Shown here: positions 1-64,000 of the stretch, in pieces
How positions within the stretch are numbered: position 1 is the stretch's first letter
How the letters are laid out: each line of letters opens with the position of its first letter
Notes under the pieces: model-generated
What the model was told of the DNA's origin: nothing
Databases searched by the model: none
Seen by the model: only the letters and a program-made list of their open reading frames with translations
NCBI GenBank assembly: GCA_036630325.1
Contig: CP142733.1
Span: 744,001-808,000, forward strand
DNA from: Vairimorpha necatrix
Taxonomy: Eukaryota
Length of the DNA: 64,000 nucleotides
Direction of reading: 5' to 3'
Made by a program: the position numbers and the translations under genes

Positions 1-661
1 TGTGAAACATCTTCTGCTTCAAATGTATTGATATCATTTTTCAATACAAAACTTTCATTATGGTTTGACCTATTTAAATATTTTTTTATAGTTTTAGGCC
101 CAGAAAATTTTAATAAATTGTTTAGATAATATGCGGGAATAAATGGATTTGTTTGCTCTCCAAAGTATTTATAAGAATTTCGAAATTCTAGATTATATAA
201 ATTTATGCTATCATTAAAAACAATCGGTTCACTTGTCACGTATGTGTTGACAGTTGTTAAATCCTTCGATAGCATTAGATCTATAAAAATTTTTTTTTTC
301 TCCCATATAAAATTTTTGAGACTACTACATATTCACTCTTTAAAAATTTATTAATCTTATCTTTATCATTAGGATTCAAAATTTTATAACAATTTAAAAG
401 ATGTTCCAAGGTAATTTTTTCTTCAGGTGTTATCGGTTCGAAATAGTATGGGGCAGTATTTTTACCTAGTTCCGATCTCTGATTATAAGTTTTTATAGAT
501 TCTTTATCACAATCTATATCAACTAACTCTGTGATTAGATAGGTCCCGGGCAAAATATTATGTTTTAAAGTCATGAATACATCCGCATTGTCACTATTTG
601 GAACTACAAACAAATACGTTACACAAAGCATTGAAATATTACTAAAAAGAAAAAACATCAT
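1..661 (-). CDS. Family-A putative secreted protein, frameshifted at an A10 run, 3' end runs off the window
   Basis: CCCC-ATG at 661, hydrophobic N-terminus, FVVPNSDNADVFMTLKH..LPGTYLITEL shared with 29856/33226/44540/56599. After the T-run at 290-299 another frame continues FIDLMLSKDLTTVNTY..., homologous to FIDVMKSKNLSTVDIY of 29856, and stays open to base 1. Confidence 0.75.
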
Positions 662-1686
662 GGGGCAATAAAATTTATTCATAAATAAACAATTAATTTT
701 GTTTAATCAATATTTTTTTGTGTGTTTTACGAATAATATAAATTAAGTAGATCGTTGAAAAAGTATGAAATTTCAATTCATATATAATTATAGATAAAGT
801 GTTAGAAATATTTGTTTCATGAAATCAACAATATTAAAAGATTACAAACAAACATTATATTATTCTTATCAATGTTTTTGGGATCCAAACAAATCATAAA
901 TTTAAAATATTCAAAAAAAACTCAAATAAACAGACTGAAGTTTTTGTTAATAAACAATGAAACTCTTGGAAAAATTAATAAATTTAGTTTTACAAAAGCA
1001 TTTAGATTAACGTCTAGCAGTCAATTTAGCAAACTAGAGAATGACTCATTAATAACCAGATAATAAAGTTTATTTCATTACTGTTGTATTATTTAAAAAT
1101 TTATATATTTACCTTTTTATTTTATGAATAAAGATCTTAAAAATAAAAATTTTTATCGCGAAGGTCATTAAAATTAAAATTTTTATTTTTTTACATACTT
1201 GAACAATTTTTAGAACATATATATTTACAATAAAATAAAAAAATAGTTTGCTATTTTTTTCTAACCTGAACAGAATAAAATGAAAATTACGTTGTGAACA
1301 TATATAAATTGTAAATTATTGTATTCCAATGTTTTATTGCGCAGTGCACAGTCTGACACACTTGTTTGCAAAAATATTCAAAATTGAAATACAATATGTT
1401 TTTTAAATCGACATAATTGATCTGTTTTACCTTACTAATTACTATAACTTTTTATTATGTTTTAATGAAAAATTAACCACTTAGATAAAAAAATTGTAAA
1501 TTTGTATTTTCTCATCTTTGGATAAATTAGGTAAAATTATGTTCTTTTTTTAATAAATATATTTGGTCCTTTGAGTGTTGCTATTACATAGAATTGAATT
1601 AATTATATTTATTTAGACATTTTTTTATATCATAAATTATCCAAAGAAGGCTCGTTGTCTATTGAACACTAGTTCAATATTTTATT

Positions 1687-2238
1687 TTAATATTCAGAGG
1701 GAATGTTTTCAGCAAAATCAGTAAAGTGATAGATATCTGTATCATTCAAATTTATCTTATAGATCATACGTTCCGGAGAAAATATCAGTCTATCACTCGT
1801 TTTATAATATTCGAGATTTAAATTTTTTGAAATTTTAATTAAACTAACATGATATTTCTTTCTCAAATCAATTTGAAGTGTTGTTCTTAGAGTTGTTTTA
1901 CTTTTATTTAGCACGTGTGCCAGATAAATTACTTCGACATCATTACTACTAAAGTTTTTTAAATTATTCTCAAAATTTTGTTTATCTTCAAACGTCAATT
2001 CTTCAAAAACATATGGATTATTGCCTATTTCAAGTTCGGTTTTGTTATCGTATTTTTTAATAATACCATTTATAGTATGATCTTCTTCCATTTCAGAAAT
2101 TATAATCGTAGAGTATTTACAGTCGTAAATATTATCAAACATACTTATGTATATTTCCGACTCATTTGCATTCTTTCTGGCTATGAACAGAATGTCGAAA
2201 CATTCAATAAAGCACAAATTTAGAATATAGAATATCAT
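1687..2238 (-). CDS. Putative secreted protein, divergent relative of family A
   Basis: CCCCC-ATG, signal-peptide-like MIFYILNLCFIEC, IYIS and PYVFEELTFED motifs resembling family-A VYISL and PHYFK.IT.EE. Confidence 0.65.
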   Translation of the reverse strand: MIFYILNLCFIECFDILFIARKNANESEIYISMFDNIYDCKYSTIIISEMEEDHTINGIIKKYDNKTELEIGNNPYVFEELTFEDKQNFENNLKNFSSNDVEVIYLAHVLNKSKTTLRTTLQIDLRKKYHVSLIKISKNLNLEYYKTSDRLIFSPERMIYKINLNDTDIYHFTDFAENIPSEY

Positions 2239-5206
2239 GGGGGTAAAAAATATCAGCTTTTAAAAAAATATAAATTAAATTTTTAATTTTTTTGGGTATT
2301 TTAATTGTGCTTAAAAATATATGTTTGAAGAGTAAATATAAGAAATAGACTGAAATTTAAATTTTTGATCAAGAGAAATTTAATTTCCTTTTTTAACATA
2401 AATTGGAATGATAATTCTAAATATCAAGTAAAACTATATTAAATATTCGAATATTTATATAATCTTTAATTGACTTTTGACAATCAAATCACAAAAAAAG
2501 GTTAAAGAAACTCTTAGCTTTGCAAAAACAATTACAACAATTGTAATGTTTTTAAATTTGTAGAAAGAACCATGCTTATCCTTTAATTTAAGCACTTTAT
2601 AATTCGAAGGTCCTTATATCTTGGATTTTAGTAAAACTAGGTACACTTATATATAATTGACAAAACCAATTGTAATTTAACTCAAATATAATCGTAGTGC
2701 ATTAAGTTCATACATGGGTAAATATTGAAAACGTGTCGCCTCTTGCACGTTAAGCAATCTTTGTCTCCACAAAAGTTTTTTGGTTATACTTTATTTGTAT
2801 TTGAAATAATAGTTAGAAACAAATTTTAATAAGTTTCCGTTTATTTCCGGATTTAAAAATAGGATTTAAGCATTAAACGCATCAATCCTAACAAAATGAC
2901 AATTGCTAAAAAAAATTTTCAACAAAGACATTTCATTTTGTGAATAGTCTTGATTCATCTACGCATTTTGAAGAAGTTTTAAGCAGACAAGTATTTTTAA
3001 CAAGTTATTATAGCATAATACGAAAGCCTTTTGCAAATACATAACCAGGGTTCAATTTCGGAATTTTTTTTATTTGTGTTGACAAATTTTAAATGTTTGT
3101 AAATGCTACAATAATATTTAATTGAAAGGATAAAAACATAAGGAGTTACAGGTGAACATACGTTTAGCTTAGAATCCATCTTAAAACAAAAAAAAAAAAT
3201 TCTACCAAAGATTCTTCAATGTACTTAAAAGACTGGTTTGTGCGGTAATAGACTTGCTTGTAAACCACAGATGAAAAAATTTGAGCCAAGATGATATATA
3301 GACAAATATATCACAATTTTCTAAGACATATCTTGTAGGCTTTGTGTAACGCTGCCAAATATTTTCGGGGAAGTGGTAAGTATTTACATAATGCAAGCTG
3401 TTGATGTGATGGTTTATTAATAAGGAAAAGAGATAAGAAATAAAGTAACCTAAGATTTTAATGTGTATTAAATTCTTCTTTGTTATTTTTTGCACGAGAA
3501 AATTTCTCTAATGATACAATTTTTTAGACTTATTATCAACCGGATTAGTTTTAGTTATCAATGCCTACAATTAGATATCTGCATTGAAGGAACAAAACAA
3601 GATTTATGATAATAATTTTACGATTTCAGCTGTAGATTTTTTTTTTTCTCAACCTATTACTTGATAAAAAACAATCTTATGTAATGAAATTTGGGTTTTC
3701 TGTAAAACAATATTTTTTAGAGGTATTAAATAAACAAATTCTAAAAATTCTGCATTTTTTAGAGAATTTATACTGAATAATACGGAAATTTCGAACTAGA
3801 AATAAAAAGCATGAATGATGATTTTATGTCTGATTAGATTTTGTTCTATGTGCCACATTGAAAAAATGTAATATAATAACGTCAGTATCAAAAGGTAAAT
3901 ACAATTTAACCTTAATTTAAATACTTAGTATAATTAAATTGATAAATTTTGCAAAACAACAACAATGATTGTATAAATACACTTGATTTATTATTTTTTT
4001 TTCTAATATATTTGCTAATAATAGTACGAAATCATATTTTTTTTTTCTACGTTAACTTCAGTATTTTATTTTATGGTGTATTTGGCCAAATGTGATTAAA
4101 ATGAAGAAAATAGTATCATGTTACTTTTTATATATTTTTAAGATCATATATTACGCCTGAAAATTTTAGCATTTCGTCACAAAACAATGCCCCAGTTGAC
4201 AATGTGTTTTTAAAATGGAATATCAAAAAGGCTAATTATTTCATTTATCAAAAAAGCCGTAATTTGAGTTCAAAAAAAAACAAAAATTTCTTAATGAGCT
4301 TATGGTTAAATCAATATTAAAGTAATATGTAAACTAAAATTTTGGTTAGATTTTTAAGAATTTTTAATGTAATACATCACACAAAGATCTTAACCAAAAG
4401 ACAGCTAAGTATATCTAAATTTCGTTTTTATGACATATATCATAATACTGAGGAAAAGGGACGATCTAACGCTAAGCAAAGAGTATTATTTTTTATACAT
4501 TTTCAGCATATAAAATATTAATTATAAAATTATCTTCTGTATACGAACACATACTTCTATTTTTTTAATTTTATTTTTTGTAGATTTTGTATACACATTA
4601 AATTATCTACGTATGGTCATTAGATTTAAAATTGTTATTTTGAGTATAACTCGATAATTATTTGATCCTATTTACCTGAAATATATTAACAACGATGTAC
4701 AACAAAGTAAAAATGTGTCATATAGATTAAAAATACGTAGTTCTAAACATAATTTCTTCTTTGTTATAAAATCTAATAAAATCAATAAATCTCATTTCAA
4801 TTAAAATATATTTAAAAGAGGAAAATATTATATTTTTTTATTTGTTATAATGTTTAAATAAACAAACATTCAAATGCAACTTATTTATGATACGTTATTT
4901 AATGATGAGATTAGTTAATCAAATAAATCAGTTATTTTGTGATTTTTTAGTAAATATTACAAAAAATAATTTCAACATCCTCTTAGATTATAAGTGATAA
5001 AAAATGATTGATAGTCGATGGCAAAAAATTATTTTAGGTTTATAATCATTTTAGGAATTTTACAATAAAACATATACTTAAATTAAAATATACAATTATA
5101 AACTTCTATTGAGCAACAAAATTCTAGTTTACTTTCATAATTAAGTCATATTGAATTTTATTGAATCTTTTTGATTATATATAAAAACAATCATTTACAT
5201 ATCCCT

Positions 5207-5986
5207 ATGTTTATTATGATTTTCTACCTATTAATTGTAGGTTGTTCGGATATTCTAGATATTTACAGAACAGACGGTAGAGAAACAGATACAATTTATA
5301 TTGCTCTGTCAGATATATCGTGTATTGGCAGTTATTCAAAAATATTTTTACTTACAGAATTTAGGGAAACGGATAGTAATCATGAATTTTTTCAAATTTT
5401 TGACGGAAGATTGGGAACAAACTATAATACTTGTGCGTATTGTTTTGAAGCACTAACTCAAGAGGAAGTAGAAAATTATAAGTATTTTTTAAATATGAAG
5501 CATGCAACTAGCGACGTTAATGCACCAAGAAATCTAATGAATATTTTCAATAATAATAAACTTATCATGAAAGCGTACTTCCCAAAAAATAATACAAAAA
5601 AAACAAGTTTATATATTGGTGCACTGCACGTCTTCCAAGATCAATCTTCAATGTATTATTCTATAAGTGCAAAGCTCCAATGGTATGGTCATAATTTTTA
5701 TGATAAAATTGTATGGTTAGACAACCACAGATATACTTCTAATATTAGAGCAGACTATATTCCAACTCAATATAGAGAAAATTTTTTTAGAATGGGGAAA
5801 TATATTCATTTCCAGAATTTTATAAAGAACAGACAAATGAATGAATATGAATCGAAAAGTATTTTTTTAAAAATTACCAAACAATCGCCTAGGTCAAATC
5901 TTTGCGGAAATCAATCTTCAAAATTGACCAAAGATTCAAAATCAAAAAATATATTTAAAAGTATATTTACTTCTAATAGAAATTAA
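5207..5986 (+). CDS. Putative secreted protein, related to 1687..2238 and family A
   Basis: CCCT-ATG at 5207 in frame with the listed ORF, hydrophobic MFIMIFYLLIVGC, DIL...IYIAL and AYCFEALTQEE motifs. Confidence 0.7.
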   Translation: MFIMIFYLLIVGCSDILDIYRTDGRETDTIYIALSDISCIGSYSKIFLLTEFRETDSNHEFFQIFDGRLGTNYNTCAYCFEALTQEEVENYKYFLNMKHATSDVNAPRNLMNIFNNNKLIMKAYFPKNNTKKTSLYIGALHVFQDQSSMYYSISAKLQWYGHNFYDKIVWLDNHRYTSNIRADYIPTQYRENFFRMGKYIHFQNFIKNRQMNEYESKSIFLKITKQSPRSNLCGNQSSKLTKDSKSKNIFKSIFTSNRN

Positions 5987-7285
5987 ATAATTTTCTTAAA
6001 ATCGAAGACAAAAGTTTATTATTAATATATAAACGAGCATTATAGAATATAAAATCTGGACAAGTCATGCACTATTGAATTCTCACTTTTCAAATAAACT
6101 TGTCAATAAGTCGCAATTTAAATGATTGGCATCTTTTTTATACCATTATATTCTAAAATTTAAAAAAATAAAAATTTTTATTTATAAAATATACATACTG
6201 TCATGCGGTAAACTTACGCTGACCATCAGAATATCCACTCATAATGAATTCTGCTTTTGTCTGGTGCAAATGAGATATTTGACACTTTCAGTAATTCAAA
6301 TAGATATGTTACAAATATGGTTTCTACGCATATTCGTACAACTTTTGTTCTACTTTTATTTCCTGCCCAAAATGCTATATTTTGGAAAAAGCGTTCACGA
6401 AAAGTATTTAAGCTAATTGCTTCAATAAGGGCACAATAGTATTAAACAATTATCAAACAAACCTTTATCTTCTAAAAGCCAACTATTTCTTGTCTCGAGA
6501 CCAACTCGGCAACACATACATTATGATAATGTCCTTATATATTCAAAATCAATGTATACTGTTCTGTATATTCGGGACTTTACAATTTTAAAATAGTTTT
6601 AAACAAAAAAAATGCAATATTGTAAAAGATTTATTAAGTTACTTTATCATTAGTCTTAAAAAGTTATAACACAGGTTTCCGCGGGATCGCTCATGAAATT
6701 TGGCTCTTCATAGACTTTGGTTCTTGTATGATTATTTATGTTTTTCTCCAAATTTTCAGTTTCATTCCCCTTTGTCGACATCACCTCTTTTACAGTCGCC
6801 ATATTTTTAGTGCGCCTACAGCTCTAGTCACATATTCCTCTTCTGCATCCTCCTGATCGTATCCTCGTCGTCGTTCTAGAAAGATGGACTCTAAATTTCG
6901 AAAAATGTAATATAATGGAGCTTTGGACCACTGTGGTCAAAAAAAGGTATTTAAGCAAATTTGTCATTTTTTTACCCCAAAAATGAAAAGTCGAAAGGAA
7001 GAGCTCATGGGCATTTTCACAACTGGAATTGAAAATAAGGCTGTAAAGTGTCTAAAATGACGTTCTAAATGTAGATTTACAAATAAAAATAATTTGTATT
7101 ATTTATATTTGAAAAACATGTATTATTAAAATTTCTTCATTAAAAGACATACTGTTTCATTATAATAAATAATTATTTAAACATGTTACAGGACTACTCA
7201 TAAATTAAAAGATTATTCTGTTATGTATAAAATTGCTAATCATTAAGTAGAATTTGCAAACAAACTCAAAAACTCACACACTAAC

Positions 7286-7509
7286 TGTGGACTGATGGTT
7301 TCCCATCAGTCCGAGAAGAATGTTTTAGACTAATATTTTTATTATTCTTCATACCCTTCTGGGCATGATTTTCTTTTATAATTTTAGGCGGGAAAATATC
7401 ACCAATTTCCCTCCAAAAATTATACATGTAAAGAGGGAGAATACTTACAGCATGGTATTCTCAGATCTCCAGGGTAATCTTAGTATCACCGGAGATCTGT
7501 CCCCTGACA
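7286..7509 (-). repeat. 3' LTR of Gypsy copy 1
   Basis: Direct repeat of 11071-11294, appears identical. Confidence 0.95.
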
Positions 7510-10500
7510 CTCCCCCTTTCTTTATCGGCTCCCAGGTTTCTAGTTCAAAGTCCATCTTCTTTAGGTCTTTCCAATTCACCGAGAACACTTCATTATTAGG
7601 GCTTATTATTTCATATGCCCCTTTCTTACCCACCTTAGTTATCGTGTATGGGCCCTCGAACTTACTATCCAATTTATTTTTAATCTTGATGAGTGGTTTT
7701 CTTCTTAGCACCACGTCTCCTATCTGAAGTGTCTGTTCTTTAACATCCTTTATTTCACCTTCTCTGGCCTCTCTCTCGGCTTGTAACATAATATCCCGAG
7801 TATGCTTTAATCTTTCAAATATTAAAAAATTATCTTCCAAATATAAGGTTTCTTCTTCGGGATGTTCCCATGTCATAGGTTTTCGTCCATATAATAGCTC
7901 AAAGGGAGAGAGTCCTGTTATTTTTCTGGGAGAAATTCTGTACGCGTATAGAGCCAGTTCGACGTATTCGTCCCAGTCTTTCCACCTTCCATTTATGATC
8001 TTTGCCAATTTGGCCACTAGTGATTGATTGGTTCTTTCTACCGTGCCATTACATTGTGGGTGGTAGGCTGATGTAAAAGATTTTCTTATTTTAAATATTC
8101 TACATAGTTCTTTGACCGTACTGTTTAAAAATTCAAGTCCCCTATCTGAAAGAATTTCATTGGGTGGGCCATGTCTACATATAATCTCCTCGAATATAAA
8201 TTTAGCCACTGTTTTAGAAGTCTTATTTCTTACGGCTTTCGCTTCGCACCATCTTGTCAAGTAATCTGTGGCGACTATTAGATATATTTTACCATTCTCG
8301 GACTTAGGTAGAGGTCCTACCATATCAATTCCTACCAGTGAGAATGGATCTTTTAGGCGAATCCTGTGGTGTTCTCTTGTTATTCTTTTTGAATTGAATT
8401 TTAAACATACCTGACACTTTCCAATCACTTGTTTTATTTCCTCATACATGCCTTTCCATTTGGCTTGGTCAAGAGTTAGAGTGTATGTTGGGAGAGTGCT
8501 TCCATGTCCACATTCTTCGTGGCATTTCAGTATAAGTTCTTTACGACTCTCGGGCGATAGTTCTCGTTCATTTTTATATTTTACTGTGTGAACAAATCTT
8601 GTCAATCCGTCAGCTACAACGTTATCTTTTCCTTTTATGTATTCGATGTCATAGGAGTAATTTTCCAATGTGAGAATCCATCTCATTAGTCTTCCTGTAC
8701 TTTCTTTATAACTTAGCAGCCATTTGAGTGCTTGATGATCAGTTTTAATGGTAAAAGTATTTGTAAGATAAATACGGAATTGAGATATGCTCCATATTAT
8801 CGCCAGGCATTCTTTTTCGGTTACTGTGTAATTGATTTCAGCTGGATTTAGTTTTCTTGAAATGAAATATACAGGCATTTCTGTCTCATCGTATACTTGC
8901 ATTAGCGTTGCTCCTATATAAAGGTTTGATGCATCAGTGTACAAGATAAATTTCTTAGTGAAGTCGGGTAGCTTTAAAACGGTAGAGCTCGTAATGATCT
9001 CTTTTATTTTCTTAACACTTTGTATGGCTTCTTCCGAGAATTCAAATTTTCCTTTCTTAAGGCAATCGTAAATAGGAGCCATTATATCTGTGTAGCTCCT
9101 TATAAATTTTCTAAAGTAATTTATAAATCCAATAAAGGCTCTGGTTTCTTTAAGTGTTGTGGGAATTCTCAAATTTAGACATTTAGTCTGTTGTTCTAAC
9201 GGTATACTAATACCAGTTTTATTTATCGTGTATCCCAAGAACTTCACTGTATTCTTTCCGATTTTACATTTTCCGCAGTTGACCCTCAGTTTCAGTTTGT
9301 TTAGTATTTTAAAAACCGCTTCTACGTGTATTAGGTGCTCTTCAATTGACTTCGAATATATCATTATATCGTCCAGGTAAACTTGTACAAATCTATGTAA
9401 GTAAGGAGATAATATCGAGTTCATTATTTTCTGGAATGTAAAAGGTGCATTTACCAGCCCAAATGGCATTCTAACCCATTGGAAAGTTCCTGATCTACTT
9501 CTGAAAGCTGTTAGATGCCTATCTTTTTTTCGAATTCGTATTTGATGGTATCCCGATTCCAAGTCCAAAACTGTAAATATGGACGCTCCTTGAAGTTCTT
9601 CTATGGTTTCTTCTACGAGTGGGATTGGGTAAATCATCTTCTTTGTAATTTTATTGAGTCTCCTATAGTCTATACAAAATCGTGTATCTCCATTCGGTTT
9701 TTTTACAAGCACTACCGGAGAAGTATAGTCTGACTCACTACCCTCAATGAATCCTTTACTTAGGAATTCTTTTACTTTATTTTCGATTATTTCATTTTGT
9801 TCCGGCGATCTTCTAAATTGAATATTCTTTACCTCTGAAAAGTCATTTGTTATTTCAATCGCATGCTCAATGTCTAAGCACGATTGTTGATTATTATCAG
9901 AAAATACATCGGGATATTTTGAAATAACTTTAATGAATTTTCCCTTTTCATTCTCTGTCATATCTTCTTCTCCAACATCTGCTATTTGAATTTCGGATGC
10001 TTTCGCCGTTGTAGTGCAGATAGACTTAGTTATTTGGGTACTCTTAATTTTATCCAGTATTTTATGTAAGTTTAAGTTCAAGATATCTACTAGGCCAATT
10101 ATTAGGTCTTCTGGTAGATTATTGACTACGTGTGCCTTCAAGACTTTTGTTTTTTTGGTCTTAGGATTTTTTACTAGAAATTCTACTATCCCTTCTGACT
10201 TCACTATACCTCCTATTCCTGCTATGGTCATCGCCTCTTTTTTTGGTTTTAACCCTAATGCTTGGGCTTTATTCCTATTTATGCAGTTAATTTCGGCTCC
10301 GGTGTCAATTAGCGCAGCAATTTTTTCTTTATCTGAAAAAAGATTTATCCTGGCTCGGATATCTGTTGAATTTTTTTTTGTTTCCACTTTACCTATTTTC
10401 AGGAGTAATGATGAATTCGAATTTATCTGAACTGATTTCTTGTTTATAGTTCTATATTCTTTTTTTTCCTGTAAAGGTGTTTCCTGTTGTGGCTTCCTAA

Positions 10501-11212
10501 ATAAGTTTTTTCTTTTCTTTATGTAATTATTTATAAAAGTTTCTTTTTCTTCTAGTAGTTCTAATAACTCTATCCAGTCTTGAGTATCGTTGACTGGCTC
10601 CTTTAAAGCATCCGGAGAGTTTCTTAGTATGGCAATCTTTGATCTTTCAAAGTACTCTGTGTTTCTCTTAGCATACCTCTTTAGGTCATAAGCGTAACTT
10701 ATAATATCGCTTTCTTTTGGACCTTGAACATATAGGTGCATAAACATATCAGTGTTGTCCTCCACTAGTTTCTCCTTTATATATTTTTTTTGGAATTGGG
10801 ATTTGAACGTCTCGAAGTCTGTTATCTCTTCGCCCTCGAAAGCCTTATACCATCTCAACGCTTTGCCCTTCAGTTTGGTTTTGGCAATATCTAGCGTCTT
10901 GGCTTGTGAATAAACGTCTTCAATTTCTCTGAACTGAGATAGAAAGTCTTCGGCTTTACTTAGATCTTCGCCGGTAAATTCTGTCCATCTGTTTTGGAGA
11001 CATAGTTTTTTCATGTAAGAGCAGATGTCCTCGATCTCATTCATCTTATCCTCTTCACCGTTACCACCAATGTGGACTGATGGTTTCCCATCAGTCCGAG
11101 AAGAATGTTTTAGACTAATATTTTTATTATTCTTCATACCCTTCTGGGCATGATTTTCTTTTATAATTTTAGGCGGGAAAATATCACCAATTTCCCTCCA
11201 AAAATTATACAT
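7445..11212 (-). CDS. Gag-Pol polyprotein (PR-RT-RNaseH-IN order, Ty3/Gypsy)
   Basis: Protease ALIDTGAE, RT VRMPFGL/YLDD, RNase H YTDAS/EKECLA/TDHQAL, integrase H..H..C..C, SDRGLEF, NGTVER and GPY. The true start may be Met57 (MNEIEDIC), just after the PBS. Confidence 0.95.
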   Translation of the reverse strand: MYNFWREIGDIFPPKIIKENHAQKGMKNNKNISLKHSSRTDGKPSVHIGGNGEEDKMNEIEDICSYMKKLCLQNRWTEFTGEDLSKAEDFLSQFREIEDVYSQAKTLDIAKTKLKGKALRWYKAFEGEEITDFETFKSQFQKKYIKEKLVEDNTDMFMHLYVQGPKESDIISYAYDLKRYAKRNTEYFERSKIAILRNSPDALKEPVNDTQDWIELLELLEEKETFINNYIKKRKNLFRKPQQETPLQEKKEYRTINKKSVQINSNSSLLLKIGKVETKKNSTDIRARINLFSDKEKIAALIDTGAEINCINRNKAQALGLKPKKEAMTIAGIGGIVKSEGIVEFLVKNPKTKKTKVLKAHVVNNLPEDLIIGLVDILNLNLHKILDKIKSTQITKSICTTTAKASEIQIADVGEEDMTENEKGKFIKVISKYPDVFSDNNQQSCLDIEHAIEITNDFSEVKNIQFRRSPEQNEIIENKVKEFLSKGFIEGSESDYTSPVVLVKKPNGDTRFCIDYRRLNKITKKMIYPIPLVEETIEELQGASIFTVLDLESGYHQIRIRKKDRHLTAFRSRSGTFQWVRMPFGLVNAPFTFQKIMNSILSPYLHRFVQVYLDDIMIYSKSIEEHLIHVEAVFKILNKLKLRVNCGKCKIGKNTVKFLGYTINKTGISIPLEQQTKCLNLRIPTTLKETRAFIGFINYFRKFIRSYTDIMAPIYDCLKKGKFEFSEEAIQSVKKIKEIITSSTVLKLPDFTKKFILYTDASNLYIGATLMQVYDETEMPVYFISRKLNPAEINYTVTEKECLAIIWSISQFRIYLTNTFTIKTDHQALKWLLSYKESTGRLMRWILTLENYSYDIEYIKGKDNVVADGLTRFVHTVKYKNERELSPESRKELILKCHEECGHGSTLPTYTLTLDQAKWKGMYEEIKQVIGKCQVCLKFNSKRITREHHRIRLKDPFSLVGIDMVGPLPKSENGKIYLIVATDYLTRWCEAKAVRNKTSKTVAKFIFEEIICRHGPPNEILSDRGLEFLNSTVKELCRIFKIRKSFTSAYHPQCNGTVERTNQSLVAKLAKIINGRWKDWDEYVELALYAYRISPRKITGLSPFELLYGRKPMTWEHPEEETLYLEDNFLIFERLKHTRDIMLQAEREAREGEIKDVKEQTLQIGDVVLRRKPLIKIKNKLDSKFEGPYTITKVGKKGAYEIISPNNEVFSVNWKDLKKMDFELETWEPIKKGGVSGDRSPVILRLPWRSENTML

Positions 11213-11294
11213 GTAAAGAGGGAGAATACTTACAGCATGGTATTCTCAGATCTCCAGGGTAATCTTAGTATCACCGGAGATCTGTCCCCTGACA
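11071..11294 (-). repeat. 5' LTR of Gypsy copy 1
   Basis: Direct repeat of 7286-7509, followed on the minus strand by the PBS. Confidence 0.95.
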
Positions 11295-12167
11295 CTAACA
11301 TTAACAAATATATATAGTGTAAAGTAAAAAATTAAGAAATCAGTAATAGACCAAATAGAAACTTCAATTACTCGCCATTTGTATGATTTATGTTTAAAAT
11401 AAACATATAGATGATTTATCTATAATAAATTTAATATTCTTTTTTGTCTTCCTTTTTTTCGTTTTGACTTTACAAAAAGAGGGTGTTTTTTTAAAAAAAT
11501 ATTTATAGCCAAAAAACGCATATTGTGGGCCTGTGGCCTAATATAATATTTAATTTTTTTATTAATTGTTGGCCCCATACTGCCTTTCAATGATGTTGCT
11601 TCTATCATCATCTCTTCCACCTTAAACATTTGTATTAATATTTTAACATTAATGCAAACAAGAAAACTAAATGTTAATGTTTTTCACTTTGGAACAAATT
11701 TCTACAATATTCTTTTGTTCGTTTATTTTTTGAGATTCGACATGCGAGGAAAGGACATCTGACATGCATGAGCTAGATATCAGACGCTTTTCATTTTTTT
11801 TATCTTTATAGTTGTTATGCTAACATTAACATCACATACATTGCTTTTGCTTTATAAAAATAAATTTTTTCACAAAACAAAGAAAAAAGATTTTCACACA
11901 TTCTAATACTTTGTATGGTATATAAAACCTCAAATCCCGCATAAATTATTAAGACGATTGCTGTAAAACTAAATATGGAAGCAAAATAAAATGAAAAGAA
12001 TATAAATCAAAATTTTTAGCCTTTAAATCAAGATAATAAATTTATTTTTACGTTAAAATGTTAAACGCTAATAGGTAAATAATAATTAAGAATCTTATTT
12101 GTGTAACGTAAAAGATTGTAATACAATAAAATGATATAACCATCAAAAATAAAAAAAAGATGAGTAT

Positions 12168-12698
12168 TTAATTTTCCTTAATTCTCGTGTTTTCTTCTAT
12201 CCATTGTTTGCCTGTTTCAAGAACTTCATCGCTAGTAGTACATTTGCTGTATCTTTCCATTAATTCGCCATTTAATTTGAAAAATTCATCGCCATAATTA
12301 AAATCTTTAATTATTTCATAAGCTTCTTCTTTAAATCCACAAATATACAACCCGCAACAAATTGCTTCAACACAATTAAGTTTATAAGCCTTTCCATAAT
12401 TTACAGGATTACTAGCAACTACAAATGGTAAGAGTCTGTTGTGTCTTTTCGGAAGTTTACGAAAATCAACTTTGTCTAATTGGGCCCATGAACAATCTAT
12501 CAATCCAAGGCCAAATTTTTCAAGTAATGGTCTGTCACTTGGAGAAATGACTGAGACTGCATTTGGACTTAAAATAATACCATTAAAATATCTTTTATGA
12601 GGATAACTTGTTATTTTACCCATTTTGACTAATTTTCTGCCAGAACATCTTTTTGGATCACATTGATCAAATTCGTAAATAATTTTGTTAACAGTCAT
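12168..12698 (-). CDS. TSR3: 18S rRNA aminocarboxypropyltransferase Tsr3
   Basis: FDQCDPKRCSGRKL, LSP....ISPSDR, GLIDCSWA, RLLPFVVASNPVNYGKAYKLNCVEA and F.YG.EF..LN..L...Y motifs characteristic of Tsr3. Confidence 0.95.
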   Translation of the reverse strand: MTVNKIIYEFDQCDPKRCSGRKLVKMGKITSYPHKRYFNGIILSPNAVSVISPSDRPLLEKFGLGLIDCSWAQLDKVDFRKLPKRHNRLLPFVVASNPVNYGKAYKLNCVEAICCGLYICGFKEEAYEIIKDFNYGDEFFKLNGELMERYSKCTTSDEVLETGKQWIEENTRIKEN

Positions 12699-14637
12699 AT
12701 GAATTTATGGGTAAAAACACACAGTTCCGAATAAAAGAAAGCTTGTTGAAGCAACATTTTTAATTTGTATTATAGTTGAATTTAGAAAATATCATTTTCG
12801 GTTACAACATAATCTAATGAAAAGATAATATTTCAAATAATTAAAGTCCAATGTTTAAGAATTCTTTTATATCTAATAATTTCTGCATTGATGTTATTGA
12901 CAAAATTCAAAATAGCATAGAATTCTTAAAAGTCTTTCTTCTTTCAACAAATCAAGGGTAAAAAATAATGGATTTTTTTGTGAAATTGCGCAACTTGTTC
13001 TTAAATTGAATTATTTACAAAATTCATTTTTCGAAATTACAGTCATTTACAGTAAATACAAGACAAGCAACTTTATTTTCAAAGTCTAAGCCTAGATGTA
13101 AAGTAAGGGAGCTCCTAAGCCGACCTCATTCTTAGGTACAAAGAAGCATAAACAAATCATATTTTCACATATTTTTCATGAGTTTTTAGTAAATTTCTTC
13201 AGAATTTTTTAAATTGCATATATTTCTTAACGTGTTCTACTATGATCTGTATTATTATAGTAATAGTTTTATAACGTATAATATACATTATTCAGTCAAA
13301 CTTCTTCTTATTCGTATTATCATTATGCCAAGTTCTAAGGTAAATCTATATACATTATCTCTAATTAATAAGTTGTTGTAATTCGGCGATTAGAGTATTA
13401 AATAAAGATGAGAAGCATCGTAAGTAAAAATTTAAGAATTTCCCAATAACCACGACATCAAGCTTTGGCAACTGATAAAATGTTAGCCAATTCTGTGTAA
13501 ATATAATTTAAAATTTTTTATTCTTTTATTATGATGATGCAGTTCCTTGCCGACCAAGAAAATATTGTATATTAGTCAATATGACATCTTTTTAATTAAT
13601 AGATCTTTAAATTAAATTTCATAAGTATAATTTCCGACTTCTTATTTTTAATATCATTTTATGTAGTATTAAAATATTATTGTTTTGAAAATCTTAAAAA
13701 TGTATAATATTGGTCAGTAATTAATGGACTTACTGAAGAATTAAACTCAAAATCATTTTAAAAAGTGCTGTGTTAAAATTAACATTGCATATTATAGTTG
13801 AAGAGAAGATAGGGGTTAAAATTAATGATATTTTTTGAATATGAAAATGATGTTATGTGTATAACAATGCTCTAGGTGTTTTCAAGATATTTTGTTGCTT
13901 TTAATATTGAAGATTATATACGAGAAACATTTCACGTGTGTAAAAAATATTGTAGTTGTAAAAAAAGTGTAAAAAACAGTTATTGGTGTTTTTGAATGAA
14001 TGAAAATATCATTCGTAAATATAATAGTTATCTCATACAGACTTATATTTTTGCAATTATGATTTTTCATTAGATTAATAACCAAGATGAGAGGTTAATT
14101 AATTTTGAAGTTTAAATTATTAGAAATAACGACATTATGTTTAGATATGTATTTAACTCTTTATTTAACTGTATTGTGAAAATTAATATTTATTGTATAT
14201 CATTTAGTTTGGAATATATACAAAAATTAATATTTGAACGCAAGGGGTTACGATCCGCGGATGATATTATACATAAAGTTTTCTAAATAAATCAATTCCA
14301 ATGTTTAATTCTTGTGAATTTTAAGAAAGTTAAAAATCACATACTTTTTTAAATGATTTTTTATCAAATGACAAGTAACTTTGAAATAGAATGTGCATTT
14401 AAACATGAGAAACCTCTGTTCTGGACATTCTTTCCAATGCGATTACATTTGATGTTAAGAGACTCTGGATTACATAGAAAACTCTCTAGAGTTTCCTTAA
14501 AATGATTCGATTGGATACCTTATAATGTACATGGCAGTGATAGAACGTTTATTATGTGTATACATATATATATATATATATATATCATATATTTACGTAT
14601 TTAATATTTTTGTTTAAGTTGTTTTAACAATAAAATG

Positions 14638-14833
14638 TGTTACCATAAGGAGAGCTGGTTATTGAAGAAGGCTTTTTATTAGAAGAAGAACTATATTTAT
14701 TTGGCATGTTTGTTCTATTTAAGATTTTTTTGATATTTATTCGAAACTGAAACTAGCATGTTTCAGATCATATGATTTGTTTCATCTTTCAGTTTTAGTC
14801 TGATTATTGGCGTGTGCAACACAGCCGGTAACA
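14638..14833. repeat. Solo LTR (family shared with 29006..29205, opposite orientation)
   Basis: TGTTACC...GGTAACA ends, perfect 5-bp TSD AAATG, diverged reverse-complement match to 29006-29205. Confidence 0.8.
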
Positions 14834-15572
14834 AAATGAATTTTAATTTTTTACATTTAGTTATAAATATCGAAATTTTAAAATTTAATTTATCTTTACT
14901 ATATTACGATCTTATATATTATTTTATCCTTTGTCTAAGTATATTATCTTAAACGTAAAACAGTGAAAATATGAAGAATTAAATATTCTTTTTTAATATA
15001 AATTATAAGTGAATTATGAATAGTTTTTGTATTTTTTCACTTTTAAATTATATAGTATCCAAGCCTGTTCACAATGTTAAGAACATGAAACAAAAAAATC
15101 AAAAAAAGTTATATAATTTCAAAGTATAAAATGACAATTTACGATCTGAAGATTTTTAAATTTTTCTTTATTATTCTTTTGACAAATTCCAATAGGTTTA
15201 TGATAGACTGATTAGTAATTATCGTTTATACATTATTATATATTCGAATTAAGGCAGACACCGATCGGCTTATAACAATCTCAGACGACAAAAGTCTCAA
15301 AAATACATCCTGAAAGCATATTTCATCTTTAAAATCTTTTAATTTATTGTTTTATATTAACAAATTAAATATTTTAATCGATAGTCGTTTCTTGTAAAAA
15401 TAAAAATTAGTATAGGATGTTGGTACGACAAAAATACACAAAAGAAGTAACGAAAAATTCACTAAATTTTTTATATAAAATCAAAAATTAGTTATAATGG
15501 AATTCAAAAAGAAGAAACGTTATAAACATTGAATATTATCTACCTCATATATAAAAATTAATACTAAATTGT

Positions 15573-16364
15573 TTAATTAATGAAATGGCTAGGCAATGTA
15601 TAATTCTTGGAATTGATAACATGCTTCTCTATAAATAAGTTTATTGGGTTAATAAGACTATCATTTTTAACACTCGTAAAATTAAATAAGTTTTCTGATG
15701 AGTTGTAGTTGTATTTCAAAAGATTTTCAATAGTGCTTATACAGTTTTCATAATTATATTTAACCATAAGATGTTTTATCTCATATGGGCAACTTTTTTT
15801 AAATCTTAAATCTATACCATTAGAAATTAGAGTCCAGATATAAATATCATTAGCGATACTTAACTGACTTCTATCCAACAAACTAATTTTATAAACAAGT
15901 ATATAACTTTTCCAAGCCAAAGACATTATAAATCTCTTTATAGGCAACTTTCGCTTTCTTATTTTATCTTTAGTAAGAAAGGCTTTTATATATTGCATAA
16001 AATATTTAGCATTTCTAAAATCTATTGTTGGACCAATTTCATTAAACCTGACAAATATTTTTTTCATTTTTTTGTTAGTAAGAAAAATTTTATACAAATT
16101 TTTTGAAACTGTCTCGATGGATTCCATTTTTTCAGAATTAATATGCTCAATGGCGTCATTTTTATTGTAAGATATATACTTATCACGACAAATAAGAAGT
16201 TGATCTATCAAATTTAGTTCCTCTTTAGCTTTAATTGTATTTTGTTTTCTTACCTGATCATTAAACTTATTTTCAATAATGATACTTATAGACTTGTTAT
16301 TTTGCGTTTCTTCCATTGGGCTTCCTGATAAAGCGTAAGATATAAAAAATAATACAAATAACAT
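15573..16364 (-). CDS. Family-B putative secreted protein
   Basis: CCCTC-ATG, signal peptide-like MLFVLFFISYALS, shares KIRK.KLPIKRFIMSLAW.SY...AN.IYIW.LI.NGID..F...CP and YENC.STI with 52966..53781. Confidence 0.8.
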   Translation of the reverse strand: MLFVLFFISYALSGSPMEETQNNKSISIIIENKFNDQVRKQNTIKAKEELNLIDQLLICRDKYISYNKNDAIEHINSEKMESIETVSKNLYKIFLTNKKMKKIFVRFNEIGPTIDFRNAKYFMQYIKAFLTKDKIRKRKLPIKRFIMSLAWKSYILVYKISLLDRSQLSIANDIYIWTLISNGIDLRFKKSCPYEIKHLMVKYNYENCISTIENLLKYNYNSSENLFNFTSVKNDSLINPINLFIEKHVINSKNYTLPSHFIN

Positions 16365-18167
16365 GAGGGATTTAAAAATTTTGTTTTATATATATGAAAT
16401 AAAAAAGCAGTATAAAAAGAAACAAGAACAATAATTTTTATGAGCAACCTCTCATTATGAGGAGCTTTAACTAAAAATTATACTTAATTCGTCATATCAT
16501 TAGTTTAATAAATTCATAATGCATCATGTAATGTACTAAATGATTAAAAAATCAATCTAAAATAGAAAGTTTTATGTATAATATAAAATTAAAAAAATTA
16601 ATACATGCTTCTTTAATCTATATTTCTTAATTTATAAATTTATATTCAAAGATTGATCCAAGAGTACCATTTAAAATTGAATTAATATATATATTCTATT
16701 ATTGATAATATACTCAAAATAATTGTTATGTAAATACATTCATTTTAAAATTAAAAAATAATGGAAAAGTGATTAGCCTGAGATATTTATCAATATTTAT
16801 TATGTAAAAAACATTTTATATCAAATTTAATTATGATCTGTACAAACGTGGAGTAAACAATGATCATAGATAAATTATAAATGTAAACTAAAAAGTTTGA
16901 ATAAAAAACCCAAACTAGAAAGAAACTATAAAACAAAATGACATTGTGATTGTATTTATCAAATAGTTCTGTGGAACCGTACAAGAGTTTTATCGATTGA
17001 CAAAAAAATATTGTTTTTATTATGACTTATAGATCAGTCTTACTCATGTTTTATTCTACTTCTTATGTATCCTTGAAGTTACAACATTTTTGGATTACAT
17101 CTATCACTTTTGGTTTTCTCTTGCTATTCTAGCAGTCCGTACCAGTTTAAAACTATAGACTTTATAGTGTTTTATTACAAAATTATAAAACAACCATCAA
17201 ATTACTTACGCATAAATCATCTATATGTGCTAATGTTGTGTATAATATATTTTGTGATTTTTTTGCTTAAATATATACATGATTGCTTAATGTGAAAAAA
17301 ATAAGTCCAGGTTGGCATAAAATATTTGTAGAAATCAAGAAAAACAATGGTTATATGCATTAGTTAACATGTTTTAAAGATAAATATATGTGATTAAAGC
17401 AAGGAAGTGTCTTTTTGTTTGATATATATTAAGATATAAATTTCCTTTTCAGCTAAAAAATATTTACTATTTTTTTCTAAAAAATAAACACAATAATATG
17501 ATTTGAAGCATACGAATAATGTAACTATTTTTTTGTAAATACGATTTAACTAATTTCAACATGCACACGAAAGTTGTATTTGAATTATATTTATCTAAAA
17601 AAAACCCTTTGAAATGTTTTTAATATTTTCAATTTTGATATATATTGTCTTATAATTTATTTATAATTATCTTTTTAGTAATATTATATATATTTGTTAG
17701 TATTTTTGTATATCATCTTAACAGTCACACAAATAAATTAAACGTAAGATTTAAGACCTGAAAGCGCAAACCCCACATAGAATTATATCGAAATCGTTTG
17801 TTTTCCAATATAATTTTCATTGCAAACGCAATTTTTCATATAAAAACACAAGCTTATAGTATAAATTAAAATAAATTTTTATTAATCTTATACAAGACAA
17901 TTAACTTCAATAAATAATTAAATTATATTATATGTTGATTTTTTATATAAAATAAACGATTATTTAAAGCTAAAGGGTTTCTATGTGTATAAACAACAAT
18001 ACCTTTCAAGAGAGAATAATGAAACTTGTTTAAGACATGTTTTTATGCATATAAAGAGGTTATTAAGCAAACTATAAATTAGTAAGAAAATATAATAAAA
18101 ATTTTGTTGGGTGGTTTTAATTTGTGTATATTATTTAAATTTATATGTTTTAGATTTAGATATAAAC

Positions 18168-18290
18168 ATGTCAATCAGACATGGGCTTGATACTGTACAG
18201 GAGGGGATATTTGAGAACTCAATATGTGGATTTCGGGAGGAACTCCGGGTACTTTCAGAAGAAATTGTGAGTATAGCTTGTGAAAAGTAA
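18168..18290 (+). other. Dispersed repeat carrying a 40-codon ORF (copy 1; paralog at 63631..63753)
   Basis: MSIRHGLDTVQEGIFENSICGFREELRVLSEEIVSIACEK*, gap-free alignment to 63631-63753 with the same ATG and TAA. Confidence 0.5.
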
Positions 18291-18688
18291 TTAGTAAGTA
18301 AAAAAATTATATTATACCCCAATAAAATATTTTTATTAAATTTTAGATCCAAAATATTCTAAAATTATGTTAATATATTTAACATTTTCTATTATACTAC
18401 AAAATAAAAATTATACATGCAAATTGAAAGAAGATTGAATCTAAGTTTTAGTAATATGCTTTACATATAAATACATGAGTAAGTATATATATTTCGAGTG
18501 TTTTAATACTTTATTTAACATAAGCACCTTTTTAATTATTTTTTTACACTACAATTTCTTCTGACTTGTCTAAAAAATAATAATAAAGAATTTATTGTAA
18601 AAAATGCATGATACGATCAATAACGTCTTAAATATAATATGCTATAGTTATGTGTCGTTGCTTAAAAAATAATGTTATTTTAATCCTT

Positions 18689-19447
18689 ATGTTTTTAAGA
18701 TCCATATTATTTTTCAACAAAATACAACATGTATTTGCCAACTCCGCAAATGACGTCTCTATCGTAGAAATATCAACCAACAGAAATCTTGATGATCGTA
18801 AACAATGTAAGCGAGTACTTTTCGAAGAAAACCCAATGTTGATACTTGAAACTTATAATTTACATGAAGCAGAATCTATAGCGAAGATTATATACGAAGT
18901 TTTCTTAGACAAATTAAAATTTCCAATACATGTTAAACTCGATTATACAACGAAAGATACAAGATCGGAATATAAAATATTAAAAAAAGATTTAAGGTTC
19001 TCTTCCTATTGGTATTATCTCAATAATAATTCGTTTACATTATTGTATAATGGTAAGGAAAAAATTATTTATGAAATATTGAGTTCATTTGCCCAAAAAA
19101 CCTCTAAACTTTATGATTTTATATTATGTTGTCATTTCAATGTGAAAAAAATTAATTATTTTGAGCTTAAAGAAGTGATCTATATTTTAATGACGGTAAA
19201 AATGAGAAATAGACCAAGTTACAAGGTCGAGCAAGTTTTTGATAATGAAGATTATAAAAATCTCTTAAATAATATAGGAGATATCTTTAAAAGTGATGTT
19301 ACTAATTTCGGAATAGAAGAGGATAAAGTAAAAAAAACACAAACGGATTTAAATGAAATCCCGCAAAGGAGAATGAATCTCCGTCCTTTTTTATTCAATC
19401 CTTCGTTACTATTTAACCCCCTGCATTTGCTCGTAGGTAGAATTTAA
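18689..19447 (+). CDS. Hypothetical, possibly secreted protein; weak resemblance to family B
   Basis: Long ORF in AT-rich DNA. Likely start CCTT-ATG at 18689 (MFLRSILFF...VFA). ESIAKIIYEVFL resembles ETVSKNLYKIFL / NSAAKLMYKIFL of family B. Confidence 0.65.
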   Translation: MFLRSILFFNKIQHVFANSANDVSIVEISTNRNLDDRKQCKRVLFEENPMLILETYNLHEAESIAKIIYEVFLDKLKFPIHVKLDYTTKDTRSEYKILKKDLRFSSYWYYLNNNSFTLLYNGKEKIIYEILSSFAQKTSKLYDFILCCHFNVKKINYFELKEVIYILMTVKMRNRPSYKVEQVFDNEDYKNLLNNIGDIFKSDVTNFGIEEDKVKKTQTDLNEIPQRRMNLRPFLFNPSLLFNPLHLLVGRI

Positions 19448-19621
19448 TTAAAATTCTTTTCAGTAAAACTGAAAATTATCAAGTTTTTTGTATTATTCTA
19501 ACATATTTGTATATTTGCACATAAGTTTGTAAAATTTTCTTTTGTCATGTTAGTTCAATATATATAAAATCAAAACGACTGATAGGTAAACTGCCTCAGA
19601 ATTATTTTTTTCTATATAAAA

Positions 19622-19670
19622 TGTTATATATCCTTATTATTTTTACCCCTCATTATGGAAAATAAACACA
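19622..19670 (+). repeat. 5' LTR (49 bp) containing TATATA, CCCC motif, ATG and AATAAA
   Basis: TGTTATATATCCTTATTATTTTTACCCCTCATTATGGAAAATAAACACA. Confidence 0.9.
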
Positions 19671-22600
19671 TGGGGGCGATACCAGAAAATGGGTCTACAA
19701 AGGAGGACCGTGGCCAAGAGGCTAGAATATTATTAAAAGAGGTTAAAAGGATTGTTTATGAGTTGTTTTTAGAGAAAATTGATGAGTGTGGATTTAAATT
19801 AGAAATTTTTAGGAGAGGTTCTATTTTATTGAGAAATTTTATTGTTGAGAGGATCTCGCAAGAGAGTAGTTGGAAGGAAATTGAGGAAAAATTAGAGTTG
19901 CTAGCTATTCAGGAGGAAAAGGAACAAGTGAGAAAAAAAGAATTTGAAGAGTTGTCCCTAGCGTTATGGGCTAAATTTGAGGAGAAGAATAAGTTGTCTC
20001 GTGAGGAAAATAAAAAGAATATGCGTTGCTACAATTGTGGGAAGTTAGGCCATAGTGTTAGATTTTGTAGGGGAATGAGGCGAGATTCTGAAGACAGAAG
20101 AAATAAAAGTAGTTTTAATTATGTTGGTAAATGTAAAGTGCAATTAGACTTAGAGGGTAAATGTGATGACGATTCCAATTCGGACAAATGTGATTATTAT
20201 AATGTTGATGGTGGGAAACGTAAGAAGAAAAATTTAGGGGATATACAAGATTATAGCAAAAGGGACAATAATAAGAGAGTTCTGTTGAGAAGGGATGTAA
20301 GAGGCATCGCGTATTTAGAGGAGATTATTTCACGGGTAGGAGGAAGAGAGGATGAAGATATTAGTTTTTGTAAGGTTGAAAAATGTATTATCAAGACTCA
20401 AGAAGGCAAGAAAGTTGTTAAAAAAGGGCAGGCTATAGCTCAGGCTTTGTTGAAGAAGACGGAAGATTATATTAATAGTTTGGAAAGAAGAAAGATAATT
20501 AGAAGGTCGACATCTGATTGGAGAAATCCCATTAGAGCGATTGAGAAACCGAATGGTGATATAAGATTAGTAAGTAATTTAATTGCTCTTAATGACATTG
20601 TAGAGAAGGATCCTTATGAGTTAACTAGGATAAGAGATGTTATTAGAAGTACACAGGGATCTGAATTTTTTACCGTGATAGATCTAAAGGAGGGGTTTTA
20701 TAGTATTGAGATTGAAGAGAAGGATAGGTTTAAGACGGCTTTTGAGTTTAATAAAAAGGTATACGAGTGGAATTCGATGGTCATGGGGTTTAAAAACTCA
20801 CCGCAGATATTACAAAGAATAATGAATGGGATTTTTGAAAAATTTATTGGTAAGGGAATCGAAATTTATATGGACGATATTGTGATTCATAGTAAGACAA
20901 GAGAGGGTCACGACAAATTGTTGAAAGAGGCTGTGGATATATTAGAGGAGAATAGTATGAAAATTAATTTGGCTAAGGTTCAATTATGTAAACGAGAGGT
21001 GATGTTGTTAGGAGTATCAGTTAATGGCAAGGAGATACTGCCATCTGAAATAAAGCAAAATGAAGCGTTAGAATTTCCCAAACCGGAGTGTGTATCAGAT
21101 GTTAGGAAGTTTCTTGGGCTGGCTGGATGGTTTAGAAATCATATTGATAATTATGCAAAACGTACATTGGCGTTGACGGATTCTCTTAAAGGACGAGGAA
21201 GTAATTGGAAATGGACAGAAGAAATGGAAAAAGAATATATTAGTTTAAGGGAAGTGATTAGGGATTTAAAAGGTTTAGCAATTGTTAATTATAATAAGGA
21301 ATTTTTGTTACGCACGGATGCGAGTAATGTTGGAATGGGTGCTGTTTTAATGCAGGAAGATGATCAAGGTAATTGGGTACCAGTACAGTGGGCATCAAAA
21401 AAGTTTACGCCTACGGAAACGAGATATGGAATCAGTGAGAAGGAGATGTATGCAGTCTTTTGGGGAATTAAAAAGTTTGAATATGAACTACGTGGAAGAA
21501 GATTTAGGGTAGAAACTGATCATAAGGCATTGATCGAGATTAGAAATAAACCAGCATTTAACAATAATAGAATTAACAGGTGGATTGAAAAGATTCAAGA
21601 GTTCGACTTTAGCATTGAATATAGAGAGCCTAGTACCATGGTTGTAGCAGATGCACTGAGTAGGGTACATGAAAATGAGAAAACGCTAATGAATAAGGAG
21701 AGAAGTATTAAACAGGCACAGGGTAAATGGGACAAGCATGTTAAAGTTGTTGATGGGAAGGAAATTTGGGTATTTGACTCTGGTAGAGAAGCGGAGATTC
21801 CAAAGAAAGAATTGCGTGAAGGTTTAATTGTCAATGCTCATGAAAATTTGGGACATAGAAGTTTAGGATCAGTGTACTATGCAATGAAGTTTGAATTTTA
21901 TTGGCCGGGTATGAAGAAGGATATCGAGGATGTTTTAAAGAAGTGTGAAGTTTGCCAAATATATAATAGGAAAAAGAGTGGTGGTTGTGATTTTGTTAGT
22001 TCAAGATTTTATTTGGAAAAGGTTGCTTTGGATTTGATTGAGTTTAGAGATTTAGGGAAATATGTGTTGGTCGTGATTGATTATTATACTAGGATCGTTT
22101 GGGGAAAAGTAATAGAGGACAAACGCGGAAGCTCGGTTGTAGGATTTTTAAAACAGTTGTGTGGATCAGGAATGAAACCGGTAGAAATAATTACTGACAA
22201 CGGTAAAGAATTTAGTAATGAATATATGAGGAATTGGTGTTCAGAGGGAAATGTATTACATAGGAAAGTAAGCGTAGAAAGTCATAGAAGTAATGGAAGA
22301 GTGGAAAGGGTAATAGGAACCATAAGAGAAGGAATATTGAAAGATGATGCTGTGGATTTTGAAGCCAAGGTTAATAGATGTATATGGCGTTATAATAACA
22401 GCTATCATGAAGGGTTGAGATGTACACCGTTTGAGGCCTCAAGAGACGAAACGGGCCATGTTATGATCGAGAATGGACCTGAAGGATTTTATAGTAGGAG
22501 GTTTGTGGCTCGCAAAAGAGAGAAATTCTATAAAGGTCAGAGAGTTAGGGTAGCGAAGAAAGAGAACTTATCGGGTTGTAGTAAGTATGAGAAAGGAAGG

Positions 22601-22729
22601 TTTTTAGGATATGGTGTTATCAAGGAAGTTTGCGGAGGTGACTCATACTTAGTTAGTTTGGAAAATGGTAGGATCGTAAAAAATCGGCATTATGATTTAA
22701 AAGGTCTGCTTGGGATTAATGAGTTCTAG
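19655..22729 (+). CDS. Polyprotein: short Gag with CCHC knuckle, RT, RNase H, integrase; no protease motif seen
   Basis: CYNCGKLGHSVRFC, IDLKEGFY/MGFKNSP/YMDD, TDAS/EKEMYAV/TDHKAL/VADALSR, HENLGH..CEVC, ALDL/TDNGKEF/NGRVER. Confidence 0.93.
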   Translation: MENKHMGAIPENGSTKEDRGQEARILLKEVKRIVYELFLEKIDECGFKLEIFRRGSILLRNFIVERISQESSWKEIEEKLELLAIQEEKEQVRKKEFEELSLALWAKFEEKNKLSREENKKNMRCYNCGKLGHSVRFCRGMRRDSEDRRNKSSFNYVGKCKVQLDLEGKCDDDSNSDKCDYYNVDGGKRKKKNLGDIQDYSKRDNNKRVLLRRDVRGIAYLEEIISRVGGREDEDISFCKVEKCIIKTQEGKKVVKKGQAIAQALLKKTEDYINSLERRKIIRRSTSDWRNPIRAIEKPNGDIRLVSNLIALNDIVEKDPYELTRIRDVIRSTQGSEFFTVIDLKEGFYSIEIEEKDRFKTAFEFNKKVYEWNSMVMGFKNSPQILQRIMNGIFEKFIGKGIEIYMDDIVIHSKTREGHDKLLKEAVDILEENSMKINLAKVQLCKREVMLLGVSVNGKEILPSEIKQNEALEFPKPECVSDVRKFLGLAGWFRNHIDNYAKRTLALTDSLKGRGSNWKWTEEMEKEYISLREVIRDLKGLAIVNYNKEFLLRTDASNVGMGAVLMQEDDQGNWVPVQWASKKFTPTETRYGISEKEMYAVFWGIKKFEYELRGRRFRVETDHKALIEIRNKPAFNNNRINRWIEKIQEFDFSIEYREPSTMVVADALSRVHENEKTLMNKERSIKQAQGKWDKHVKVVDGKEIWVFDSGREAEIPKKELREGLIVNAHENLGHRSLGSVYYAMKFEFYWPGMKKDIEDVLKKCEVCQIYNRKKSGGCDFVSSRFYLEKVALDLIEFRDLGKYVLVVIDYYTRIVWGKVIEDKRGSSVVGFLKQLCGSGMKPVEIITDNGKEFSNEYMRNWCSEGNVLHRKVSVESHRSNGRVERVIGTIREGILKDDAVDFEAKVNRCIWRYNNSYHEGLRCTPFEASRDETGHVMIENGPEGFYSRRFVARKREKFYKGQRVRVAKKENLSGCSKYEKGRFLGYGVIKEVCGGDSYLVSLENGRIVKNRHYDLKGLLGINEF

Positions 22730-22756
22730 TATGAGACTACCGTCTTGGAGGGGGGA

Positions 22757-22805
22757 TGTTATATATCCTTATTATTTTTACCCCTCATTATGGAAAATAA
22801 ACACA
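22757..22805 (+). repeat. 3' LTR (49 bp)
   Basis: Identical to 19622-19670, preceded by the PPT and followed by TSD TAAAA. Confidence 0.9.
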
Positions 22806-25636
22806 TAAAATAAAGTCTATTAAAAAAAAATATTAATGGTATAAATGTCGTATAAATATAAGGTGTAAAACAAATAAAATTCGTATAAAAAAGCTATTAT
22901 TGGGTTTAATTTCTTCAATTTACCTCCACTGCCGTGCACTCAATCTGGTCCCACCACCTTCTAACTACCTCTAATATGTTCTTGAATCCAGATCCTCCTT
23001 CGGCGAGTCCCACCCGGCGTTAAAAGGAGATGCTCTTCAGAGTATTTTTTATAATTCATATTATAATGTAAACTTCGGTGCTAGTTGATAGGCCGATGGC
23101 ATTAACATAATTGATGTGGTATGATTTCACAATTAACCCCAAGTAATGACGTATAGTATTATTTGAACTTTGTTTTTGTACATTAAGCCATATTCATTCG
23201 CTTGATATCAAACTTTAAGTAAGTTATTCTGGGTAATTATTCCTATTTCGATTAGTGTTATTTTTTATTTTTCTTGACTAGTACTAATTTACAGCCTTAT
23301 TAAATTGTAGCTTTATATCAGTGTTGATCATCGTGTCTGACCGAATTTCTGCGTATAATTAGCTATTTTCTTGCACATTGTGGTTTCGTATTGTCTTATA
23401 TGATCTTAGTCCATACTTCAAGAATAGCTAAAGTGAGATGAATATAACAGCTTCATTATGTCTTCTACTATAATAAAATGATAGCATACGATCACAACTT
23501 GTTTAAATGTGATCATCTTTCTAAAGTTAATAATTTTTATTATTGCTTTGATATTACAATGGAATCTAAAGTCTTGAATACAGAATTATCTACAGGAGTA
23601 ATAAAAATTTTGTTATAAACTAAAATTCGTCAAAGCAAGAAACCAAATTTTCGTTTTTACGAGGTAAAAAGATCTTTTTTGAAGAAAAAATGTGTCCTAG
23701 TCGTAATGAAATCAAAAAAAATATGTATATGGTGAAAGATGCAAAATACTGCTAAGTAATGAATACATTGGGCGCAAAATTATATTATATAGATCTCCAA
23801 TATAAATATGAAAAAATAAGATTGAAAGTTGGTTAAATACTGTGTCTATTCTGTTCAATGAATATTTGCAAAAAATTGTAATAATTGGGTCGACATGAAC
23901 ATGAAGACAGATGTAAAACGAATCAAAAAAAATACGAAGGTATCAAAGCTAAGCGAAATTGAAAGTTTTAGAAGAATAAAATAGAATTACGTCGGTTGAC
24001 AACCTTTCTCAAATACAATCAGCAAAACTATCTAAATACGAATTATTTGCTAGTGAAAATGGGTTATTTTAATAAGATAAAAATTTTAATTTCATAGTGC
24101 TTTCATGGCCACGTTCTACGTAGCACGCAAGATGCAGAAAAGGGCTGAAATGTTTTTTTTAAAAAGTTGTCTTATCAATTAACAACTCCTAAGAATGGCC
24201 GATTTACACCACGCTAGATCTTTGGAGATTAACAGAGAAAATCTTGAATCATTACGCGAAAGGAGTCCTTAATATGATTTCTTCTTCTAATAATGTTTCT
24301 AGCAGTTTAAACAAACAAATTATCGCCAAATTAATTTATTGTGTTTTCTAAAAAAATTTATTTCGCAATAAATTGCCTAAATCGACCCAGAAATTCACAA
24401 TTAAAACAAGAAATATAAAAAATATTAGATTTTCTATTAAACAAGTTAGAATGATTTATAAATCGAAATCATTGTTTTTTTAATAAGTGCACACAATTGG
24501 ATTAACGAAATACATTATAAATTCCGTTTGAAAAACAGAATTTATTTTTAGCAATTTACAATCAGTATATAGTTTTATGTGAGCCTTTTATTCTTTTAAA
24601 TTGTATTTAGACGAAAAAATACAAGAGGGAAATCCCGAAGAATATTTATCACGACTTTAGGTATAATGTGAAATGTTTTCTTTCTTTGATGGCGGAAACT
24701 AGTAAAGAGTTACTATTAAGACTTATTTAAATCATATAATGGTTAAAAAAATATTAAAATAGTCCCGGCCTTCGGACTACAAAAATCTGACAATATCTAA
24801 TTAATTAGAAAAAAAAACAATACTAGAACAAGGGTCATCATGATTTTTATGAATTTATTTAGAAAACAGAATCAAATTATAAAAATTTTCAACTTAGTGT
24901 TTTATATCAATCAAATAAGAGAAGTTCTATTTGTAATTTTTAACCATACATGTGACACCAAAAGAGAATGATGCCTTTTTATAAAAATGAAGGCAAAAAT
25001 AAATTTAAAAACAAATGTAGTAAATGAGAAATAAATACATTTTTTTCATTAGTTTTGAAGGTATCCTTATAGTGTTGTCTCTACACTCAAAATCACGGAG
25101 CATATGAATAATGTGAGAAAAATGTACTAAAATTAAAAAAAATAAACGCTGTTATAATATTAAAAATAAGTTTTGAAAATTTTATCCATCATAATCATGT
25201 GGAGATAAAAATCATACAACAAACTGTTTCTTTTTGAAAAAAAAAATTAAAAAATTATAAGATCTTGTAATACTACCGAGAAATGAAATACAATCGTGCC
25301 TATTCCAAGAATATGGTTTTAAAATCAAATCATTCAAAGTTTAGTATTTTTGTTAAAAATCCCGAAAAAAGTAAAATAAATATGCAATAGTTATTATGAT
25401 AGTCTAAATTTCAAAAAATAATAACTTAAATTGTGATCACAAATTAAATGACTACTTTAATGAACAAAAAAATCTATAGTTAATTAGACTCTAATTTTTA
25501 GTTAATGAAACATCTTTTCTTTTCTTATGTCTCTATTTCAGTCTTGATATGCTTCTCTTGTAAGTAGAGATGATTAAACTCCCCGTCTCTTGTTTTTTTT
25601 TTCATATTTATCAAGAACTTCTGATATTCTATATTT

Positions 25637-25822
25637 TGAAGAGATACTTTCAAGAGTCCTTTTTAGAACATGAGATTGGATATACGCCTCGTCGAATGTT
25701 GGTACATTACACCTTCTTCTGTGCATTTCATGGTATTTGGTAACCACGCCGTCCCATGTTTATACATACGGAATAATATTACACTTTAAGTCATACAACA
25801 GTGACATTTTATTGGCAATAAT
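25637..25822 (-). pseudogene. Relic of the C-terminal restriction-like endonuclease region of a non-LTR retrotransposon
   Basis: Hand translation IIANKMSLLYDLKCNIIPYV*TWDGVVTKYH...EAYIQSHVLKRTLESIS, with an in-frame stop. The motif is recalled from microsporidian non-LTR RT proteins, not confirmed by search. Confidence 0.65.
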
Positions 25823-26114
25823 TGCTACGGTGGTTATAATCTTTTCAATTTAAACGTTATTATGTTCAAGTGAATTTAGCTATAAAGTTTATTTTGCACA
25901 ACTAATAATTTCTATCACCTTTTATTTTCAATCTGCTATATAAAGTCCCCTATAAAAAAATTTTATTTTATGAATCAATTTTAAATCTTATTCAAAAAAT
26001 TAAAAGCTCAATATATAAAATTTAATAATAACATAGGGGAGTGTATACGAGAATAGATATTGACTCAAACAGATATTTCTTTATTAACTAAACATAAACA
26101 AAAATCCGAACAAG

Positions 26115-26236
26115 AATAGTTGTCTATGTGAGTTATGGACATTAATAACACGTATAAATACCAGGAACAAGGTATCCAATCAATTCTTTAAGCATACATC
26201 TAATCTATTGTGTCGAAGAAGACTTTAGAGTCTATT
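26115..26236 (+). pseudogene. Second, more degraded relic of the same non-LTR C-terminus
   Basis: AYI*SIVSKKTLESI at 26192-26236 matches AYIQSHVLKRTLESI of the relic at 25637-25822. Confidence 0.5.
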
Positions 26237-29005
26237 TATTGAAGGATACAATACGATGAAATTGGAAAGGGATGAAAGAATATGTAACTAGAGTTTATGT
26301 GAACAACATAAATTTAAATTCAAAGAGAAAGTGGTATTTAGATATGTATTTTAGTAAAACCAGAGCTGAAAGCATTAATATGACACAATTTTTATGTTTG
26401 TAAAAAGCAAAATTTCATAAGCGATGCGGTTATTAGGTTTAATAACAATAAATCGAGATAAATTAAACAATAAATATAGTTTATAATAATTTAGCCCAAA
26501 AATGTTACTATATATTTGTTCTGTGTGTAATTATAGCATTTAATTGTCTTTACATACAAATAAACGTATCATCTAGCATGTATAAAACTATCGAAATGCT
26601 GTGAAGTGTTTATATTGAGTGAATGAATGTTAAAATGTAGTTCTTTGGATGCAGTGATATTAAAGAGATTTGTCATTAAGAGTATGTATAAAAAATAAAA
26701 GAACAAAGTGGAAAGATTAATTCACTAATTAATTAAAAAGCAATTGCCTATACGAATTCGTTAAGGTACATCATAATCATGTTTGGTGGCAATTAAAAAT
26801 TATTAGTAATTTAAAATTTTAAGGATCGATTAATATATTGTACACACTAGATTTAAAATAATACAAAATTATCTGGATTCGAAGTAATAGTTATTAATCT
26901 TTTTATATAGATCATAAATACATGGGTCTATATTGCATACGTGGAATATTTTGGTAAATCATAAGTAAAAATCATTGAACTAATGTCCAATCGCCAATAC
27001 ATTAAACATTTCCCATAAATGGGTTAAATGTTTAATATCAATCTTTGATTTTTTTGTATCACTTAGAAAAATTATTTTCATATAAAGTGGTTTCTTGACA
27101 TTGACCAAAAAATCGTACGATTATTAATATAAAAAAATTCTTTTTACACAATAAAGATGGGTAAAAAATATTATTATAGTGTATTAAACAAAAGAATAAA
27201 TAGAAAACAATATTCTAATTAATGTAAAAAACGTGCTTTGGCAACAAATTATGTTTTACTAATATCTTTTTTTACTACGGAAAAAAATTTGATATATATG
27301 TTCAAAAGGAATATTTCCCAATGTTCAGAATTATTAATTTATTCTAAACGAATGCATACGACAAATGATTCGCAAAAGCTCATTTTAATTGAAGTATATA
27401 CAGTCACATTAATATATAATGGTAGAAATGTCCTGTTCTGTTTTGTTAAACCATGTTAGTGACGATTTTTATTATAACGGTCGTAGACATATAACCAATG
27501 GATGCAACAATCAGCGATCGTATAGCATTGATTCTCATGTGTTAATGTTTGCTGTTTGTATTTGGGCTACTTTCTTGTTTAGCCATGCAGAGCAACAATA
27601 AGTCTAATAATTTCAATGATAAAAATATTTATACGGATACGGCAAGTCATTTGGTAAGAAATAATGCAGTATAAATATTAGTTATAAAAAACATCAGTTT
27701 AATCGAAAGGTTATTTTCAAGCCGATGTTTAAATGTGGTTTGATGTTTTCTGTGATAAATATTTTTGTTGAAACGTTTAATTCAACTATTAAATAAGATC
27801 AGATTGAAACAGCATGGTCAATGAATAAAATCTTATTATTTTTTTATTCATTTCCTTAAGCATTGCAAGGATTAAAATAAATGGAATGGAAATAATCATT
27901 GAAACCATAATATTCAAGTATCTATATTCTATTATTTTCGTGAAGGTGACGTATAATATATAAATGACAATTAACGACATTCATGTTCCTTTGATCGTAC
28001 AAAGTGTCTTAATTTACATATGTAAATGTTTTCGTTGTTTAAATACATGCTCTATCATTTATATCTTAATACTGTATAAATTATAAATAACATATTTATA
28101 TCAATATATAAATGCTTGTTTTAATTATGATTGATCTTTAGCGCTCGTATCTAAACAAAATCATATAAAAGTGTCGATAATACTCTTTTATAAAATTATT
28201 TTCATTGAATAATATTTGTATTGATACTAGTATCGCTTTAAATGTATTTTTAAAACTAATAAACATAAAAAATGTAAAACAATAAAAATAAATTCTATAA
28301 ATTTTATACTCTATAAAAATAAGCATTCGTTGTATTATCTTCAATAATAAATAATGAAATCTAAACGTATTTAAAGCAAACCTTTCTCTTTTCTTATTTT
28401 CCGACTGAATTTTATATATATATATATATATATATAAATATATATATTTCAAAGTCATTAAAGTATAAATTTAGTTTGAATTTTTTGAAAAAAATTTCAG
28501 ATATGTTCAAATTTAATGCTTAAGCTTTATTTGTACAATCTTGATTAACTATTTAAAATATATTCATATATATTTATATAAATGGTTTATCAAAATTGAT
28601 TATGACTCATCTAATCTTTAAATAAAAAGTTATTAAAATATGGTTCAAAAAAAGTTTCAAAAAGAACTAAGTGAATAAGTCAACATCAACCATTTTAAAT
28701 ACATGAAAATATTCACGAAACTAAATGGCAGAAAATTAAAACAAATTATTATTGGTTTACAGCAACATTATGATAAAATTTTGTGAAGAACGCGACACAA
28801 ATAATCAGGAAAATAACAAATAAACAACTTCCAAAAAATATGTCAAATATTTACCAACTTAAGAACAACAACAAAAAACCAATTATAAATAAACCAAAAT
28901 TGAAGGAAATATTTATGTTTGAACATTTTTATCTCAATTCTATACGTCTGTATTATTTTGTAATTTGTTTCTCAGATAAAAATATGCATTTACTACAAAT
29001 GGTTG

Positions 29006-29205
29006 TGTTACCGGCCGTGTTACACACGCCAAAAATCAGACTGAAACTGAAAGAAGAAACAGTTGATAATGATCTGAAACCAACTGGTTTCAGACCCGAA
29101 ACTAAAACTATTTAAAAATCTTAAATAGGGAAAACATTCCAAATAAATATTGTTCTAGTTCTAATATAAGGCCTTATTCAATAATTAGCTCTCCTTCTGG
29201 TAACA
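29006..29205. repeat. Solo LTR (family shared with 14638..14833)
   Basis: TGTTACC...GGTAACA ends, flanks GGTTG/GGTTA (4/5 TSD), internal hairpin CTGAAACCA-AC-TGGTTTCAG. Confidence 0.75.
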
Positions 29206-29855
29206 GGTTATATTTTTAGCTAACTATATTTATCTATCAAAACGTTTTATAATGGACTATTTTTAAAAGTATACTAGATATATGAATCATGAAAATGCAA
29301 TTTCAAAAAAAAGATCTATATCAATTATTTATATTATCTTTTATAAATCTTATAATACATTTATTTACATCTGAAACATATTATCAAAAATTAAAATTTT
29401 AAAGTATTTATAAAATTTATAAAATAATCGTGATTTTATATTTTAAGAAAAAATGATTGTAAATTTGTTACAGTTAGACCATTTAAAATTTTTGAAATAT
29501 GATATTGTACACTACAACTTTATGTTTGTTTTATTCACGCCCCTGTCAAAAATCCCAGTTCATTAATTAACGTCAAAGATCTCAATTAGTTACGTTTGGA
29601 TGGATATTTTCATTCTTATTATACGTTTTCAAGACAACAATCTTTCTAGCATCTTTTAATTATATTTTTTATAAAGAATTTAATTTTTTTTAAAATTTTG
29701 CAGATTAAAAATAATCTTTTTTATATTAATTTTATCTCATACACAACAAAATTTCAAAAGTTCTAATAGAATAATTTTAAAATGGAAAATAACATGATCT
29801 TTATTAAAAACGTTTTTCATCTTTTTCTATTTAATGAAAAAAATTTAATAACCCC

Positions 29856-30644
29856 ATGTGGATTGTCTTTTTTCATGTTGTTGCTAAATTATGTACTGAC
29901 AATATATTTGTAGTTCCAAACTATAATAATGCAAATGTTTACATTTCATTAAAACATAGTGATTTACCAGGAACTTATATCATTACTGAGTTAATAAATG
30001 AAGATACTGTTAGTGGATGCGTAAAAACTTATAATCATAGATCGAAATCAGTGGGGCAAACTATACCACATTATTTCAAATCAATTACTTCAGAAGAAAC
30101 AAATAGTTTAGAACAATTTTTAAATGGTCATAAAATTTGTAACACCAATGATAATGAGAAAGTTGAATCGTTCTTAAAAAGTGACTATGTAGCAGTAGCA
30201 AAAATTCCATTATTTAAAAATAAAATATATTTTATTGATGTGATGAAATCAAAGAATCTATCAACCGTCGATATTTACTCTACAAGTAAAAAACTCACCT
30301 TTAATGAATTAAGTAATTTTTATACCGTAGAATTGTCCGCTCGATATTATTTTATGTCAGATAATGTATCTTCACCTATTCCTTCGTTATATAAAAATGG
30401 ATTACTAAGATTTTCTAATTGCCCAAATATAAACAATGATTTAAAAAACAACAATGAAAGGTTAAGATATCAGAAATCCGGAGAATGCACAATACATGAA
30501 AATCAACGGATCAATAACAATTACCTTAAAAGTCAAGAAATTTCAGAAACTAATATTCAAAAATGCAAAAGAATTATATCGGATCGAACATTACTATTCG
30601 CAACGAATTTTTCGAAAAAAATAAAAAAAACATTCAATTTCTAA
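29856..30644 (+). CDS. Family-A putative secreted protein
   Basis: CCCC-ATG, hydrophobic N-terminus, IFVVPNYNNANVYISLKHSDLPGTYIITEL, VAVAKI, VMKSKN. Confidence 0.85.
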   Translation: MWIVFFHVVAKLCTDNIFVVPNYNNANVYISLKHSDLPGTYIITELINEDTVSGCVKTYNHRSKSVGQTIPHYFKSITSEETNSLEQFLNGHKICNTNDNEKVESFLKSDYVAVAKIPLFKNKIYFIDVMKSKNLSTVDIYSTSKKLTFNELSNFYTVELSARYYFMSDNVSSPIPSLYKNGLLRFSNCPNINNDLKNNNERLRYQKSGECTIHENQRINNNYLKSQEISETNIQKCKRIISDRTLLFATNFSKKIKKTFNF

Positions 30645-33225
30645 TTGAGAATATTATCGCAACTTTAATTATTACAATAAAGTTTTTAATTAAATTTATT
30701 TTTTTAATGATGATAAATTATAAAAGTTTTTTTGTATCAATGATGGATTGAACAACATTTTCTATCCATAATCGTTAGAGCTAGCTCTCTACAGTTGTTC
30801 GTTACTATGGAAAATATTTATGTTCTTACGTACAAATGTTTTAATGGTCTACTTTTGCTTTTGTCTACCAAGTCTCTACATATATCTGACCAACTATTTA
30901 CTTAATTAACACCCTGATCGTATCTTCTTTATTAGTTGAAACAGACTCTGCAGTCTTTTTCAAATAGATTTGGTGCATACTTTCTCAATTTCTAGTTTTC
31001 AGTTTCTTGTTGTACTTTTTTGCTATTTGGTCTCCGTTTCATCCCATTTAAATACATATGTCTACTTTTGAACATAATTTATGTATTTGGTTCAGGCCAT
31101 AATCTACAGATTAGCTTTTAGCTTTTCATTTTCGACTTAAATAAGTCCAATCTGATAGTGCCCAACTGCCAAATTGATGTTTTTCTTGGAATAATGTTTT
31201 TTATTTAGATCTTAATTGAAGAGGCATAAGTTTTAAGACATTAAATCATAAATGTTCCATTAGTAAATATATCTAATTATATAAAATTACACACATCTAT
31301 AACATATCTCGCTTTAATAGTTATTTTATATTTTTATAATCTATAAGCTTTTAAATAACAAATGATTAAGATTTGGAAAATTAAATTATTAGAATATTTG
31401 TCATTTAGACCTGTATTTATATTATCCTTTTCCATATAACTAATTTATCATAAATAATGAAATAAAAAAAAAGTTTTCTGATATATATATATGGAATGAT
31501 TATCTGATTAAAAAAAAGAAAGGTGCGCAAGTTTTAGATTTAATATGCAAGCTGAAAAAACTAAATAAAATATTTTCTATTGTATGTAAAATTATTTAGT
31601 GTATCATAGTAATCTAATGTATGCAAGTAGATAAATAATAAATTTTTTTTTACGTTCTCTAAATCTTTTTAATTTTAATGTTGAAATATAATAAAACTTC
31701 AAAAAAGAGGTGGAAAATATATTTTTATATTTGTAATGCCATGAAATGTATGTTAAATTTGTTTAGAATATTCCTGAAGCATAAGGTTTCGAATGTTACA
31801 GAAATACACGAAAAGTTTGAAGTTGAAACTGTATTAAATTTTATTGAATTCTAACTTGGATTTAAGAATTGTGTGTATAAATTATAAAGCACGAAATAAT
31901 TATAGAGTAAATTATGGATCATTTTCAAAATACGTCCATCTAAATAGAATATGTGAAGAGTTGAAGTTTCGCAACTCTTAAGAACAAGATATTTAACAAA
32001 TACATCGCAAGTTAACGCACATCCTAGCAAGTTGCTATTATAACCGTCTAAAAGTAAACTGTTAGTTGTTTAACACATAAATTGTTTTGTAATATCAATA
32101 TGTTGCAAAGCTCTTAATCATAGAATGGTTTCATACTAGGCTGTAGATGATAATGCCAAATATTGAGATTAACGAAACAAAGTTTAAAATAAAAAATTTA
32201 TATATGTAGAGAGTAGAATGTATTTGAAGTGTTTATTTTTAAGAAAATTTATCTATTCTATAGTATTATAAACCTCTTAGAATAAAATTTAAATAATCAT
32301 CAAATTATTGAAAATTTTATGATCTATAGAGTTAAAGTTATATTGATTTTTAAATATTTATACTATAAAAAACACAAATGCAATATTGAATATAATTATC
32401 TCGTCAATTATTAATGATGTATCATACTTAAACTATTACTTTTCAAATTATGAAATTTTTAGTATTCATACGTGACTTTCTTTAATGTATATAAATATTG
32501 CTAGTTTATAACTTTTTGCATTTCATATAATTATAATATAATGAGAGAATAGTATTTTGTAGACTTACCTATTAGTTTACTTATTTAAGACGGTTTTATA
32601 TATTATGATAGACTTTTTTCAACATACTAAATTTTATAATTTATATTATGTAAATTTTTTTTGTAATGTTATATATCAAAATACACATTCTTAAAATTAC
32701 ATCTAATTTTTGAAATAATTGACTATTAAAAATAATGATATTTTTTAGTCTGTTTCTTTTCATAAAGAATTTTCTCCTAGATTTTACATTACATTGTGTG
32801 TCAAACGTTTTAATTTGTTAACTTATGTCAAAACTCTCACTTCGAGGAAATTTATGTCACAATAAATCATTATTGATTTTCATGACTAATCTATTTTAGA
32901 CTAATGATAAAAAACATTTTGTTACTTTTTTATCTCGTAAGAATTATTTGTAATGGGGTTGAATTTATTATGATTAGTGATTATATATAAAATTTGTAAT
33001 TTTTATTTTGAAAGTTATTATTTTTGGTTTAAATCTTTAATCATATAATTTTTTTTTATTGTATCTAATTGATGATCAAATATATTAAAAAGTTTTAATT
33101 AAATTTATTTAATAAAATGACATAAGATTTTTTTTATAGTTTCTTTAAAGTTAAAAATAACACTAGTTTTAGAAGAAAAAATCTAAATTTTTTAGCTATT
33201 TAAAGAAAAAAAATTAAATAGCCCC

Positions 33226-34137
33226 ATGTTATTTTTCAATTTTCTTATTGTTGAAATATTTAGCACGCACAATATATTTGTAGTACCGGATAATGATAAT
33301 GCTAATGTTTATATAACATTAAAACAGAAAGATTTGCCTGGAAGTTATATAATTCGCGAACTAAATGAAGAAAATTGTGTAAACGAATCCGTAAAAACCA
33401 ATAACCAAAGATTAAATACAGAAGATAAAACCAAACTACATTATTTCAATCCAATAACATTAGAAGAAAGAAGAGTCCTAGAACATATTTTGAATTGTTA
33501 TAAAACGCTAAACTTTAAAGATAGAAAAAAAGTTGAAATGTTCCTAAAAGGAGATGTCTTAGCGGTAGCAAAAATTCAAACTTATATAAATTATTCTATT
33601 GGTGTGATGAAATCAAAAAATTTTGTTACTGTTGACAAATATTTGAACAGTAAAAAATTTAAATTAGACAAATTTCCTAAAATCTACTCATTAGAATTTT
33701 ATGTTTCTTATGATTCCAAAGAAAATCAAATGGCACATTTTATTCCTTGTTTTTATAAAAATGCACTGTTAAAAAATCAACAATCAGAATTGCAAAATAG
33801 GGTTCACGGAAGAAGTGAAGAATATCTAAATGAAAGATCATATGTTAAAAATTTAAAAAATACAACGATTGATACAATAATTTCAGAAATAGACAATAGT
33901 TTTAAATATCAAACGCCCGAGGAATACCATAAAAATAGACATGAAGTTAATTCTAATACACGAGAAACCCATGAGGAAGTTAGAACAGCACCCATAAACA
34001 GAAGTAGATTGAATGGCTTATTTTCATCAGTTCAAAATCTCTTAAATATAGGAAATTCTAGCAATCAAAATGATACTAACAGAAGAAATAGAAGAAATTC
34101 ATTAAATTCACCTTTAAATCGTGGTTCTAGGTTCTGA
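33226..34137 (+). CDS. Family-A putative secreted protein (closest paralog 44540..45499)
   Basis: CCCC-ATG, MLFFNFLIVEIFS, family motifs, C-terminal NRSRLNGLFSSVQNL and RRNRR. Confidence 0.85.
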   Translation: MLFFNFLIVEIFSTHNIFVVPDNDNANVYITLKQKDLPGSYIIRELNEENCVNESVKTNNQRLNTEDKTKLHYFNPITLEERRVLEHILNCYKTLNFKDRKKVEMFLKGDVLAVAKIQTYINYSIGVMKSKNFVTVDKYLNSKKFKLDKFPKIYSLEFYVSYDSKENQMAHFIPCFYKNALLKNQQSELQNRVHGRSEEYLNERSYVKNLKNTTIDTIISEIDNSFKYQTPEEYHKNRHEVNSNTRETHEEVRTAPINRSRLNGLFSSVQNLLNIGNSSNQNDTNRRNRRNSLNSPLNRGSRF

Positions 34138-35081
34138 TAACAAAAAAGCTTTATTTATAAATTGAATATTTATATTGAAATAATTATCAAACAAAAATTA
34201 TTAATAAGTAAATGTCTCTATAATCGGCATTTTAATCGAGATTTGAAAGTGAAAAATTGACTTAAGTAGACTTAATATAAACAGCCTTGGTTATTTCGAA
34301 TTAGTATGCAATTATTAAATAAAGCTATTTTTTAACAAATTTAGTGCATTAAAGGGCATATGTTTTTGTCTTTGCAAAAGCATTAAACAATTTATCATAT
34401 AAATTTTATATTTCTGAATATATAGCGACATGTTGTCATTTGTAATAATTTTGTATATTCCTGTGTTTTCCATATCAACTAAATAATAATAAAAGTTTTA
34501 AGCTATAGATATTTTTTTTTAAAGTTATATTAAAAGAAAACAAGTTAATATTTTGTTGCAAAAAAAGTGGATTTAAAATTCATAAATGAGCATTTTGAAA
34601 AAAAAAAACAAATTGTTAAAAGCATGTATTAATTTTGGTATCATTTATAAAAACACACTGTTATCTGAAGAAGATATCGCAAGCTGCTGATGTCGTAGCA
34701 TTTACTTTGAACCAATTAAGTTCTTAACTGGCGAGTGGATCAGACGTGTTAATTTTTTTTAATCCTGCTGAACGTAGGTTACAAACATTCCTGTGTGTTG
34801 TTCTAATCCTAAGAGATATTTTTCTCCTACAAGCAAGGCCTTTATGGTATTCTGACGGGGTCTAAATTTATTAGCTGTTGGAGTTTTTAATTGCTGGTGG
34901 CTTTTTTTTAATAACAATAAAAGTTTTTTAGTTTTTTTTAGCAAGGCCTTTATGATATTTTGGCGTTTATCACAAGTTATTAGCTGTTAGGGTTTTTATT
35001 TCTGTAAAAGGTTTTTTTAATATCAATTAAAGTTTTTAGTTTTTTACTAAGATTTTATTATTATCAAAATATAAAAAACAA

Positions 35082-35265
35082 GAGGTTAAGATGTCAGAAA
35101 TCCGAAGAATTTACAATAGAAGAAAAATCAACAAATAAATGGCAATAAGCTTGAAACTCAGAATTACATAAAATATTCTTTGGAAATTCAAGAAAATTCT
35201 ATCAGATCAAATATTACTAATCGCAACAAATATTTCGGTAAGAATGAAAAAACATTTATTTCTAA
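35082..35265 (+). pseudogene. 5'-truncated fragment of the 29856..30644 gene at the start of the second duplication unit
   Basis: AGGTTAAGATGTCAGAAATCCG...ACATTTATTTCTAATTGA aligns with 30459-30648, and the similarity continues into the 3' flank. Confidence 0.7.
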
Positions 35266-35323
35266 TTGAAATATTGTAGCAACTTTTAATTATTACAATA
35301 TAGTCATTTTTAAATTTTTTTTC

Positions 35324-35475
35324 GGTTAAATTGCGATGTTACCCCCCCCCCCCACCCCTAAAAAAATAAAAAAAAAAGGGGAAAAAATAAAAAAAAGGGG
35401 AAAAATAAAAAAAGGGGAAAAAATAAAAAAAGGGGAAAAAATAAAAAAAGGGGAAAAAATAAAAAAAAGGGGAAA
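35324..35475. repeat. Left Merlin TIR with C-run and about six 17-19-bp A-rich/GGGG subterminal repeats
   Basis: Reverse complement of 41558-41688, repeat unit AAAAAATAAAAAAAGGGG. Confidence 0.9.
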
Positions 35476-35606
35476 CAAACTTTATTCAAGTAATTCAAAA
35501 TCAAATTCGGGCGCTAAATCATAATTTAAAAATAATATATTATCAATCTCAAAGAAGCATAACATTCTTTCAAGTAGTGATTCTCTATAAATTAACTTAA
35601 AACGAG

Positions 35607-36238
35607 CTATATAAAGTTTTCGAATGAGATTAGTAAAGAATTATGGCTTGTTCCTTCTTTGCGCAATTCCCTTTTAATTACAGACCACATTCCCTCAATT
35701 GTTTGGGTGTGGGCGCCTGTTATTGGATTTACAAAATTTTGGCTATGATTTACAGTTAAATGTAAATAGTTATAATTCGGACATAGTTCCGAAAACCCTT
35801 CATAACCCCGCCAACAATCAGTAATAATTGTAGACCCAGGTGCGATTTTTCGTTTTATTAAATCGACAAGAGTAGCTCTTGATCGATTTTCAACAATTTC
35901 GAAAATAAAAGAATTGCTGTCTCCTCGTACAACTCCACCAACGGCCCAAACTTGGGATCGAAGGATTCTACCGTTATGGTTTTTACTTTTAACAAGCAAT
36001 GTCTCGTCTATTTCAACTACGCAATTTAAACCTCCTATGGTTTTGTTTTGAAGGTAGTTGAAATAGGATAAGAATACAGCGTTATTAAAACGCGTAAACC
36101 AGCGAGATACGGTACTACTATCTATATCCAATTCGATAGTAGCCGAAACATTGCTTACACCTTTAACCCATTCACACAGCAAAATTAAAAGATCTTCGAT
36201 ATCTAATCTAGAACTTTTAAAAATGCTTTCTTTGTAAA
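35607..36238 (-). pseudogene. Merlin transposase, catalytic (DDE) part downstream of the Helitron insertion
   Basis: IGG...VVEIDET, QVWAVGGV, GSTIITDCWRGY, HLTVNHSQNFVNPITGAHTQTIEGMWS are IS1595/ISXO2-type motifs. There is a probable further frameshift near the C-terminus. Confidence 0.9.
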
Positions 36239-36327
36239 CTAGCGTATGCACACCCGTTCTGAGAACGGGTTGTTTGTGTTTGCATGGGTACATGTTTTAA
36301 TTTTATCACATTATATTTATTCTTTAA

Positions 36328-36439
36328 AAAAATGGCATAGTTTTTGTACGCTCACGGCGCATTTTATCATCTTTTATCTCATCCTTATTGGAAGAAAAAT
36401 GGCATAGTGCTTGTACGCTCACGGCGCATTTCTTCATCT
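36328..36439. repeat. Two ~45-bp direct repeats (period 67 bp) in the Helitron 3' non-coding region
   Basis: AAAAATGGCATAGT..TTGTACGCTCACGGCGCATTT at 36328 and 36395. Confidence 0.85.
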
Positions 36440-36447
36440 CTTGGCTC

Positions 36448-39400
36448 TTATGGGCCAATTAGTTCACGTAGAACTACATTTTTGACATTGCCCCTGTTTC
36501 CCCCCAACTTGACTCTCAAGTTTTCACTCTTCTTCACTCTTGACAAAGCTACGTATAATTGACCATGAGAAAATACATCCTCAGGCAAATACACTCCCAC
36601 TTTGTCAAAAGACTGTCCCTGTGCTTTATGTATTGTCATCGCATATGACAATACCACAGGAAACTGTCTTCTTTTAAGTACAAACGGAAGAAGAGTGTCA
36701 CTTGGCATCATGTCTATCTTTGGTATAACAGCAAGGGTGCCCCTTCCCCTTCCTGTTATTATTTCACCTAAGATGTAATTATCTTTAAGACCTTTTATCT
36801 TCAATCTGGTCCCATTTAATAATCCATTCTTAGGATCAATATTGCGTAACAACATCACTATTGCCCCTATCTTCAATACTAACTTATGTGGAGGAAGTCC
36901 TGATGGCTGTTGCATGTTCAAGAACTCAAGAGGAAATCTCAGTTGTTCTTCGATATCCTCTGATTCTATAGCATCAGAACTCACATATACCCTCGAAGGT
37001 CCTTTGAGAAGGTTTAACACTTTGGCATTCAATTCATTTGCATGTTCATTTTTGCTCGTTAAGATAATCTTATCAAACAAAGAATCATCACCTGCTTCAA
37101 TTTTGATTGTTCCAAAAATGCTATCGACTATGTCCCCTTCTTCAAGATATTCTTTGGGTATCTCCACACATCCTTTACTATCTCTAGTACGCCCCTCACC
37201 TATATCTAACAACCACTTATTAAACTCCAATTGATTATAAGATCTCATGTTCGTTTCAAGCTTTAGTACACAGACATGTACCCAAAGTCTTGAACTAATT
37301 AATGAGTTCTCGATGATATCATTTGGAGTACCCTTCATTACAATGGTTGATGTCTGTCTAAAGTCACCACCCAACAATAAGGTCTTCCCTCCAAAGATAT
37401 CATTATTATTACAGAGTCTTTTAAGCACCTCATCTATTGCGTCCAATGCATGTTTTGACATCATCGAAACTTCATCTATCAGCAATAATGAGGCCTTTAT
37501 TATTCTCTCTGCTTCTGGAGTATTTTGCTTTAGTCTAGATACGCTGGTCTCTGTCAAAGGAACAGGAAGTTTCATACAACTATGCATTGTTCTTCCATCC
37601 TTTAATAAATCTGCAGCAATACCTGTGGTTGCCATCTGTATTGAAGATTTTTTACTCTTACTTAGATACTCGATCAGGACATTATATAAATATGTCTTTC
37701 CTGATCCAGCTGGTCCATCTAAAAAGAATAAATTGCCTCTTTTATCTATATTATCTGTAATTATATCAAAGGCATTTCTCTGGTTTTCATTCAAAGAGGA
37801 TATCATCTGATCTAGATCTTGTTCATTATCAAAGACGGCTCTTTCATTCTTGATATAGTTAATCGGCTCATCTAAACCCAGAGCATTTAAGCTCCATCCA
37901 TGAGCATTAACTATATCTTTTAATCTACTTAATATTTCGTCTCTACTATTCTGATCTAGATCTTCAGACATATCTCCAAGATACTTCTCAAAGAGTTCTT
38001 TGGTATTTTTAGGCTTATTGAAAGCACAAATATATCCAAACAATGCTCTTATTATTGATGGGGACTCGGTTGATACAGCCTCATCCAAAGCCCTTTCCCA
38101 TTCTTTATCATCTTGAAGAAGTCCTCTTTCTTCCACCGCCTCTGCGAAAGAACTGTAAACTACACCATTTACAGTTCTCAAATCCTCATATGACTTAACC
38201 CCCTTTACATTGATCAATAGAACTCTGAGGCTAAATCTTTCCTTCTCTATTGGAGATACAGAATAAAGTCTAGTAATTATCTTACTATACTTATTCTTTC
38301 TCCTAATCCATTCTCCCCTTTTATATGTATAGTGATAGGGTATCTCACTATACGAAAATCGATGTGCTCCTTCATCAACTTCATTCAATTTGAAGTAGGC
38401 TAAAAGAGGAGTCTGTCTAAGATCGGACAATCTAACGGCTTCCTCTTCTCTGCCTTCTTCGAAAGTGATCAATTGTTCTTGTGGAAGATGCACAGGAAGT
38501 CTATGGATCTTATGAGATCTTCCATGCATCTTGTATTCCATTAATCTCCAGGTAGCCTCTGGTGCTGAGACATATCTGGAATTCACAAAATGATCAATTT
38601 CATTGTTGTCAGTTATTCTCATTTCAGCACAATCAAATCCCTTGTAAATATACTTAAAAATATACTTTACTGACTTGATAGAAGTACAAACTTCTACATT
38701 GATATGACAATTGTATTTTTCAAGTAGATAAGCATTATAAGGGACCACGTTAGCATTAGTAACAATGTTGCCCCTTACATTGTACTCGGCCCCTCTAGAT
38801 CGTCTGTACTCAGGATATCCGTCTTTATCGATCCTTGTTTCAGTATTATGTTCCTTAGGATATTCCTTAGTGCAGAGACCATTTTCCATACATGGACTTG
38901 TCAAGTTACTTAGTCCACATGGTCCATGAATCATATGTTTTGTTACACAGGTGTGTAACACTTCATTTTCCATGGGCGATGGTATTTCTGCACTTACAAA
39001 CTTATCTATCATATTTTCATCCCGAATCTTGTCCTTTAACATTATCAATATATGTGCATGAGGAAGTCCACGTTTTTGAAACTCAATAGAATAGACATGA
39101 GCCACGACTTCCCCAAACACTCTTCCTGCCAAAATCTCTTCCATCATACTTTTCAACTTTAAGTTAAAGACCTTTGCTACCAAATCTGGTCTATCAACTG
39201 CTGTCTGTCCCTCAAATAGATTCTCATTAATCTCCTTCCATTTGGGATTGCAAGTCATAGTTATAAAAAGATCGGGCTTGCCGAAATTTCTTACAATTGA
39301 CATTGCATCATGGTATCTCTCTCTCATATTTCTTGGAGATCCTTGAAAACTTGATGGTAAGATCACGGGCTTGGCAGAACTTTCTGACCCATTATTTACA

Positions 39401-40752
39401 TAATCTACCAAACCTTTGTAAAGATCTACCCTCAACTTCTTTTGATTTAATTTTATGAAGTTTAAATTATTTGCTTCTACTTGTAGATATGAATCTACAA
39501 TCCATTGTTGAAACAACTTTCCTCCATAAAGCAAAGGGTTGAATCTATCTTTTCTTATGGATATCTGTGCTACTTTGTATTGTAACAAAGATATCTTCTG
39601 TGCCTCTCCTAGATAAGACTCCAGCCTCAAATTTGCATTCCATCCAGCTTCGCCATGTGGATAGAACAAAGTATATGTCATTGGATCTAAATGTGGACTT
39701 AAAATATCCAAGTGTAAATTATCAGAATTAAAACCCTTGCTATATACTTTAATGTCCCTCTCAAATGGGGGTTCTCCATTTGGATCAGTGAAAATCATTG
39801 CGATTTCACTTGTAGAGGGAGCATTATATCTTCTCTGATCTCTATCTAAATTCTTATTAAAGACCATAGAAATGTCTTTAACTTCTTTCCCCACTTCCTT
39901 TTGCTCCTTTATTATTTCAGACATATTTTTATACGCATTGGAATATGGATTGGCTGATCTTATAAATCCATCTAATTTGCTCATGATATATATATCACAA
40001 TTTCTATTAGATGGATTCGTCATTCTTTGTGAGTTTGCCATATCACTATCCACTACATATAATTGGGCATATTTCTTTGGTGTATTAGATTCCATATTAT
40101 TTACATTATAAGTGTTATGATACACTTGTCCATGTATTTTGAATACATATGGACCATTAGACACAGTTTCTATTTGAGCACCAAGAGAAGCAAAAGAAAG
40201 AGCAGCATTGTAAGATCTAATATTTTCTTTGAAGTTCTTTCCATCTTTATCTTTTCCAATGAATAAATTCTTAATCTCATTTGGGAAGTTTCTAGTTCTT
40301 TGTAATTTGACTTTCCCAAAATGACAGCAGCTTTTGTATAATCCATTACTGCTTGCTTCTCCAGCAAAATGTAATGCACCACAAAAGGCACATTCTTCTT
40401 TCAGATCTCCACAATAATGTTCGGCGTGGTTTCTGCTAGTAATTCTGCAAGCTAGATCTAGTTTTTCTGTCAAAGTTTGCATTGTTGTGTTATCTGTTAA
40501 TCTAGCTGTTTTTTCTGTGCTGTTTGTTGGATTAAGAATTGTTTTGTTTTCGCCAGAGAAACTGAATATGAAATTCCTTTTTTTTGTTTCTCTGACATTT
40601 GTTTTTTTATTTTTTGTGTTATGTACAGAGGCATTGGCCCCATAGAAAATAACATTGTCATTTTCAGTATTACTACATATCTCCTGAGAGATAGTGATAG
40701 TTGCTTTTGGTTGTTCACTAAAATCGCAATTTGTTTGATTTTTCGTAAACAT
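36448..40752 (-). CDS. Helitron RepHel transposase (Zn finger, HUH Rep, PIF1-like SF1 helicase)
   Basis: CAFCGALHF..CC, PDLFITMTCNPKW, EFQKRGLPHAH, KYIFKYIYKG, DGPAGSGKT, IDEVSM, GDFRQ, QFPVVLSYAMTIHKAQGQS, HGQLYVALSRV; CCCCC-ATT-ATG start. Confidence 0.96.
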   Translation of the reverse strand: MFTKNQTNCDFSEQPKATITISQEICSNTENDNVIFYGANASVHNTKNKKTNVRETKKRNFIFSFSGENKTILNPTNSTEKTARLTDNTTMQTLTEKLDLACRITSRNHAEHYCGDLKEECAFCGALHFAGEASSNGLYKSCCHFGKVKLQRTRNFPNEIKNLFIGKDKDGKNFKENIRSYNAALSFASLGAQIETVSNGPYVFKIHGQVYHNTYNVNNMESNTPKKYAQLYVVDSDMANSQRMTNPSNRNCDIYIMSKLDGFIRSANPYSNAYKNMSEIIKEQKEVGKEVKDISMVFNKNLDRDQRRYNAPSTSEIAMIFTDPNGEPPFERDIKVYSKGFNSDNLHLDILSPHLDPMTYTLFYPHGEAGWNANLRLESYLGEAQKISLLQYKVAQISIRKDRFNPLLYGGKLFQQWIVDSYLQVEANNLNFIKLNQKKLRVDLYKGLVDYVNNGSESSAKPVILPSSFQGSPRNMRERYHDAMSIVRNFGKPDLFITMTCNPKWKEINENLFEGQTAVDRPDLVAKVFNLKLKSMMEEILAGRVFGEVVAHVYSIEFQKRGLPHAHILIMLKDKIRDENMIDKFVSAEIPSPMENEVLHTCVTKHMIHGPCGLSNLTSPCMENGLCTKEYPKEHNTETRIDKDGYPEYRRSRGAEYNVRGNIVTNANVVPYNAYLLEKYNCHINVEVCTSIKSVKYIFKYIYKGFDCAEMRITDNNEIDHFVNSRYVSAPEATWRLMEYKMHGRSHKIHRLPVHLPQEQLITFEEGREEEAVRLSDLRQTPLLAYFKLNEVDEGAHRFSYSEIPYHYTYKRGEWIRRKNKYSKIITRLYSVSPIEKERFSLRVLLINVKGVKSYEDLRTVNGVVYSSFAEAVEERGLLQDDKEWERALDEAVSTESPSIIRALFGYICAFNKPKNTKELFEKYLGDMSEDLDQNSRDEILSRLKDIVNAHGWSLNALGLDEPINYIKNERAVFDNEQDLDQMISSLNENQRNAFDIITDNIDKRGNLFFLDGPAGSGKTYLYNVLIEYLSKSKKSSIQMATTGIAADLLKDGRTMHSCMKLPVPLTETSVSRLKQNTPEAERIIKASLLLIDEVSMMSKHALDAIDEVLKRLCNNNDIFGGKTLLLGGDFRQTSTIVMKGTPNDIIENSLISSRLWVHVCVLKLETNMRSYNQLEFNKWLLDIGEGRTRDSKGCVEIPKEYLEEGDIVDSIFGTIKIEAGDDSLFDKIILTSKNEHANELNAKVLNLLKGPSRVYVSSDAIESEDIEEQLRFPLEFLNMQQPSGLPPHKLVLKIGAIVMLLRNIDPKNGLLNGTRLKIKGLKDNYILGEIITGRGRGTLAVIPKIDMMPSDTLLPFVLKRRQFPVVLSYAMTIHKAQGQSFDKVGVYLPEDVFSHGQLYVALSRVKKSENLRVKLGGNRGNVKNVVLRELIGP

Positions 40753-41369
40753 AATGGGGGTAAAGAAAAAAAAAAGTATTTATAGTTTTTAAAATTAAAA
40801 TTCCATTTTGGGAAAGAAGAAAACAAAAATGAGAAAATGATTTTTTATAAATAGCTTTGATATTAGTCTAAATATTAATTAATTGAGTTTGTTATTCAGT
40901 TGATAAATTTCTAATGTTTGTAAATCAACTTTATTATGTTTGTTTCTTGTTTTGATTTTTGAATTTCCATTTCTGGTAGGAAGAATTAAAAAGGAGCAAA
41001 TGTGATTTTTAGAAGTTAAGTATTATTATTGAATCAACATAGCAGTGGTAAAGTTAATTCAGTAACAAATTTTAATCCAATTGAGTTAATTTCACACATT
41101 AGTAACAAATTTTTTCTACATTTTGTTTCATATTGTTTTTGTTTTCTTTTTCTAAAAGGAAGAAATTATAAAGGAGAAAATCATATTTCTAATAATTTCA
41201 AAAATGATTTATATACAAAATATAAATAATGTATCTGGTCTAAAATTGTCTATAAAATACAGTGAAAGCATTTAATTTTGTTTTAAAACAAAAATTTTAC
41301 CATTTTAAATTTTCTCTTTTTTTGAGTTTTAGGGGTAAAAAATTAAATAAAATTCTTTTATATATATGA

Positions 41370-41550
41370 TGTTACCTTTGTTTGAGCATTTTCTCCCATT
41401 TCGTCGTAAGTAACAACGATATTTGTATAATTATTTCTAATTTTGGTCATGGGTGTCATGCACTTATTGCACATTGGCACCTTTAATATATTTTTTTCAA
41501 GAAGAAATAAAAATAATTCCTCTTTTTTATATATTAATTTTCTAAAATTT
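41370..41550 (-). pseudogene. Merlin transposase N-terminal zinc-ribbon part, upstream of the Helitron
   Basis: Reads ..ELFLFLLEKNILKVPMCNKCMTPM.., then after a 1-nt shift near 41430, YKYRCYLRRNGRKCSNKGN-I, which joins in frame to YKESIFKSSRL when 36239-41369 is removed. Confidence 0.8.
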
Positions 41551-41557
41551 TTTATTT

Positions 41558-41688
41558 TCCCTCTTTTTTTTATTTTTTCCCCCTTTTTTTATTTTTCCCC
41601 TTTTTTTTATTTTTTCCCTTTTTTTTATTTTTTCCCCTTTTTTTTTATTTTTTTAGGGGTGGGGGGGGGGTAACATCGCAATTTAACC
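41558..41688. repeat. Right Merlin TIR with about five subterminal repeats
   Basis: ...GGGGTGGGGGGGGGGTAACATCGCAATTTAACC then TSD. Confidence 0.9.
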
Positions 41689-42046
41689 TTTTTTTCAAAT
41701 ATGGTGAATTTAAAGAGATTTTTTTTGTTCTATAGATATGTTGATTCAGATTTTCTATGCATATGAGTTAATTTAAGCATTCTACGGTCGTTAGTTACTA
41801 TGGAAATTTCTAAATTCGTACGCACCAAAGTTTTAATAGTCTGATTTTGCTTTTGTCTCCCAAGCCTCCACTTATATCTGACCAACTATTTACTCCCCAT
41901 AAACCTTATCGTATGGGCTTTTAATAAAAGAAAATACTCTTAAATTTTTTAATTTAAATAAATTTGGCGTATACTCTCGCAATTAAATTGTTTCAGTTTT
42001 TTTTATTGTGTATTTTGTTTTTTTTCGGTCACCGTTTGTTTGCATT

Positions 42047-42789
42047 TGTTGAGAATATAGATTTAATAAATTTGACCCTTAACTTACAATTTGTTTTTAA
42101 CATGGTGGAGAATAAAATTATTGAACCCAAACAAAAACAAAAGAAGGGATCGTAAGAACCGTCGAAGCATGAGACGTAAAAAAATGCAGTCTAGGTTAGA
42201 AAGGGGATGGTTGGTTGTACAGAAGAGAAGGTGATGGCTTGCATCAGTCGAGGGACCCGGATAGGTGAAGACGTAAAGTAGCTATAAAGAGCTATGGAGA
42301 AACAGTATTGACTGTAATAAGATCTGGCATAAGAGTTGTCGAGATTGAGTGTAGGGGTAATCCCACTATTCACATTAAAGCTATCGTGGTAAGATAGTTG
42401 AACCAATAGTGTTCAAAAATCCAGAGAGATTAAAAAGAGAAGAAAATCAAAAAGAAACTGTGTTATAGTCGAAGAATGAGATAGACGGAAAAAATTCGAT
42501 TTCATTGTTGGGAAGACATGTGTAAAGAATAATTACATGCCCATAGACTACATGTATTAAAACAGGGGAAAAAAGTTCCTCGAAGACCAATACTAGAGGT
42601 GATTGTAAGACGCGGTAGAGTAAGCGCAGCCCATGGTCAGTTAACATAAAAATGCACTTTTATTTTGAGAGCCCAGTAGGCGTAGGAAGTATTAAAGATA
42701 ATTTCATCGCCCAATTCTGAATTTAGCGCGGGGATGTTGAGAATATAGATTTAATAAATTTAACCCTTAACTTACAATTGTCTTTAACA
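42047..42789 (+). mobile_element. Non-autonomous TRIM-like LTR element, copy A (743 bp)
   Basis: LTRs 42047-42102 and 42735-42789 (TGTTGAG..TTAACA), PBS TGGTGGAG at 42103, PPT GCGGGGA. Flanks do not match (GCATT/AATAG). Confidence 0.85.
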
Positions 42790-42844
42790 AATAGAATGTA
42801 AGTTAATTGCTTATTTTTTTAAAATCTCATCTATTCAACAGTAT

Positions 42845-43587
42845 TGTTGAGAATATCTATTTAATAAATTTAACCCTTAACTTACAATTATCATTAACAT
42901 GGTGGAGAATAAAATTATTGAACCCAAACAAAAAATAAAAGAAGAGGTCGTAAGTTACGTCATCGCATGAGACGTAAAAAAATACAGTTTAGGTTAGAAT
43001 GGTGTTGATTGGTTGTCTAACAGAAGAAAGGGGATGGCTTGCATCAGTCGAGGGACCCGGATAGGTGAAGACGTAGAGTAGTTATGAAGGGCTATGGAGA
43101 AACAGTATTGACTGGATTAAGATCTGGCATGAGAGATGCACAGATTTGTGTAGTGGTAATCTCACCATTCACATTAAAGCCATCGTGGCAAGATAACCGA
43201 ACAACAAGTGGTAAAAAATCCAGTGAGATTACAAAGAGAAGAAAATAAAAAAAAAACTGTGTTGTAGTTGAAGAATGAGTAAGATGGTTAAATCCGAATT
43301 CATTGTTGGGAAGACATGTGTATAAAAAAATCCCATGCCCATTGACTTTATGTATTATAACTTGGAAAGAAAGTACAGCAAAGACCAGTACTAGAAGGGA
43401 TAGTAAGACGCGGTAGAGTAAAGCGCAGCCCATGGCCAGTTAACATAGAAATGCTCTTTTATTTTGAGAGTCAAGTAGTAGGCGTAGGAAGTAGTAAAGA
43501 TGATTACATCACCCAGTACTAAATTTAGCGCGGGGATGTTGAAATATTTATTAATAAATTTTGCCCTTAACTTCCATTTTTTTAACA
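42845..43587 (+). mobile_element. Non-autonomous TRIM-like LTR element, copy B (743 bp)
   Basis: LTRs 42845-42899 and 43537-43587, PBS TGGTGGAG at 42900, PPT GCGGGGA, TSD AGTAT (42840-42844, 43588-43592), interior homologous to copy A. Confidence 0.88.
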
Positions 43588-44539
43588 AGTATTATAAAAC
43601 ACTTATCATAAAATTCCAATAATCACTAAAAGCATGACAATTCTATGATCTATAGAGTTAAAGTTATATTGCTTGCAGAATATTATTACTATAAAAACAC
43701 CAATGCAATATTAAGTATATTTATCTCGTCAATTATCAATAATATATACACTGATCTATTACTTTTTATTGACAAAGTAGTTTTAGTAGCGTAAAGTTTT
43801 AAATGTATATAAACGATCGCTAGTTTTTGTATCTTGCATTTCATATTGAAAGAAATATTGAGGTTTTTTTATTTCGTAGAGTTACCTAAAACATAAATTG
43901 TTAAGGAAGTATTCGGTTTTTTTATATGTATATTATAATTCTCAGATTTAAATTAAAATTCTTTTCTTTTGTATTGAAATATAATCTACAGATTCTGAAA
44001 ATTATATCTCATTTTTAAAATAATTGACTTTAAAAAATATTGATAAAATTATGTTTCACTTTCTTATCCAAAGAAATATTTTTATCTTGAGATTTTTCAT
44101 TGCATTATGTGTCAAACGTTTTAATTAGTTGGCTTCTGTCAAAACTTTCACTTAAAGACTTTTATGTCAGAAATAAATCATTTATGGTTTTTATGATTAA
44201 TACATTTGAGAGTAATGATGGGAATTTTTCGTACGCTTTTTCTTTTTCTTAGAAACATTTGTATATAAGTTGAATATTTTGTGATTTATATAAAATTTGT
44301 AGTATTTAAATTTGTTTTTATATAAAAAGTAGTTATTTTTTCGTATATTTATTTAATAATATAATTTTTTATTGTATCTATCTAATTAATGATGAAATAA
44401 ATTAAATGTCAAAATTGAATTTATAATATGATTAACATAATATTTTTCTTTTATAGTTTTTTTAAAATGAAAGATTACAACAATCATAAAAAAATGTTTT
44501 GCATTTTTTAGCTATTTAAAAAAATTATACAATAGCCCC

Positions 44540-45499
44540 ATGTTATTTTTTATTTTTCTTATTGTTGCAATATTTTGTACGCACAAAATTTTTGTTGTAC
44601 CGGATAATGATAATGCGTATGTTTACATATCTTTAAAACTGAAAGATTTGCCCGGGACTTATATAATTCGCGAACTATTGGGTGAAAATTGTGTAAAGGA
44701 TTTCATAACCCCCAATAATCAAACAATAAAATCAGAAGATAAAACTAAACTACATTATTTCAAGCAAATAACACCAAAAGAATATAACCTTTTAAAACAT
44801 TTTTTAGACTGTTATAAAATCATTAACATTAAAGATAGAAAAAACGTTGAATTTTTTATGAAAGAGGTTGTCTTAGCAGTAGCAAAAATTCCAACAAAAA
44901 AAAATTATTTTATGTTTGTGATGAAATCAAAAAATTATGTTACTGTCGACACATATTCAAATAGTAAAAAGTTTACATTAGACAAATTTCCTAGATTCTA
45001 TTCTATAAAATTATTTACTTCCTATGATTTCAAAGAGGATAAGAGGTCTCATTTTATTCCTTCGTTAAACAAAAATGCATTGTTAAAATTTTCTGAATAT
45101 CAAACTATAAATGAAGAGAGAGAAAAAATTAATAAAAATCTCATATTTAAATTGCAAAAAAGAGATAATGGAGGAAGCGAAGAATATCTAAATACAAGAG
45201 CAAATGCTAAATTCCTTAAGTATTCAACGATTGATACAAAAATATCAGAAGTAGACGATAGTTTTGAATATCGAACGCCCGAACAATACCATAAAATTGA
45301 TAATGAAGCTGATTTTAATGCACAGGAAACCCATGAGAAAGTACAAACACCATCCATGAACAGAAGTAGATTGAATGGCTTATTTTCATCAGTTCAAAAT
45401 TTGTTTAAATTAAAGGATTCTAGCAATCATAATGGTGCCAGCAGAAGAAATAGAAGATGGTTGTCAAATTCCGATTTAAACCAAAGTTCTAGGCGGTGA
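44540..45499 (+). CDS. Family-A putative secreted protein
   Basis: CCCC-ATG, MLFFIFLIVAIFC, IFVVPDNDNAYVYISLKLKDLPGTYIIREL, colinear with 33226..34137. Confidence 0.85.
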   Translation: MLFFIFLIVAIFCTHKIFVVPDNDNAYVYISLKLKDLPGTYIIRELLGENCVKDFITPNNQTIKSEDKTKLHYFKQITPKEYNLLKHFLDCYKIINIKDRKNVEFFMKEVVLAVAKIPTKKNYFMFVMKSKNYVTVDTYSNSKKFTLDKFPRFYSIKLFTSYDFKEDKRSHFIPSLNKNALLKFSEYQTINEEREKINKNLIFKLQKRDNGGSEEYLNTRANAKFLKYSTIDTKISEVDDSFEYRTPEQYHKIDNEADFNAQETHEKVQTPSMNRSRLNGLFSSVQNLFKLKDSSNHNGASRRNRRWLSNSDLNQSSRR

Positions 45500-45966
45500 T
45501 AACAAAAGGCTTTATTTATTAGTTGAATATTTAGATTTCATAATTATATATCAATTCAATGAGCTCTATAATCGGCATTTTAATCAATATTTAGAATAAA
45601 AACGCTACTATTATACTAGACTAAATGTGATACAATCTTGGTTATTTTGATTTAGTACGCAATTAATAAAATAAAGTATTTTTAACGATTCGATGTAACA
45701 TTATTTAGCATATTTTTTTTTATTTTACAATAAAATGATACCCTCTAGTGAGAGAGCCAAAACGAAAATATTGCACCTTTAAGGAGCAAATAAATGAATG
45801 TTTTAAAAATTGAGTTATTGATTTTAGAATTCATCATTGTGGTTCCCTTGCTGTTTACATTGATATGTGATTCTTATTTTAATTTCTCTTTCATCGTACC
45901 CTTTTATAAATATTTTTTATCTATAAAAATATAATTTCTAGAAAATTCAGATTTGCTAAATATTGA

Positions 45967-46021
45967 TGTTGAGAATATATATTTAATAAATTTAACCCAT
46001 AACTTACAATTATCTTTAACA
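45967..46021 (+). repeat. Solo 55-bp LTR of the TRIM-like family
   Basis: TGTTGAGAATATATATTTAATAAATTTAACCCATAACTTACAATTATCTTTAACA, flanks ATTGA/ATTAA. Confidence 0.8.
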
Positions 46022-48527
46022 ATTAAATAAATAAAAACTTATGAGAAATGTGCCAATTATTTGACAGGATGCCACAAATAATTATATGAAAGATTTAAGT
46101 ATAAATTTTATATGTCTTAATATATATCGACATGTTGTCAATTGTAATAATTTTGTATATTTCTATGTTTAATCATATCAACTAGATAATATTTAAAATT
46201 TTTAAGCCATAGGAATTTTTGATGTAAAGTTATAGTTAAAAGCAATTAAGCTAACATTTTTGTGCAAAAAAGCGGATCAAATATAAGAAATATATTTTAA
46301 AAAAACTAATTGCTAAAAGCATGTATTAATTTCCGTTTCATTATAAAAACACATTATTACCTTAAGGGGGGTTGTCATTCTGCTGATGTCGTTCATTTAC
46401 GTTGAACTAGATAAGTTCTTAATAAAAGTGGGTCAGATGTTTATTTTCTTACAACCCTGCTGAACGCTGGTTACAGACGTTCCTTATGTGTTTCTAATCT
46501 TAAGGTAAGTTTTTTTTTGACAAGCAAGGCCTTTATAGTGTGCTGGTAGTATCAAAAGTTATTGACTGATAAAGTATTTATTTTCATGAGGGGTTTTAAA
46601 TACCATTTTCGTTTTTTAGTTCAGTTACATGTTAGTTTTCTTCCAATATATATATGATTTATATTATTTTTAGCTTCTTAACTTAGTATATCATTGCAAA
46701 TTATGACAAAAATTTGTATAATATATATATTTTTCGTTCAAAGGTAACTTGTTTTTGTTCTTAAAGCGTAAAAACGAAATTCTATTATTCAACTTTTAAC
46801 ACATAGATATTTTCTAATTATTTTTGCTCATCTTATCTTTGGTATTCAAACATTTTAATGATTATAGAGGTTAGAAAGAATTCAATGTTGCTGGAACTGA
46901 AGTAATATTTAGCACACCTAAGTCTTATATAGTTATTAGTTTATAAATGAAACTAAAAACCTGCATTTTTTGCTTTTTAGAATTTTTCAGAACTTATCAT
47001 TTTATTGTATTTTCAATAAAAAAAAAGCTATAATCAATTCAAATTATGTAGAAAATATTTTTTATATTTTTTTGTAGTAATACGAAATGCTTTTCTTAAA
47101 CACTTAAAAAATTCATTAACGTTTAACTCCCAAATCTTCTATATATTTTCGAAAGTATAAATTAAGTTTATCATAACTATAAATCTAATTAATAAATTTT
47201 GGTTATACATTATATTAAATTTGATTATACAGCTATTTATTTGTGTATATATTTAAATAATTTTTATTTGTATAAATTTGCCTTAATTAACGAATACCAC
47301 CATAAAACAAATAAGTCTTAATATATCCATTTATCTTTGCCGTAGATATTTTTTTCTCCAGCAAGCTTTCATTTAGACTTTACACGACCAAATTCTCGGA
47401 ATCATCTTCTAAAACGAGTTACACTTAAATATAATTATTCCGAAATCAATAATGTTACCATGTTTATGCTGCTTTATAATTAAACTAATATGCTATTTAG
47501 TATAAAGTGAATTTATGGTTTCTAATATACCCAAATCATTATTGGATCTAAAGATTTATATTAATACGTAAGGTCGTAATTTTTGGTTATATAAAAAACA
47601 AGTCGTTTTCTATTTTTAAGCAATAATTCTTTGGTAGTATAATTAACATTTTCCATGATGTAAAATTTAAAATTATTAATCTACATTATCATTTCCCTCG
47701 TATTTTTTCTCATAAGGAATTCTTCTTAATTTTAAATCATTATTTATGTATATTTTATTGTTAAATATTATATTTCTTTGTAATTTGATTGATTTACGGA
47801 TTATCTAAATTTCTAATTGGTTGGTTAATTGCTTTAATTAACAACAATACAATGTTAAAAAATGATTTTAGTCCAATTAACTCAGTAAATTAGGATAAGA
47901 GTGACAAATAATAATTCAGAAGTGCTTTTATTCTATTTTAGTTTTCTTTCTCGACTTAGCCAGTATTTTGTGACAATTTTATCGTCTGGTTTATAATTTA
48001 AAGAGTAAAATTATCATATGTTAAAATCACTGAAATAATTACATCTAATACTCGACCTTGATTTTTATATTTAAGAAATAAAAAAAATAGCATTTTATAA
48101 ATTAATCGTTTTAAATAAACACAGAGGGAATATATCGCTCCTTTTCTTTTGCGTTTATAGCTGTAAATGATAATAATAAATGGCAAAGAATCATAATGGC
48201 TTTAGTAGCTTCCGTTTATAACAATAATTTACTTGCCTTTAATCCATTCCTGCATTACTTAAATTTTCTATAAAAACATCTTAGTCAACATTTATTTTCA
48301 ATACTAAAAAAGGTTAGAAAAGTTTTTTTTGTTTTTTGTCAAAATATGAAAATATTAATGTGATTTTCAGCCGACTTCTAGTAATTAGTATTATTAGCAG
48401 TCAAGTCCATATTCAGAACTTCAAAAAAAATCTCTATAGTTTTAAATTTACAACAACTATATCGGTAATTATCTTATTGTTTTATTTGAAATGTACATCT
48501 AATTATGATCTTAAAATAAGGTAACCA

Positions 48528-48830
48528 TGTTAGCAAAACATAAGACGTGATTATGATATAAAATTGATTGATCTGCCAAATCTGTGATGTACATGACTAC
48601 ATCACATAGACAACTGTCAAAACGATCAGCTGTCAAACATCTTAAACGGCATGTAATGATGAGTCACACAAACAAACAAACAAACGAAAGTTGGATGGTC
48701 GTTACTACATTCGTAAGTACGCCAATGTTTGTGTTTAGCGTTGACAACAATTAATAAATTAAAAATAAACTATAAAAGAAAGTCTGTCTGTGAAGGGTAT
48801 GGTATATATGGAGTATAAGAGAAATAGAGA
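48528..48830. repeat. Possible solo LTR of another family
   Basis: Starts TGTTAG, flanked by AACCA on both sides (48523-48527, 48831-48835), less AT-rich than its flanks. The right end is GA rather than CA and there is no second copy in the window. Confidence 0.35.
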
Positions 48831-49177
48831 AACCATCAATAAATTATATAATATTAAAAATTATTTAGAAAGCTATTATAAATATAGCAAAGTCCCGTCT
48901 ATACAGGACAAAATCCAAGAAATAATAATAAAGTATAAATGATTTTATATTCGTTTTTTCTCAATTCATTTTCTCATAGTATGTTCCTAATTTTAGACAT
49001 CTATTTATATTTACCCCTGTCAAAAGTCTCAACTCAACGGATACATTGACATCTGACGTACATTCTACATTACAACAATTATTACGAAATTAAAGTATAA
49101 AGTACACATAAGAATTATTATTTCAATCCAAAATTTTAATTTAATTCTATTTAAATTTTGATTTTTTTGTATCCTCA

Positions 49178-51425
49178 ATGAATATGTTCAAGCTCTTTAT
49201 AGAAATGTGTTTTGTCAAACCAAATGTAAGTATTTGTAATAGAATTAATGATATTCTATTAAATAAAATAGAGAATAGAGAGTATACCGTATTTGATTTA
49301 TTTACGGAATATACTAGAGTGATCATAAATACCAATGGATATGATGAATCTATATGCTGCACAATTAAAGATCTAGAGTATGTTCAAAATTATCCTCTTG
49401 GTCGTATACAGATTAATATTGATTATAAAAACAAATCGATTAATCAGATTATCGAGGAAATCGAAAATTTTATAAAAGTCTTTGCTTCTTCAAAAATCAA
49501 ATCTATTATATTGTGCATCAGCAAATACCAACGGAAAAACTGCCATATTATGAAACAAATTGTTAAAAGTATTAATGAAAAAAATCAAGAAAGAAGACTA
49601 AAATTAAAAGTAAATGACATTTTGTATCAGAATATTTGCAAAGAAGACTGTCCATTGGATATTATGCTTAATGAAATAACTGAATTTAATTCTAAGAACA
49701 CTTATAAACTGCGTATACCCGAATCACCAATATCTTACATTTGGAACGAAGAACGCAATACTTATTCTTTTAGAGTTTGTATTGAAAAAAAATAATATTT
49801 GTTATTTATTCGAAATTGATATTGACGATTTAGATATCGATGATCTTAATACTTTAGTTGAGATAAAAATGAAAAATATATGTGACAATGACGAAGAAAT
49901 ATTTTTAAAATTGTATGAATTATATAAATTTAACGATGTTACGTATCTTAATACACACAGCGTGAAGGACAGACTAGAAATTACACCTAACAAAATCGAA
50001 AAGAAAAGAGGTGATAATTTTAAAATAGAAATACTAAAGGAATCCATAAGCTTTATAGTAAATTCTAGACAATATTTATATCATTTAAAAGATTATAGAA
50101 ATCGGCATGAAACTAAAAATTTTATCGAAAAGTCATTTTTTATAGAATTCAAGAAAAAATTAGAAAAAATCAACTTGATAAAAAATACTGGAGACTATAA
50201 TTGTGTTGAATTTTTTTATAATCTATTATCGAATTACGATAAAGTAGATTTTCTTATAGTTAGAATAGTATATAATCAAGGATCAGCATTGAATTATATA
50301 TTTAGTTATATTCTTTTATCTATGAGGATTATAGAAAAAAATGAATTTTATTGCATCACAGGAGAAAAAGAAGGTGTTTTAAGCGTTGTAAAAAACATTA
50401 TAACAAGGATTATCACAATGTTAAGTTATAGGTTATCAGACGTTAGTTTGATAGAAACTTATTTAATTAAAATTTGTTTGATTTTGGAAGCAGAGAAATA
50501 TATAAATGAACATGACGTGAACAATGAATACGTTTTTAAGTCTTTGAAAGATGTTTGGACATTAATTGAATCCAAGTATGACGAAAAGATTTGGTTTTTC
50601 TTTAAAAAAACAGAATGCTTTAATATAGCGAAAGTTATTAAAGAAGTAGAAAATTTTCATATTTCTAATATAATTAGATATAAAAAAGAAATTTTAAAAA
50701 ATGTCTGCAAAATAGTATCATTGTTTACAGGATTAAGTAGTTCTAGGTTTCTATACGAGAATACCAAAGAGGCATTTAGGAGAGAAGAAATTATCAAAAA
50801 TCTTAGACTTAATGAAAATGAGATAGAAAAAAAGACTAAAGTTATAAAAAAAAACTTATCAAAAAAAACTGAAGAAGATAAAATATATGAGAGAAAAAGA
50901 AAATTAAAAGAAGAAGAATTAAAAAAAATAAAAGAAATAATGAAAAGGTCTTCATTAGCTGAAAAATTAGATGAAATATTATTTACTGCTTTAATTGGTC
51001 ATGTTGGAAATATATTTGACGAAGAAATTGGCACAGATTTTGAAAATAAACTAATTAAAAGGAGTAAAATAGTCATTGAAAATACAATCAAAGCACTCTT
51101 AAAAAAAGAAAAATTGCAAGAAGATACTATAAATGACTATAAAAACGAATGTGAAGAAGCTTTTTTAGAAACATTAAGACAACATATAGAATATAGACTA
51201 ACTAAAAAGGCCTCGGATTATATACACAATAATTTGATTGATTTGTTTAAATGTGAATTTCAAGAAGATATTGATGAGAAAATAAATAGTGAAAAAACAC
51301 TAAAAAATAATTTATTAGTGCTAGATGAAAAAAAAATTTTGGAATTGATAAATGTACAATACGGAGAAGACTTACATAAAATTTTTATTAGAGCCATCAA
51401 AAATAACGAAAAAAAAAACAAATAA
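49178..51425 (+). CDS. Hypothetical ~748-aa protein split by a 1-nt frameshift in an A8 run; coiled-coil-like C-terminus
   Basis: ORFs 49178..49795 and 49782..51425 overlap at ATTGAAAAAAAATAA (A8 at 49785-49792). Removing one A fuses them. The second ORF has no ATG or CCC context at its start. Confidence 0.65.
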
Positions 51426-52965
51426 ATTTTTTTAAAGTCGACTTATATTTTTATAATATTGATATTTTGAGTTTATGATACATTAAGTTTTGAATTTTAT
51501 ATATTTATATAATTTTTCATTATATTTATATATGAAGTAAAACGTTTGTTTATAAAGAGACTAACCCATTTTTTTATATACAGAATAACATTTATTTGTT
51601 TTTTTAAAAATTTTATTCTTATCGACATATATTGAAAGAAATATGTAATCTTTTGATTCTATTAATTCATATAAGTATATATAACGAAGCTTATAAGTCA
51701 GTTTAGACATACAATTTTAATTATGATCAAGAGTCTTTCGGATATACATAAACTGAAATATAAATCTAATTCCCCGAAATCTTATAATTATATCACTGTT
51801 TGTACAAATAAAAGAACTTTCATTATTAAAACGTGATATTCCTCAAAATATATTTTATAATCAAGTTAATATCAAATTGATTAACACTTTTATTATATAA
51901 TTAAATAAAGGTCTATAATTTCTGGATATTTTAACAAAAAAGATATAATTTTTTTAACACAAATTATTACTGTAATAATTATTGTTAATTTCTCATTAAG
52001 AGGATTTTGTGCAAATTTATATTATTTTATATAAAATTTGGGGTGTATCTTTTGTATTTACGAAATATAATCTAACAATTGACCGGTCTAAAATCAATGT
52101 TTTAAAATTTGTATAACAAAAAGATACGCATTTTATAATAAAAACTTTAGTCATTGGATCCTATAAAACATCGTAAAAATAGTTAGATTTATGGTTAACA
52201 TTTAAAATGCGGAAACAAATTACATATAAATGACAAAAAATAATTGATTCTTTTGTTTTTCAAGTTTTTATAATCTATATTTTTAATAGACAAGATTAGT
52301 TTAATTACAATAACAATCTTTCCGATTGAGCTAAAGACATAATGGTTTCATTTTTAATAAATTATATAATGAAAGCATATAATTTGATCTTTTAACACAA
52401 CATAACGATAATTGAAAACTACAACAAATTTCAAAATTTTAAGATATTTTGTAAAACATTAAATTATATACAATATCATAAACAGCAATATATAGTCTTA
52501 TTATGTACCCCATAAATATAATTACATTAATTTTTCTTCAAGAGGTAACCTTTTTAACATTATATTTAAAGGTTCATTGTGCACCTTGAGAATATCATAT
52601 CAACAGTCTCTCTGTTATATTTCTACATAAATTTATACTTTAAAATGTCTTTACTCAGATTAAACCATAAATTTCATCATATATTCGTAAAAACAAAAAA
52701 TTTTTATTTTAGATATTTGCCATTATTGATTTCTTTTTACTAGATTCTATTTTCGTGTAGTATGTAGATAATTCTAGATCCAAGACTTTGTGTTTTTGCT
52801 ATGCCAATAAATTTACAAAATATGACACAAAATTTTTACTTCACAAAAAAAATGCGTCTTTAAACCTAAAACTAGAAAAAAAGACAATTTTAATTGTTTT
52901 TAATTAAAAGAAATGTAAATAAACCAATTTACAGACTTTTTTTTGATATACAATTTAATTTATAA

Positions 52966-53781
52966 TTATTCAAGTTTTGTATTATTAAAACTGTTAATCA
53001 ACTGTTCAATACTTGACACATTTCTCAAATTTATAATATTGTTTTTCACTATAAAATTAAGCGTACTATTTTGATTCACAATTTTTTTGTCTTTAACATT
53101 CATTAAGCTTAAGGCTTGTTCATTTTTGTATTCTATAACAGAATCAATCGTACTCATACAATTTTCATATGTTATTCGATCAAATAAATTTTTTAACTCT
53201 TGTGGACATCTCTCTCTAAATTTCATATCAATACCATTATATATTAAAGACCAGATATAAATATTATTGGCATCATTCACGTCACTAAATTTTAGCAAGC
53301 TGATATTATAAATAAGTTTATAACTGTGCCAAGCCAATGACATAATAAATCTTTTTATTGGTAGCTTATGTTTTCTTATTTTATTTTTTGTGATAAAAGA
53401 ATTTATATAATGTAGATAGTGTTTTGGTTTTTCGAAATCAATTTTTAATGGACTATGCTCATCGAAAAATTGTAAAATTTTAAAAATATTCTTGTTATTT
53501 AGAAAAATTTTGTACATGAGTTTAGCTGCTGAATTAATTAATTTTTTCTCTATCGGATATAGATTGTTGATAGCATATTGTTTGTTATATGACACAGTGT
53601 TATCATCACAAAATAAGTCTTGCTTTGAAGGACGATATTCTTCCTCGACTTCACGTATATTTTCAATTTCTGATAAACTATTTATTTTAAAGTCAAGAAA
53701 ATGAATATAAGATTCATTATATTGGTAGTTTTGTATTGAATTTTTTATAACATTATAAAAAGTAGCAAACATAATCATCAT
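52966..53781 (-). CDS. Family-B protein, paralog of 15573..16364
   Basis: CCCCTA-ATG, KIRKHKLPIKRFIMSLAWHSY, ANNIYIWSLIYNGID, CP, YENCMSTI. Confidence 0.8.
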   Translation of the reverse strand: MMIMFATFYNVIKNSIQNYQYNESYIHFLDFKINSLSEIENIREVEEEYRPSKQDLFCDDNTVSYNKQYAINNLYPIEKKLINSAAKLMYKIFLNNKNIFKILQFFDEHSPLKIDFEKPKHYLHYINSFITKNKIRKHKLPIKRFIMSLAWHSYKLIYNISLLKFSDVNDANNIYIWSLIYNGIDMKFRERCPQELKNLFDRITYENCMSTIDSVIEYKNEQALSLMNVKDKKIVNQNSTLNFIVKNNIINLRNVSSIEQLINSFNNTKLE

Positions 53782-56598
53782 TAGGGGTTAAACCTCAGTT
53801 TTTCTATTATTTTAAACAAATAGTTAATAAAAAAAACATTTAGGTGGCGGAATGTCAGGTTTTAATCTTTTAATTATTCGTTTTTACAACAGAAAACGTA
53901 AAGTAAAAATCTGAAAAAAAATTAATTTATAAATAGTTTAATGATAAGTAGAAATTACATTAAAAAAAATTATATTAGTATAAACAGATCTACAATCGAA
54001 AGTATTCTGAATACAATAATGACAATGTATGTTTTTAATTTGCTTTAAAAATTAATTTAACAGAGATCATAAACTCCAATCAATTTGTATTATTTATTAA
54101 AAATTTTCATACTACATAATCTGCAAAAAAAATAGTTTAACTGTTTTAGATTGTGGGCTTTGTTGTAAATCCTGACATTTTTGCTAGAATGGTAAATTAA
54201 ATATAAATTTCAACTAAAATGATATTTTTTATTTGTTTCATTCACTATTTAATAAAAAATCGTCTTTAGTAAATAAATAAGCAAAAATGCGCCCAATAAG
54301 TTTAAAAGAGATATTTCTGGCAATATACAGAAAAAAATATTTCGAATTATGTAAAAATATATTTGACCTTTTTAGACCCTGAAAAACTTATGATGATGGC
54401 TCAAAAAGTAAAATTTTGCATAAATAGAATAAAATCTCAATATGGTTGAATACTATGTATACGCCATAGTAAATATATAATAACTAATCTAAATAATTTC
54501 TTACTTAGAAAGTATTTTATATTCAAAAGCAACGTAAAACGCTGTCATTCTTTTTAGTTTGTATCATCATCTCAGCTGTATTTTGATATCGGAATTCTAT
54601 TAGTGTCATTAGAAATATAATGAATTTACGAATAAGCTACTTAGTCTTGTAAATAAAACACATCGTTTATACCAAATAAGAGTTAATATAAATTATAAAC
54701 AAAAAACTTATAATATTGTATTGTTCACATTAACACAAACTGCACAATAGGGAAAAAATTAGCTTAAATAATAAATTTTATGTCTAAATGTCGCGTATGT
54801 ATTTTAGGATAGCAGTCGAACTGTTTTTTCTTATATTTTTTATCTTATTACGTTCCAATCCATCAATAACAAATTATCAAAAAATTAGAAGAGAAACTAA
54901 ATGAAGATTTAAAGAGTATGTACACGCAATACTAGATCCAAAATAAGACTTTAAAACATACCACAAAAAGACAATGAATTATAAGTGTTTTTAAGAATTT
55001 ATTTATGAAGCTTTAATGGAACTTTTGAGCTTCGTGAAGTGCAAAATTTCGTCTTATAAGAGTATAAACTCATAAAATTATATTATACTTTCATGATCAC
55101 ATCATTATAATATTTTTAAATAAATAAAGAAAATGTAATTTATTAATCGTATGTCAATAAGCTTTTAACTTGCGATTATCCATTATCCCATGAGTTATAA
55201 GGAATCATAGATATCGTTTATTAATTGTCGTTAACGGATTTATAAAAACATTAATTACCTTATTTATGTTTTGTTAAATTATATAAGCTGCTAGTCTAAG
55301 ATTGCTTAAAGGCAGCAAAAGTAAATTTTTTTTTAGTAATATAGAAAATCTATCTTAAAAATAAGTCCATGCCCCAATCTAATCATAAAATTTACAATTA
55401 AAATAAAATCTGATATTACTAAGGTTTAGTTGCGATATAATGATGTAATATGGAATGTCTATTGGATCGACATTGCATAGTATTCTAAGGTATCTTTACA
55501 TAAAAATGAGCTAAAGAAAATCGTAAGACATACAAATTTTTAAACAACAGAAAAACATTAAGAAAAAAAAAATATTTTAGTAATCAACAAAAGACAATTA
55601 AAGTCCAATGAATATGGCAATTTTGTTATATGTTCAATAAGCAAATAAATAATATTACTAAACAAATATATACACAATTTCATTTAACGGCAACATTATG
55701 AGATATAATATTAGTAATAATCGTAATATTTAATGTGTATAATTTTTTTTAGTATCTAAAATATGAGCCATAGCCATATTCAATCAAATATATTTAAATG
55801 AAATATTCTATTAATCGTATTGAATAGTTATTTTTTATAGATAAGCAAAATTTTTCATCTTTTAATTTTATAAAATCACGTTAGAATTAAATTATTAAGG
55901 TGAAAAATATACCGTAATGGTAATTGTTTGTATTTTTTAAAATGAATTTATAATTTCTATAAAATAATATTATAATAATGTTTAAATTTATTTTACAAAT
56001 TATAAGACAAGATATTAATATTATATCATAAATTTGAGATGATTTTTCAAATTTAATTTGTTTAAAATCTATGATTTTGACATTTTCTAATTAACTTTTG
56101 AACTTGTTATATAGTTTATTTTCTACAATATATTTTTTAACGCATTACTCTTTATTGCGTATTACATCACACGTCAAAAATATCAGTAATTCTGCTTTCA
56201 AAAATTAATCTATTTTACAATTTCTTATATAATTAATTAATATTTTTAGAATTTTCTAGTGTTCATTCTCCAATGTTATTTCCTAAAGCATATGACTATT
56301 TTTTTACCAATATATTGACGAATAAATTATAGAATTATAAATCCAATTTTGTGTGTAATTTTAACAAATTTTTTCTTTCATATATAAAATTTTTATAAAA
56401 ATACATTATGTTTTAGTTATAAAACATCAAATTCTTCTCTACTAATAAAACAAGTATTTCTTTTTGTTTAAATCAATATCATCTCATACATTAAAATGTT
56501 CAAATGAATAATTACTTAAACTTTAAGATATAATGTTTAATATGCAACAACATTTTTTCTTTTTTTTTTTCTATATAAACAAAAAACTTTTATACCCC

Positions 56599-57563
56599 AT
56601 GTTATTTTTTATTTTCCATCTTGTTGCAATAACTTGTACCGATCATATATTTGTAGTTCCATACCACGGATATGCAAATGTTTACATATCATTAAATCAC
56701 GAGGACTTGCCCGGGACTTATATAATCAGTGAACTGAATGATAAAGATTGTCTTGAACAGTATGTAAAAACTATAATCAAAGATCGAAATCAGAATGTAG
56801 GACTGAACAATATTATTTCAAGCCAATAACTTTAGAAGAAAAGGCAAACTTAGAACAATACCTATGTTGTGCTAAACTCTTAAATTGGAGAGATGCCGAC
56901 AAGGTTAAATTGTTTTTAAACAGCGATTATGTCGCAATTGCGAAAATTAAACTTCACGTAAATAAAAATTATTTTTTAGACGTGATGAAATCAAAGAGTT
57001 TAGTGACCGTAGACACTTTTATGACAAGTAAAATACTAAATTTTACTGATTTTTTTGAATTCTATTCACTAAAATGTCATAATCTATATGATTGCAAAAG
57101 AGATCTCGCATCATCAGAAATTCCTTTGTTATACCTAAAAAATGTATTGTTTAGATCGTCGTTCAAAGCTGGCAACAAAAATCGAACCAAATCAGAAACT
57201 ACCGAACAGATTAAAATAAAAAAAGATAATAATATAGTCGAAAAAAAAGCTTTCAATTGCCATGAAAACATGAAATCAAAAGATTATATAAGTATAGAAA
57301 TCGAAATAGCTAATCTTAGAAATGATTACGAATTCGAAAAATCTTTTAATAAAACTGAAAACCAAAAATCTGAAGCTTTCAATTTTCAAAAAAACCAGGA
57401 AAATGCTATGATAGATACTAAAACTGCAGAACTGCCGAAAAAATTATATTGCACAATGCGCAATATTCCTAAAGAAACAATTTCTATTAATCAGAAGGAT
57501 GTTCTCGAAGAGATCAAGAAAAAGCCTTATAAACTAGGCATAAGTGAAAGCTCCAACTCCTAA
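56599..57563 (+). pseudogene. Family-A gene with a 1-bp deletion near 56772
   Basis: CCCC-ATG at 56599. ...YVKT lacks one base relative to paralogs (ACT TAT AAT); the restored frame reads YNQRSKSE..YYFKPITLEEK..KVKLFLNSDYVAIAKI into ORF 56910..57563. Confidence 0.75.
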
Positions 57564-57872
57564 TATCGAAACATTTAACATTTCTAATTAACACTTACAT
57601 TAAGTAAATTGTCTTTATTACGATTATACTCTAAAATGATTTTTGAGACTAATTTGATTAATTAATCAAGATAATATCGAAAATAGAGAATGCTATTGGT
57701 TCTGTTGCGTCTAGAATTTAGTTATATAATACCAAGCTTATTTATGTTGTGTGCATTAAAAAATATTAGCTAGTTTAAATGTTTGTTAAATGTTTAAATT
57801 ATTATATTCTATCTTCAATTGATATTAAACCTTTTTATTTATCGATTATCATCTGTTTAATTTCTAGAACAC

Positions 57873-58653
57873 TGTTGTAGACTGTATTTCTACAACATTT
57901 ATATTATTTCACTCCCTGTCAAATCTATCATTGACTTTTCTAGAATTTTATTTACTATAAACTAGCGTATGCTTTCCCGTTTTAAAAACGGGATTTATTT
58001 GTTTCCCAATCCATTTATATTCTGTTTTGTCATTTTTGATTGGATAAAGAAAATCGGAAATTGGTATTTTTAAAAACAAAATATTTATGGGGAGAGGAAG
58101 TTGAACAGTAAATTTGATTCCAAATGTTCCACGGAACTCATTGATATAATTGTTAAGTGCTTTGGGCTTCATTTTTTTACACTTATTTTGTAGTTTTTCG
58201 AAGCTTAAATGTTTTTTAAATTTTCCGTGGAGGGGTCAAATAAATTCTAAAAATCGATTCTGACGATATTTTGGAACCAAGTTTTAGTAAAATGATAATT
58301 AAAATGAAAATGTATTAATATATAATATACACATGTACAATAGTCGGAATCCTTCATTGAGTTTATATTTGATATTACAATAACACAATAAGTATGAAAT
58401 AAGAAGTTTAGAATTTTTAAAACCACAAAAAAGAGGGGTAAAAAATGAAATAAAATTCTTTTATATATATGATAAAATTCTAGAAAGGAAGGGTACAGAA
58501 GGAAGATGGAGAGACAAACACAAGGAGTGTTTAGACATAGTAACAAGACAGCTATGAGAGAGTCCAAAGAGACGTTTAAAAATAAAGGCCAATATATTAA
58601 TTCTATTTTAGAGTGGTACTTTATCACCGGGAGAGCTTCCCCGGGATACCACA
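57873..58653 (+). repeat. Solo LTR (270 bp after removing the nested Helitron)
   Basis: TGTTGTAG...TACCACA ends, perfect TSD AACAC (57868-57872, 58654-58658), multiple internal hairpins. Confidence 0.75.
57962..58472 (-). mobile_element. Non-autonomous Helitron (511 bp) related to 36239..41369
   Basis: First ~39 bp nearly identical to the autonomous 5' end (TCATATATATAAAAGAATTTTATTT.ATTTTTTACCCCT), 3' hairpin TCCCGTTTT-T-AAAACGGGA then AAGCATACGCTAG, A|T target. Confidence 0.9.
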
Positions 58654-59596
58654 AACACACATTCAAATTGTTTTTTTGAATAAACACAAAAAAAACAATG
58701 ACGCAATAATTTATCTAGATTTAATCTCAAAAATTGAAATTAAAAAGCTAAACTCGATTTATTTACATAATTTTAAGTAGCTGCATTATTAGATAGAATG
58801 AGTTTAATATAATTCACTAAAATCTGAATTATGCTTACAATAACTGAATAATCATTAATAATAGACAAATTACAAAGAAAAATTACTACTAGTTTAGTCT
58901 TCAAGTCAAATTTACCTTGCGAGACACGACTTATGCAAATAATATAATATAAACGTAAAAATCGTGTTCATATATGTATAGCTGTTATAAGCGATTTTTT
59001 TGTCTTAGAGTTATACTCTTTATATGATAATTGTTTTTGGCAAGCCTCAGTTATGAGCGGGCGACGATTCTTGGTGTATTATTGGGAAGTAATTACAGAA
59101 CGCTGCATCGTTATCATAAAAAAAATAAAATATATAATGAAGCTTTATGTTTACAGCAAATGAGGTTAATTGATCATATAATTTCTATTCGATTTTTACC
59201 AACCGCCCACGACTGACTTATATTAACATATTTCATATTTTATTGTAACGTGAAGATTTAATTAATCAACTTTTAAATGTCAAAGTAGAAGGACACATTT
59301 TAAAATTGTCAAATATTATATTGAACTTTTTGGTTCTTCTATGTTTTATGGTTAATTAATGTTTATAATCCATAGTTTTAATAGTGTTATTGGCTTAAAG
59401 ACAAATTAAAACTGTCAATCAAAAAACTTAATGTCTTATAATAATTTTTTCAAAAATAAATTTAAAATTCAATTCATTGGTTCAAAAATAGTTTAACAAG
59501 GAACCAAACCAGCAGGCGAAAAAAGCGAATATAATTTTTGGTTCGTTGCACAAAGAAAGGACTTTTATATACAACAGGTTAATGACAAATAGAGTA

Positions 59597-59820
59597 TGTC
59601 AGGGGACAGATCTCCGGTGATACTAAGATTACCCTGGAGATCTGAGAATACCATGCTGTAAGTATTCTCCCTCTTTACATGTATAATTTTTGGAGGGAAA
59701 TTGGTGATATTTTCCCGCCTAAAATTATAAAAGAAAATCATGCCCAGAAGGGTATGAAGAATAATAAAAATATTAGTCTAAAACATTCTTCTCGGACTGA
59801 TGGGAAACCATCAGTCCACA
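59597..59820 (+). repeat. 5' LTR of Gypsy copy 2
   Basis: Direct repeat of 63382-63605. Confidence 0.95.
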
Positions 59821-62800
59821 TTGGTGGTAACGGTGAAGAGGATAAGATGAATGAGATCGAGGACATCTGCTCTTACATGAAAAAACTATGTCTCCAAAAC
59901 AGATGGACAGAATTTACCGGCGAAGATCTAAGTAAAGCCGAAGACTTTCTATCTCAGTTCAGAGAAATTGAAGACGTTTATTCACAAGCCAAGACGCTAG
60001 ATATTGCCAAAACCAAACTGAAGGGCAAAGCGTTGAGATGGTATAAGGCTTTCGAGGGTGAAGAGATAACAGACTTCGAGACGTTCAAATCCCAATTCCA
60101 AAAAAAATATATAAAGGAGAAACTAGTGGAGGACAACACTGATATGTTTATGCACCTATATGTTCAAGGTCCAAAAGAAAGCGATATTATAAGTTACGCT
60201 TATGACCTAAAGAGGTATGCTAAGAGAAACACAGAGTACTTTGAAAGATCAAAGATTGCCATACTAAGAAACTCTCCGGATGCTTTAAAGGAGCCAGTCA
60301 ACGATACTCAAGACTGGATAGAGTTATTAGAACTACTAGAAGAAAAAGAAACTTTTATAAATAATTACATAAAGAAAAGAAAAAACTTATTTAGGAAGCC
60401 ACAACAGGAAACACCTTTACAGGAAAAAAAAGAATATAGAACTATAAACAAGAAATCAGTTCAGATAAATTCGAATTCATCATTACTCCTGAAAATAGGT
60501 AAAGTGGAAACAAAAAAAAATTCAACAGATATCCGAGCCAGGATAAATCTTTTTTCAGATAAAGAAAAAATTGCTGCGCTAATTGACACCGGAGCCGAGA
60601 TTAACTGCATAAATAGGAATAAAGCCCAAGCATTAGGGTTAAAACCAAAAAAAGAGGCGATGACCATAGCAGGAATAGGAGGTAAAGTGAAGTCAGAAGG
60701 GATAGTAGAATTTCTAGTAAAAAATCCTAAGACCAAAAAAACAAAAGTCTTGAAGGCACACGTAGTCAATAATCTACCAGAAGACCTAATAATTGGCCTA
60801 GTAGATATCTTGAACTTAAACTTACATAAAATACTGGATAAAATTAAGAGTACCCAAATAACTAAGTCTATCTGCACTACAACGGCGAAAGCATCCGAAA
60901 TTCAAATAGCAGATGTTGGAGAAGAAGATATGACAGAGAATGAAAAGGGAAAATTCATTAAAGTTATTTCAAAATATCCCGATGTATTTTCTGATAATAA
61001 TCAACAATCGTGCTTAGACATTGAGCATGCGATTGAAATAACTAATGACTTTTCAGAGGTAAAGAATATTCAATTTAGAAGATCGCCGGAACAAAATGAA
61101 ATAATCGAAAATAAAGTAAAAGAATTCCTAAGTAAAGGATTCATTGAGGGTAGTGAGTCAGACTATACTTCTCCGGTAGTGCTTGTAAAAAAACCGAATG
61201 GAGATACACGATTTTGTATAGACTATAGGAGACTCAATAAAATTACAAAGAAGATGATTTACCCAATTCCACTCGTAGAAGAAACCATAGAAGAACTTCA
61301 AGGAGCGTCCATATTTACAGTTTTGGACTTGGAATCAGGATACCATCAAATACGAATTCGAAAAAAAGATAGGCATCTAACAGCTTTCAGAAGTAGATCA
61401 GGAACTTTCCAATGGGTTAGAATGCCATTTGGGCTGGTAAATGCACCTTTTACATTCCAGAAAATAATGAACTCGATATTGTCTCCTTACTTACATAGAT
61501 TTGTACAAGTTTACCTGGACGATATAATGATATATTCGAAGTCAATTGAAGAGCACCTAATACACGTAGAAGCGGTTTTTAAAATACTAAACAAACTGAA
61601 ACTGAGGGTCAACTGCGGAAAATGTAAGATCGGAAAGAATACAGTGAAGTTCTTGGGATACACGATAAATAAAACTGGTATTAGTATACCGTTAGAACAA
61701 CAGACTAAATGTCTAAATTTGAGAATTCCCACAACACTTAAAGAAACCAGAGCCTTTATTGGATTTATAAATTACTTTAGAAAATTTATAAGGAGCTACA
61801 CAGATATAATGGCTCCTATTTACGATTGCCTTAAGAAAGGAAAATTTGAATTCTCGGAAGAAGCCATACAAAGTGTTAAGAAAATAAAAGAGATTATTAC
61901 GAGTTCTCCCGTCTTAAAGCTTCCAGACTTCACTAAGAAATTTATCTTGTACACTGATGCATCAAACCTTTATATAGGAGCAACGCTAATGCAAGTATAC
62001 GATGAGACAGAAATGCCTGTATATTTCATTTCAAGAAAACTAAATCCAGCTGAAATCAATTACACAGTAACCGAAAAAGAATGCCTGGCGATAATATGGA
62101 GCATATCTCAATTCCGTATTTATCTTACAAATACTTTTACCATTAAAACTGATCATCAAGCACTCAAATGGCTGCTAAGTTATAAAGAAAGTACAGGAAG
62201 ACTAATGAGATGGATTCTCACATTGGAAAATTACTCCTATGACATCGAATACATAAAAGGAAAAGATAACGTTGTAGCTGACGGATTGACAAGATTTGTT
62301 CACACAGTAAAATATAAAAATGAACGAGAACTATCGCCCGAGAGTCGTAAAGAACTTATACTGAAATGCCACGAAGAATGTGGACATGGAAGCACTCTCC
62401 CAACATACACTCTAACTCTTGACCAAGCCAAATGGAAAGGCATGTATGAGGAAATAAAACAAGTGATTGGAAAGTGTCAGGTATGTTTAAAATTCAATTC
62501 AAAAAGAATAACAAGAGAACACCACAGGATTCGCCTAAAAGATCCATTCTCACTGGTAGGAATTGATATGGTAGGACCTCTACCTAAGTCCGAGAATGGT
62601 AAAATATATCTAATAGTCGCCACAGATTACTTGACAAGATGGTGCGAAGCGAAAGCCGTAAGAAATAAGACTTCTAAAACAGTGGCTAAATTTATATTCG
62701 AGGAGATTATATGTAGACATGGCCCACCCAATGAAATTCTTTCAGATAGGGGACTTGAATTTTTAAACAGTACGGTCAAAGAACTATGTAGAATATTTAA

Positions 62801-63446
62801 AATAAGAAAATCTTTTACATCAGCCTACCACCCACAATGTAATGGCACGGTAGAAAGAACCAATCAATCACTAGTGGCCAAATTGGCAAAGATCATAAAT
62901 GGAAGGTGGAAAGACTGGGACGAATACGTCGAACTGGCTCTATACGCGTACAGAATTTCTCCCAGAAAAATAACAGGACTCTCTCCCTTTGAGCTATTAT
63001 ATGGACGAAAACCTATGACATGGGAACATCCCGAAGAAGAAACCTTAGATTTGGAAGATAATTTTTTAATATTTGAAAGATTAAAGCATACTCGGGATAT
63101 TATGTTACAAGCCGAGAGAGAGGCCAGAGAAGGTGAAATAAAGGATGTTAAAGAACAGACACTTCAGATAGGAGACGTGGTGCTAAGAAGAAAACCACTC
63201 ATCAAGATTAAAAATAAATTGGATAGTAAGTTCGAGGGCCCATACACGATAACTAAGGTGGGTAAGAAAGGGGCATATGAAATAATAAGCCCTAATAATG
63301 AAGTGTTCTCGGTGAATTGGAAAGACCTAAAGAAGATGGACTTTGAACTAGAAACCTGGGAGCCGATAAAGAAAGGGGGAGTGTCAGGGGACAGATCTCC
63401 GGTGATACTAAGATTACCCTGGAGATCTGAGAATACCATGCTGTAA
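59679..63446 (+). CDS. Gag-Pol polyprotein, three visible amino-acid differences from copy 1
   Basis: Same PR/RT/RH/IN motifs. Differences GGKVK vs GGIVK, SSPVL vs SSTVL, TLDLE vs TLYLE. Alternative start ATG at 59847. Confidence 0.95.
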   Translation: MYNFWREIGDIFPPKIIKENHAQKGMKNNKNISLKHSSRTDGKPSVHIGGNGEEDKMNEIEDICSYMKKLCLQNRWTEFTGEDLSKAEDFLSQFREIEDVYSQAKTLDIAKTKLKGKALRWYKAFEGEEITDFETFKSQFQKKYIKEKLVEDNTDMFMHLYVQGPKESDIISYAYDLKRYAKRNTEYFERSKIAILRNSPDALKEPVNDTQDWIELLELLEEKETFINNYIKKRKNLFRKPQQETPLQEKKEYRTINKKSVQINSNSSLLLKIGKVETKKNSTDIRARINLFSDKEKIAALIDTGAEINCINRNKAQALGLKPKKEAMTIAGIGGKVKSEGIVEFLVKNPKTKKTKVLKAHVVNNLPEDLIIGLVDILNLNLHKILDKIKSTQITKSICTTTAKASEIQIADVGEEDMTENEKGKFIKVISKYPDVFSDNNQQSCLDIEHAIEITNDFSEVKNIQFRRSPEQNEIIENKVKEFLSKGFIEGSESDYTSPVVLVKKPNGDTRFCIDYRRLNKITKKMIYPIPLVEETIEELQGASIFTVLDLESGYHQIRIRKKDRHLTAFRSRSGTFQWVRMPFGLVNAPFTFQKIMNSILSPYLHRFVQVYLDDIMIYSKSIEEHLIHVEAVFKILNKLKLRVNCGKCKIGKNTVKFLGYTINKTGISIPLEQQTKCLNLRIPTTLKETRAFIGFINYFRKFIRSYTDIMAPIYDCLKKGKFEFSEEAIQSVKKIKEIITSSPVLKLPDFTKKFILYTDASNLYIGATLMQVYDETEMPVYFISRKLNPAEINYTVTEKECLAIIWSISQFRIYLTNTFTIKTDHQALKWLLSYKESTGRLMRWILTLENYSYDIEYIKGKDNVVADGLTRFVHTVKYKNERELSPESRKELILKCHEECGHGSTLPTYTLTLDQAKWKGMYEEIKQVIGKCQVCLKFNSKRITREHHRIRLKDPFSLVGIDMVGPLPKSENGKIYLIVATDYLTRWCEAKAVRNKTSKTVAKFIFEEIICRHGPPNEILSDRGLEFLNSTVKELCRIFKIRKSFTSAYHPQCNGTVERTNQSLVAKLAKIINGRWKDWDEYVELALYAYRISPRKITGLSPFELLYGRKPMTWEHPEEETLDLEDNFLIFERLKHTRDIMLQAEREAREGEIKDVKEQTLQIGDVVLRRKPLIKIKNKLDSKFEGPYTITKVGKKGAYEIISPNNEVFSVNWKDLKKMDFELETWEPIKKGGVSGDRSPVILRLPWRSENTML

Positions 63447-63605
63447 GTATTCTCCCTCTTTACATGTATAATTTTTGGAGGGAAATTGGTGATATTTTCC
63501 CGCCTAAAATTATAAAAGAAAATCATGCCCAGAAGGGTATGAAGAATAATAAAAATATTAGTCTAAAACATTCTTCTCGGACTGATGGGAAACCATCAGT
63601 CCACA
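63382..63605 (+). repeat. 3' LTR of Gypsy copy 2
   Basis: Direct repeat of 59597-59820; the ORF stop codon lies inside it. Confidence 0.95.
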
Positions 63606-63630
63606 GAGTATGTTAATATAAGTAATAACT

Positions 63631-63753
63631 ATGTCAGCCAGACATGGGCTTGATACAGATCAGGAAGGGGTCTTCGAGAGCCCAATAAGTGAATCTCAGA
63701 AGGAAGTCCTGGAACTGCCAGATGAGACTGTAAGCGTATCTTGTGAAAAGTAA
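63631..63753 (+). other. Dispersed repeat carrying a 40-codon ORF (copy 2)
   Basis: MSARHGLDTDQEGVFESPISESQKEVLELPDETVSVSCEK*. Confidence 0.5.
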
Positions 63754-64000
63754 TTAATAAGCCGAATATTATACCCAAATAAATTATATTAATTAATAAA
63801 AGTAAAATCTGTTTGTTGTTTATACACTAAAGTCTTGGTCGTGGTCTTAAATTTTTGTGATATGTTTAACTACTGAATTTTTTTTTCAATATATCATTAT
63901 TTTATAGAATATAACGATAAATCTTGAATTTTTTGAAGGGAATATTTGCATCTATCTCATTATTTATACGAAGTACTACTAAGTTGTATTGGTCGAAGAG

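Follow-up and report, generated by a model that had tools for sequence, protein, structure and literature searches.

Background

To our knowledge, textbooks regard two components, an aspartic protease and a Gag able to form a capsid, as indispensable and universally present in Ty1/copia, Ty3/gypsy, BEL/Pao, retroviruses and caulimoviruses. Among microsporidia, the closest described systems are the microsporidia-specific Ty3/gypsy groups of Parisot et al. (2014; PMC4202319), which, in the passages available, share with the element analysed here the microsporidian hosts and the presence of one polyprotein as against separate gag and pol. The main text of PMC4202319 contains no occurrence of the word protease, and those groups may or may not cover the clade described below; LTR sizes are not described in the available passages of that paper. 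The passage in PMC2474625 on the Nbr elements of Nosema bombycis (Xu et al. 2006) assigns the order Gag-protease-RT-RNase H-integrase to 'nearly all' of them, and an exception to this order may already have been noted by Xu et al. A literature search retrieved no paper on a protease-free microsporidian gypsy clade, and no description of an autonomous element with LTRs as short as 49 bp.

A compact LTR retrotransposon with 49-bp LTRs

Analysis of the window, the whole 64-kb stretch of Vairimorpha necatrix DNA studied here, showed that positions 19622-22805 (plus strand, 3184 bp) hold a structurally complete LTR retrotransposon, with LTRs, a 5-bp target duplication, a polypurine tract and a single ORF of 1024 aa. 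The 5' LTR (19622..19670), which has TG..CA ends, and the 3' LTR (22757..22805), which was delimited by LTR self-comparison and contig break points, are both 49 bp long and 100% identical, and a chance control by shuffling gave 0 of 100 matches. The pentanucleotide TAAAA lies directly outside each LTR (19617..19621 and 22806..22810), and the locus thus combines TG..CA direct repeats with a duplication in the 4-6 bp range, by which LTR retrotransposons are recognised. Reading of the sequence also placed a polypurine tract, GGAGGGGGGA, next to the 3' LTR (22747..22756) and a PBS-like stretch beginning with TGG immediately 3' of the 5' LTR (19671..19685), within the ORF. The search for a possible primer match to this stretch found no tRNA genes in the 64-kb window. 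No solo LTR of the 49-bp type was present in the window, and the exact LTR-PBS word was not found in the viral contig collection.

The ORF (19655..22729, plus strand; stop-to-stop frame 19586-22729) runs from an ATG at 19655 to a stop codon at 22727-22729 and encodes 1024 aa with a mass of 118 kDa. It accounts for a coding share of 96.6%, and the other frames of the element contain no ORF longer than 80 aa. In the alignment, the conserved second Met-Ala/Gly of the relatives falls at the LTR/PBS junction.

Two candidate expression signals lie within the LTR. An A/T-rich run followed by CCCC (19637..19649), 5 nt upstream of the ATG, may be a microsporidian CCC-type promoter/start signal, and AATAAA (19661..19666, with the 3' LTR copy at 22796-22801) may serve as a poly(A) signal. 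Passages of PMC2803860 describe both a CCC-type promoter/start motif in microsporidia and the use of AAUAAA, and a passage of PMC11592040 gives the CCC-type motif of N. ceranae as TTTTTTTACCCC. The same layout of signals was seen in the LTR of the sister element L003 and in a variant LTR in the public run X1. As far as sequence can suggest, the 49-bp LTR would consist of a host-type core promoter (the A/T run and CCCC), the start codon, AATAAA and little else, with an R region of probably about 16-22 nt.

Enzymatic domains and the N-terminal region

The Pfam matches of the ORF at E ≤ 1 were RVT_1, RT_RNaseH, Integrase_H2C2 and rve. Reverse transcriptase, with an invariant YMDD, spans aa 213-455 (20291..21019), the RVT_1 match covering aa 296-455 (E 5.9e-31) and the conserved block beginning upstream of it. 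RNase H follows at aa 520-650 (21212..21604; Pfam RT_RNaseH and RT_RNaseH_2), and its acidic residues D555, E595, D622 and D666 are invariant. The integrase, at aa 717-1024 (21803..22726; Pfam Integrase_H2C2 and rve), has an HHCC finger, a DD35E core and a C-terminal domain, and H729, H734, C764, C767, D793, D848 and E884 are invariant in the alignment of relatives. The order of Pfam domains is canonical, and the view that the RT, RNase H and integrase motifs are complete was borne out. A non-autonomous LARD/TRIM-like element was ruled out because RT, RNase H and integrase are complete.

The original prediction described a 'tiny Gag', with about 120 aa ahead of a CCHC knuckle. We counted about 123 aa there, and the region is made up of a single small helical domain together with a long helix and a knuckle. 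The helical domain, aa 20-122 (19712..20020), was modelled by AlphaFold2 with pLDDT >90 as three short helices and one 50-residue helix, and it may be Gag/capsid-lobe-like. The nucleocapsid-like knuckle occupies aa 124-138 (20024..20068); its pattern, CX2CX4HX4C (aa 125-138), includes C125, C128, H133 and C138, which are invariant in all 23 aligned relatives. Pfam zf-CCHC scored 17.8 bits on the window copy, under the cut-off of 20.8, and was matched in 15 of 23 clade members.

The affinity of the helical domain was examined by several approaches. Its best structural matches were the capsid lobes of Arc, RSV and Ty3, with Z 5.1-6.4, although Z 6.4 is below the reliable level for helical models and such scores often arise by chance. 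Retroelement capsid lobes made up 14 of the 50 best structural matches listed, including ranks 1-3. When the N-terminal model was compared with PDB and BFVD by Foldseek, nothing appeared at E ≤ 0.001, only weak rows (nucleocapsid, Ty1 capsid-CTD and retroviral Gag), and no Pfam gag family was matched in the window copy (E ≤ 1) or in 23 relatives (E ≤ 0.1). Alignment of the domain by hhalign with L003, the sister clade, P0208 and the Gag of the neighbouring 4-kb family was not significant (probabilities 0.1-1.3%); the RT lead-in segment alone aligned (E 8e-4 to 8e-3, probability 5-25%). The ESM Atlas leads for the N-terminus were zf-CCHC, Retrotrans_gag and Ty3_capsid clusters, with scores of 0.85-0.88. 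A phmmer search with aa 1-235 in a collection of 1.8 billion representatives yielded 38 matches, either brief pieces of family members or knuckle proteins of other kinds; none was a longer, protease-bearing protein with the same N-domain. As for a two-lobed capsid, only about 100 folded residues lie upstream of the knuckle, and the matches are to single lobes and are weak. The predicted fold thus weakly resembles one lobe of a retroviral capsid.

Absence of a protease between knuckle and reverse transcriptase

The place usually taken by the protease is occupied by a linker, aa 139-212 (20069..20290), in which 46% of residues are D, E, K or R and, as anticipated from the letters alone, no D[ST]G occurs. 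The 1024 aa contain a single D[ST]G, at aa 708, immediately upstream of the integrase zinc finger. The linker is predicted to be disordered, with pLDDT <50 over most of its length (aa 145-179 and 194-216 in the AlphaFold2 model). The original prediction had the RT begin at 20520, which proved too far downstream: the conserved RT block begins earlier, at about aa 213-244, and the true linker is therefore only about 75 aa long.

No Pfam protease family was matched in the window ORF at E ≤ 1, and retropepsin families were matched in none of 23 relatives at E ≤ 0.1, as against all six sister-clade proteins. A D[ST]G upstream of the RT was present in two of 43 clade proteins, and in neither does it stand in a protease context. 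The distance from knuckle to RT was 55-133 aa in 33 of 34 measured proteins and 193 aa in the remaining one (P0032); about 30 aa of this distance are conserved RT lead-in, and several relatives have only 55-57 aa, so that many members lack the space for a retropepsin. By hhalign, the segment downstream of the linker matches the one that follows the protease in the sister clade. The fold-search lists contained no retropepsin, although such lists alone are no evidence of absence. With the linker predicted to be disordered and no retropepsin match among the 23 relatives, no divergent protease fold was detected, and we conclude that the element itself does not code for a protease. The knuckle is followed by a short motif, NK-x3-5-[NE]Y[LVMY], which is present in its strict form in 10 of 36 proteins and could be a cleavage site.

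The window also contains two nearly identical copies of a 4-kb element, which differ by 3 aa and have identical 226-bp LTRs. These copies have Pfam matches to gag-asp_proteas, RVP and Retrotrans_gag, and the protease motif previously read in this neighbouring Gypsy was recovered as IAALIDTGAEINC at aa 314. The 4-kb family is at most 35% identical to the protease-free clade and lies on a far branch, and its closest match in the protein collection showed 40% identity over 33% of the query.

Phylogeny of the protease-free clade

About 40 relatives, with 42-99% identity, share the layout of the element, and the hosts named for them are Nosema, Vairimorpha and Enteropsectra. In a FastTree analysis, the protease-free proteins, full-length or nearly full-length relatives, were separated from all others by a single branch (31 of 111 rows, support 99). 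They again formed a single clade in IQ-TREE (LG+G4, quick searches) with an SH-aLRT of 100. Further homologues were all Ty3/gypsy-type polyproteins, among which the clade is nested in both trees, built with no Ty1/copia or BEL outgroup. Branch lengths within the clade are 0.2-1.0, and the ORFs stay intact. Protease absence therefore marks a whole clade of 31 relatives, and the possibility of a one-off in-frame deletion, which had been raised at the outset, did not hold.

The sister of this clade is a protease-bearing and equally compact group (L003/P0201-P0207), whose retropepsin matches in Pfam are full-length in all six proteins, with RVP in L003. Because the sister clade keeps a detectable protease, the protease was lost once. 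The element is treated here as a derived offshoot of the Ty3/gypsy stock and not as a canonical member. Scans of metagenome, genome and viral contigs contributed only a few relatives of use: L001, L004 and L083 are decayed, and matches in the viral contigs were weak and integrase-like. In public records, clade members go by such names as 'endonuclease', 'reverse transcriptase' and 'Transposon Tf2-9 polyprotein', and bacterial MAGs contain some of the copies.

Mobility and constraint

Contigs from public runs depart from the element exactly at the borders of its LTRs; in run X2 they do so at 19670/19671/22806 and at 22755/22756, and continue into differing sequences. Runs X1 and X16 each yielded one 3165-nt contig, which exceeds the 3135-nt LTR period by 30 nt. 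Among the 39 variant sites listed of a total of 134, on which the estimate of selection rests, 27 are synonymous and 12 non-synonymous, as against a ratio of about 1:4.2 predicted from sites. Within aa 1-240 the listed variants comprise 16 synonymous and 7 non-synonymous, and in aa 139-212 seven of the eight listed sites are synonymous, the counts being very small. The differing flanks and the synonymous excess together indicate that the lineage is mobile and constrained, its N-terminus included. Depth in run X1 was 59 over the element and about 10 over the flanks, which is not a copy number.

We are highly confident in the descriptive part of our conclusions, namely that the window copy is intact and recently mobile, and that it belongs to a lineage widespread in microsporidia in which the protease was lost once and Gag was reduced.

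Possible modes of action of the polyprotein

We infer that the polyprotein may work uncleaved, without self-processing, for which the chances appear about even. The 118-kDa product would be an all-in-one protein, with a Gag remnant tethered to RT-RNase H-integrase by a disordered linker of variable length. Its knuckle and helix would bind the element's own RNA and perhaps multimerise on it, RT-RNase H would copy the RNA, and the integrase, attached in cis, would insert the DNA, in a ribonucleoprotein-style cycle and not one within a closed capsid. This model has to face the facts that protease-defective Ty1, Ty3 and retroviruses are dead, and that a 1:1 ratio of Gag to Pol is unusual. Cleavage by a retropepsin supplied in trans, which would cut the linker and the RNase H/integrase junction, seems unlikely. 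The donors would be protease-bearing LTR elements of the same genome, such as the 4-kb family, whose two Gag- and protease-encoding copies share the window with the element. There is ample precedent for non-autonomous LTR elements that rely on borrowed proteins, and the partly conserved motif in the linker could be the site. However, the 4-kb family is distant and has no close relatives in the protein collection, and members of the protease-free clade are present in three or more named genera, which is evidence, albeit weak, that this family is not the donor. A donor would also be needed in every host, as the ORFs of the clade are intact through deep divergence, and retropepsins usually co-evolve with the cleavage sites of their own family. 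To an endopeptidase of the host, for instance a Ddi1-type retropepsin-like enzyme, we assign a similarly low probability. Such an enzyme would cut the linker and free a small Gag-like protein from RT-RNase H-integrase; every member has a long linker that is disordered and accessible, and the predominance of synonymous variants within it (7/8 of those listed), together with the recurring motif after the knuckle, would fit a recognised site, but no candidate enzyme or site emerged and the sequence of the linker is otherwise very variable.

Two further explanations were considered. Retropepsins are short and diverge rapidly, and many ordinary Ty3/gypsy matches list no Pfam protease family, so a divergent or non-aspartic protease might be concealed in the N-terminal 240 aa. 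This is very improbable: aa 20-122 are all-helical, the knuckle comes next and the rest is disordered, there is room for only 55-57 aa between knuckle and RT in several relatives, no D, S, C or H is conserved outside the knuckle, and Pfam does find the protease in 6/6 sister proteins. Internal deletions are common in LTR elements, and the window copy could be what an internal deletion has left of a normal element, no longer functional. This reading is the hardest of all to credit and is in effect refuted, given the same layout in 31 relatives at 40-60% identity, the intact ORF and target duplication, the identical LTRs, the bias of the variants to synonymous changes and the different flanks in contigs from public runs. 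For the full proposal, an ancient and still mobile LTR clade that cycles with neither polyprotein processing nor a closed capsid, its single 118-kDa protein acting in cis as a ribonucleoprotein, our support is tentative, and we hold it somewhat less probable than its being wrong.

Comparison with known systems

A clade that is under selection and occupies multiple insertion sites without a protease and most of Gag is a natural experiment, which poses the question of the minimal machine for LTR retrotransposition and of whether RT-RNase H-integrase stays active when joined to a nucleocapsid module. It also illustrates the degree of streamlining open to a mobile element in compact microsporidian genomes, being 97% coding, with LTRs cut to candidate host-style expression signals. 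Common LTR finders use a default LTR minimum of about 100 bp, and therefore this family has probably been missed or mis-annotated in microsporidian genomes. If the capsid-free, uncleaved cycle is correct, this would be the most reduced autonomous LTR retrotransposon described, and the protease and capsid shell would be dispensable for LTR-type retrotransposition.

Like the protease-free clade, tyrosine-recombinase retrotransposons (DIRS, Ngaro), hepadnaviruses and LINEs replicate although they encode no protease, and the ORF1p of LINE-1 forms a ribonucleoprotein by means of a coiled coil and a nucleic-acid-binding module; these systems differ, however, in having other or no integration enzymes, other termini and a distant RT phylogeny. 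The PR-RT of foamy viruses and the RT-IN species of Ty3 particles are precedents for active unprocessed fusions, although spumaretroviruses and Ty3 still encode a protease and need it for at least one cleavage.

The sister clade shares with the element the RT-RNase H-integrase lineage (33-46% identity), a single ORF, a very short LTR that contains the ATG and a CCC motif (its length is 66 bp in L003), and the N-terminal start with a conserved Met-Ala at the LTR/PBS junction. Unlike the element, it encodes a retropepsin (about 95 aa), its Gag (about 210 aa) lacks a knuckle, and its proteins are 1090-1136 aa long as against about 1000-1040 aa in the protease-free clade. With canonical Ty3/gypsy elements, such as yeast Ty3 and the 4-kb family, the element has in common the order of RT, RNase H and integrase, TG..CA LTRs, a 5-bp target-site duplication, a polypurine tract and a CCHC knuckle. 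It departs from them in that it has no aspartic protease, a Gag of about 140 aa in place of 250-400 aa, an LTR of 49 bp compared with 226 bp in the neighbouring 4-kb family, a start codon inside the LTR and a translated PBS.

Structure of the focal element

The window is AT-rich (GC 0.21-0.36) and contains a single frame that is open from 19586 to 22729 on the forward strand, with its earliest ATG at 19655 and an ORF of 1024 aa. A 49-bp sequence with TG...CA ends occurs exactly twice in the window, as the 5' LTR (19622-19670) and the 3' LTR (22757-22805), and such a repeat match arose in 0 of 100 shuffles. Reading of the sequence also located the pentamer TAAAA beside both LTR copies, TGG directly after the 5' LTR, and a polypurine tract, GGAGGGGGGA, adjoining the 3' LTR. 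Because of these paired repeats and flanking features, the 3184 bp at 19622-22805 (coding share 96.6%) are a structurally complete LTR retrotransposon. Pfam analysis placed a zinc knuckle at aa 124-138, reverse transcriptase (RT) at aa 296-455, RNase H at aa 520-650 and integrase at aa 717-870; 46% of residues at aa 139-212 are charged.

ORFs of about 270 aa, forming a family with 65-81% DNA identity, recur across the window (5165-5986, 15573-16385 (-), 18638-19447, 29838-30644, 52966-53787 (-) and 56757-57563), and one copy stops 170 bp upstream of the focal element. A Helitron-type ORF of 1443 aa (36448-40779 (-); Helitron_like_N and PIF1 helicase) is flanked at 35364-35489 and 41534-41643 by 18-nt A-rich/GGGG tandem repeats, which are mutually reverse-complementary.

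Absence of a protease in the focal copy

The original prediction held that this element has a tiny Gag and, unlike the neighbouring Gypsy element, no aspartic protease between the zinc knuckle and RT. This description was correct: a Pfam scan of the 1024-aa ORF detected no protease or gag family even at E ≤ 1, the sole D[ST]G of the protein is at aa 708, beside the integrase finger rather than ahead of RT, and the other frames of the element have no open stretch of more than 80 codons, whereas the neighbours carry IAALIDTGAEINC and Pfam matches to both retropepsin and Gag. The focal element thus encodes no protease. These neighbours are two 4011-bp Ty3/gypsy copies (7286-11296 (-) and 59597-63605 (+)) with identical LTRs of 224-226 bp and 1266-aa Gag-PR-RT-RH-IN ORFs, 3 aa apart; a search of the protein collection with this family yielded no close relative, the best match having 40% identity over 33% of the query.

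A protease-free clade in microsporidia

A protein search identified about 40 close relatives (42-99% identity), most of 1000-1040 aa and covering 99-100% of the query, and none carried a precomputed protease or gag family. Those with named sources are microsporidian (Nosema granulosis, Vairimorpha necatrix and Enteropsectra breve), and the next-best matches (≤36% identity, RT-IN only) were ordinary Ty3/gypsy polyproteins. When the window protein was aligned with 22 full-length relatives, every catalytic residue of RT, RNase H and integrase proved invariant, as did the four ligands of the knuckle; the N-terminal 120 aa were weakly conserved, and the post-knuckle region varied in both length and sequence, with conservation returning about 30 aa ahead of the Cys-x-Ile-x-Thr block of RT. 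Member-by-member Pfam scans (E ≤ 0.1) found a retropepsin or gag family in none of the 23; Peptidase_A17 matches in three members (E ≥ 0.047) were regarded as noise.

D[ST]G ahead of RT was present in two of 43 clade proteins, once within a serine-rich run and once 13 aa before the RT lead-in. Among the 34 proteins in which both anchors were located, the knuckle-to-RT distance was 55-133 aa in all except one (P0032, 193 aa), so short that a retropepsin of about 90 aa would not fit in many clade members.

Phylogenetic trees (FastTree, 111 rows; IQ-TREE LG+G4, 48 and 56 rows) agreed in placing 31 protease-free, knuckle-bearing rows on one side of a branch with support of 99-100, and the 4-kb family of the window far from them. 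Absence of the protease therefore marks a whole clade, as the proposed RT phylogeny was meant to decide, and this copy is no one-off in-frame deletion, since about 40 relatives share its layout. Sixteen Logan contigs with full-length relatives exceeded their ORFs by only 25-163 nt, which fits tiny LTRs throughout the clade. Copies of this eukaryotic clade (L081, L082 and L083) were also recovered on short contigs that had been assigned to bacterial MAGs (Clostridium sp., Turicibacter sp.), probably because gut samples contaminated the bins.

A sister clade that keeps the protease, and a suggested order of losses

A protease-bearing group is sister to the protease-free clade (support 99-100). 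Its metagenome contig L003, the nearest protease-bearing relative (33% identity over aa 244-1015), has 66-bp LTRs, a knuckle-less Gag of about 210 aa, and a DTG retropepsin before RT (Pfam RVP positions 6-97 of 101); an additional 192-aa ORF without a Pfam match lies between integrase and the 3' LTR (3338-3916). The L003 relatives P0201-P0207 are proteins of 950-1136 aa on contigs of 3.4-6.6 kb. Full-length retropepsin matches were obtained for all six relatives scanned (E 1e-6 to 0.03), so Pfam can detect the protease at this distance. The protease triplet is altered from DTG in two of the eight sister sequences, which comprise L003 and seven proteins (DLG and DRG in P0203 and P0206), which may be decaying copies or reflect relaxed constraint on the protease in a compact lineage.

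The 1022-aa protein P0208 lacks both protease and knuckle; its Gag is about 175 aa long and its low-complexity linker about 90 aa. It branches between the sister group and the knuckle-bearing clade. Its position suggests, on the basis of one sequence in an unrooted quick tree, that loss of the protease came before the reduction of Gag, with the knuckle acquired or retained in that later step.

N-terminal domain and linker

An AlphaFold2 model built with a 26-row alignment predicted helices at aa 22-39, 44-54, 57-66 and 73-122, the last a long one, with pLDDT above 90 for aa 20-122, about 82 for the knuckle and below 50 for aa 145-179 and 194-216. A Foldseek search with the N-terminal model gave no significant match, nor did sequence-profile comparison with the sister and neighbour Gag. 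Exhaustive alignment against 48,161 PDB chains gave the Arc C-lobe as the best match (Z 6.4, rmsd 2.5 Å, 64 residues), with further capsid-lobe matches to Arc, RSV, MOAP1, Ty3, dArc1, HIV-2, MLV, PEG10, HERV-K and M-PMV. Capsid lobes made up 14 of the best 50 matches at Z 4.7-6.4, values that helical models often reach by chance. With moderate confidence, the modeled domain at aa 20-122 is considered capsid-lobe-like.

In profile alignment the segment after the linker pairs with that after the sister's protease, and this identifies the linker as the former protease location. A short motif, NK-x3-5-[NE]Y[LVMY] (NK..NY), lies 5-13 aa past the knuckle; by the strict pattern it occurs in 10 of 36 clade proteins (aa 150-157 in the focal ORF, about 20102-20125), and in looser form in about nine more, and it is replaced by [KR]YTFDRV in one subclade. 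The motif may serve in cleavage or binding.

Expression signals in the LTR

According to PMC2803860, 5' UTRs are very short in E. cuniculi, start codons in several microsporidia are closely preceded by a CCC-like motif that follows A/T-rich runs, and AAUAAA is used; PMC11592040 gives TTTTTTTACCCC for Nosema ceranae. The focal 49-bp LTR contains a Nosema-type A/T run with CCCC, the first ATG of the ORF and AATAAA, in the order TTATTTTTACCCC, 5 nt, ATG, AATAAA, and ends 4 nt further on. This layout is common to L003 (ATG within the LTR, CCC motif upstream, and Met...Met-Ala at the LTR/PBS junction as in the focal element) and to a variant LTR from public sequencing run X1 (CCCC, ATG, AATAAA, an ACA end, then TGGGGG). 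Judged from these signals, transcription would start a few bases upstream of the ATG, R and U5 together would span merely 16-22 nt or so, and the first six codons and the PBS-like stretch would be translated.

Mobility and constraint

Contigs from public runs were compared with window 19400-23000. Two runs each yielded a contig of 3165 nt, the LTR-to-LTR period of 3135 nt plus 30, which we interpret as an assembly cycle closed via the LTR. Contigs diverged to unrelated sequence precisely at 19670/19671, 22805/22806 and 22755/22756, and those of run X2 alone had at least three distinct downstream continuations, indicating insertions at different sites. Among 39 ORF variants listed of 134, 27 were synonymous and 12 non-synonymous (16 and 7 for aa 1-240), against 589 synonymous and 2483 non-synonymous sites; the resulting rough dN/dS of about 0.1 is indicative only, as the variant sample is partial, non-random and drawn from mixed copies and strains. 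The protease-free lineage has endured and diversified, and its members have inserted at different sites.

Possible modes of action

We give about even odds to a polyprotein that is active without cleavage, in which the knuckle and long helix would hold RNA, the disordered tether would let RT-RH-IN move and work, and the cycle would be of a ribonucleoprotein type. Cleavage by the protease of a co-resident element, of which the 4-kb family would be an example in this window, is rather unlikely. Equally doubtful is cleavage by a host enzyme, perhaps at NK..NY, the post-knuckle motif that is conserved in part. A cryptic protease within the element is highly improbable, and a dead copy, set beside the intact ORF and the variant pattern, is more improbable still.

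Comparison with known elements

A literature search turned up no report of such a clade without protease; one supplementary file of Parisot et al. and the paper of Xu et al. 2006 may bear on priority. Parisot et al. 2014 describe microsporidia-specific gypsy groups with a single polyprotein, in a passage that leaves protease unmentioned. The focal element descends from Ty3/gypsy stock, as judged by its RT-RH-IN sequence, its terminal structure and its knuckle. It differs from Ty3/gypsy elements in having no protease and probably no two-lobe capsid, and is therefore classed as a derived variant of that stock.

Follow-up and report, generated by a model that had tools for sequence, protein, structure and literature searches.

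Ty3 of Saccharomyces cerevisiae (Metaviridae) is about 5.4 kb long, with 340-bp LTRs and separate GAG3 and POL3 frames that include capsid and protease. The Nbr elements of Nosema bombycis, credited to Xu et al. in 2006, are reportedly microsporidian members of the Ty3/gypsy type. Parisot et al. 2014 described microsporidia-specific Ty3/gypsy groups in which a single polyprotein replaces separate gag and pol (PMC4202319). That article nowhere mentions "protease", and the terminal repeats of its Anncaliia algerae consensus retroA (supplementary file S1) are, judged by eye, about 190 bp long. Among plant Ty1/copia elements, PMC3281118 gives LTRs of 76 and 90 bp for FRetro64, a coding grass copia of 5.2 kb, and an LTR of 85 bp for FRetro129 (SMART), a non-coding grass element of 292 bp.

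Here we describe an intact, approximately 3.2-kb Ty3/gypsy-type LTR element of a microsporidian with LTRs of 49 bp. It occupies positions 19622-22805 of the window, the 64,000-nucleotide stretch of DNA that was analyzed (Vairimorpha necatrix, contig CP142733.1). The window also holds a second Ty3/gypsy family. The features of both are as follows.

19617..19621, + strand: 5' copy of the target-site duplication (TSD) of 5 bp, TAAAA, read from the sequence and present as a single copy in the empty-site contig of run X3
19622..19670, + strand: 5' LTR, 49 bp, TGTT...CACA; flanks of other copies diverge at both its ends
19625..19631, + strand: TATA-like box TATATAT, whose first base is 30 nt upstream of the ATG of 19655 (from the sequence)
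19640..19649, + strand: T-run plus C-tract TTTTTACCCC, a microsporidian start-associated motif according to literature passages, with CCCC at -9..-6 from the ATG
19655..22729, + strand: single polyprotein ORF, 1024 aa, starting in the 5' LTR and stopping 27 nt before the 3' LTR
19661..19666, + strand: AATAAA, putative polyadenylation signal, 4 nt from the LTR end; of its two copies, the one putatively used lies in the 3' LTR, at 22796-22801
19670..19672, + strand: in-frame ATG across the LTR/PBS junction (CA/TGG), from the alignment and relatives
19671..19683, + strand: putative primer binding site (PBS) TGGGGGCGATACC, adjoining the 5' LTR within the coding region, assigned by position
20027..20068, + strand: CCHC zinc knuckle, residues 125-138, a nucleocapsid-like part of a reduced gag (Pfam zf-CCHC, a weak match at E = 0.0036, below the curated cut-off)
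20540..21019, + strand: reverse transcriptase (RT) domain, residues 296-455 (Pfam RVT_1, E = 5.9e-31)
21212..21604, + strand: RNase H domain, residues 520-650 (Pfam RT_RNaseH_2 and RT_RNaseH)
21803..22264, + strand: integrase, residues 717-870, with an H2C2 zinc domain at 717-772 (Pfam Integrase_H2C2, E = 1.3e-13) and a DDE core at 792-870 (rve, E = 7.8e-10)
22733..22745, + strand: conserved block GAGACTACCGTCT, shortly upstream of the polypurine tract, in 5/5 family 3' ends
22747..22756, + strand: polypurine tract (PPT) GGAGGGGGGA, adjoining the 3' LTR (from the sequence)
22757..22805, + strand: 3' LTR, 49 bp, the same as the 5' LTR letter for letter (from the sequence)
22806..22810, + strand: 3' TSD copy TAAAA (from the sequence)
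7286-11294, - strand: second Ty3/gypsy family, first copy, TSD CTAAC
59597-63605, + strand: second Ty3/gypsy family, second copy, TSD GAGTA

The earlier note, made from the letters of the window, had listed identical 49-bp TG..CA repeats, the TSD TAAAA, a G-rich PPT and an uninterrupted 1024-aa ORF, and all of them lie where it placed them. The same is true of the PBS, which begins directly after the LTR, and of the TATATA, CCCC motif, ATG and AATAAA packed into the LTR itself. The repeat finder gives 51 nt for the LTR pair because one flanking base per side matches by chance. Apart from the 1024-aa frame, no ORF in the element reaches 80 aa, and Rfam returned no matches at E <= 1 across window positions 19300-23100. 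We consider it likely that the element inserted recently, is apparently transposition-competent and belongs to a Ty3/gypsy lineage specific to microsporidia and reduced to some 3.1 kb, with LTRs of roughly 40-50 bp and one knuckle-RT-RNase H-integrase polyprotein without a detectable protease or capsid.

Like Ty3, the element has the RT-RNase H-integrase order, TG..CA ends, a 5-bp TSD and a PBS and PPT that abut the LTRs. Unlike Ty3, it has 49-bp LTRs and one 1024-aa frame begun in the LTR, and protease and capsid domains were not found. It shares its microsporidian hosts and single polyprotein with the groups of Parisot et al. 2014 (PMC4202319). With FRetro64 and FRetro129 it shares 5-bp TSDs and TG..CA ends; set against these plant Ty1/copia elements (PMC3281118), of which the coding one measures 5.2 kb, it is a coding gypsy-type element with LTRs about half as long and 3.2 kb in total. 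The second family of the window resembles it in its TG..CA ends, 5-bp TSDs, one ORF starting in the 5' LTR and a CCC before the ATG (at -10 in the second family). That family, in contrast, is 4.0 kb long and has LTRs of 224 bp, and its protein of 1255 aa matches gag capsid and aspartyl protease. Its ORF ends inside the 3' LTR, and its protein is only 29% identical to that of the 49-bp-LTR element. The LTRs are far shorter, and the element far more compact, than the Ty3/gypsy norm; as terminal repeats of the LTR order, they are atypical in length only.

Repeats this short might instead be an artefact around a host gene derived from a retroelement, either a chance match or a misassembly. All that speaks for this is that the repeats are unusually short, and we give it almost no credence. 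A search with the 49-bp LTR pattern, allowing up to 3 mismatches, finds two matches in the window versus none expected, the repeat being absent from all 100 shuffles, and the TSD, PBS and PPT stand at exactly the expected places. Assembled contigs of public sequencing runs (X1, X2, X3 and X16) supply the evidence on other copies. Contigs of three of these (X1, X2 and X3) exit the element into unlike sequence exactly at 19670/19671 and at 22756/22757 or 22755/22756, and two flank pairs in X2 bear matching 5-bp duplications, TTTGA and CTTTA. This agrees with the expectation of the earlier note that other copies would end at the same repeat with different TSDs. Contigs of exactly 3165 nt represent the element in X1 and X16, a length equal to the period of 3135 nt from LTR to LTR plus 30. 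The X1 element contig has a depth of 59.3, versus 2.6-4.4 in flanking contigs, which is only a hint since depth does not equal copy number. No listed contig piece of these runs contains the window's own flank-LTR junctions.

An X3 contig joins 19615 to 22805, omitting 3189 bases (3184 + 5), with 7 shared letters at the joint. This is a precise empty target site with a single TSD copy. The boundaries of the 49-bp LTR are real, being fixed by the TSD, the empty site and the flanks of other copies. Independent runs rebuild the same unit, give other flanks at both boundaries and hold the empty site, and an equal architecture recurs in unrelated metagenome and MAG contigs. Misassembly, which the earlier note had named as a way for its reading to fail, accordingly finds no support. 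Because one run (X3) holds the empty site, the insertion is recent and polymorphic. With its identical LTRs and intact ORF, the element transposed recently, as had been proposed from the sequence.

The element is not an isolated case. A protein search gave 260 matches, and about 40 microsporidian polyproteins of about 1000 aa group as one clade. The host is a microsporidian; the relatives that carry a species name belong to Nosema granulosis (80% identity), Vairimorpha necatrix and Enteropsectra breve. Fifteen Logan-derived members of 999-1031 aa lie on contigs of 3035-3159 nt. The clade of 22 family rows has SH-aLRT support of 100%, and the window element groups with other probably microsporidian elements. 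L022, with a 58-bp LTR, is sister to the clade; outside it are L032 (75 bp), L028 (about 177 bp) and the other family of the window (224 bp). IMG/VR held no relative. The annotated names of relatives include "endonuclease", "reverse transcriptase" and "Tf2-9 polyprotein", and some family members were binned into bacterial MAGs. A neighboring ORF in the window (36448-40752) encodes a Helitron helicase and is uninformative on taxonomy.

LTR lengths could be read in six relatives, as listed here. Both LTRs of one copy were seen only in the window element and L003, and the other lengths were pieced together from two copies or one end.

L003: LTR 39 bp, both ends, TSD TTATA
L002: LTR 49 bp, 5' end
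L005: LTR 49 bp, 3' end
L008: LTR 47 bp, 5' end, from MAG G001
L037: LTR 46 bp, 3' end, from MAG G001
L020: LTR 38 bp, 3' end, from one end only

By sequence comparison, the window element is one member of a deep, old and widespread microsporidian family with a common architecture.

The knuckle, RT, RNase H and integrase of the polyprotein follow the gypsy order in Pfam, and among proteins of solved structure the RT/RNase H region matches the Ty3 RT best (4ol8/7q5b, E ~1e-55). The knuckle residues C125, C128, H133 and C138 are invariant in our alignment (A2). No chromo family (PF00385) was among the Pfam matches of the window protein. Aspartyl-protease or gag-capsid families matched 0 of 26 members (Pfam, E up to 1), except for weak Peptidase_A17 matches in three (E = 0.047 or weaker), and the best 42 of the 260 search matches show no protease family at all in the precomputed Pfam column. 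The same Pfam scan does score a protease in the 1255-aa element and in L032. Profile homology to that 1255-aa element with its protease begins no earlier than residue 220, opposite residue 428 of the latter, and this comparison found no protease counterpart in the 1024-aa protein. Between the knuckle and the start of this homology lie 81 poorly conserved residues. The N-terminal 220 aa gave 43 weak matches, none at E <= 1e-30, among 1.84 billion representatives. Judged on sequence profiles only, this is a family without a detectable protease or capsid domain.

One explanation for these absences is that the element is mobile but non-autonomous, having lost protease and capsid, which fuller Ty3/gypsy elements such as the 1255-aa, 224-bp-LTR family would supply in trans. 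This would fit the missing families in all 26 members (the three weak Peptidase_A17 matches aside) and the presence in the window of another family with matches to Retrotrans_gag/Ty3_capsid and aspartyl protease. In X3 a form with an internal deletion (joint 20368 to 22408) occurs at high contig depth, and trans-mobilization of derivatives may therefore occur. However, in many hosts a deep clade whose members are 41-60% identical keeps intact ORFs of about 1000 aa that encode an RT, RNase H, integrase and knuckle of their own, which argues for selection on the family's own proteins. The candidate helper is, moreover, the 29% identical protein mentioned above, with unrelated LTR ends, and a common helper across hosts is an assumption. 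We think dependence on a helper unlikely.

Relative to the ATG at 19655, a TATA[AT]A[AT] motif starts at -30, and a T-run with CCCC stands at -9..-6. In N. ceranae, TATA[AT]A[AT] peaks at -25..-32, and the layout with the C-tract described in PMC2685015 matches the spacing in the LTR. Within the window, CCC lies at -13..-3 from the start in 12/18 ORFs of at least 150 aa. In five relatives (L003, L005, L020, L022 and L032) the LTR likewise has a CCC followed by an ATG within 0-18 nt; L008 has only ACC and L002 TCC where other relatives' LTRs carry CCC. AATAAA lies upstream of the CCC motif in relatives and downstream in the window element, so the signal layout is not uniform across the family. 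No hairpin signal was detected in the 5' leader (z = -0.17). The earlier note had held that the LTR is adapted to the host's compact promoter and polyadenylation signals. The matching TATA, CCCC and AATAAA bear this out at the motif level only, where the 49-bp LTR appears to reproduce a host core promoter.

Alternatively, the 49-bp repeats could be integrase ends and nothing more, with transcription by read-through from neighboring host promoters and with TATA, CCC and AATAAA as by-products of AT-rich sequence. The genome is about 75% A+T, which makes TATA-like and AATAAA strings common, and run-on transcription is mentioned for some microsporidia in PMC2685015. Yet CCC is rare in the window (0.0044 per base) and nevertheless sits with the TATA at the published spacing, and the CCC-ATG pair recurs in the five relatives. 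AATAAA occurs in 8/8 LTRs examined, versus about 0.13 expected per LTR at the window rate of 0.003 per base. Read-through RNA would also lack a defined R for strand transfer. We regard this explanation as very improbable.

A TGG-initiated sequence adjoins the 5' LTR in the window element, L003, L002, L008 and L022, and the CA/TGG junction occurs in these same four relatives; among the 22 alignment rows with an N-terminus, 20 have the Met of the junction ATG at this position. The PBS types of the relatives begin TGGCACCC and TGGCAACACC. The primer is probably a tRNA 3' end, with tRNA-Pro as the lead candidate from the letters of the site. When the window PBS is read as a tRNA 3' end beyond about 13 nt, it has a T at the normally conserved C61. 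ARAGORN found no tRNA genes in the window, loci L001-L009 or nine loci around pattern matches. The two MAGs searched yielded none either, and no tRNA complementary to the PBS was found in this material. The complement of the window PBS has two exact matches in MAG G001, neither within a tRNA, a 9-nt pattern from the L008 PBS is at chance level there (32 matches versus 24 in the control), and the sole exact match of the L022 PBS complement is the element itself. Self-priming as in Tf1 was rejected, as comparison by eye found no complementary stretch between PBS and LTR.

At the 3' end, G-rich tracts ending in GGGGA stand directly before the LTR in L003, L005, L020 and L037. The upstream block GAGACTACCGTCT was found in all five family 3' ends read, namely these four and the window element. 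A hairpin at this block or the PPT was considered and discarded, with z = +0.57, -1.96, -2.41 and -0.61 in four elements and no consistent structure.

For an element reduced in this way, the proposed replication cycle would run as follows. U3 would be the first ~30 nt of the LTR, merely the host's core promoter (TATA at -30, T-run and CCC before the start codon). Since microsporidian mRNAs are almost without a 5' UTR, transcription would begin a few nt before the ATG, and at most about 16-21 nt would be left for R (plus any U5). The AATAAA of the LTR may direct 3' end formation where the 3' LTR stops or slightly past that point. The primer (probably the 3' end of a tRNA) would anneal to the TGG... 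site after the LTR, inside the ORF, and the short minus-strand strong-stop DNA would jump via the short R. The plus strand would be primed by the G-rich tract, and the DDE integrase would insert the TG..CA-ended DNA, making the 5-bp duplication. In this scheme we infer the start and end of the transcript, the length of R, the identity of the primer and the working of a polyprotein without its own protease. More tentatively, and with real doubt, among known self-sufficient LTR retrotransposons the family could have the smallest design: 3.1 kb, with LTRs of 38-49 bp (a host-type promoter of ~30 nt plus an R of at most ~20 nt, without U5), a PBS and PPT in or touching the ORF, and a single uncleaved protein without its own protease or recognizable capsid.

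In the literature searched in full text, which did not extend to Repbase or the 2006 Nosema bombycis paper, we found no coding element with LTRs below 76 bp. The same literature, with the tables of Parisot et al. 2014 outside it, gave no LTR lengths for microsporidian elements, and no paper in the searched literature joined microsporidia, retrotransposon, LTRs and primer binding site. The setting "minlenltr 100" recurs across the literature listing on LTR finders, as far as its entries show. With a common minimum LTR length of 100, LTR finders would miss the whole family, and members would be annotated as host genes.

The finding considerably lowers the bound on what an LTR must contain, as about 50 bp hold a putative promoter, a start codon, both integrase ends and a putative poly(A) signal. 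It points to a mobile element that has remodeled itself to suit a host of extreme economy in gene expression. If the smallest-design reading is true, LTR retrotransposition would be possible without long LTRs, proteolytic maturation or a capsid shell, given a cell whose transcription signals are minimal. The polymorphic insertion implies that the family is active now or was recently, and it may serve as a strain marker. Missed or misannotated members may distort the TE load and the gene count recorded for microsporidian genomes.

The element at 19622-22805 is an LTR retrotransposon of the Ty3/gypsy pol lineage, with LTRs far outside the usual range of length. Everything the earlier note had read here is present in the sequence, namely the 49-bp LTRs, a TAAAA target-site duplication (TSD), the position of the primer-binding site (PBS), a G-rich polypurine tract (PPT), and an uninterrupted 1024-aa ORF:

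19617-19621 and 22806-22810: the two copies of the TSD, TAAAA
19622-19670, plus strand: 5' LTR, 49 bp, TGTTATATATCC...AATAAACACA, identical to the 3' LTR
Directly 3' of the 5' LTR: putative PBS, TGGGGGCGATACC
19655-22729: ORF of 1024 aa, the sole ORF of at least 80 aa within the element
22747-22756: PPT, GGAGGGGGGA, directly 5' of the 3' LTR
22757-22805, plus strand: 3' LTR, 49 bp, identical to the 5' LTR

A repeat finder returns 51 nt for the LTRs, with one chance-matching base on each side, and the 49-bp pattern (up to 3 mismatches) occurs twice in the window versus in 0 of 100 shuffles. The Pfam domains of the protein follow the gypsy order (weak CCHC knuckle, RVT_1, RNase H, integrase zinc domain, and integrase core), and its closest solved structures are Ty3 RT and Ty3 Gag-Pol (E ~1e-55). 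Just upstream of the PPT lies a block, GAGACTACC(C)GTCT (window 22733-22745; L003 3643, L005 3197, L020 2701, and L037 1532 in relatives' loci), which is conserved as DNA in 5/5 family 3' ends despite protein identities of only 41-60%. The block appears as 'ETPS' or 'LPS' where proteins read through, and a search for a hairpin gave no consistent one.

Parts of the window are contained in 20 public sequencing runs from 15 studies, four of which (X1, X2, X3, and X16) were compared, all as assembled contigs. In X1 and X16, the element assembles as contigs of exactly 3165 nt, i.e. the LTR-to-LTR period of 3135 nt plus 30, as expected when a repeat exceeds the assembler's word in length. The X1 contig has a depth of 59.3 versus 2.6-4.4 in flanking contigs, which hints at many element copies, depth not being copy number. 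Contigs from X1, X2, and X3 depart from the element into unlike sequence at 19670/19671 and 22755/22756, which are both LTR boundaries. With one or two chance-matching boundary bases added back, X2 has two flank pairs, ...GTTATTTGA/ with /TTTGATTTG and ...AACTTTA/ with /CTTTATATT, each sharing its five boundary bases (TSDs TTTGA and CTTTA, respectively). These are two additional copies with 5-bp duplications, and the earlier note had predicted such copies, with the same 49-bp boundaries and different TSDs. Among the loose ends listed, other flanks start or finish with TTTAT, GTTTA, and GTTAT.

A 176-nt X3 contig joins 19615 to 22805 with 7 letters in common, and 19616-19622 and 22805-22811 both read ATAAAAT. 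The 3189 bases skipped are accounted for by the element's 3184 and a single 5-bp copy of the TSD, so this is an empty target site, and the insertion is therefore polymorphic and recent, as the earlier note had proposed. Neither longer LTRs in other copies nor misassembly was found in the runs; the contig pieces listed for the four did not include the junctions of the window copy's LTRs with their flanks. Another X3 contig joins 20368 to 22408 (2039 bases skipped) at a depth of 1193, compared with 37-78 for full-length internal pieces and 33 for the empty-site contig, where depth is again not copy number. This form may represent an amplified non-autonomous derivative of ~1.1 kb with an internal deletion. 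X1 also has loose ends from variant LTRs of the same family (window 22772 and 22784), which end in ...AACCCCAATTATGATAAATAAAT and ...CATTATGATAAATAAATACA/TGGGGG; one sample thus contains two or more LTR subtypes with a common PBS.

The element is one of a family and not a single oddity. A search with the 1024-aa protein gave 260 matches, the best 42 of which have 36-99% identity and are mostly ~1000 aa. Named matches come from Nosema granulosis (80%), Vairimorpha necatrix (58%), and Enteropsectra breve (48%), and one carries a 'Clostridium sp.' MAG label. Fifteen Logan-derived members of 999-1031 aa lie on contigs of merely 3035-3159 nt, with 25-100 non-coding bases each. The element's junctions are also recorded in the proteins. 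Met-Ala/Gly occupies one column in 20/22 alignment rows with an N-terminus, preceded by His, Tyr, Asp, or Asn, and corresponds to translated ...NAYA/TGG (LTR end and PBS); a C-terminal G-D-V... in 6/26 rows corresponds to translated GGGGA/TGTT (PPT and LTR start).

Short LTRs were also read directly from relatives' DNA. Metagenome contig L003 (52% identity, ORF degraded) carries TG..CA LTRs of 39 bp that differ by 1 mismatch, together with TSD TTATA, PBS TGGCACCCAGTC, and PPT GGCGGGGA. L002 reads flank/49-bp LTR/TGGCACCCGATG and L005, from the same metagenome, GGGCGGGGA/49-bp LTR/flank. Within MAG G001, L008 reads flank/47-bp LTR/TGGCAACACCGATC and L037 GAGGGGGGA/46-bp LTR/flank, and the 3' LTR of L020 is 38 bp, read from one end only. 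A family 5' LTR adjoins the oppositely oriented RNase H region of another retroelement at L002 1055-1103 (minus strand) and L001 1-23, suggesting that one element is nested in the other or that the contig is chimeric. Two bacterial MAGs, labelled Clostridium sp. and Turicibacter sp. (L007-L009, L020-L046), gave 49 and 16 family-profile matches. Their many contigs with eukaryotic LTR retrotransposons probably represent mis-binned DNA of microsporidia or other eukaryotes.

A quick maximum-likelihood tree (38 rows, 980 columns, SH-aLRT support only) placed the lineages as follows.

LTR length and tree placement
Element's family, 22 rows: LTR 38-49 bp; single clade, 100% support
L022: LTR 58 bp; sister to the element's family, 100% support
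L032: LTR 75 bp; outside
L028: LTR ~177 bp; outside
Second family of the window: LTR 224 bp; outside

Since rooting on distant animal-type elements was imperfect, with 2 outgroup rows on the wrong side, an order of LTR reduction along the tree is suggested and not proven. The sister lineages L022 and L032, from a MAG bin, have very short LTRs too. In L022 (LTRs 229-286 and 3535-3592, 58 bp), the ATG sits exactly on the LTR/PBS junction and the ORF ends within the 3' LTR. In L032 (262-336 and 3777-3851, 75 bp), ATATATA, TTTTTAACCC-ATG, and AATAAATAAA are ordered as in the window's LTR.

The window's second family comprises two 99.6%-identical 4.0-kb copies, 7286-11294 (minus) and 59597-63605 (plus), with 224-bp LTRs and TSDs CTAAC and GAGTA. 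Its 1255-aa ORF starts within the 5' LTR, ends within the 3' LTR, and matches gag capsid and aspartyl protease. A 1434-aa ORF at 36448-40752 (minus) is a Helitron-type Rep/PIF1 helicase with a host-type TTTACCCCC motif 5' of its ATG; its closest relatives (up to 55% identity) are contigs plus proteins of arthropod, amphibian, and reptile genomes. The window also holds diverged dispersed duplicates of ~2 kb (32262-34336 and 43588-45686, 75-78% identity) and a ~750-bp tandem pair (42046-42790 and 42844-43588, 85%). The ORFs at 33226 and 44540 have near-identical upstream motifs (AATAGCCCC ATGTTA).

Two customary gypsy features, a protease and a recognisable capsid, are apparently not shared by the element. 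At E up to 1, no aspartyl-protease or gag-capsid family was found in 26 aligned members except Peptidase_A17, in 3/26 at E 0.047 or weaker, while in the same scan the second family's 1255-aa protein matches Retrotrans_gag/Ty3_capsid plus three protease families. L032 matches a protease, and L022 neither protease nor capsid. The precomputed Pfam column gave no protease family in the best 42 of 260 matches, the first being at the more distant protein match P0044. Profile alignment to the 1255-aa protein begins at residue 220 of the 1024-aa protein, paired with residue 428 of the 1255-aa protein, and the latter's protease, at 294-374, lies before this start. Between the invariant CCHC (125-138) and residue 220 are 81 poorly conserved, gap-rich residues. 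Against 1.84 billion representatives, the N-terminal 220 aa gave just 43 weak matches, many to the knuckle or fragments, and 0 at E 1e-30 or better. By profile comparison, then, protease and capsid were not detected in the family, which does not prove their absence.

The 49-bp LTR matches host promoter motifs. For N. ceranae, Cornman et al. 2009 (PMC2685015) describe a motif of a T-run plus CCC, located up to 15 nt from start codons and enriched from -10 to -3, together with a TATA[AT]A[AT] peak whose start is near -27 (window -25 to -32). According to the MicroAnnot paper (PMC10815200), microsporidia have very short 5' UTRs or none, with CCC-like signals immediately 5' of the start. Relative to the ATG at 19655, the element's LTR has TATATAT from -30 and the CCCC of TTTTTACCCC at -9 to -6. 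CCC falls within -13 to -3 in 12/18 window ORFs of at least 150 aa (background 0.0044 CCC per base), including this element, both second-family copies, and a Helitron; at this place L008 has ACC only and L002 TCC. AATAAA is present in 8/8 LTRs from 7 lineages versus ~0.13 expected per LTR (window rate 0.003 per base). Its place varies by lineage, downstream of CCC and ATG in the window element, the X1 variant LTR, and L032, and upstream of CCC in L003, L005/L002, L008, and L022.

From this layout, U3 would be the first ~30 nt of the LTR, equivalent to a host core promoter, and the RNA would start a few nt 5' of the ATG, so that R plus any U5 would span ~16-21 nt at most. Such an R would be workable, given that retroviral R regions can be as short as ~15 nt. 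Because only 4 nt separate AATAAA from the end of the LTR, cleavage is probably at or past that end, and U5 would be absent or a few nt long, which the earlier note had likewise suggested. A primer would pair with the TGG... site, located in codons 6-10, and short strong-stop DNA would be transferred via R. The G-tract would then prime the plus strand, and integrase would produce the 5-bp duplication.

Parisot et al. 2014 (PMC4202319) describe Ty3/gypsy groups that are specific to microsporidia and encode a single polyprotein, and the one A. algerae consensus compared from there has repeats of roughly 190 bp versus 49 bp here. The shortest printed LTRs we found belong to a coding copia element (76/90 bp) and to a non-coding element (85 bp), both from PMC3281118, and a 194-bp LTR has been termed 'very short' (PMC3701649). 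Full-text searches of the literature gave no description of such a short-LTR architecture; an earlier account in Repbase or Xu et al. 2006 is possible. The earlier note's interpretation of the element is supported, with its transcript map and primer predicted from motifs, and the element is relevant to transposon and microsporidian genomics.

Follow-up and report, generated by a model that had tools for sequence, protein, structure and literature searches.

We analyzed a 64,000-nucleotide stretch of Vairimorpha necatrix DNA (contig CP142733.1, positions 744,001 to 808,000), hereafter the window, in which a 5,131-bp Helitron (36239-41369) splits a 1,234-bp Merlin element (35324-36238 and 41370-41688). 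The two elements together form a composite of 6,365 bp. The Merlin transposase gene and the Helitron RepHel gene are both found on the minus strand, in line with the common orientation that a sequence-only reading of this DNA had assigned to the two elements. The features are as follows (positions are those of the window).

35316..35323, no strand: left 8-bp target-site duplication (TSD), TTTTTTTC
35324..35475, plus strand: left Merlin inverted-repeat arm, starting with GG, its terminal 28 nt matching the other end
35324..36238, minus strand: first Merlin segment (915 bp), the element's 3' side when read in transposase orientation
35518..35631, minus strand: tail at the transposase C terminus, in a frame other than that of the core, corresponding to residues 268-306 of its relatives
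35610..36236, minus strand: transposase core, 209 codons, DDE_Tnp_IS1595 (Pfam, 5.8e-14; 119 homologues)
36239..36270, minus strand: Helitron 3' terminus with hairpin, spacer and CTAG, found once in the window
36239..41369, minus strand: autonomous-type Helitron, 5,131 bp, between target A (41370) and T (36238) in minus-strand letters
36451..40752, minus strand: RepHel coding sequence, 1,434 codons, first ATG at 40752, stop at 36448-36450
41331..41369, minus strand: outermost 39 nt at the Helitron 5' end, beginning with TC, 97% shared with 58434-58472
41370..41688, minus strand: second Merlin segment (319 bp), the element's 5' side, which holds the beginning of the transposase gene as well as the right arm
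41430..41558, minus strand: Cys-rich N terminus of the transposase, resembling a zinc ribbon, in a frame other than that of the core, corresponding to residues 2-44 of its relatives
41548..41688, minus strand: right Merlin inverted-repeat arm, from arm-to-arm alignment
41689..41696, no strand: right copy of the 8-bp TSD, the same word TTTTTTTC
57962..58472, minus strand: 511-bp non-autonomous member of this Helitron family, located between A and T and sharing the termini

The host is an insect-parasitic microsporidian of the Nosema/Vairimorpha clade with a repeat-rich genome. A Tsr3-like open reading frame in the window shares 88% identity with its counterpart in Vairimorpha bombi and 85% with that in V. 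ceranae.

Helitrons are defined by a 5'-TC, a 3'-CTRR, termini that lack inverted repeats, a short palindrome ~10-12 nt upstream of the 3' end and insertion between A and T without target duplication, as outlined in the accessible parts of PMC4778049. On the minus strand, the TC of our element is located at 41369-41368 and its CTAG at 36242-36239, with the 3' end made up of a 9-bp stem, a 9-nt spacer and the CTAG. Folded as DNA, this hairpin reaches -9.1 kcal/mol (z -3.0), and a fold as good was found in 1 of 200 shuffles. These are the ends of a canonical, Helitron1/Helibat-like Helitron, with TC/CTRR termini, a 3' hairpin and an A|T insertion lacking a TSD, and every coordinate that had been proposed for the TC, the hairpin-CTAG and the A|T target holds. 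The short partner element at 57962-58472 has its 5' 39-40 nt in common with the large Helitron and again ends in a 3' hairpin and CTAG. Two of the nine stem pairs in its hairpin are altered on both sides relative to the large Helitron such that pairing is kept, representing compensatory changes. A candidate third 5' end at 16378-16397 was discarded as a chance match, being an AT-rich word with three mismatches and no terminus features.

The Helitron contains an unbroken open reading frame (36448-40779) of 1,443 codons from stop to stop, or 1,434 amino acids from the ATG. Its product matches the Pfam families Helitron_like_N (4.4e-62), PIF1 (1.4e-55) and Pif1_2B (2e-17), and is laid out as a Cys-rich motif at the N terminus, a Rep domain bearing an HUH motif and two tyrosines, and a helicase of the PIF1 type that has Walker A and B motifs. 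It thus combines the two-tyrosine HUH nuclease and the SF1B PIF1-like helicase that characterize Helitrons. The catalytic residues of the Rep domain are His-574 and His-576 of the HUH motif and Tyr-706 and Tyr-710, with numbering from the stop-to-stop frame. The helicase residues Gly-1025, Lys-1028, Thr-1029, Asp-1102 and Glu-1103 map to invariant columns, and the window RepHel carries the matching residue in all invariant columns of an alignment of 15 sequences. Its best full-length database relatives share 38-55% identity; among named relatives, the nearest is a partial protein recorded for the butterfly Papilio xuthus (65% over 801 amino acids). Judged by its sequence, the Helitron looks autonomous and is apparently coding-competent. 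A scan of 40700-41700 for bacterial-type promoters and terminators was set aside, as it is not applicable to a eukaryote.

The Merlin superfamily is defined by terminal inverted repeats (TIRs) of 24-462 bp that begin with GG, and by a target duplication of 8 or 9 bp (Feschotte 2004, summarized in PMC8101967). Our element has GG-starting TIRs within this size range and an 8-bp TSD. Its ends (35324 and 41688) are identical over 28 nt, followed by a C-run of 12 versus 10, and the two arms share 92% identity across 144 nt. Each arm contains an 18-bp subterminal repeat, present in 5.8 copies on the left (35371-35475) and in 5.7 copies on the right (41548-41652). The 20-nt terminal word of the element has exactly two, inverted occurrences in the window, with none expected from 100 shuffles. 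The word TTTTTTTC flanks the element on both sides; identical 8-mers at this spacing are found at 6 of 57,619 window positions. The TIRs and the TSD are thus intact, as the sequence-only reading had maintained.

In silico removal of the Helitron joins the 915- and 319-bp parts into 1,234 bp, with a reading frame that is open over the joint. Excision had been proposed to restore the transposase, which is correct for the junction itself, but the restoration is local only: aligned with full-length relatives, the excised Merlin runs through three frames (residues 2-44, 45-267 and 268-306), switching near 41428-41430 and near 35631. The core piece has kept the catalytic residues Asp-77, Asp-140 and Glu-181, the first two of which are invariant and the third nearly invariant in an alignment of 23 sequences. 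The N terminus in this family bears a zinc-ribbon-like CxxC...C...C motif, for which the Pfam family Zn_ribbon_recom yields matches below threshold only; the N-terminal piece of our copy (41361-41588) has no Pfam family at E values up to 1, and the copy lacks an ATG at the start position of its relatives. Among named Merlin proteins, the nearest one belongs to V. necatrix. Autonomous Merlins have a single uninterrupted transposase gene; in our copy, the Helitron interrupts this gene, which is also spread over three frames. The host Merlin copy thus appears to be dead, with two frame changes besides the Helitron insertion, and would for this reason be movable only in trans. With intact inverted ends and subterminal repeats, it could serve at most as a passive substrate for the transposase of another copy.

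We compared the window with public contigs from four runs, X1 to X4, of which X2 is a freshwater metagenome (0.07 of words) and X3 a bat gut metagenome (0.06 of words). An extra base behind 41428 is present in all covering contigs (depth 1406.9 of 1406.9 in X1 and 85.1 of 85.1 in X4), and an extra base behind 35631 is found in contigs accounting for a depth of 5383 of 10683 in X1 and 3.42 of 3.42 in X3. Both single-base frame changes are located in short A/T runs and may represent assembly errors in the window instead of decay.

The same runs contain the Merlin without its Helitron. One contig each from X1, X4 and X3 connects 36237 to 41369, skipping exactly 5,131 nt with an ambiguity of 1 nt (depth and shorter side: 1406.9 and 86 nt in X1, 85.1 and 87 nt in X4, 3.72 and 112 nt in X3); among the matches listed for X2 there is no such joint. 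These contigs join 36237/8 to 41369/70, and consequently uninterrupted Merlin copies exist and the Helitron borders are exact. The search for empty Merlin copies that the sequence-only reading had suggested thus succeeded in three of the four runs. The empty joint is the sole informative contig in X3, and we draw no habitat conclusion from X2 or X3. Merlin ends in other flanks are represented in X1 by eight loose-end contigs at 41688 among the matches listed (agreement 0.59). Scans of metagenome contigs for exact words taken from either the 3' end of the Helitron or the end of the Merlin returned 0 stretches each.

The empty copies also bear on whether the Merlin halves could be Helitron cargo, acquired by end bypass, rather than the target of an insertion. 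For Helraiser, bypass of the 3' end in ~12% of events in cell culture is given in the accessible parts of PMC4778049, and capture of downstream DNA is therefore a known behavior. Such a bypass would capture the Merlin DDE domain, as the sequence-only reading noted, but our analysis yielded no evidence of this capture. At our locus, the arrangement of the elements contradicts the cargo reading: the inverted ends of the Merlin and its 8-bp TSD are found outside the Helitron on either side, a normal hairpin-CTAG is found directly at the Helitron border, and our search within the window revealed no sequence resembling a second Helitron terminus beyond 36239 or 41369. With empty Merlin copies in existence as well, we assign the cargo reading next to no probability.

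Among the matches listed, no independent contig bridges a Merlin/Helitron border, and the filled site is thus seen in the window only. This, together with the finding that both families are multi-copy in the public runs, would be compatible with an assembler having misplaced a Helitron copy inside a Merlin copy. The X1 contigs likewise leave the Helitron interior thinly covered although its flank contigs match the window without a single difference (349, 364 and 191 nt compared). Summed depth in X1 is 0-64 at 36636-39305, where the contigs differ from the window, versus 347-880 in the flanks, and in X4 it is 47-201 in the Helitron versus 2-9 in the flanks, but summed contig depth is no measure of copy number, and dips or uncovered Helitron parts in X1, X2 and X3 do not constitute a finding. 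We have accordingly dropped a reading of copy numbers from the X1 and X4 depths. The thin X1 interior is unexplained and is not contrary to a nested insertion. A misassembly is very unlikely in our view, as the borders coincide exactly with the canonical ends of a Helitron and lie at an A|T dinucleotide, and excision leaves the Merlin continuous to the base, in agreement with the empty contigs. Because the Merlin and Helitron families share no sequence, a repeat mis-join would not generate such base-exact ends.

We thus interpret the composite as an ordinary nested insertion of a Helitron into an already damaged Merlin (probability about 0.88) and not as a new kind of mobile element. A plain nested insertion had been put forward as the simplest history, and the canonical Helitron ends, the intact RepHel and the empty-joint contigs in three of four runs all speak for it. 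A 1.2-kb Merlin, a cut-and-paste element of the IS1595-type DDE class, would have inserted first, duplicating 8 bp of its target. Later, the 5.1-kb Helitron would have entered between an A and a T, without target duplication, in the stretch of the Merlin transposase gene that encodes the zinc ribbon/linker. By homology with Helraiser, its own RepHel would nick the 5' TC end, and the PIF1-type helicase would unwind one strand and halt at the 3' hairpin/CTAG; the Helitron ends would then be joined into a circle, which would be pasted between A and T. The locus would accordingly represent two independent insertions stacked at one spot of a transposon-rich microsporidian chromosome. We infer this order of events, as well as any present activity of the Merlin or Helitron family.

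The order cannot be read from a single locus, and a composite that had transposed here whole would look identical. It is conceivable that the Helitron entered the Merlin elsewhere, and that a Merlin transposase acting in trans moved all 6,365 bp to the present site, making the TSD. The 28 terminal nucleotides shared by both Merlin ends, the 18-bp subterminal repeats kept in both arms and the perfect 8-bp duplication are all consistent with such a move. In addition, the public runs contain Merlin copies whose frame is open across 35981-36237 and ~41369-41455, making a source of transposase plausible. The composite is, however, five times as long as the native Merlin, and the efficiency of cut-and-paste transposition usually drops as length grows, a general trend that is not specific to Merlin. 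Transposition of a composite is also far rarer than nested insertion. Among the matches listed, the contigs of the four public runs do not place a composite junction next to any other flank, and hence reveal no second composite locus, and metagenome contigs gave 0 matches. We therefore regard transposition of the whole unit as unlikely and favor the nested insertion.

In X4, the Helitron 5' end reads straight into the 3' end, with at least three loose ends at 41369 and at least one at 36238. A precise TC/CTAG junction is known for both Helitron circles and tandem arrays, according to the accessible parts of PMC4778049 and PMC5876387. The X4 head-to-tail junctions are compatible with circles as well as with tandem genomic copies, and the contigs cannot separate the two.

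We next compared both elements to known systems. As far as the accessible parts of PMC4778049 and PMC5876387 describe them, Helibat1 and Helraiser share with our Helitron the 5'-TC and CTAG-3' ends, a palindrome located ~10 nt from the 3' end (at 9 nt in our element and at 11 nt in Helraiser), A/T insertion without duplication, and a single intron-less RepHel of ~1,430-1,500 amino acids with the same Cys-rich/HUH/two-Tyr/PIF1 layout, as well as short non-autonomous partners with shared termini and precise head-to-tail junctions. In contrast, the host is a microsporidian here and a bat there, and our Helitron is known from sequence alone. Our Merlin resembles its superfamily in its GG inverted ends, 8-bp TSD, ~300-amino acid DDE_Tnp_IS1595 transposase and ~1.2-kb length (PMC8101967). 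It differs in that the gene of this copy is broken by the Helitron and two frame changes, and in that this family has an N-terminal zinc-ribbon-like motif, long arms and 18-bp subterminal repeats. There is no substantive difference to nested insertions in other repeat-rich genomes, where the younger element is located inside the older one and excision is base-exact. The pairing of a rolling-circle with a cut-and-paste element depends on the transposon families active in the genome at hand. Both superfamilies have already been catalogued in microsporidia of the Nosema/Vairimorpha clade, and the genomes of Nosema and Anncaliia commonly contain Merlin elements according to the accessible parts of PMC4202319.

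The locus thus represents a clean textbook nested insertion, and adds a well-delimited, apparently coding-competent Helitron and a short non-autonomous partner to the known mobile DNA of microsporidia. In the accessible parts of PMC4202319 (Table 1), PMC3614468 (Table 2), PMC5012567 (Table 2) and PMC12558613, microsporidian Helitrons and Merlins are given as repeat-catalogue counts or percentages; the exact ends, the compensatory hairpin and the empty-site proof could therefore make our Helitron a reference copy for annotation. The X4 junctions may derive from extrachromosomal circles, in which case the Helitron family would be transposing now in a natural microsporidian infection, a scenario that we consider likelier than a mobile composite. 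If the composite were mobile after all, a rolling-circle element would gain a cut-and-paste route within the genome by means of a Merlin transposase acting in trans. Transfer between microsporidia and the animals they infect has been reported for DNA transposons including Merlin, and a mobile composite might thus gain a route between genomes as well. Only if movement of the composite, or circles in infected tissue, were shown would the locus have a bearing on the spread of rolling-circle elements between parasites and hosts.

A Merlin element lying at 35324-36238 and 41370-41688 is split by a large Helitron. The principal features are:

35324-41688: composite, outer bounds, 6,365 bp, inverted ends beginning GG
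35610-36236, minus strand: Merlin transposase piece, 209 codons, DDE_Tnp_IS1595 at 5.8e-14 (Pfam)
36239-41369, minus strand: Helitron, 5,131 bp, with a TC start, a hairpin followed by a CTAG end, and A and T flanks

The two Merlin ends are identical over their first 28 nt, beyond which the sole difference is how long a run of C is; when aligned to one another, the arms agree at 92% over 144 nt, and an 18-bp subterminal repeat is present in nearly six copies per arm. In the 64-kb window there are exactly two occurrences of the 20-nt terminal word, inverted to each other, and in 100 shuffles there are none. As claimed by the sequence-only reading, the same 8-bp word is found at both ends; identical 8-mers at this spacing occur at 6 of 57,619 positions of the AT-rich window (27% G+C). 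We assign the outer element to Merlin because GG-starting ends, an 8-bp duplication and a DDE_Tnp_IS1595-type domain define this superfamily in the summary of PMC8101967. Of 305 candidates, 119 are homologues of the transposase piece at E <= 0.001, mostly 290-320 amino acids long, and in an alignment of the window copy with 22 of these, two aspartates are invariant and a glutamate is nearly so, all three being kept in the window copy. The closest named relative is a V. necatrix protein with nearly identical aligned blocks, overall identity being 65% because of two gaps. A zinc-ribbon-like CxxC...C...C motif is present at the N terminus (41430-41558, minus strand) and in relatives of the family; the Pfam profile Zn_ribbon_recom scores below threshold there (8.1e-05 at best).

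The inner element has the ends that had been proposed for it: a TC start and, at the 3' terminus, a 9-bp stem hairpin, a 9-nt spacer and CTAG, with A on one side of the insertion and T on the other. Its single open reading frame (1,443 codons between stops, or 1,434 counted from the ATG at 40752, the first in the frame) codes for the Rep/helicase protein RepHel and matches Helitron_like_N (4.4e-62), PIF1 (1.4e-55) and the Pif1 2B domain (2e-17). We aligned it with 14 relatives picked among the best 120 of 462 matches. At all invariant columns of this 15-sequence alignment the window protein agrees with the family, including the HUH histidines H574 and H576, the tyrosines Y706 and Y710, Walker A residues G1025, K1028 and T1029, and Walker B residues D1102 and E1103. 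Among the matches listed, the closest named match to the C-terminal 800 residues (36451-38841, minus strand) is a partial protein filed under the butterfly Papilio xuthus (65% over 801 residues), and the best full-length matches reach at most 55% identity. Judged by sequence, the Papilio likeness could reflect a transfer between Lepidoptera and the microsporidia that infect them, or parasite DNA inside the butterfly assembly.

Cutting out 36239-41369 in silico leaves a Merlin of 915 + 319 = 1,234 bp. Four public sequencing runs contain part of 35000-42000, and their contigs were mapped to 34500-42500 at 90% likeness. Three of these runs, each belonging to a different study, have one contig apiece that joins 36237 to 41369; the skipped length is exactly 5,131 nt, the ambiguity 1 nt:

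Run X1: empty-Merlin contig, depth 1406.9, shorter side 86 nt
Run X4: empty-Merlin contig, depth 85.1, shorter side 87 nt
Run X3 (bat gut metagenome): empty-Merlin contig, depth 3.72, shorter side 112 nt

Thus, there are uninterrupted Merlin copies, whose presence the sequence-only reading had proposed to check, and the borders given for the Helitron are exact. At the Merlin end 41688, eight X1 contigs diverge into unlike sequence (agreement 0.59), and the family therefore occupies several flanks. Among the best-supported contigs listed, the Helitron-filled site is attested by the window only. Exact-word scans of metagenome contigs with the Helitron 3' end and the Merlin end gave no match in either case.

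The anatomy of the composite is confirmed, and a plain nested insertion, proposed earlier as the simplest history, is its best explanation, at a probability of about 0.88. A Merlin copy would have inserted first, generating the 8-bp duplication, and the Helitron would have integrated later between A and T within the transposase gene, moved by its own RepHel or by that of a sister copy. By homology to the canonical bat Helitron system Helraiser, the element would be nicked at TC, unwound by the helicase up to a stop at the hairpin and CTAG, and released as a circle that integrates between A and T. The like orientation of the two genes calls for no explanation, because it has a one-in-two chance. 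It is mechanistically possible that the composite moves as a unit, or that the DDE region is captured through bypass of the Helitron 3' end, which PMC4778049 reports for about 12% of Helraiser events; neither shows among the best-supported contigs listed.

Excision had been said to restore a stretch of transposase sequence across the insertion site, and the frame is indeed open across the cut. The whole gene, aligned to full-length relatives, reads in three frames:

41558-41430: frame one, relatives' residues 2-44
41430-35631, across the Helitron site: frame two, residues 45-267
35631-35518: frame three, residues 268-306

The window copy has no ATG at the relatives' start position. Both frame switches are sites where public contigs have one base more than the window. 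Behind 41428, the extra base is in all covering contigs (X1, 1406.9 of 1406.9 in depth; X4, 85.1 of 85.1); behind 35631, it accounts for 5383 of 10683 in X1, 3.42 of 3.42 in X3 and 0 of 63.5 in X4. The switches represent either decay of the window copy or two single-base assembly errors; whichever applies, the frame is open at both sites in other family members.

The window contains a second, short member of the Helitron family:

57962-58472, minus strand: short Helitron, 511 bp

Its 5' terminal 39 nt agree with those of the large element at 97%, and it too lies between A and T and ends in a 9-bp stem, a 9-nt spacer (7 of 9 bases shared) and CTAG. At two of the nine stem pairs both bases differ from those of the large element, and all nine pairs remain intact, as predicted for a functional terminator hairpin. 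There is no likeness outside the termini, and from sequence the two appear to be an autonomous element with a non-autonomous partner. The first four bases past the 3' end are alike in both (n = 2). X1 and X4 contigs diverge at 41330-41338, just within the terminal word common to both Helitrons. Three X4 contigs pass from the 5' end (41369) directly into the opening letters of the 3' end, and one gives the converse view at 36238; these head-to-tail junctions are either circles or tandem copies, which the contigs do not separate. In X1, the flanks are identical to the window, and contigs over the Helitron interior are sparse and differ from it, a cover that carries no interpretation. Summed depth is in the thousands over the first ~460 nt (40908-41369) and 0-64, with differences, in the coding interior (between 36636 and 39305); such a pattern would be consistent with a sample rich in non-autonomous relatives and poor in, or devoid of, autonomous copies, with the proviso that contig depth cannot be trusted.

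The window is crowded with further elements:

7279-11296, minus strand, and 59597-63606, plus strand: Ty3/gypsy LTR retrotransposon pair in opposite orientation, 99.6% identical over 4,010 bp
19586-22729, plus strand: third, distinct Ty3/gypsy pol frame, 1,047 codons, with RT, RNase H and integrase
29838-30644, 33196-34137, 44471-45499 and 56757-57563, plus strand: paralogous ORF family, 33-61% pairwise, without Pfam match
32262-34336 and 43588-45686: diverged segmental duplication, 76-78% over about 2.1 kb, containing two ORFs of this family
42046-42790 and 42844-43588: tandem copies, 85% identical
15573-16385 and 52966-53787, minus strand: ORF pair of about 270 codons each, 39% mutual identity, without Pfam match

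Each Ty3/gypsy twin has an unbroken 1,266-codon gag-pol frame and LTRs of about 225-233 bp; their near-identity suggests that the element retrotransposed very recently or that an inverted duplication took place not long ago. Among the genes recognised, a single one is clearly cellular, a Tsr3-like 18S rRNA aminocarboxypropyltransferase at 12168-12704 (minus strand). Its frame, 12171-12704, is 88% identical to Vairimorpha bombi and 85% to V. ceranae and serves as a taxonomic anchor; with the V. necatrix match of the Merlin protein, it places the window in a microsporidian belonging to the Nosema/Vairimorpha clade. The V. necatrix genome paper gives 50% for repeats and 28.3% for G+C, and the names Merlin and Helitron do not occur in its main text. 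The superfamilies of both elements are known, and both have already been recorded in several microsporidia (PMC4202319, Table 1; PMC3614468, Table 2; PMC5012567, Table 2; PMC12558613).
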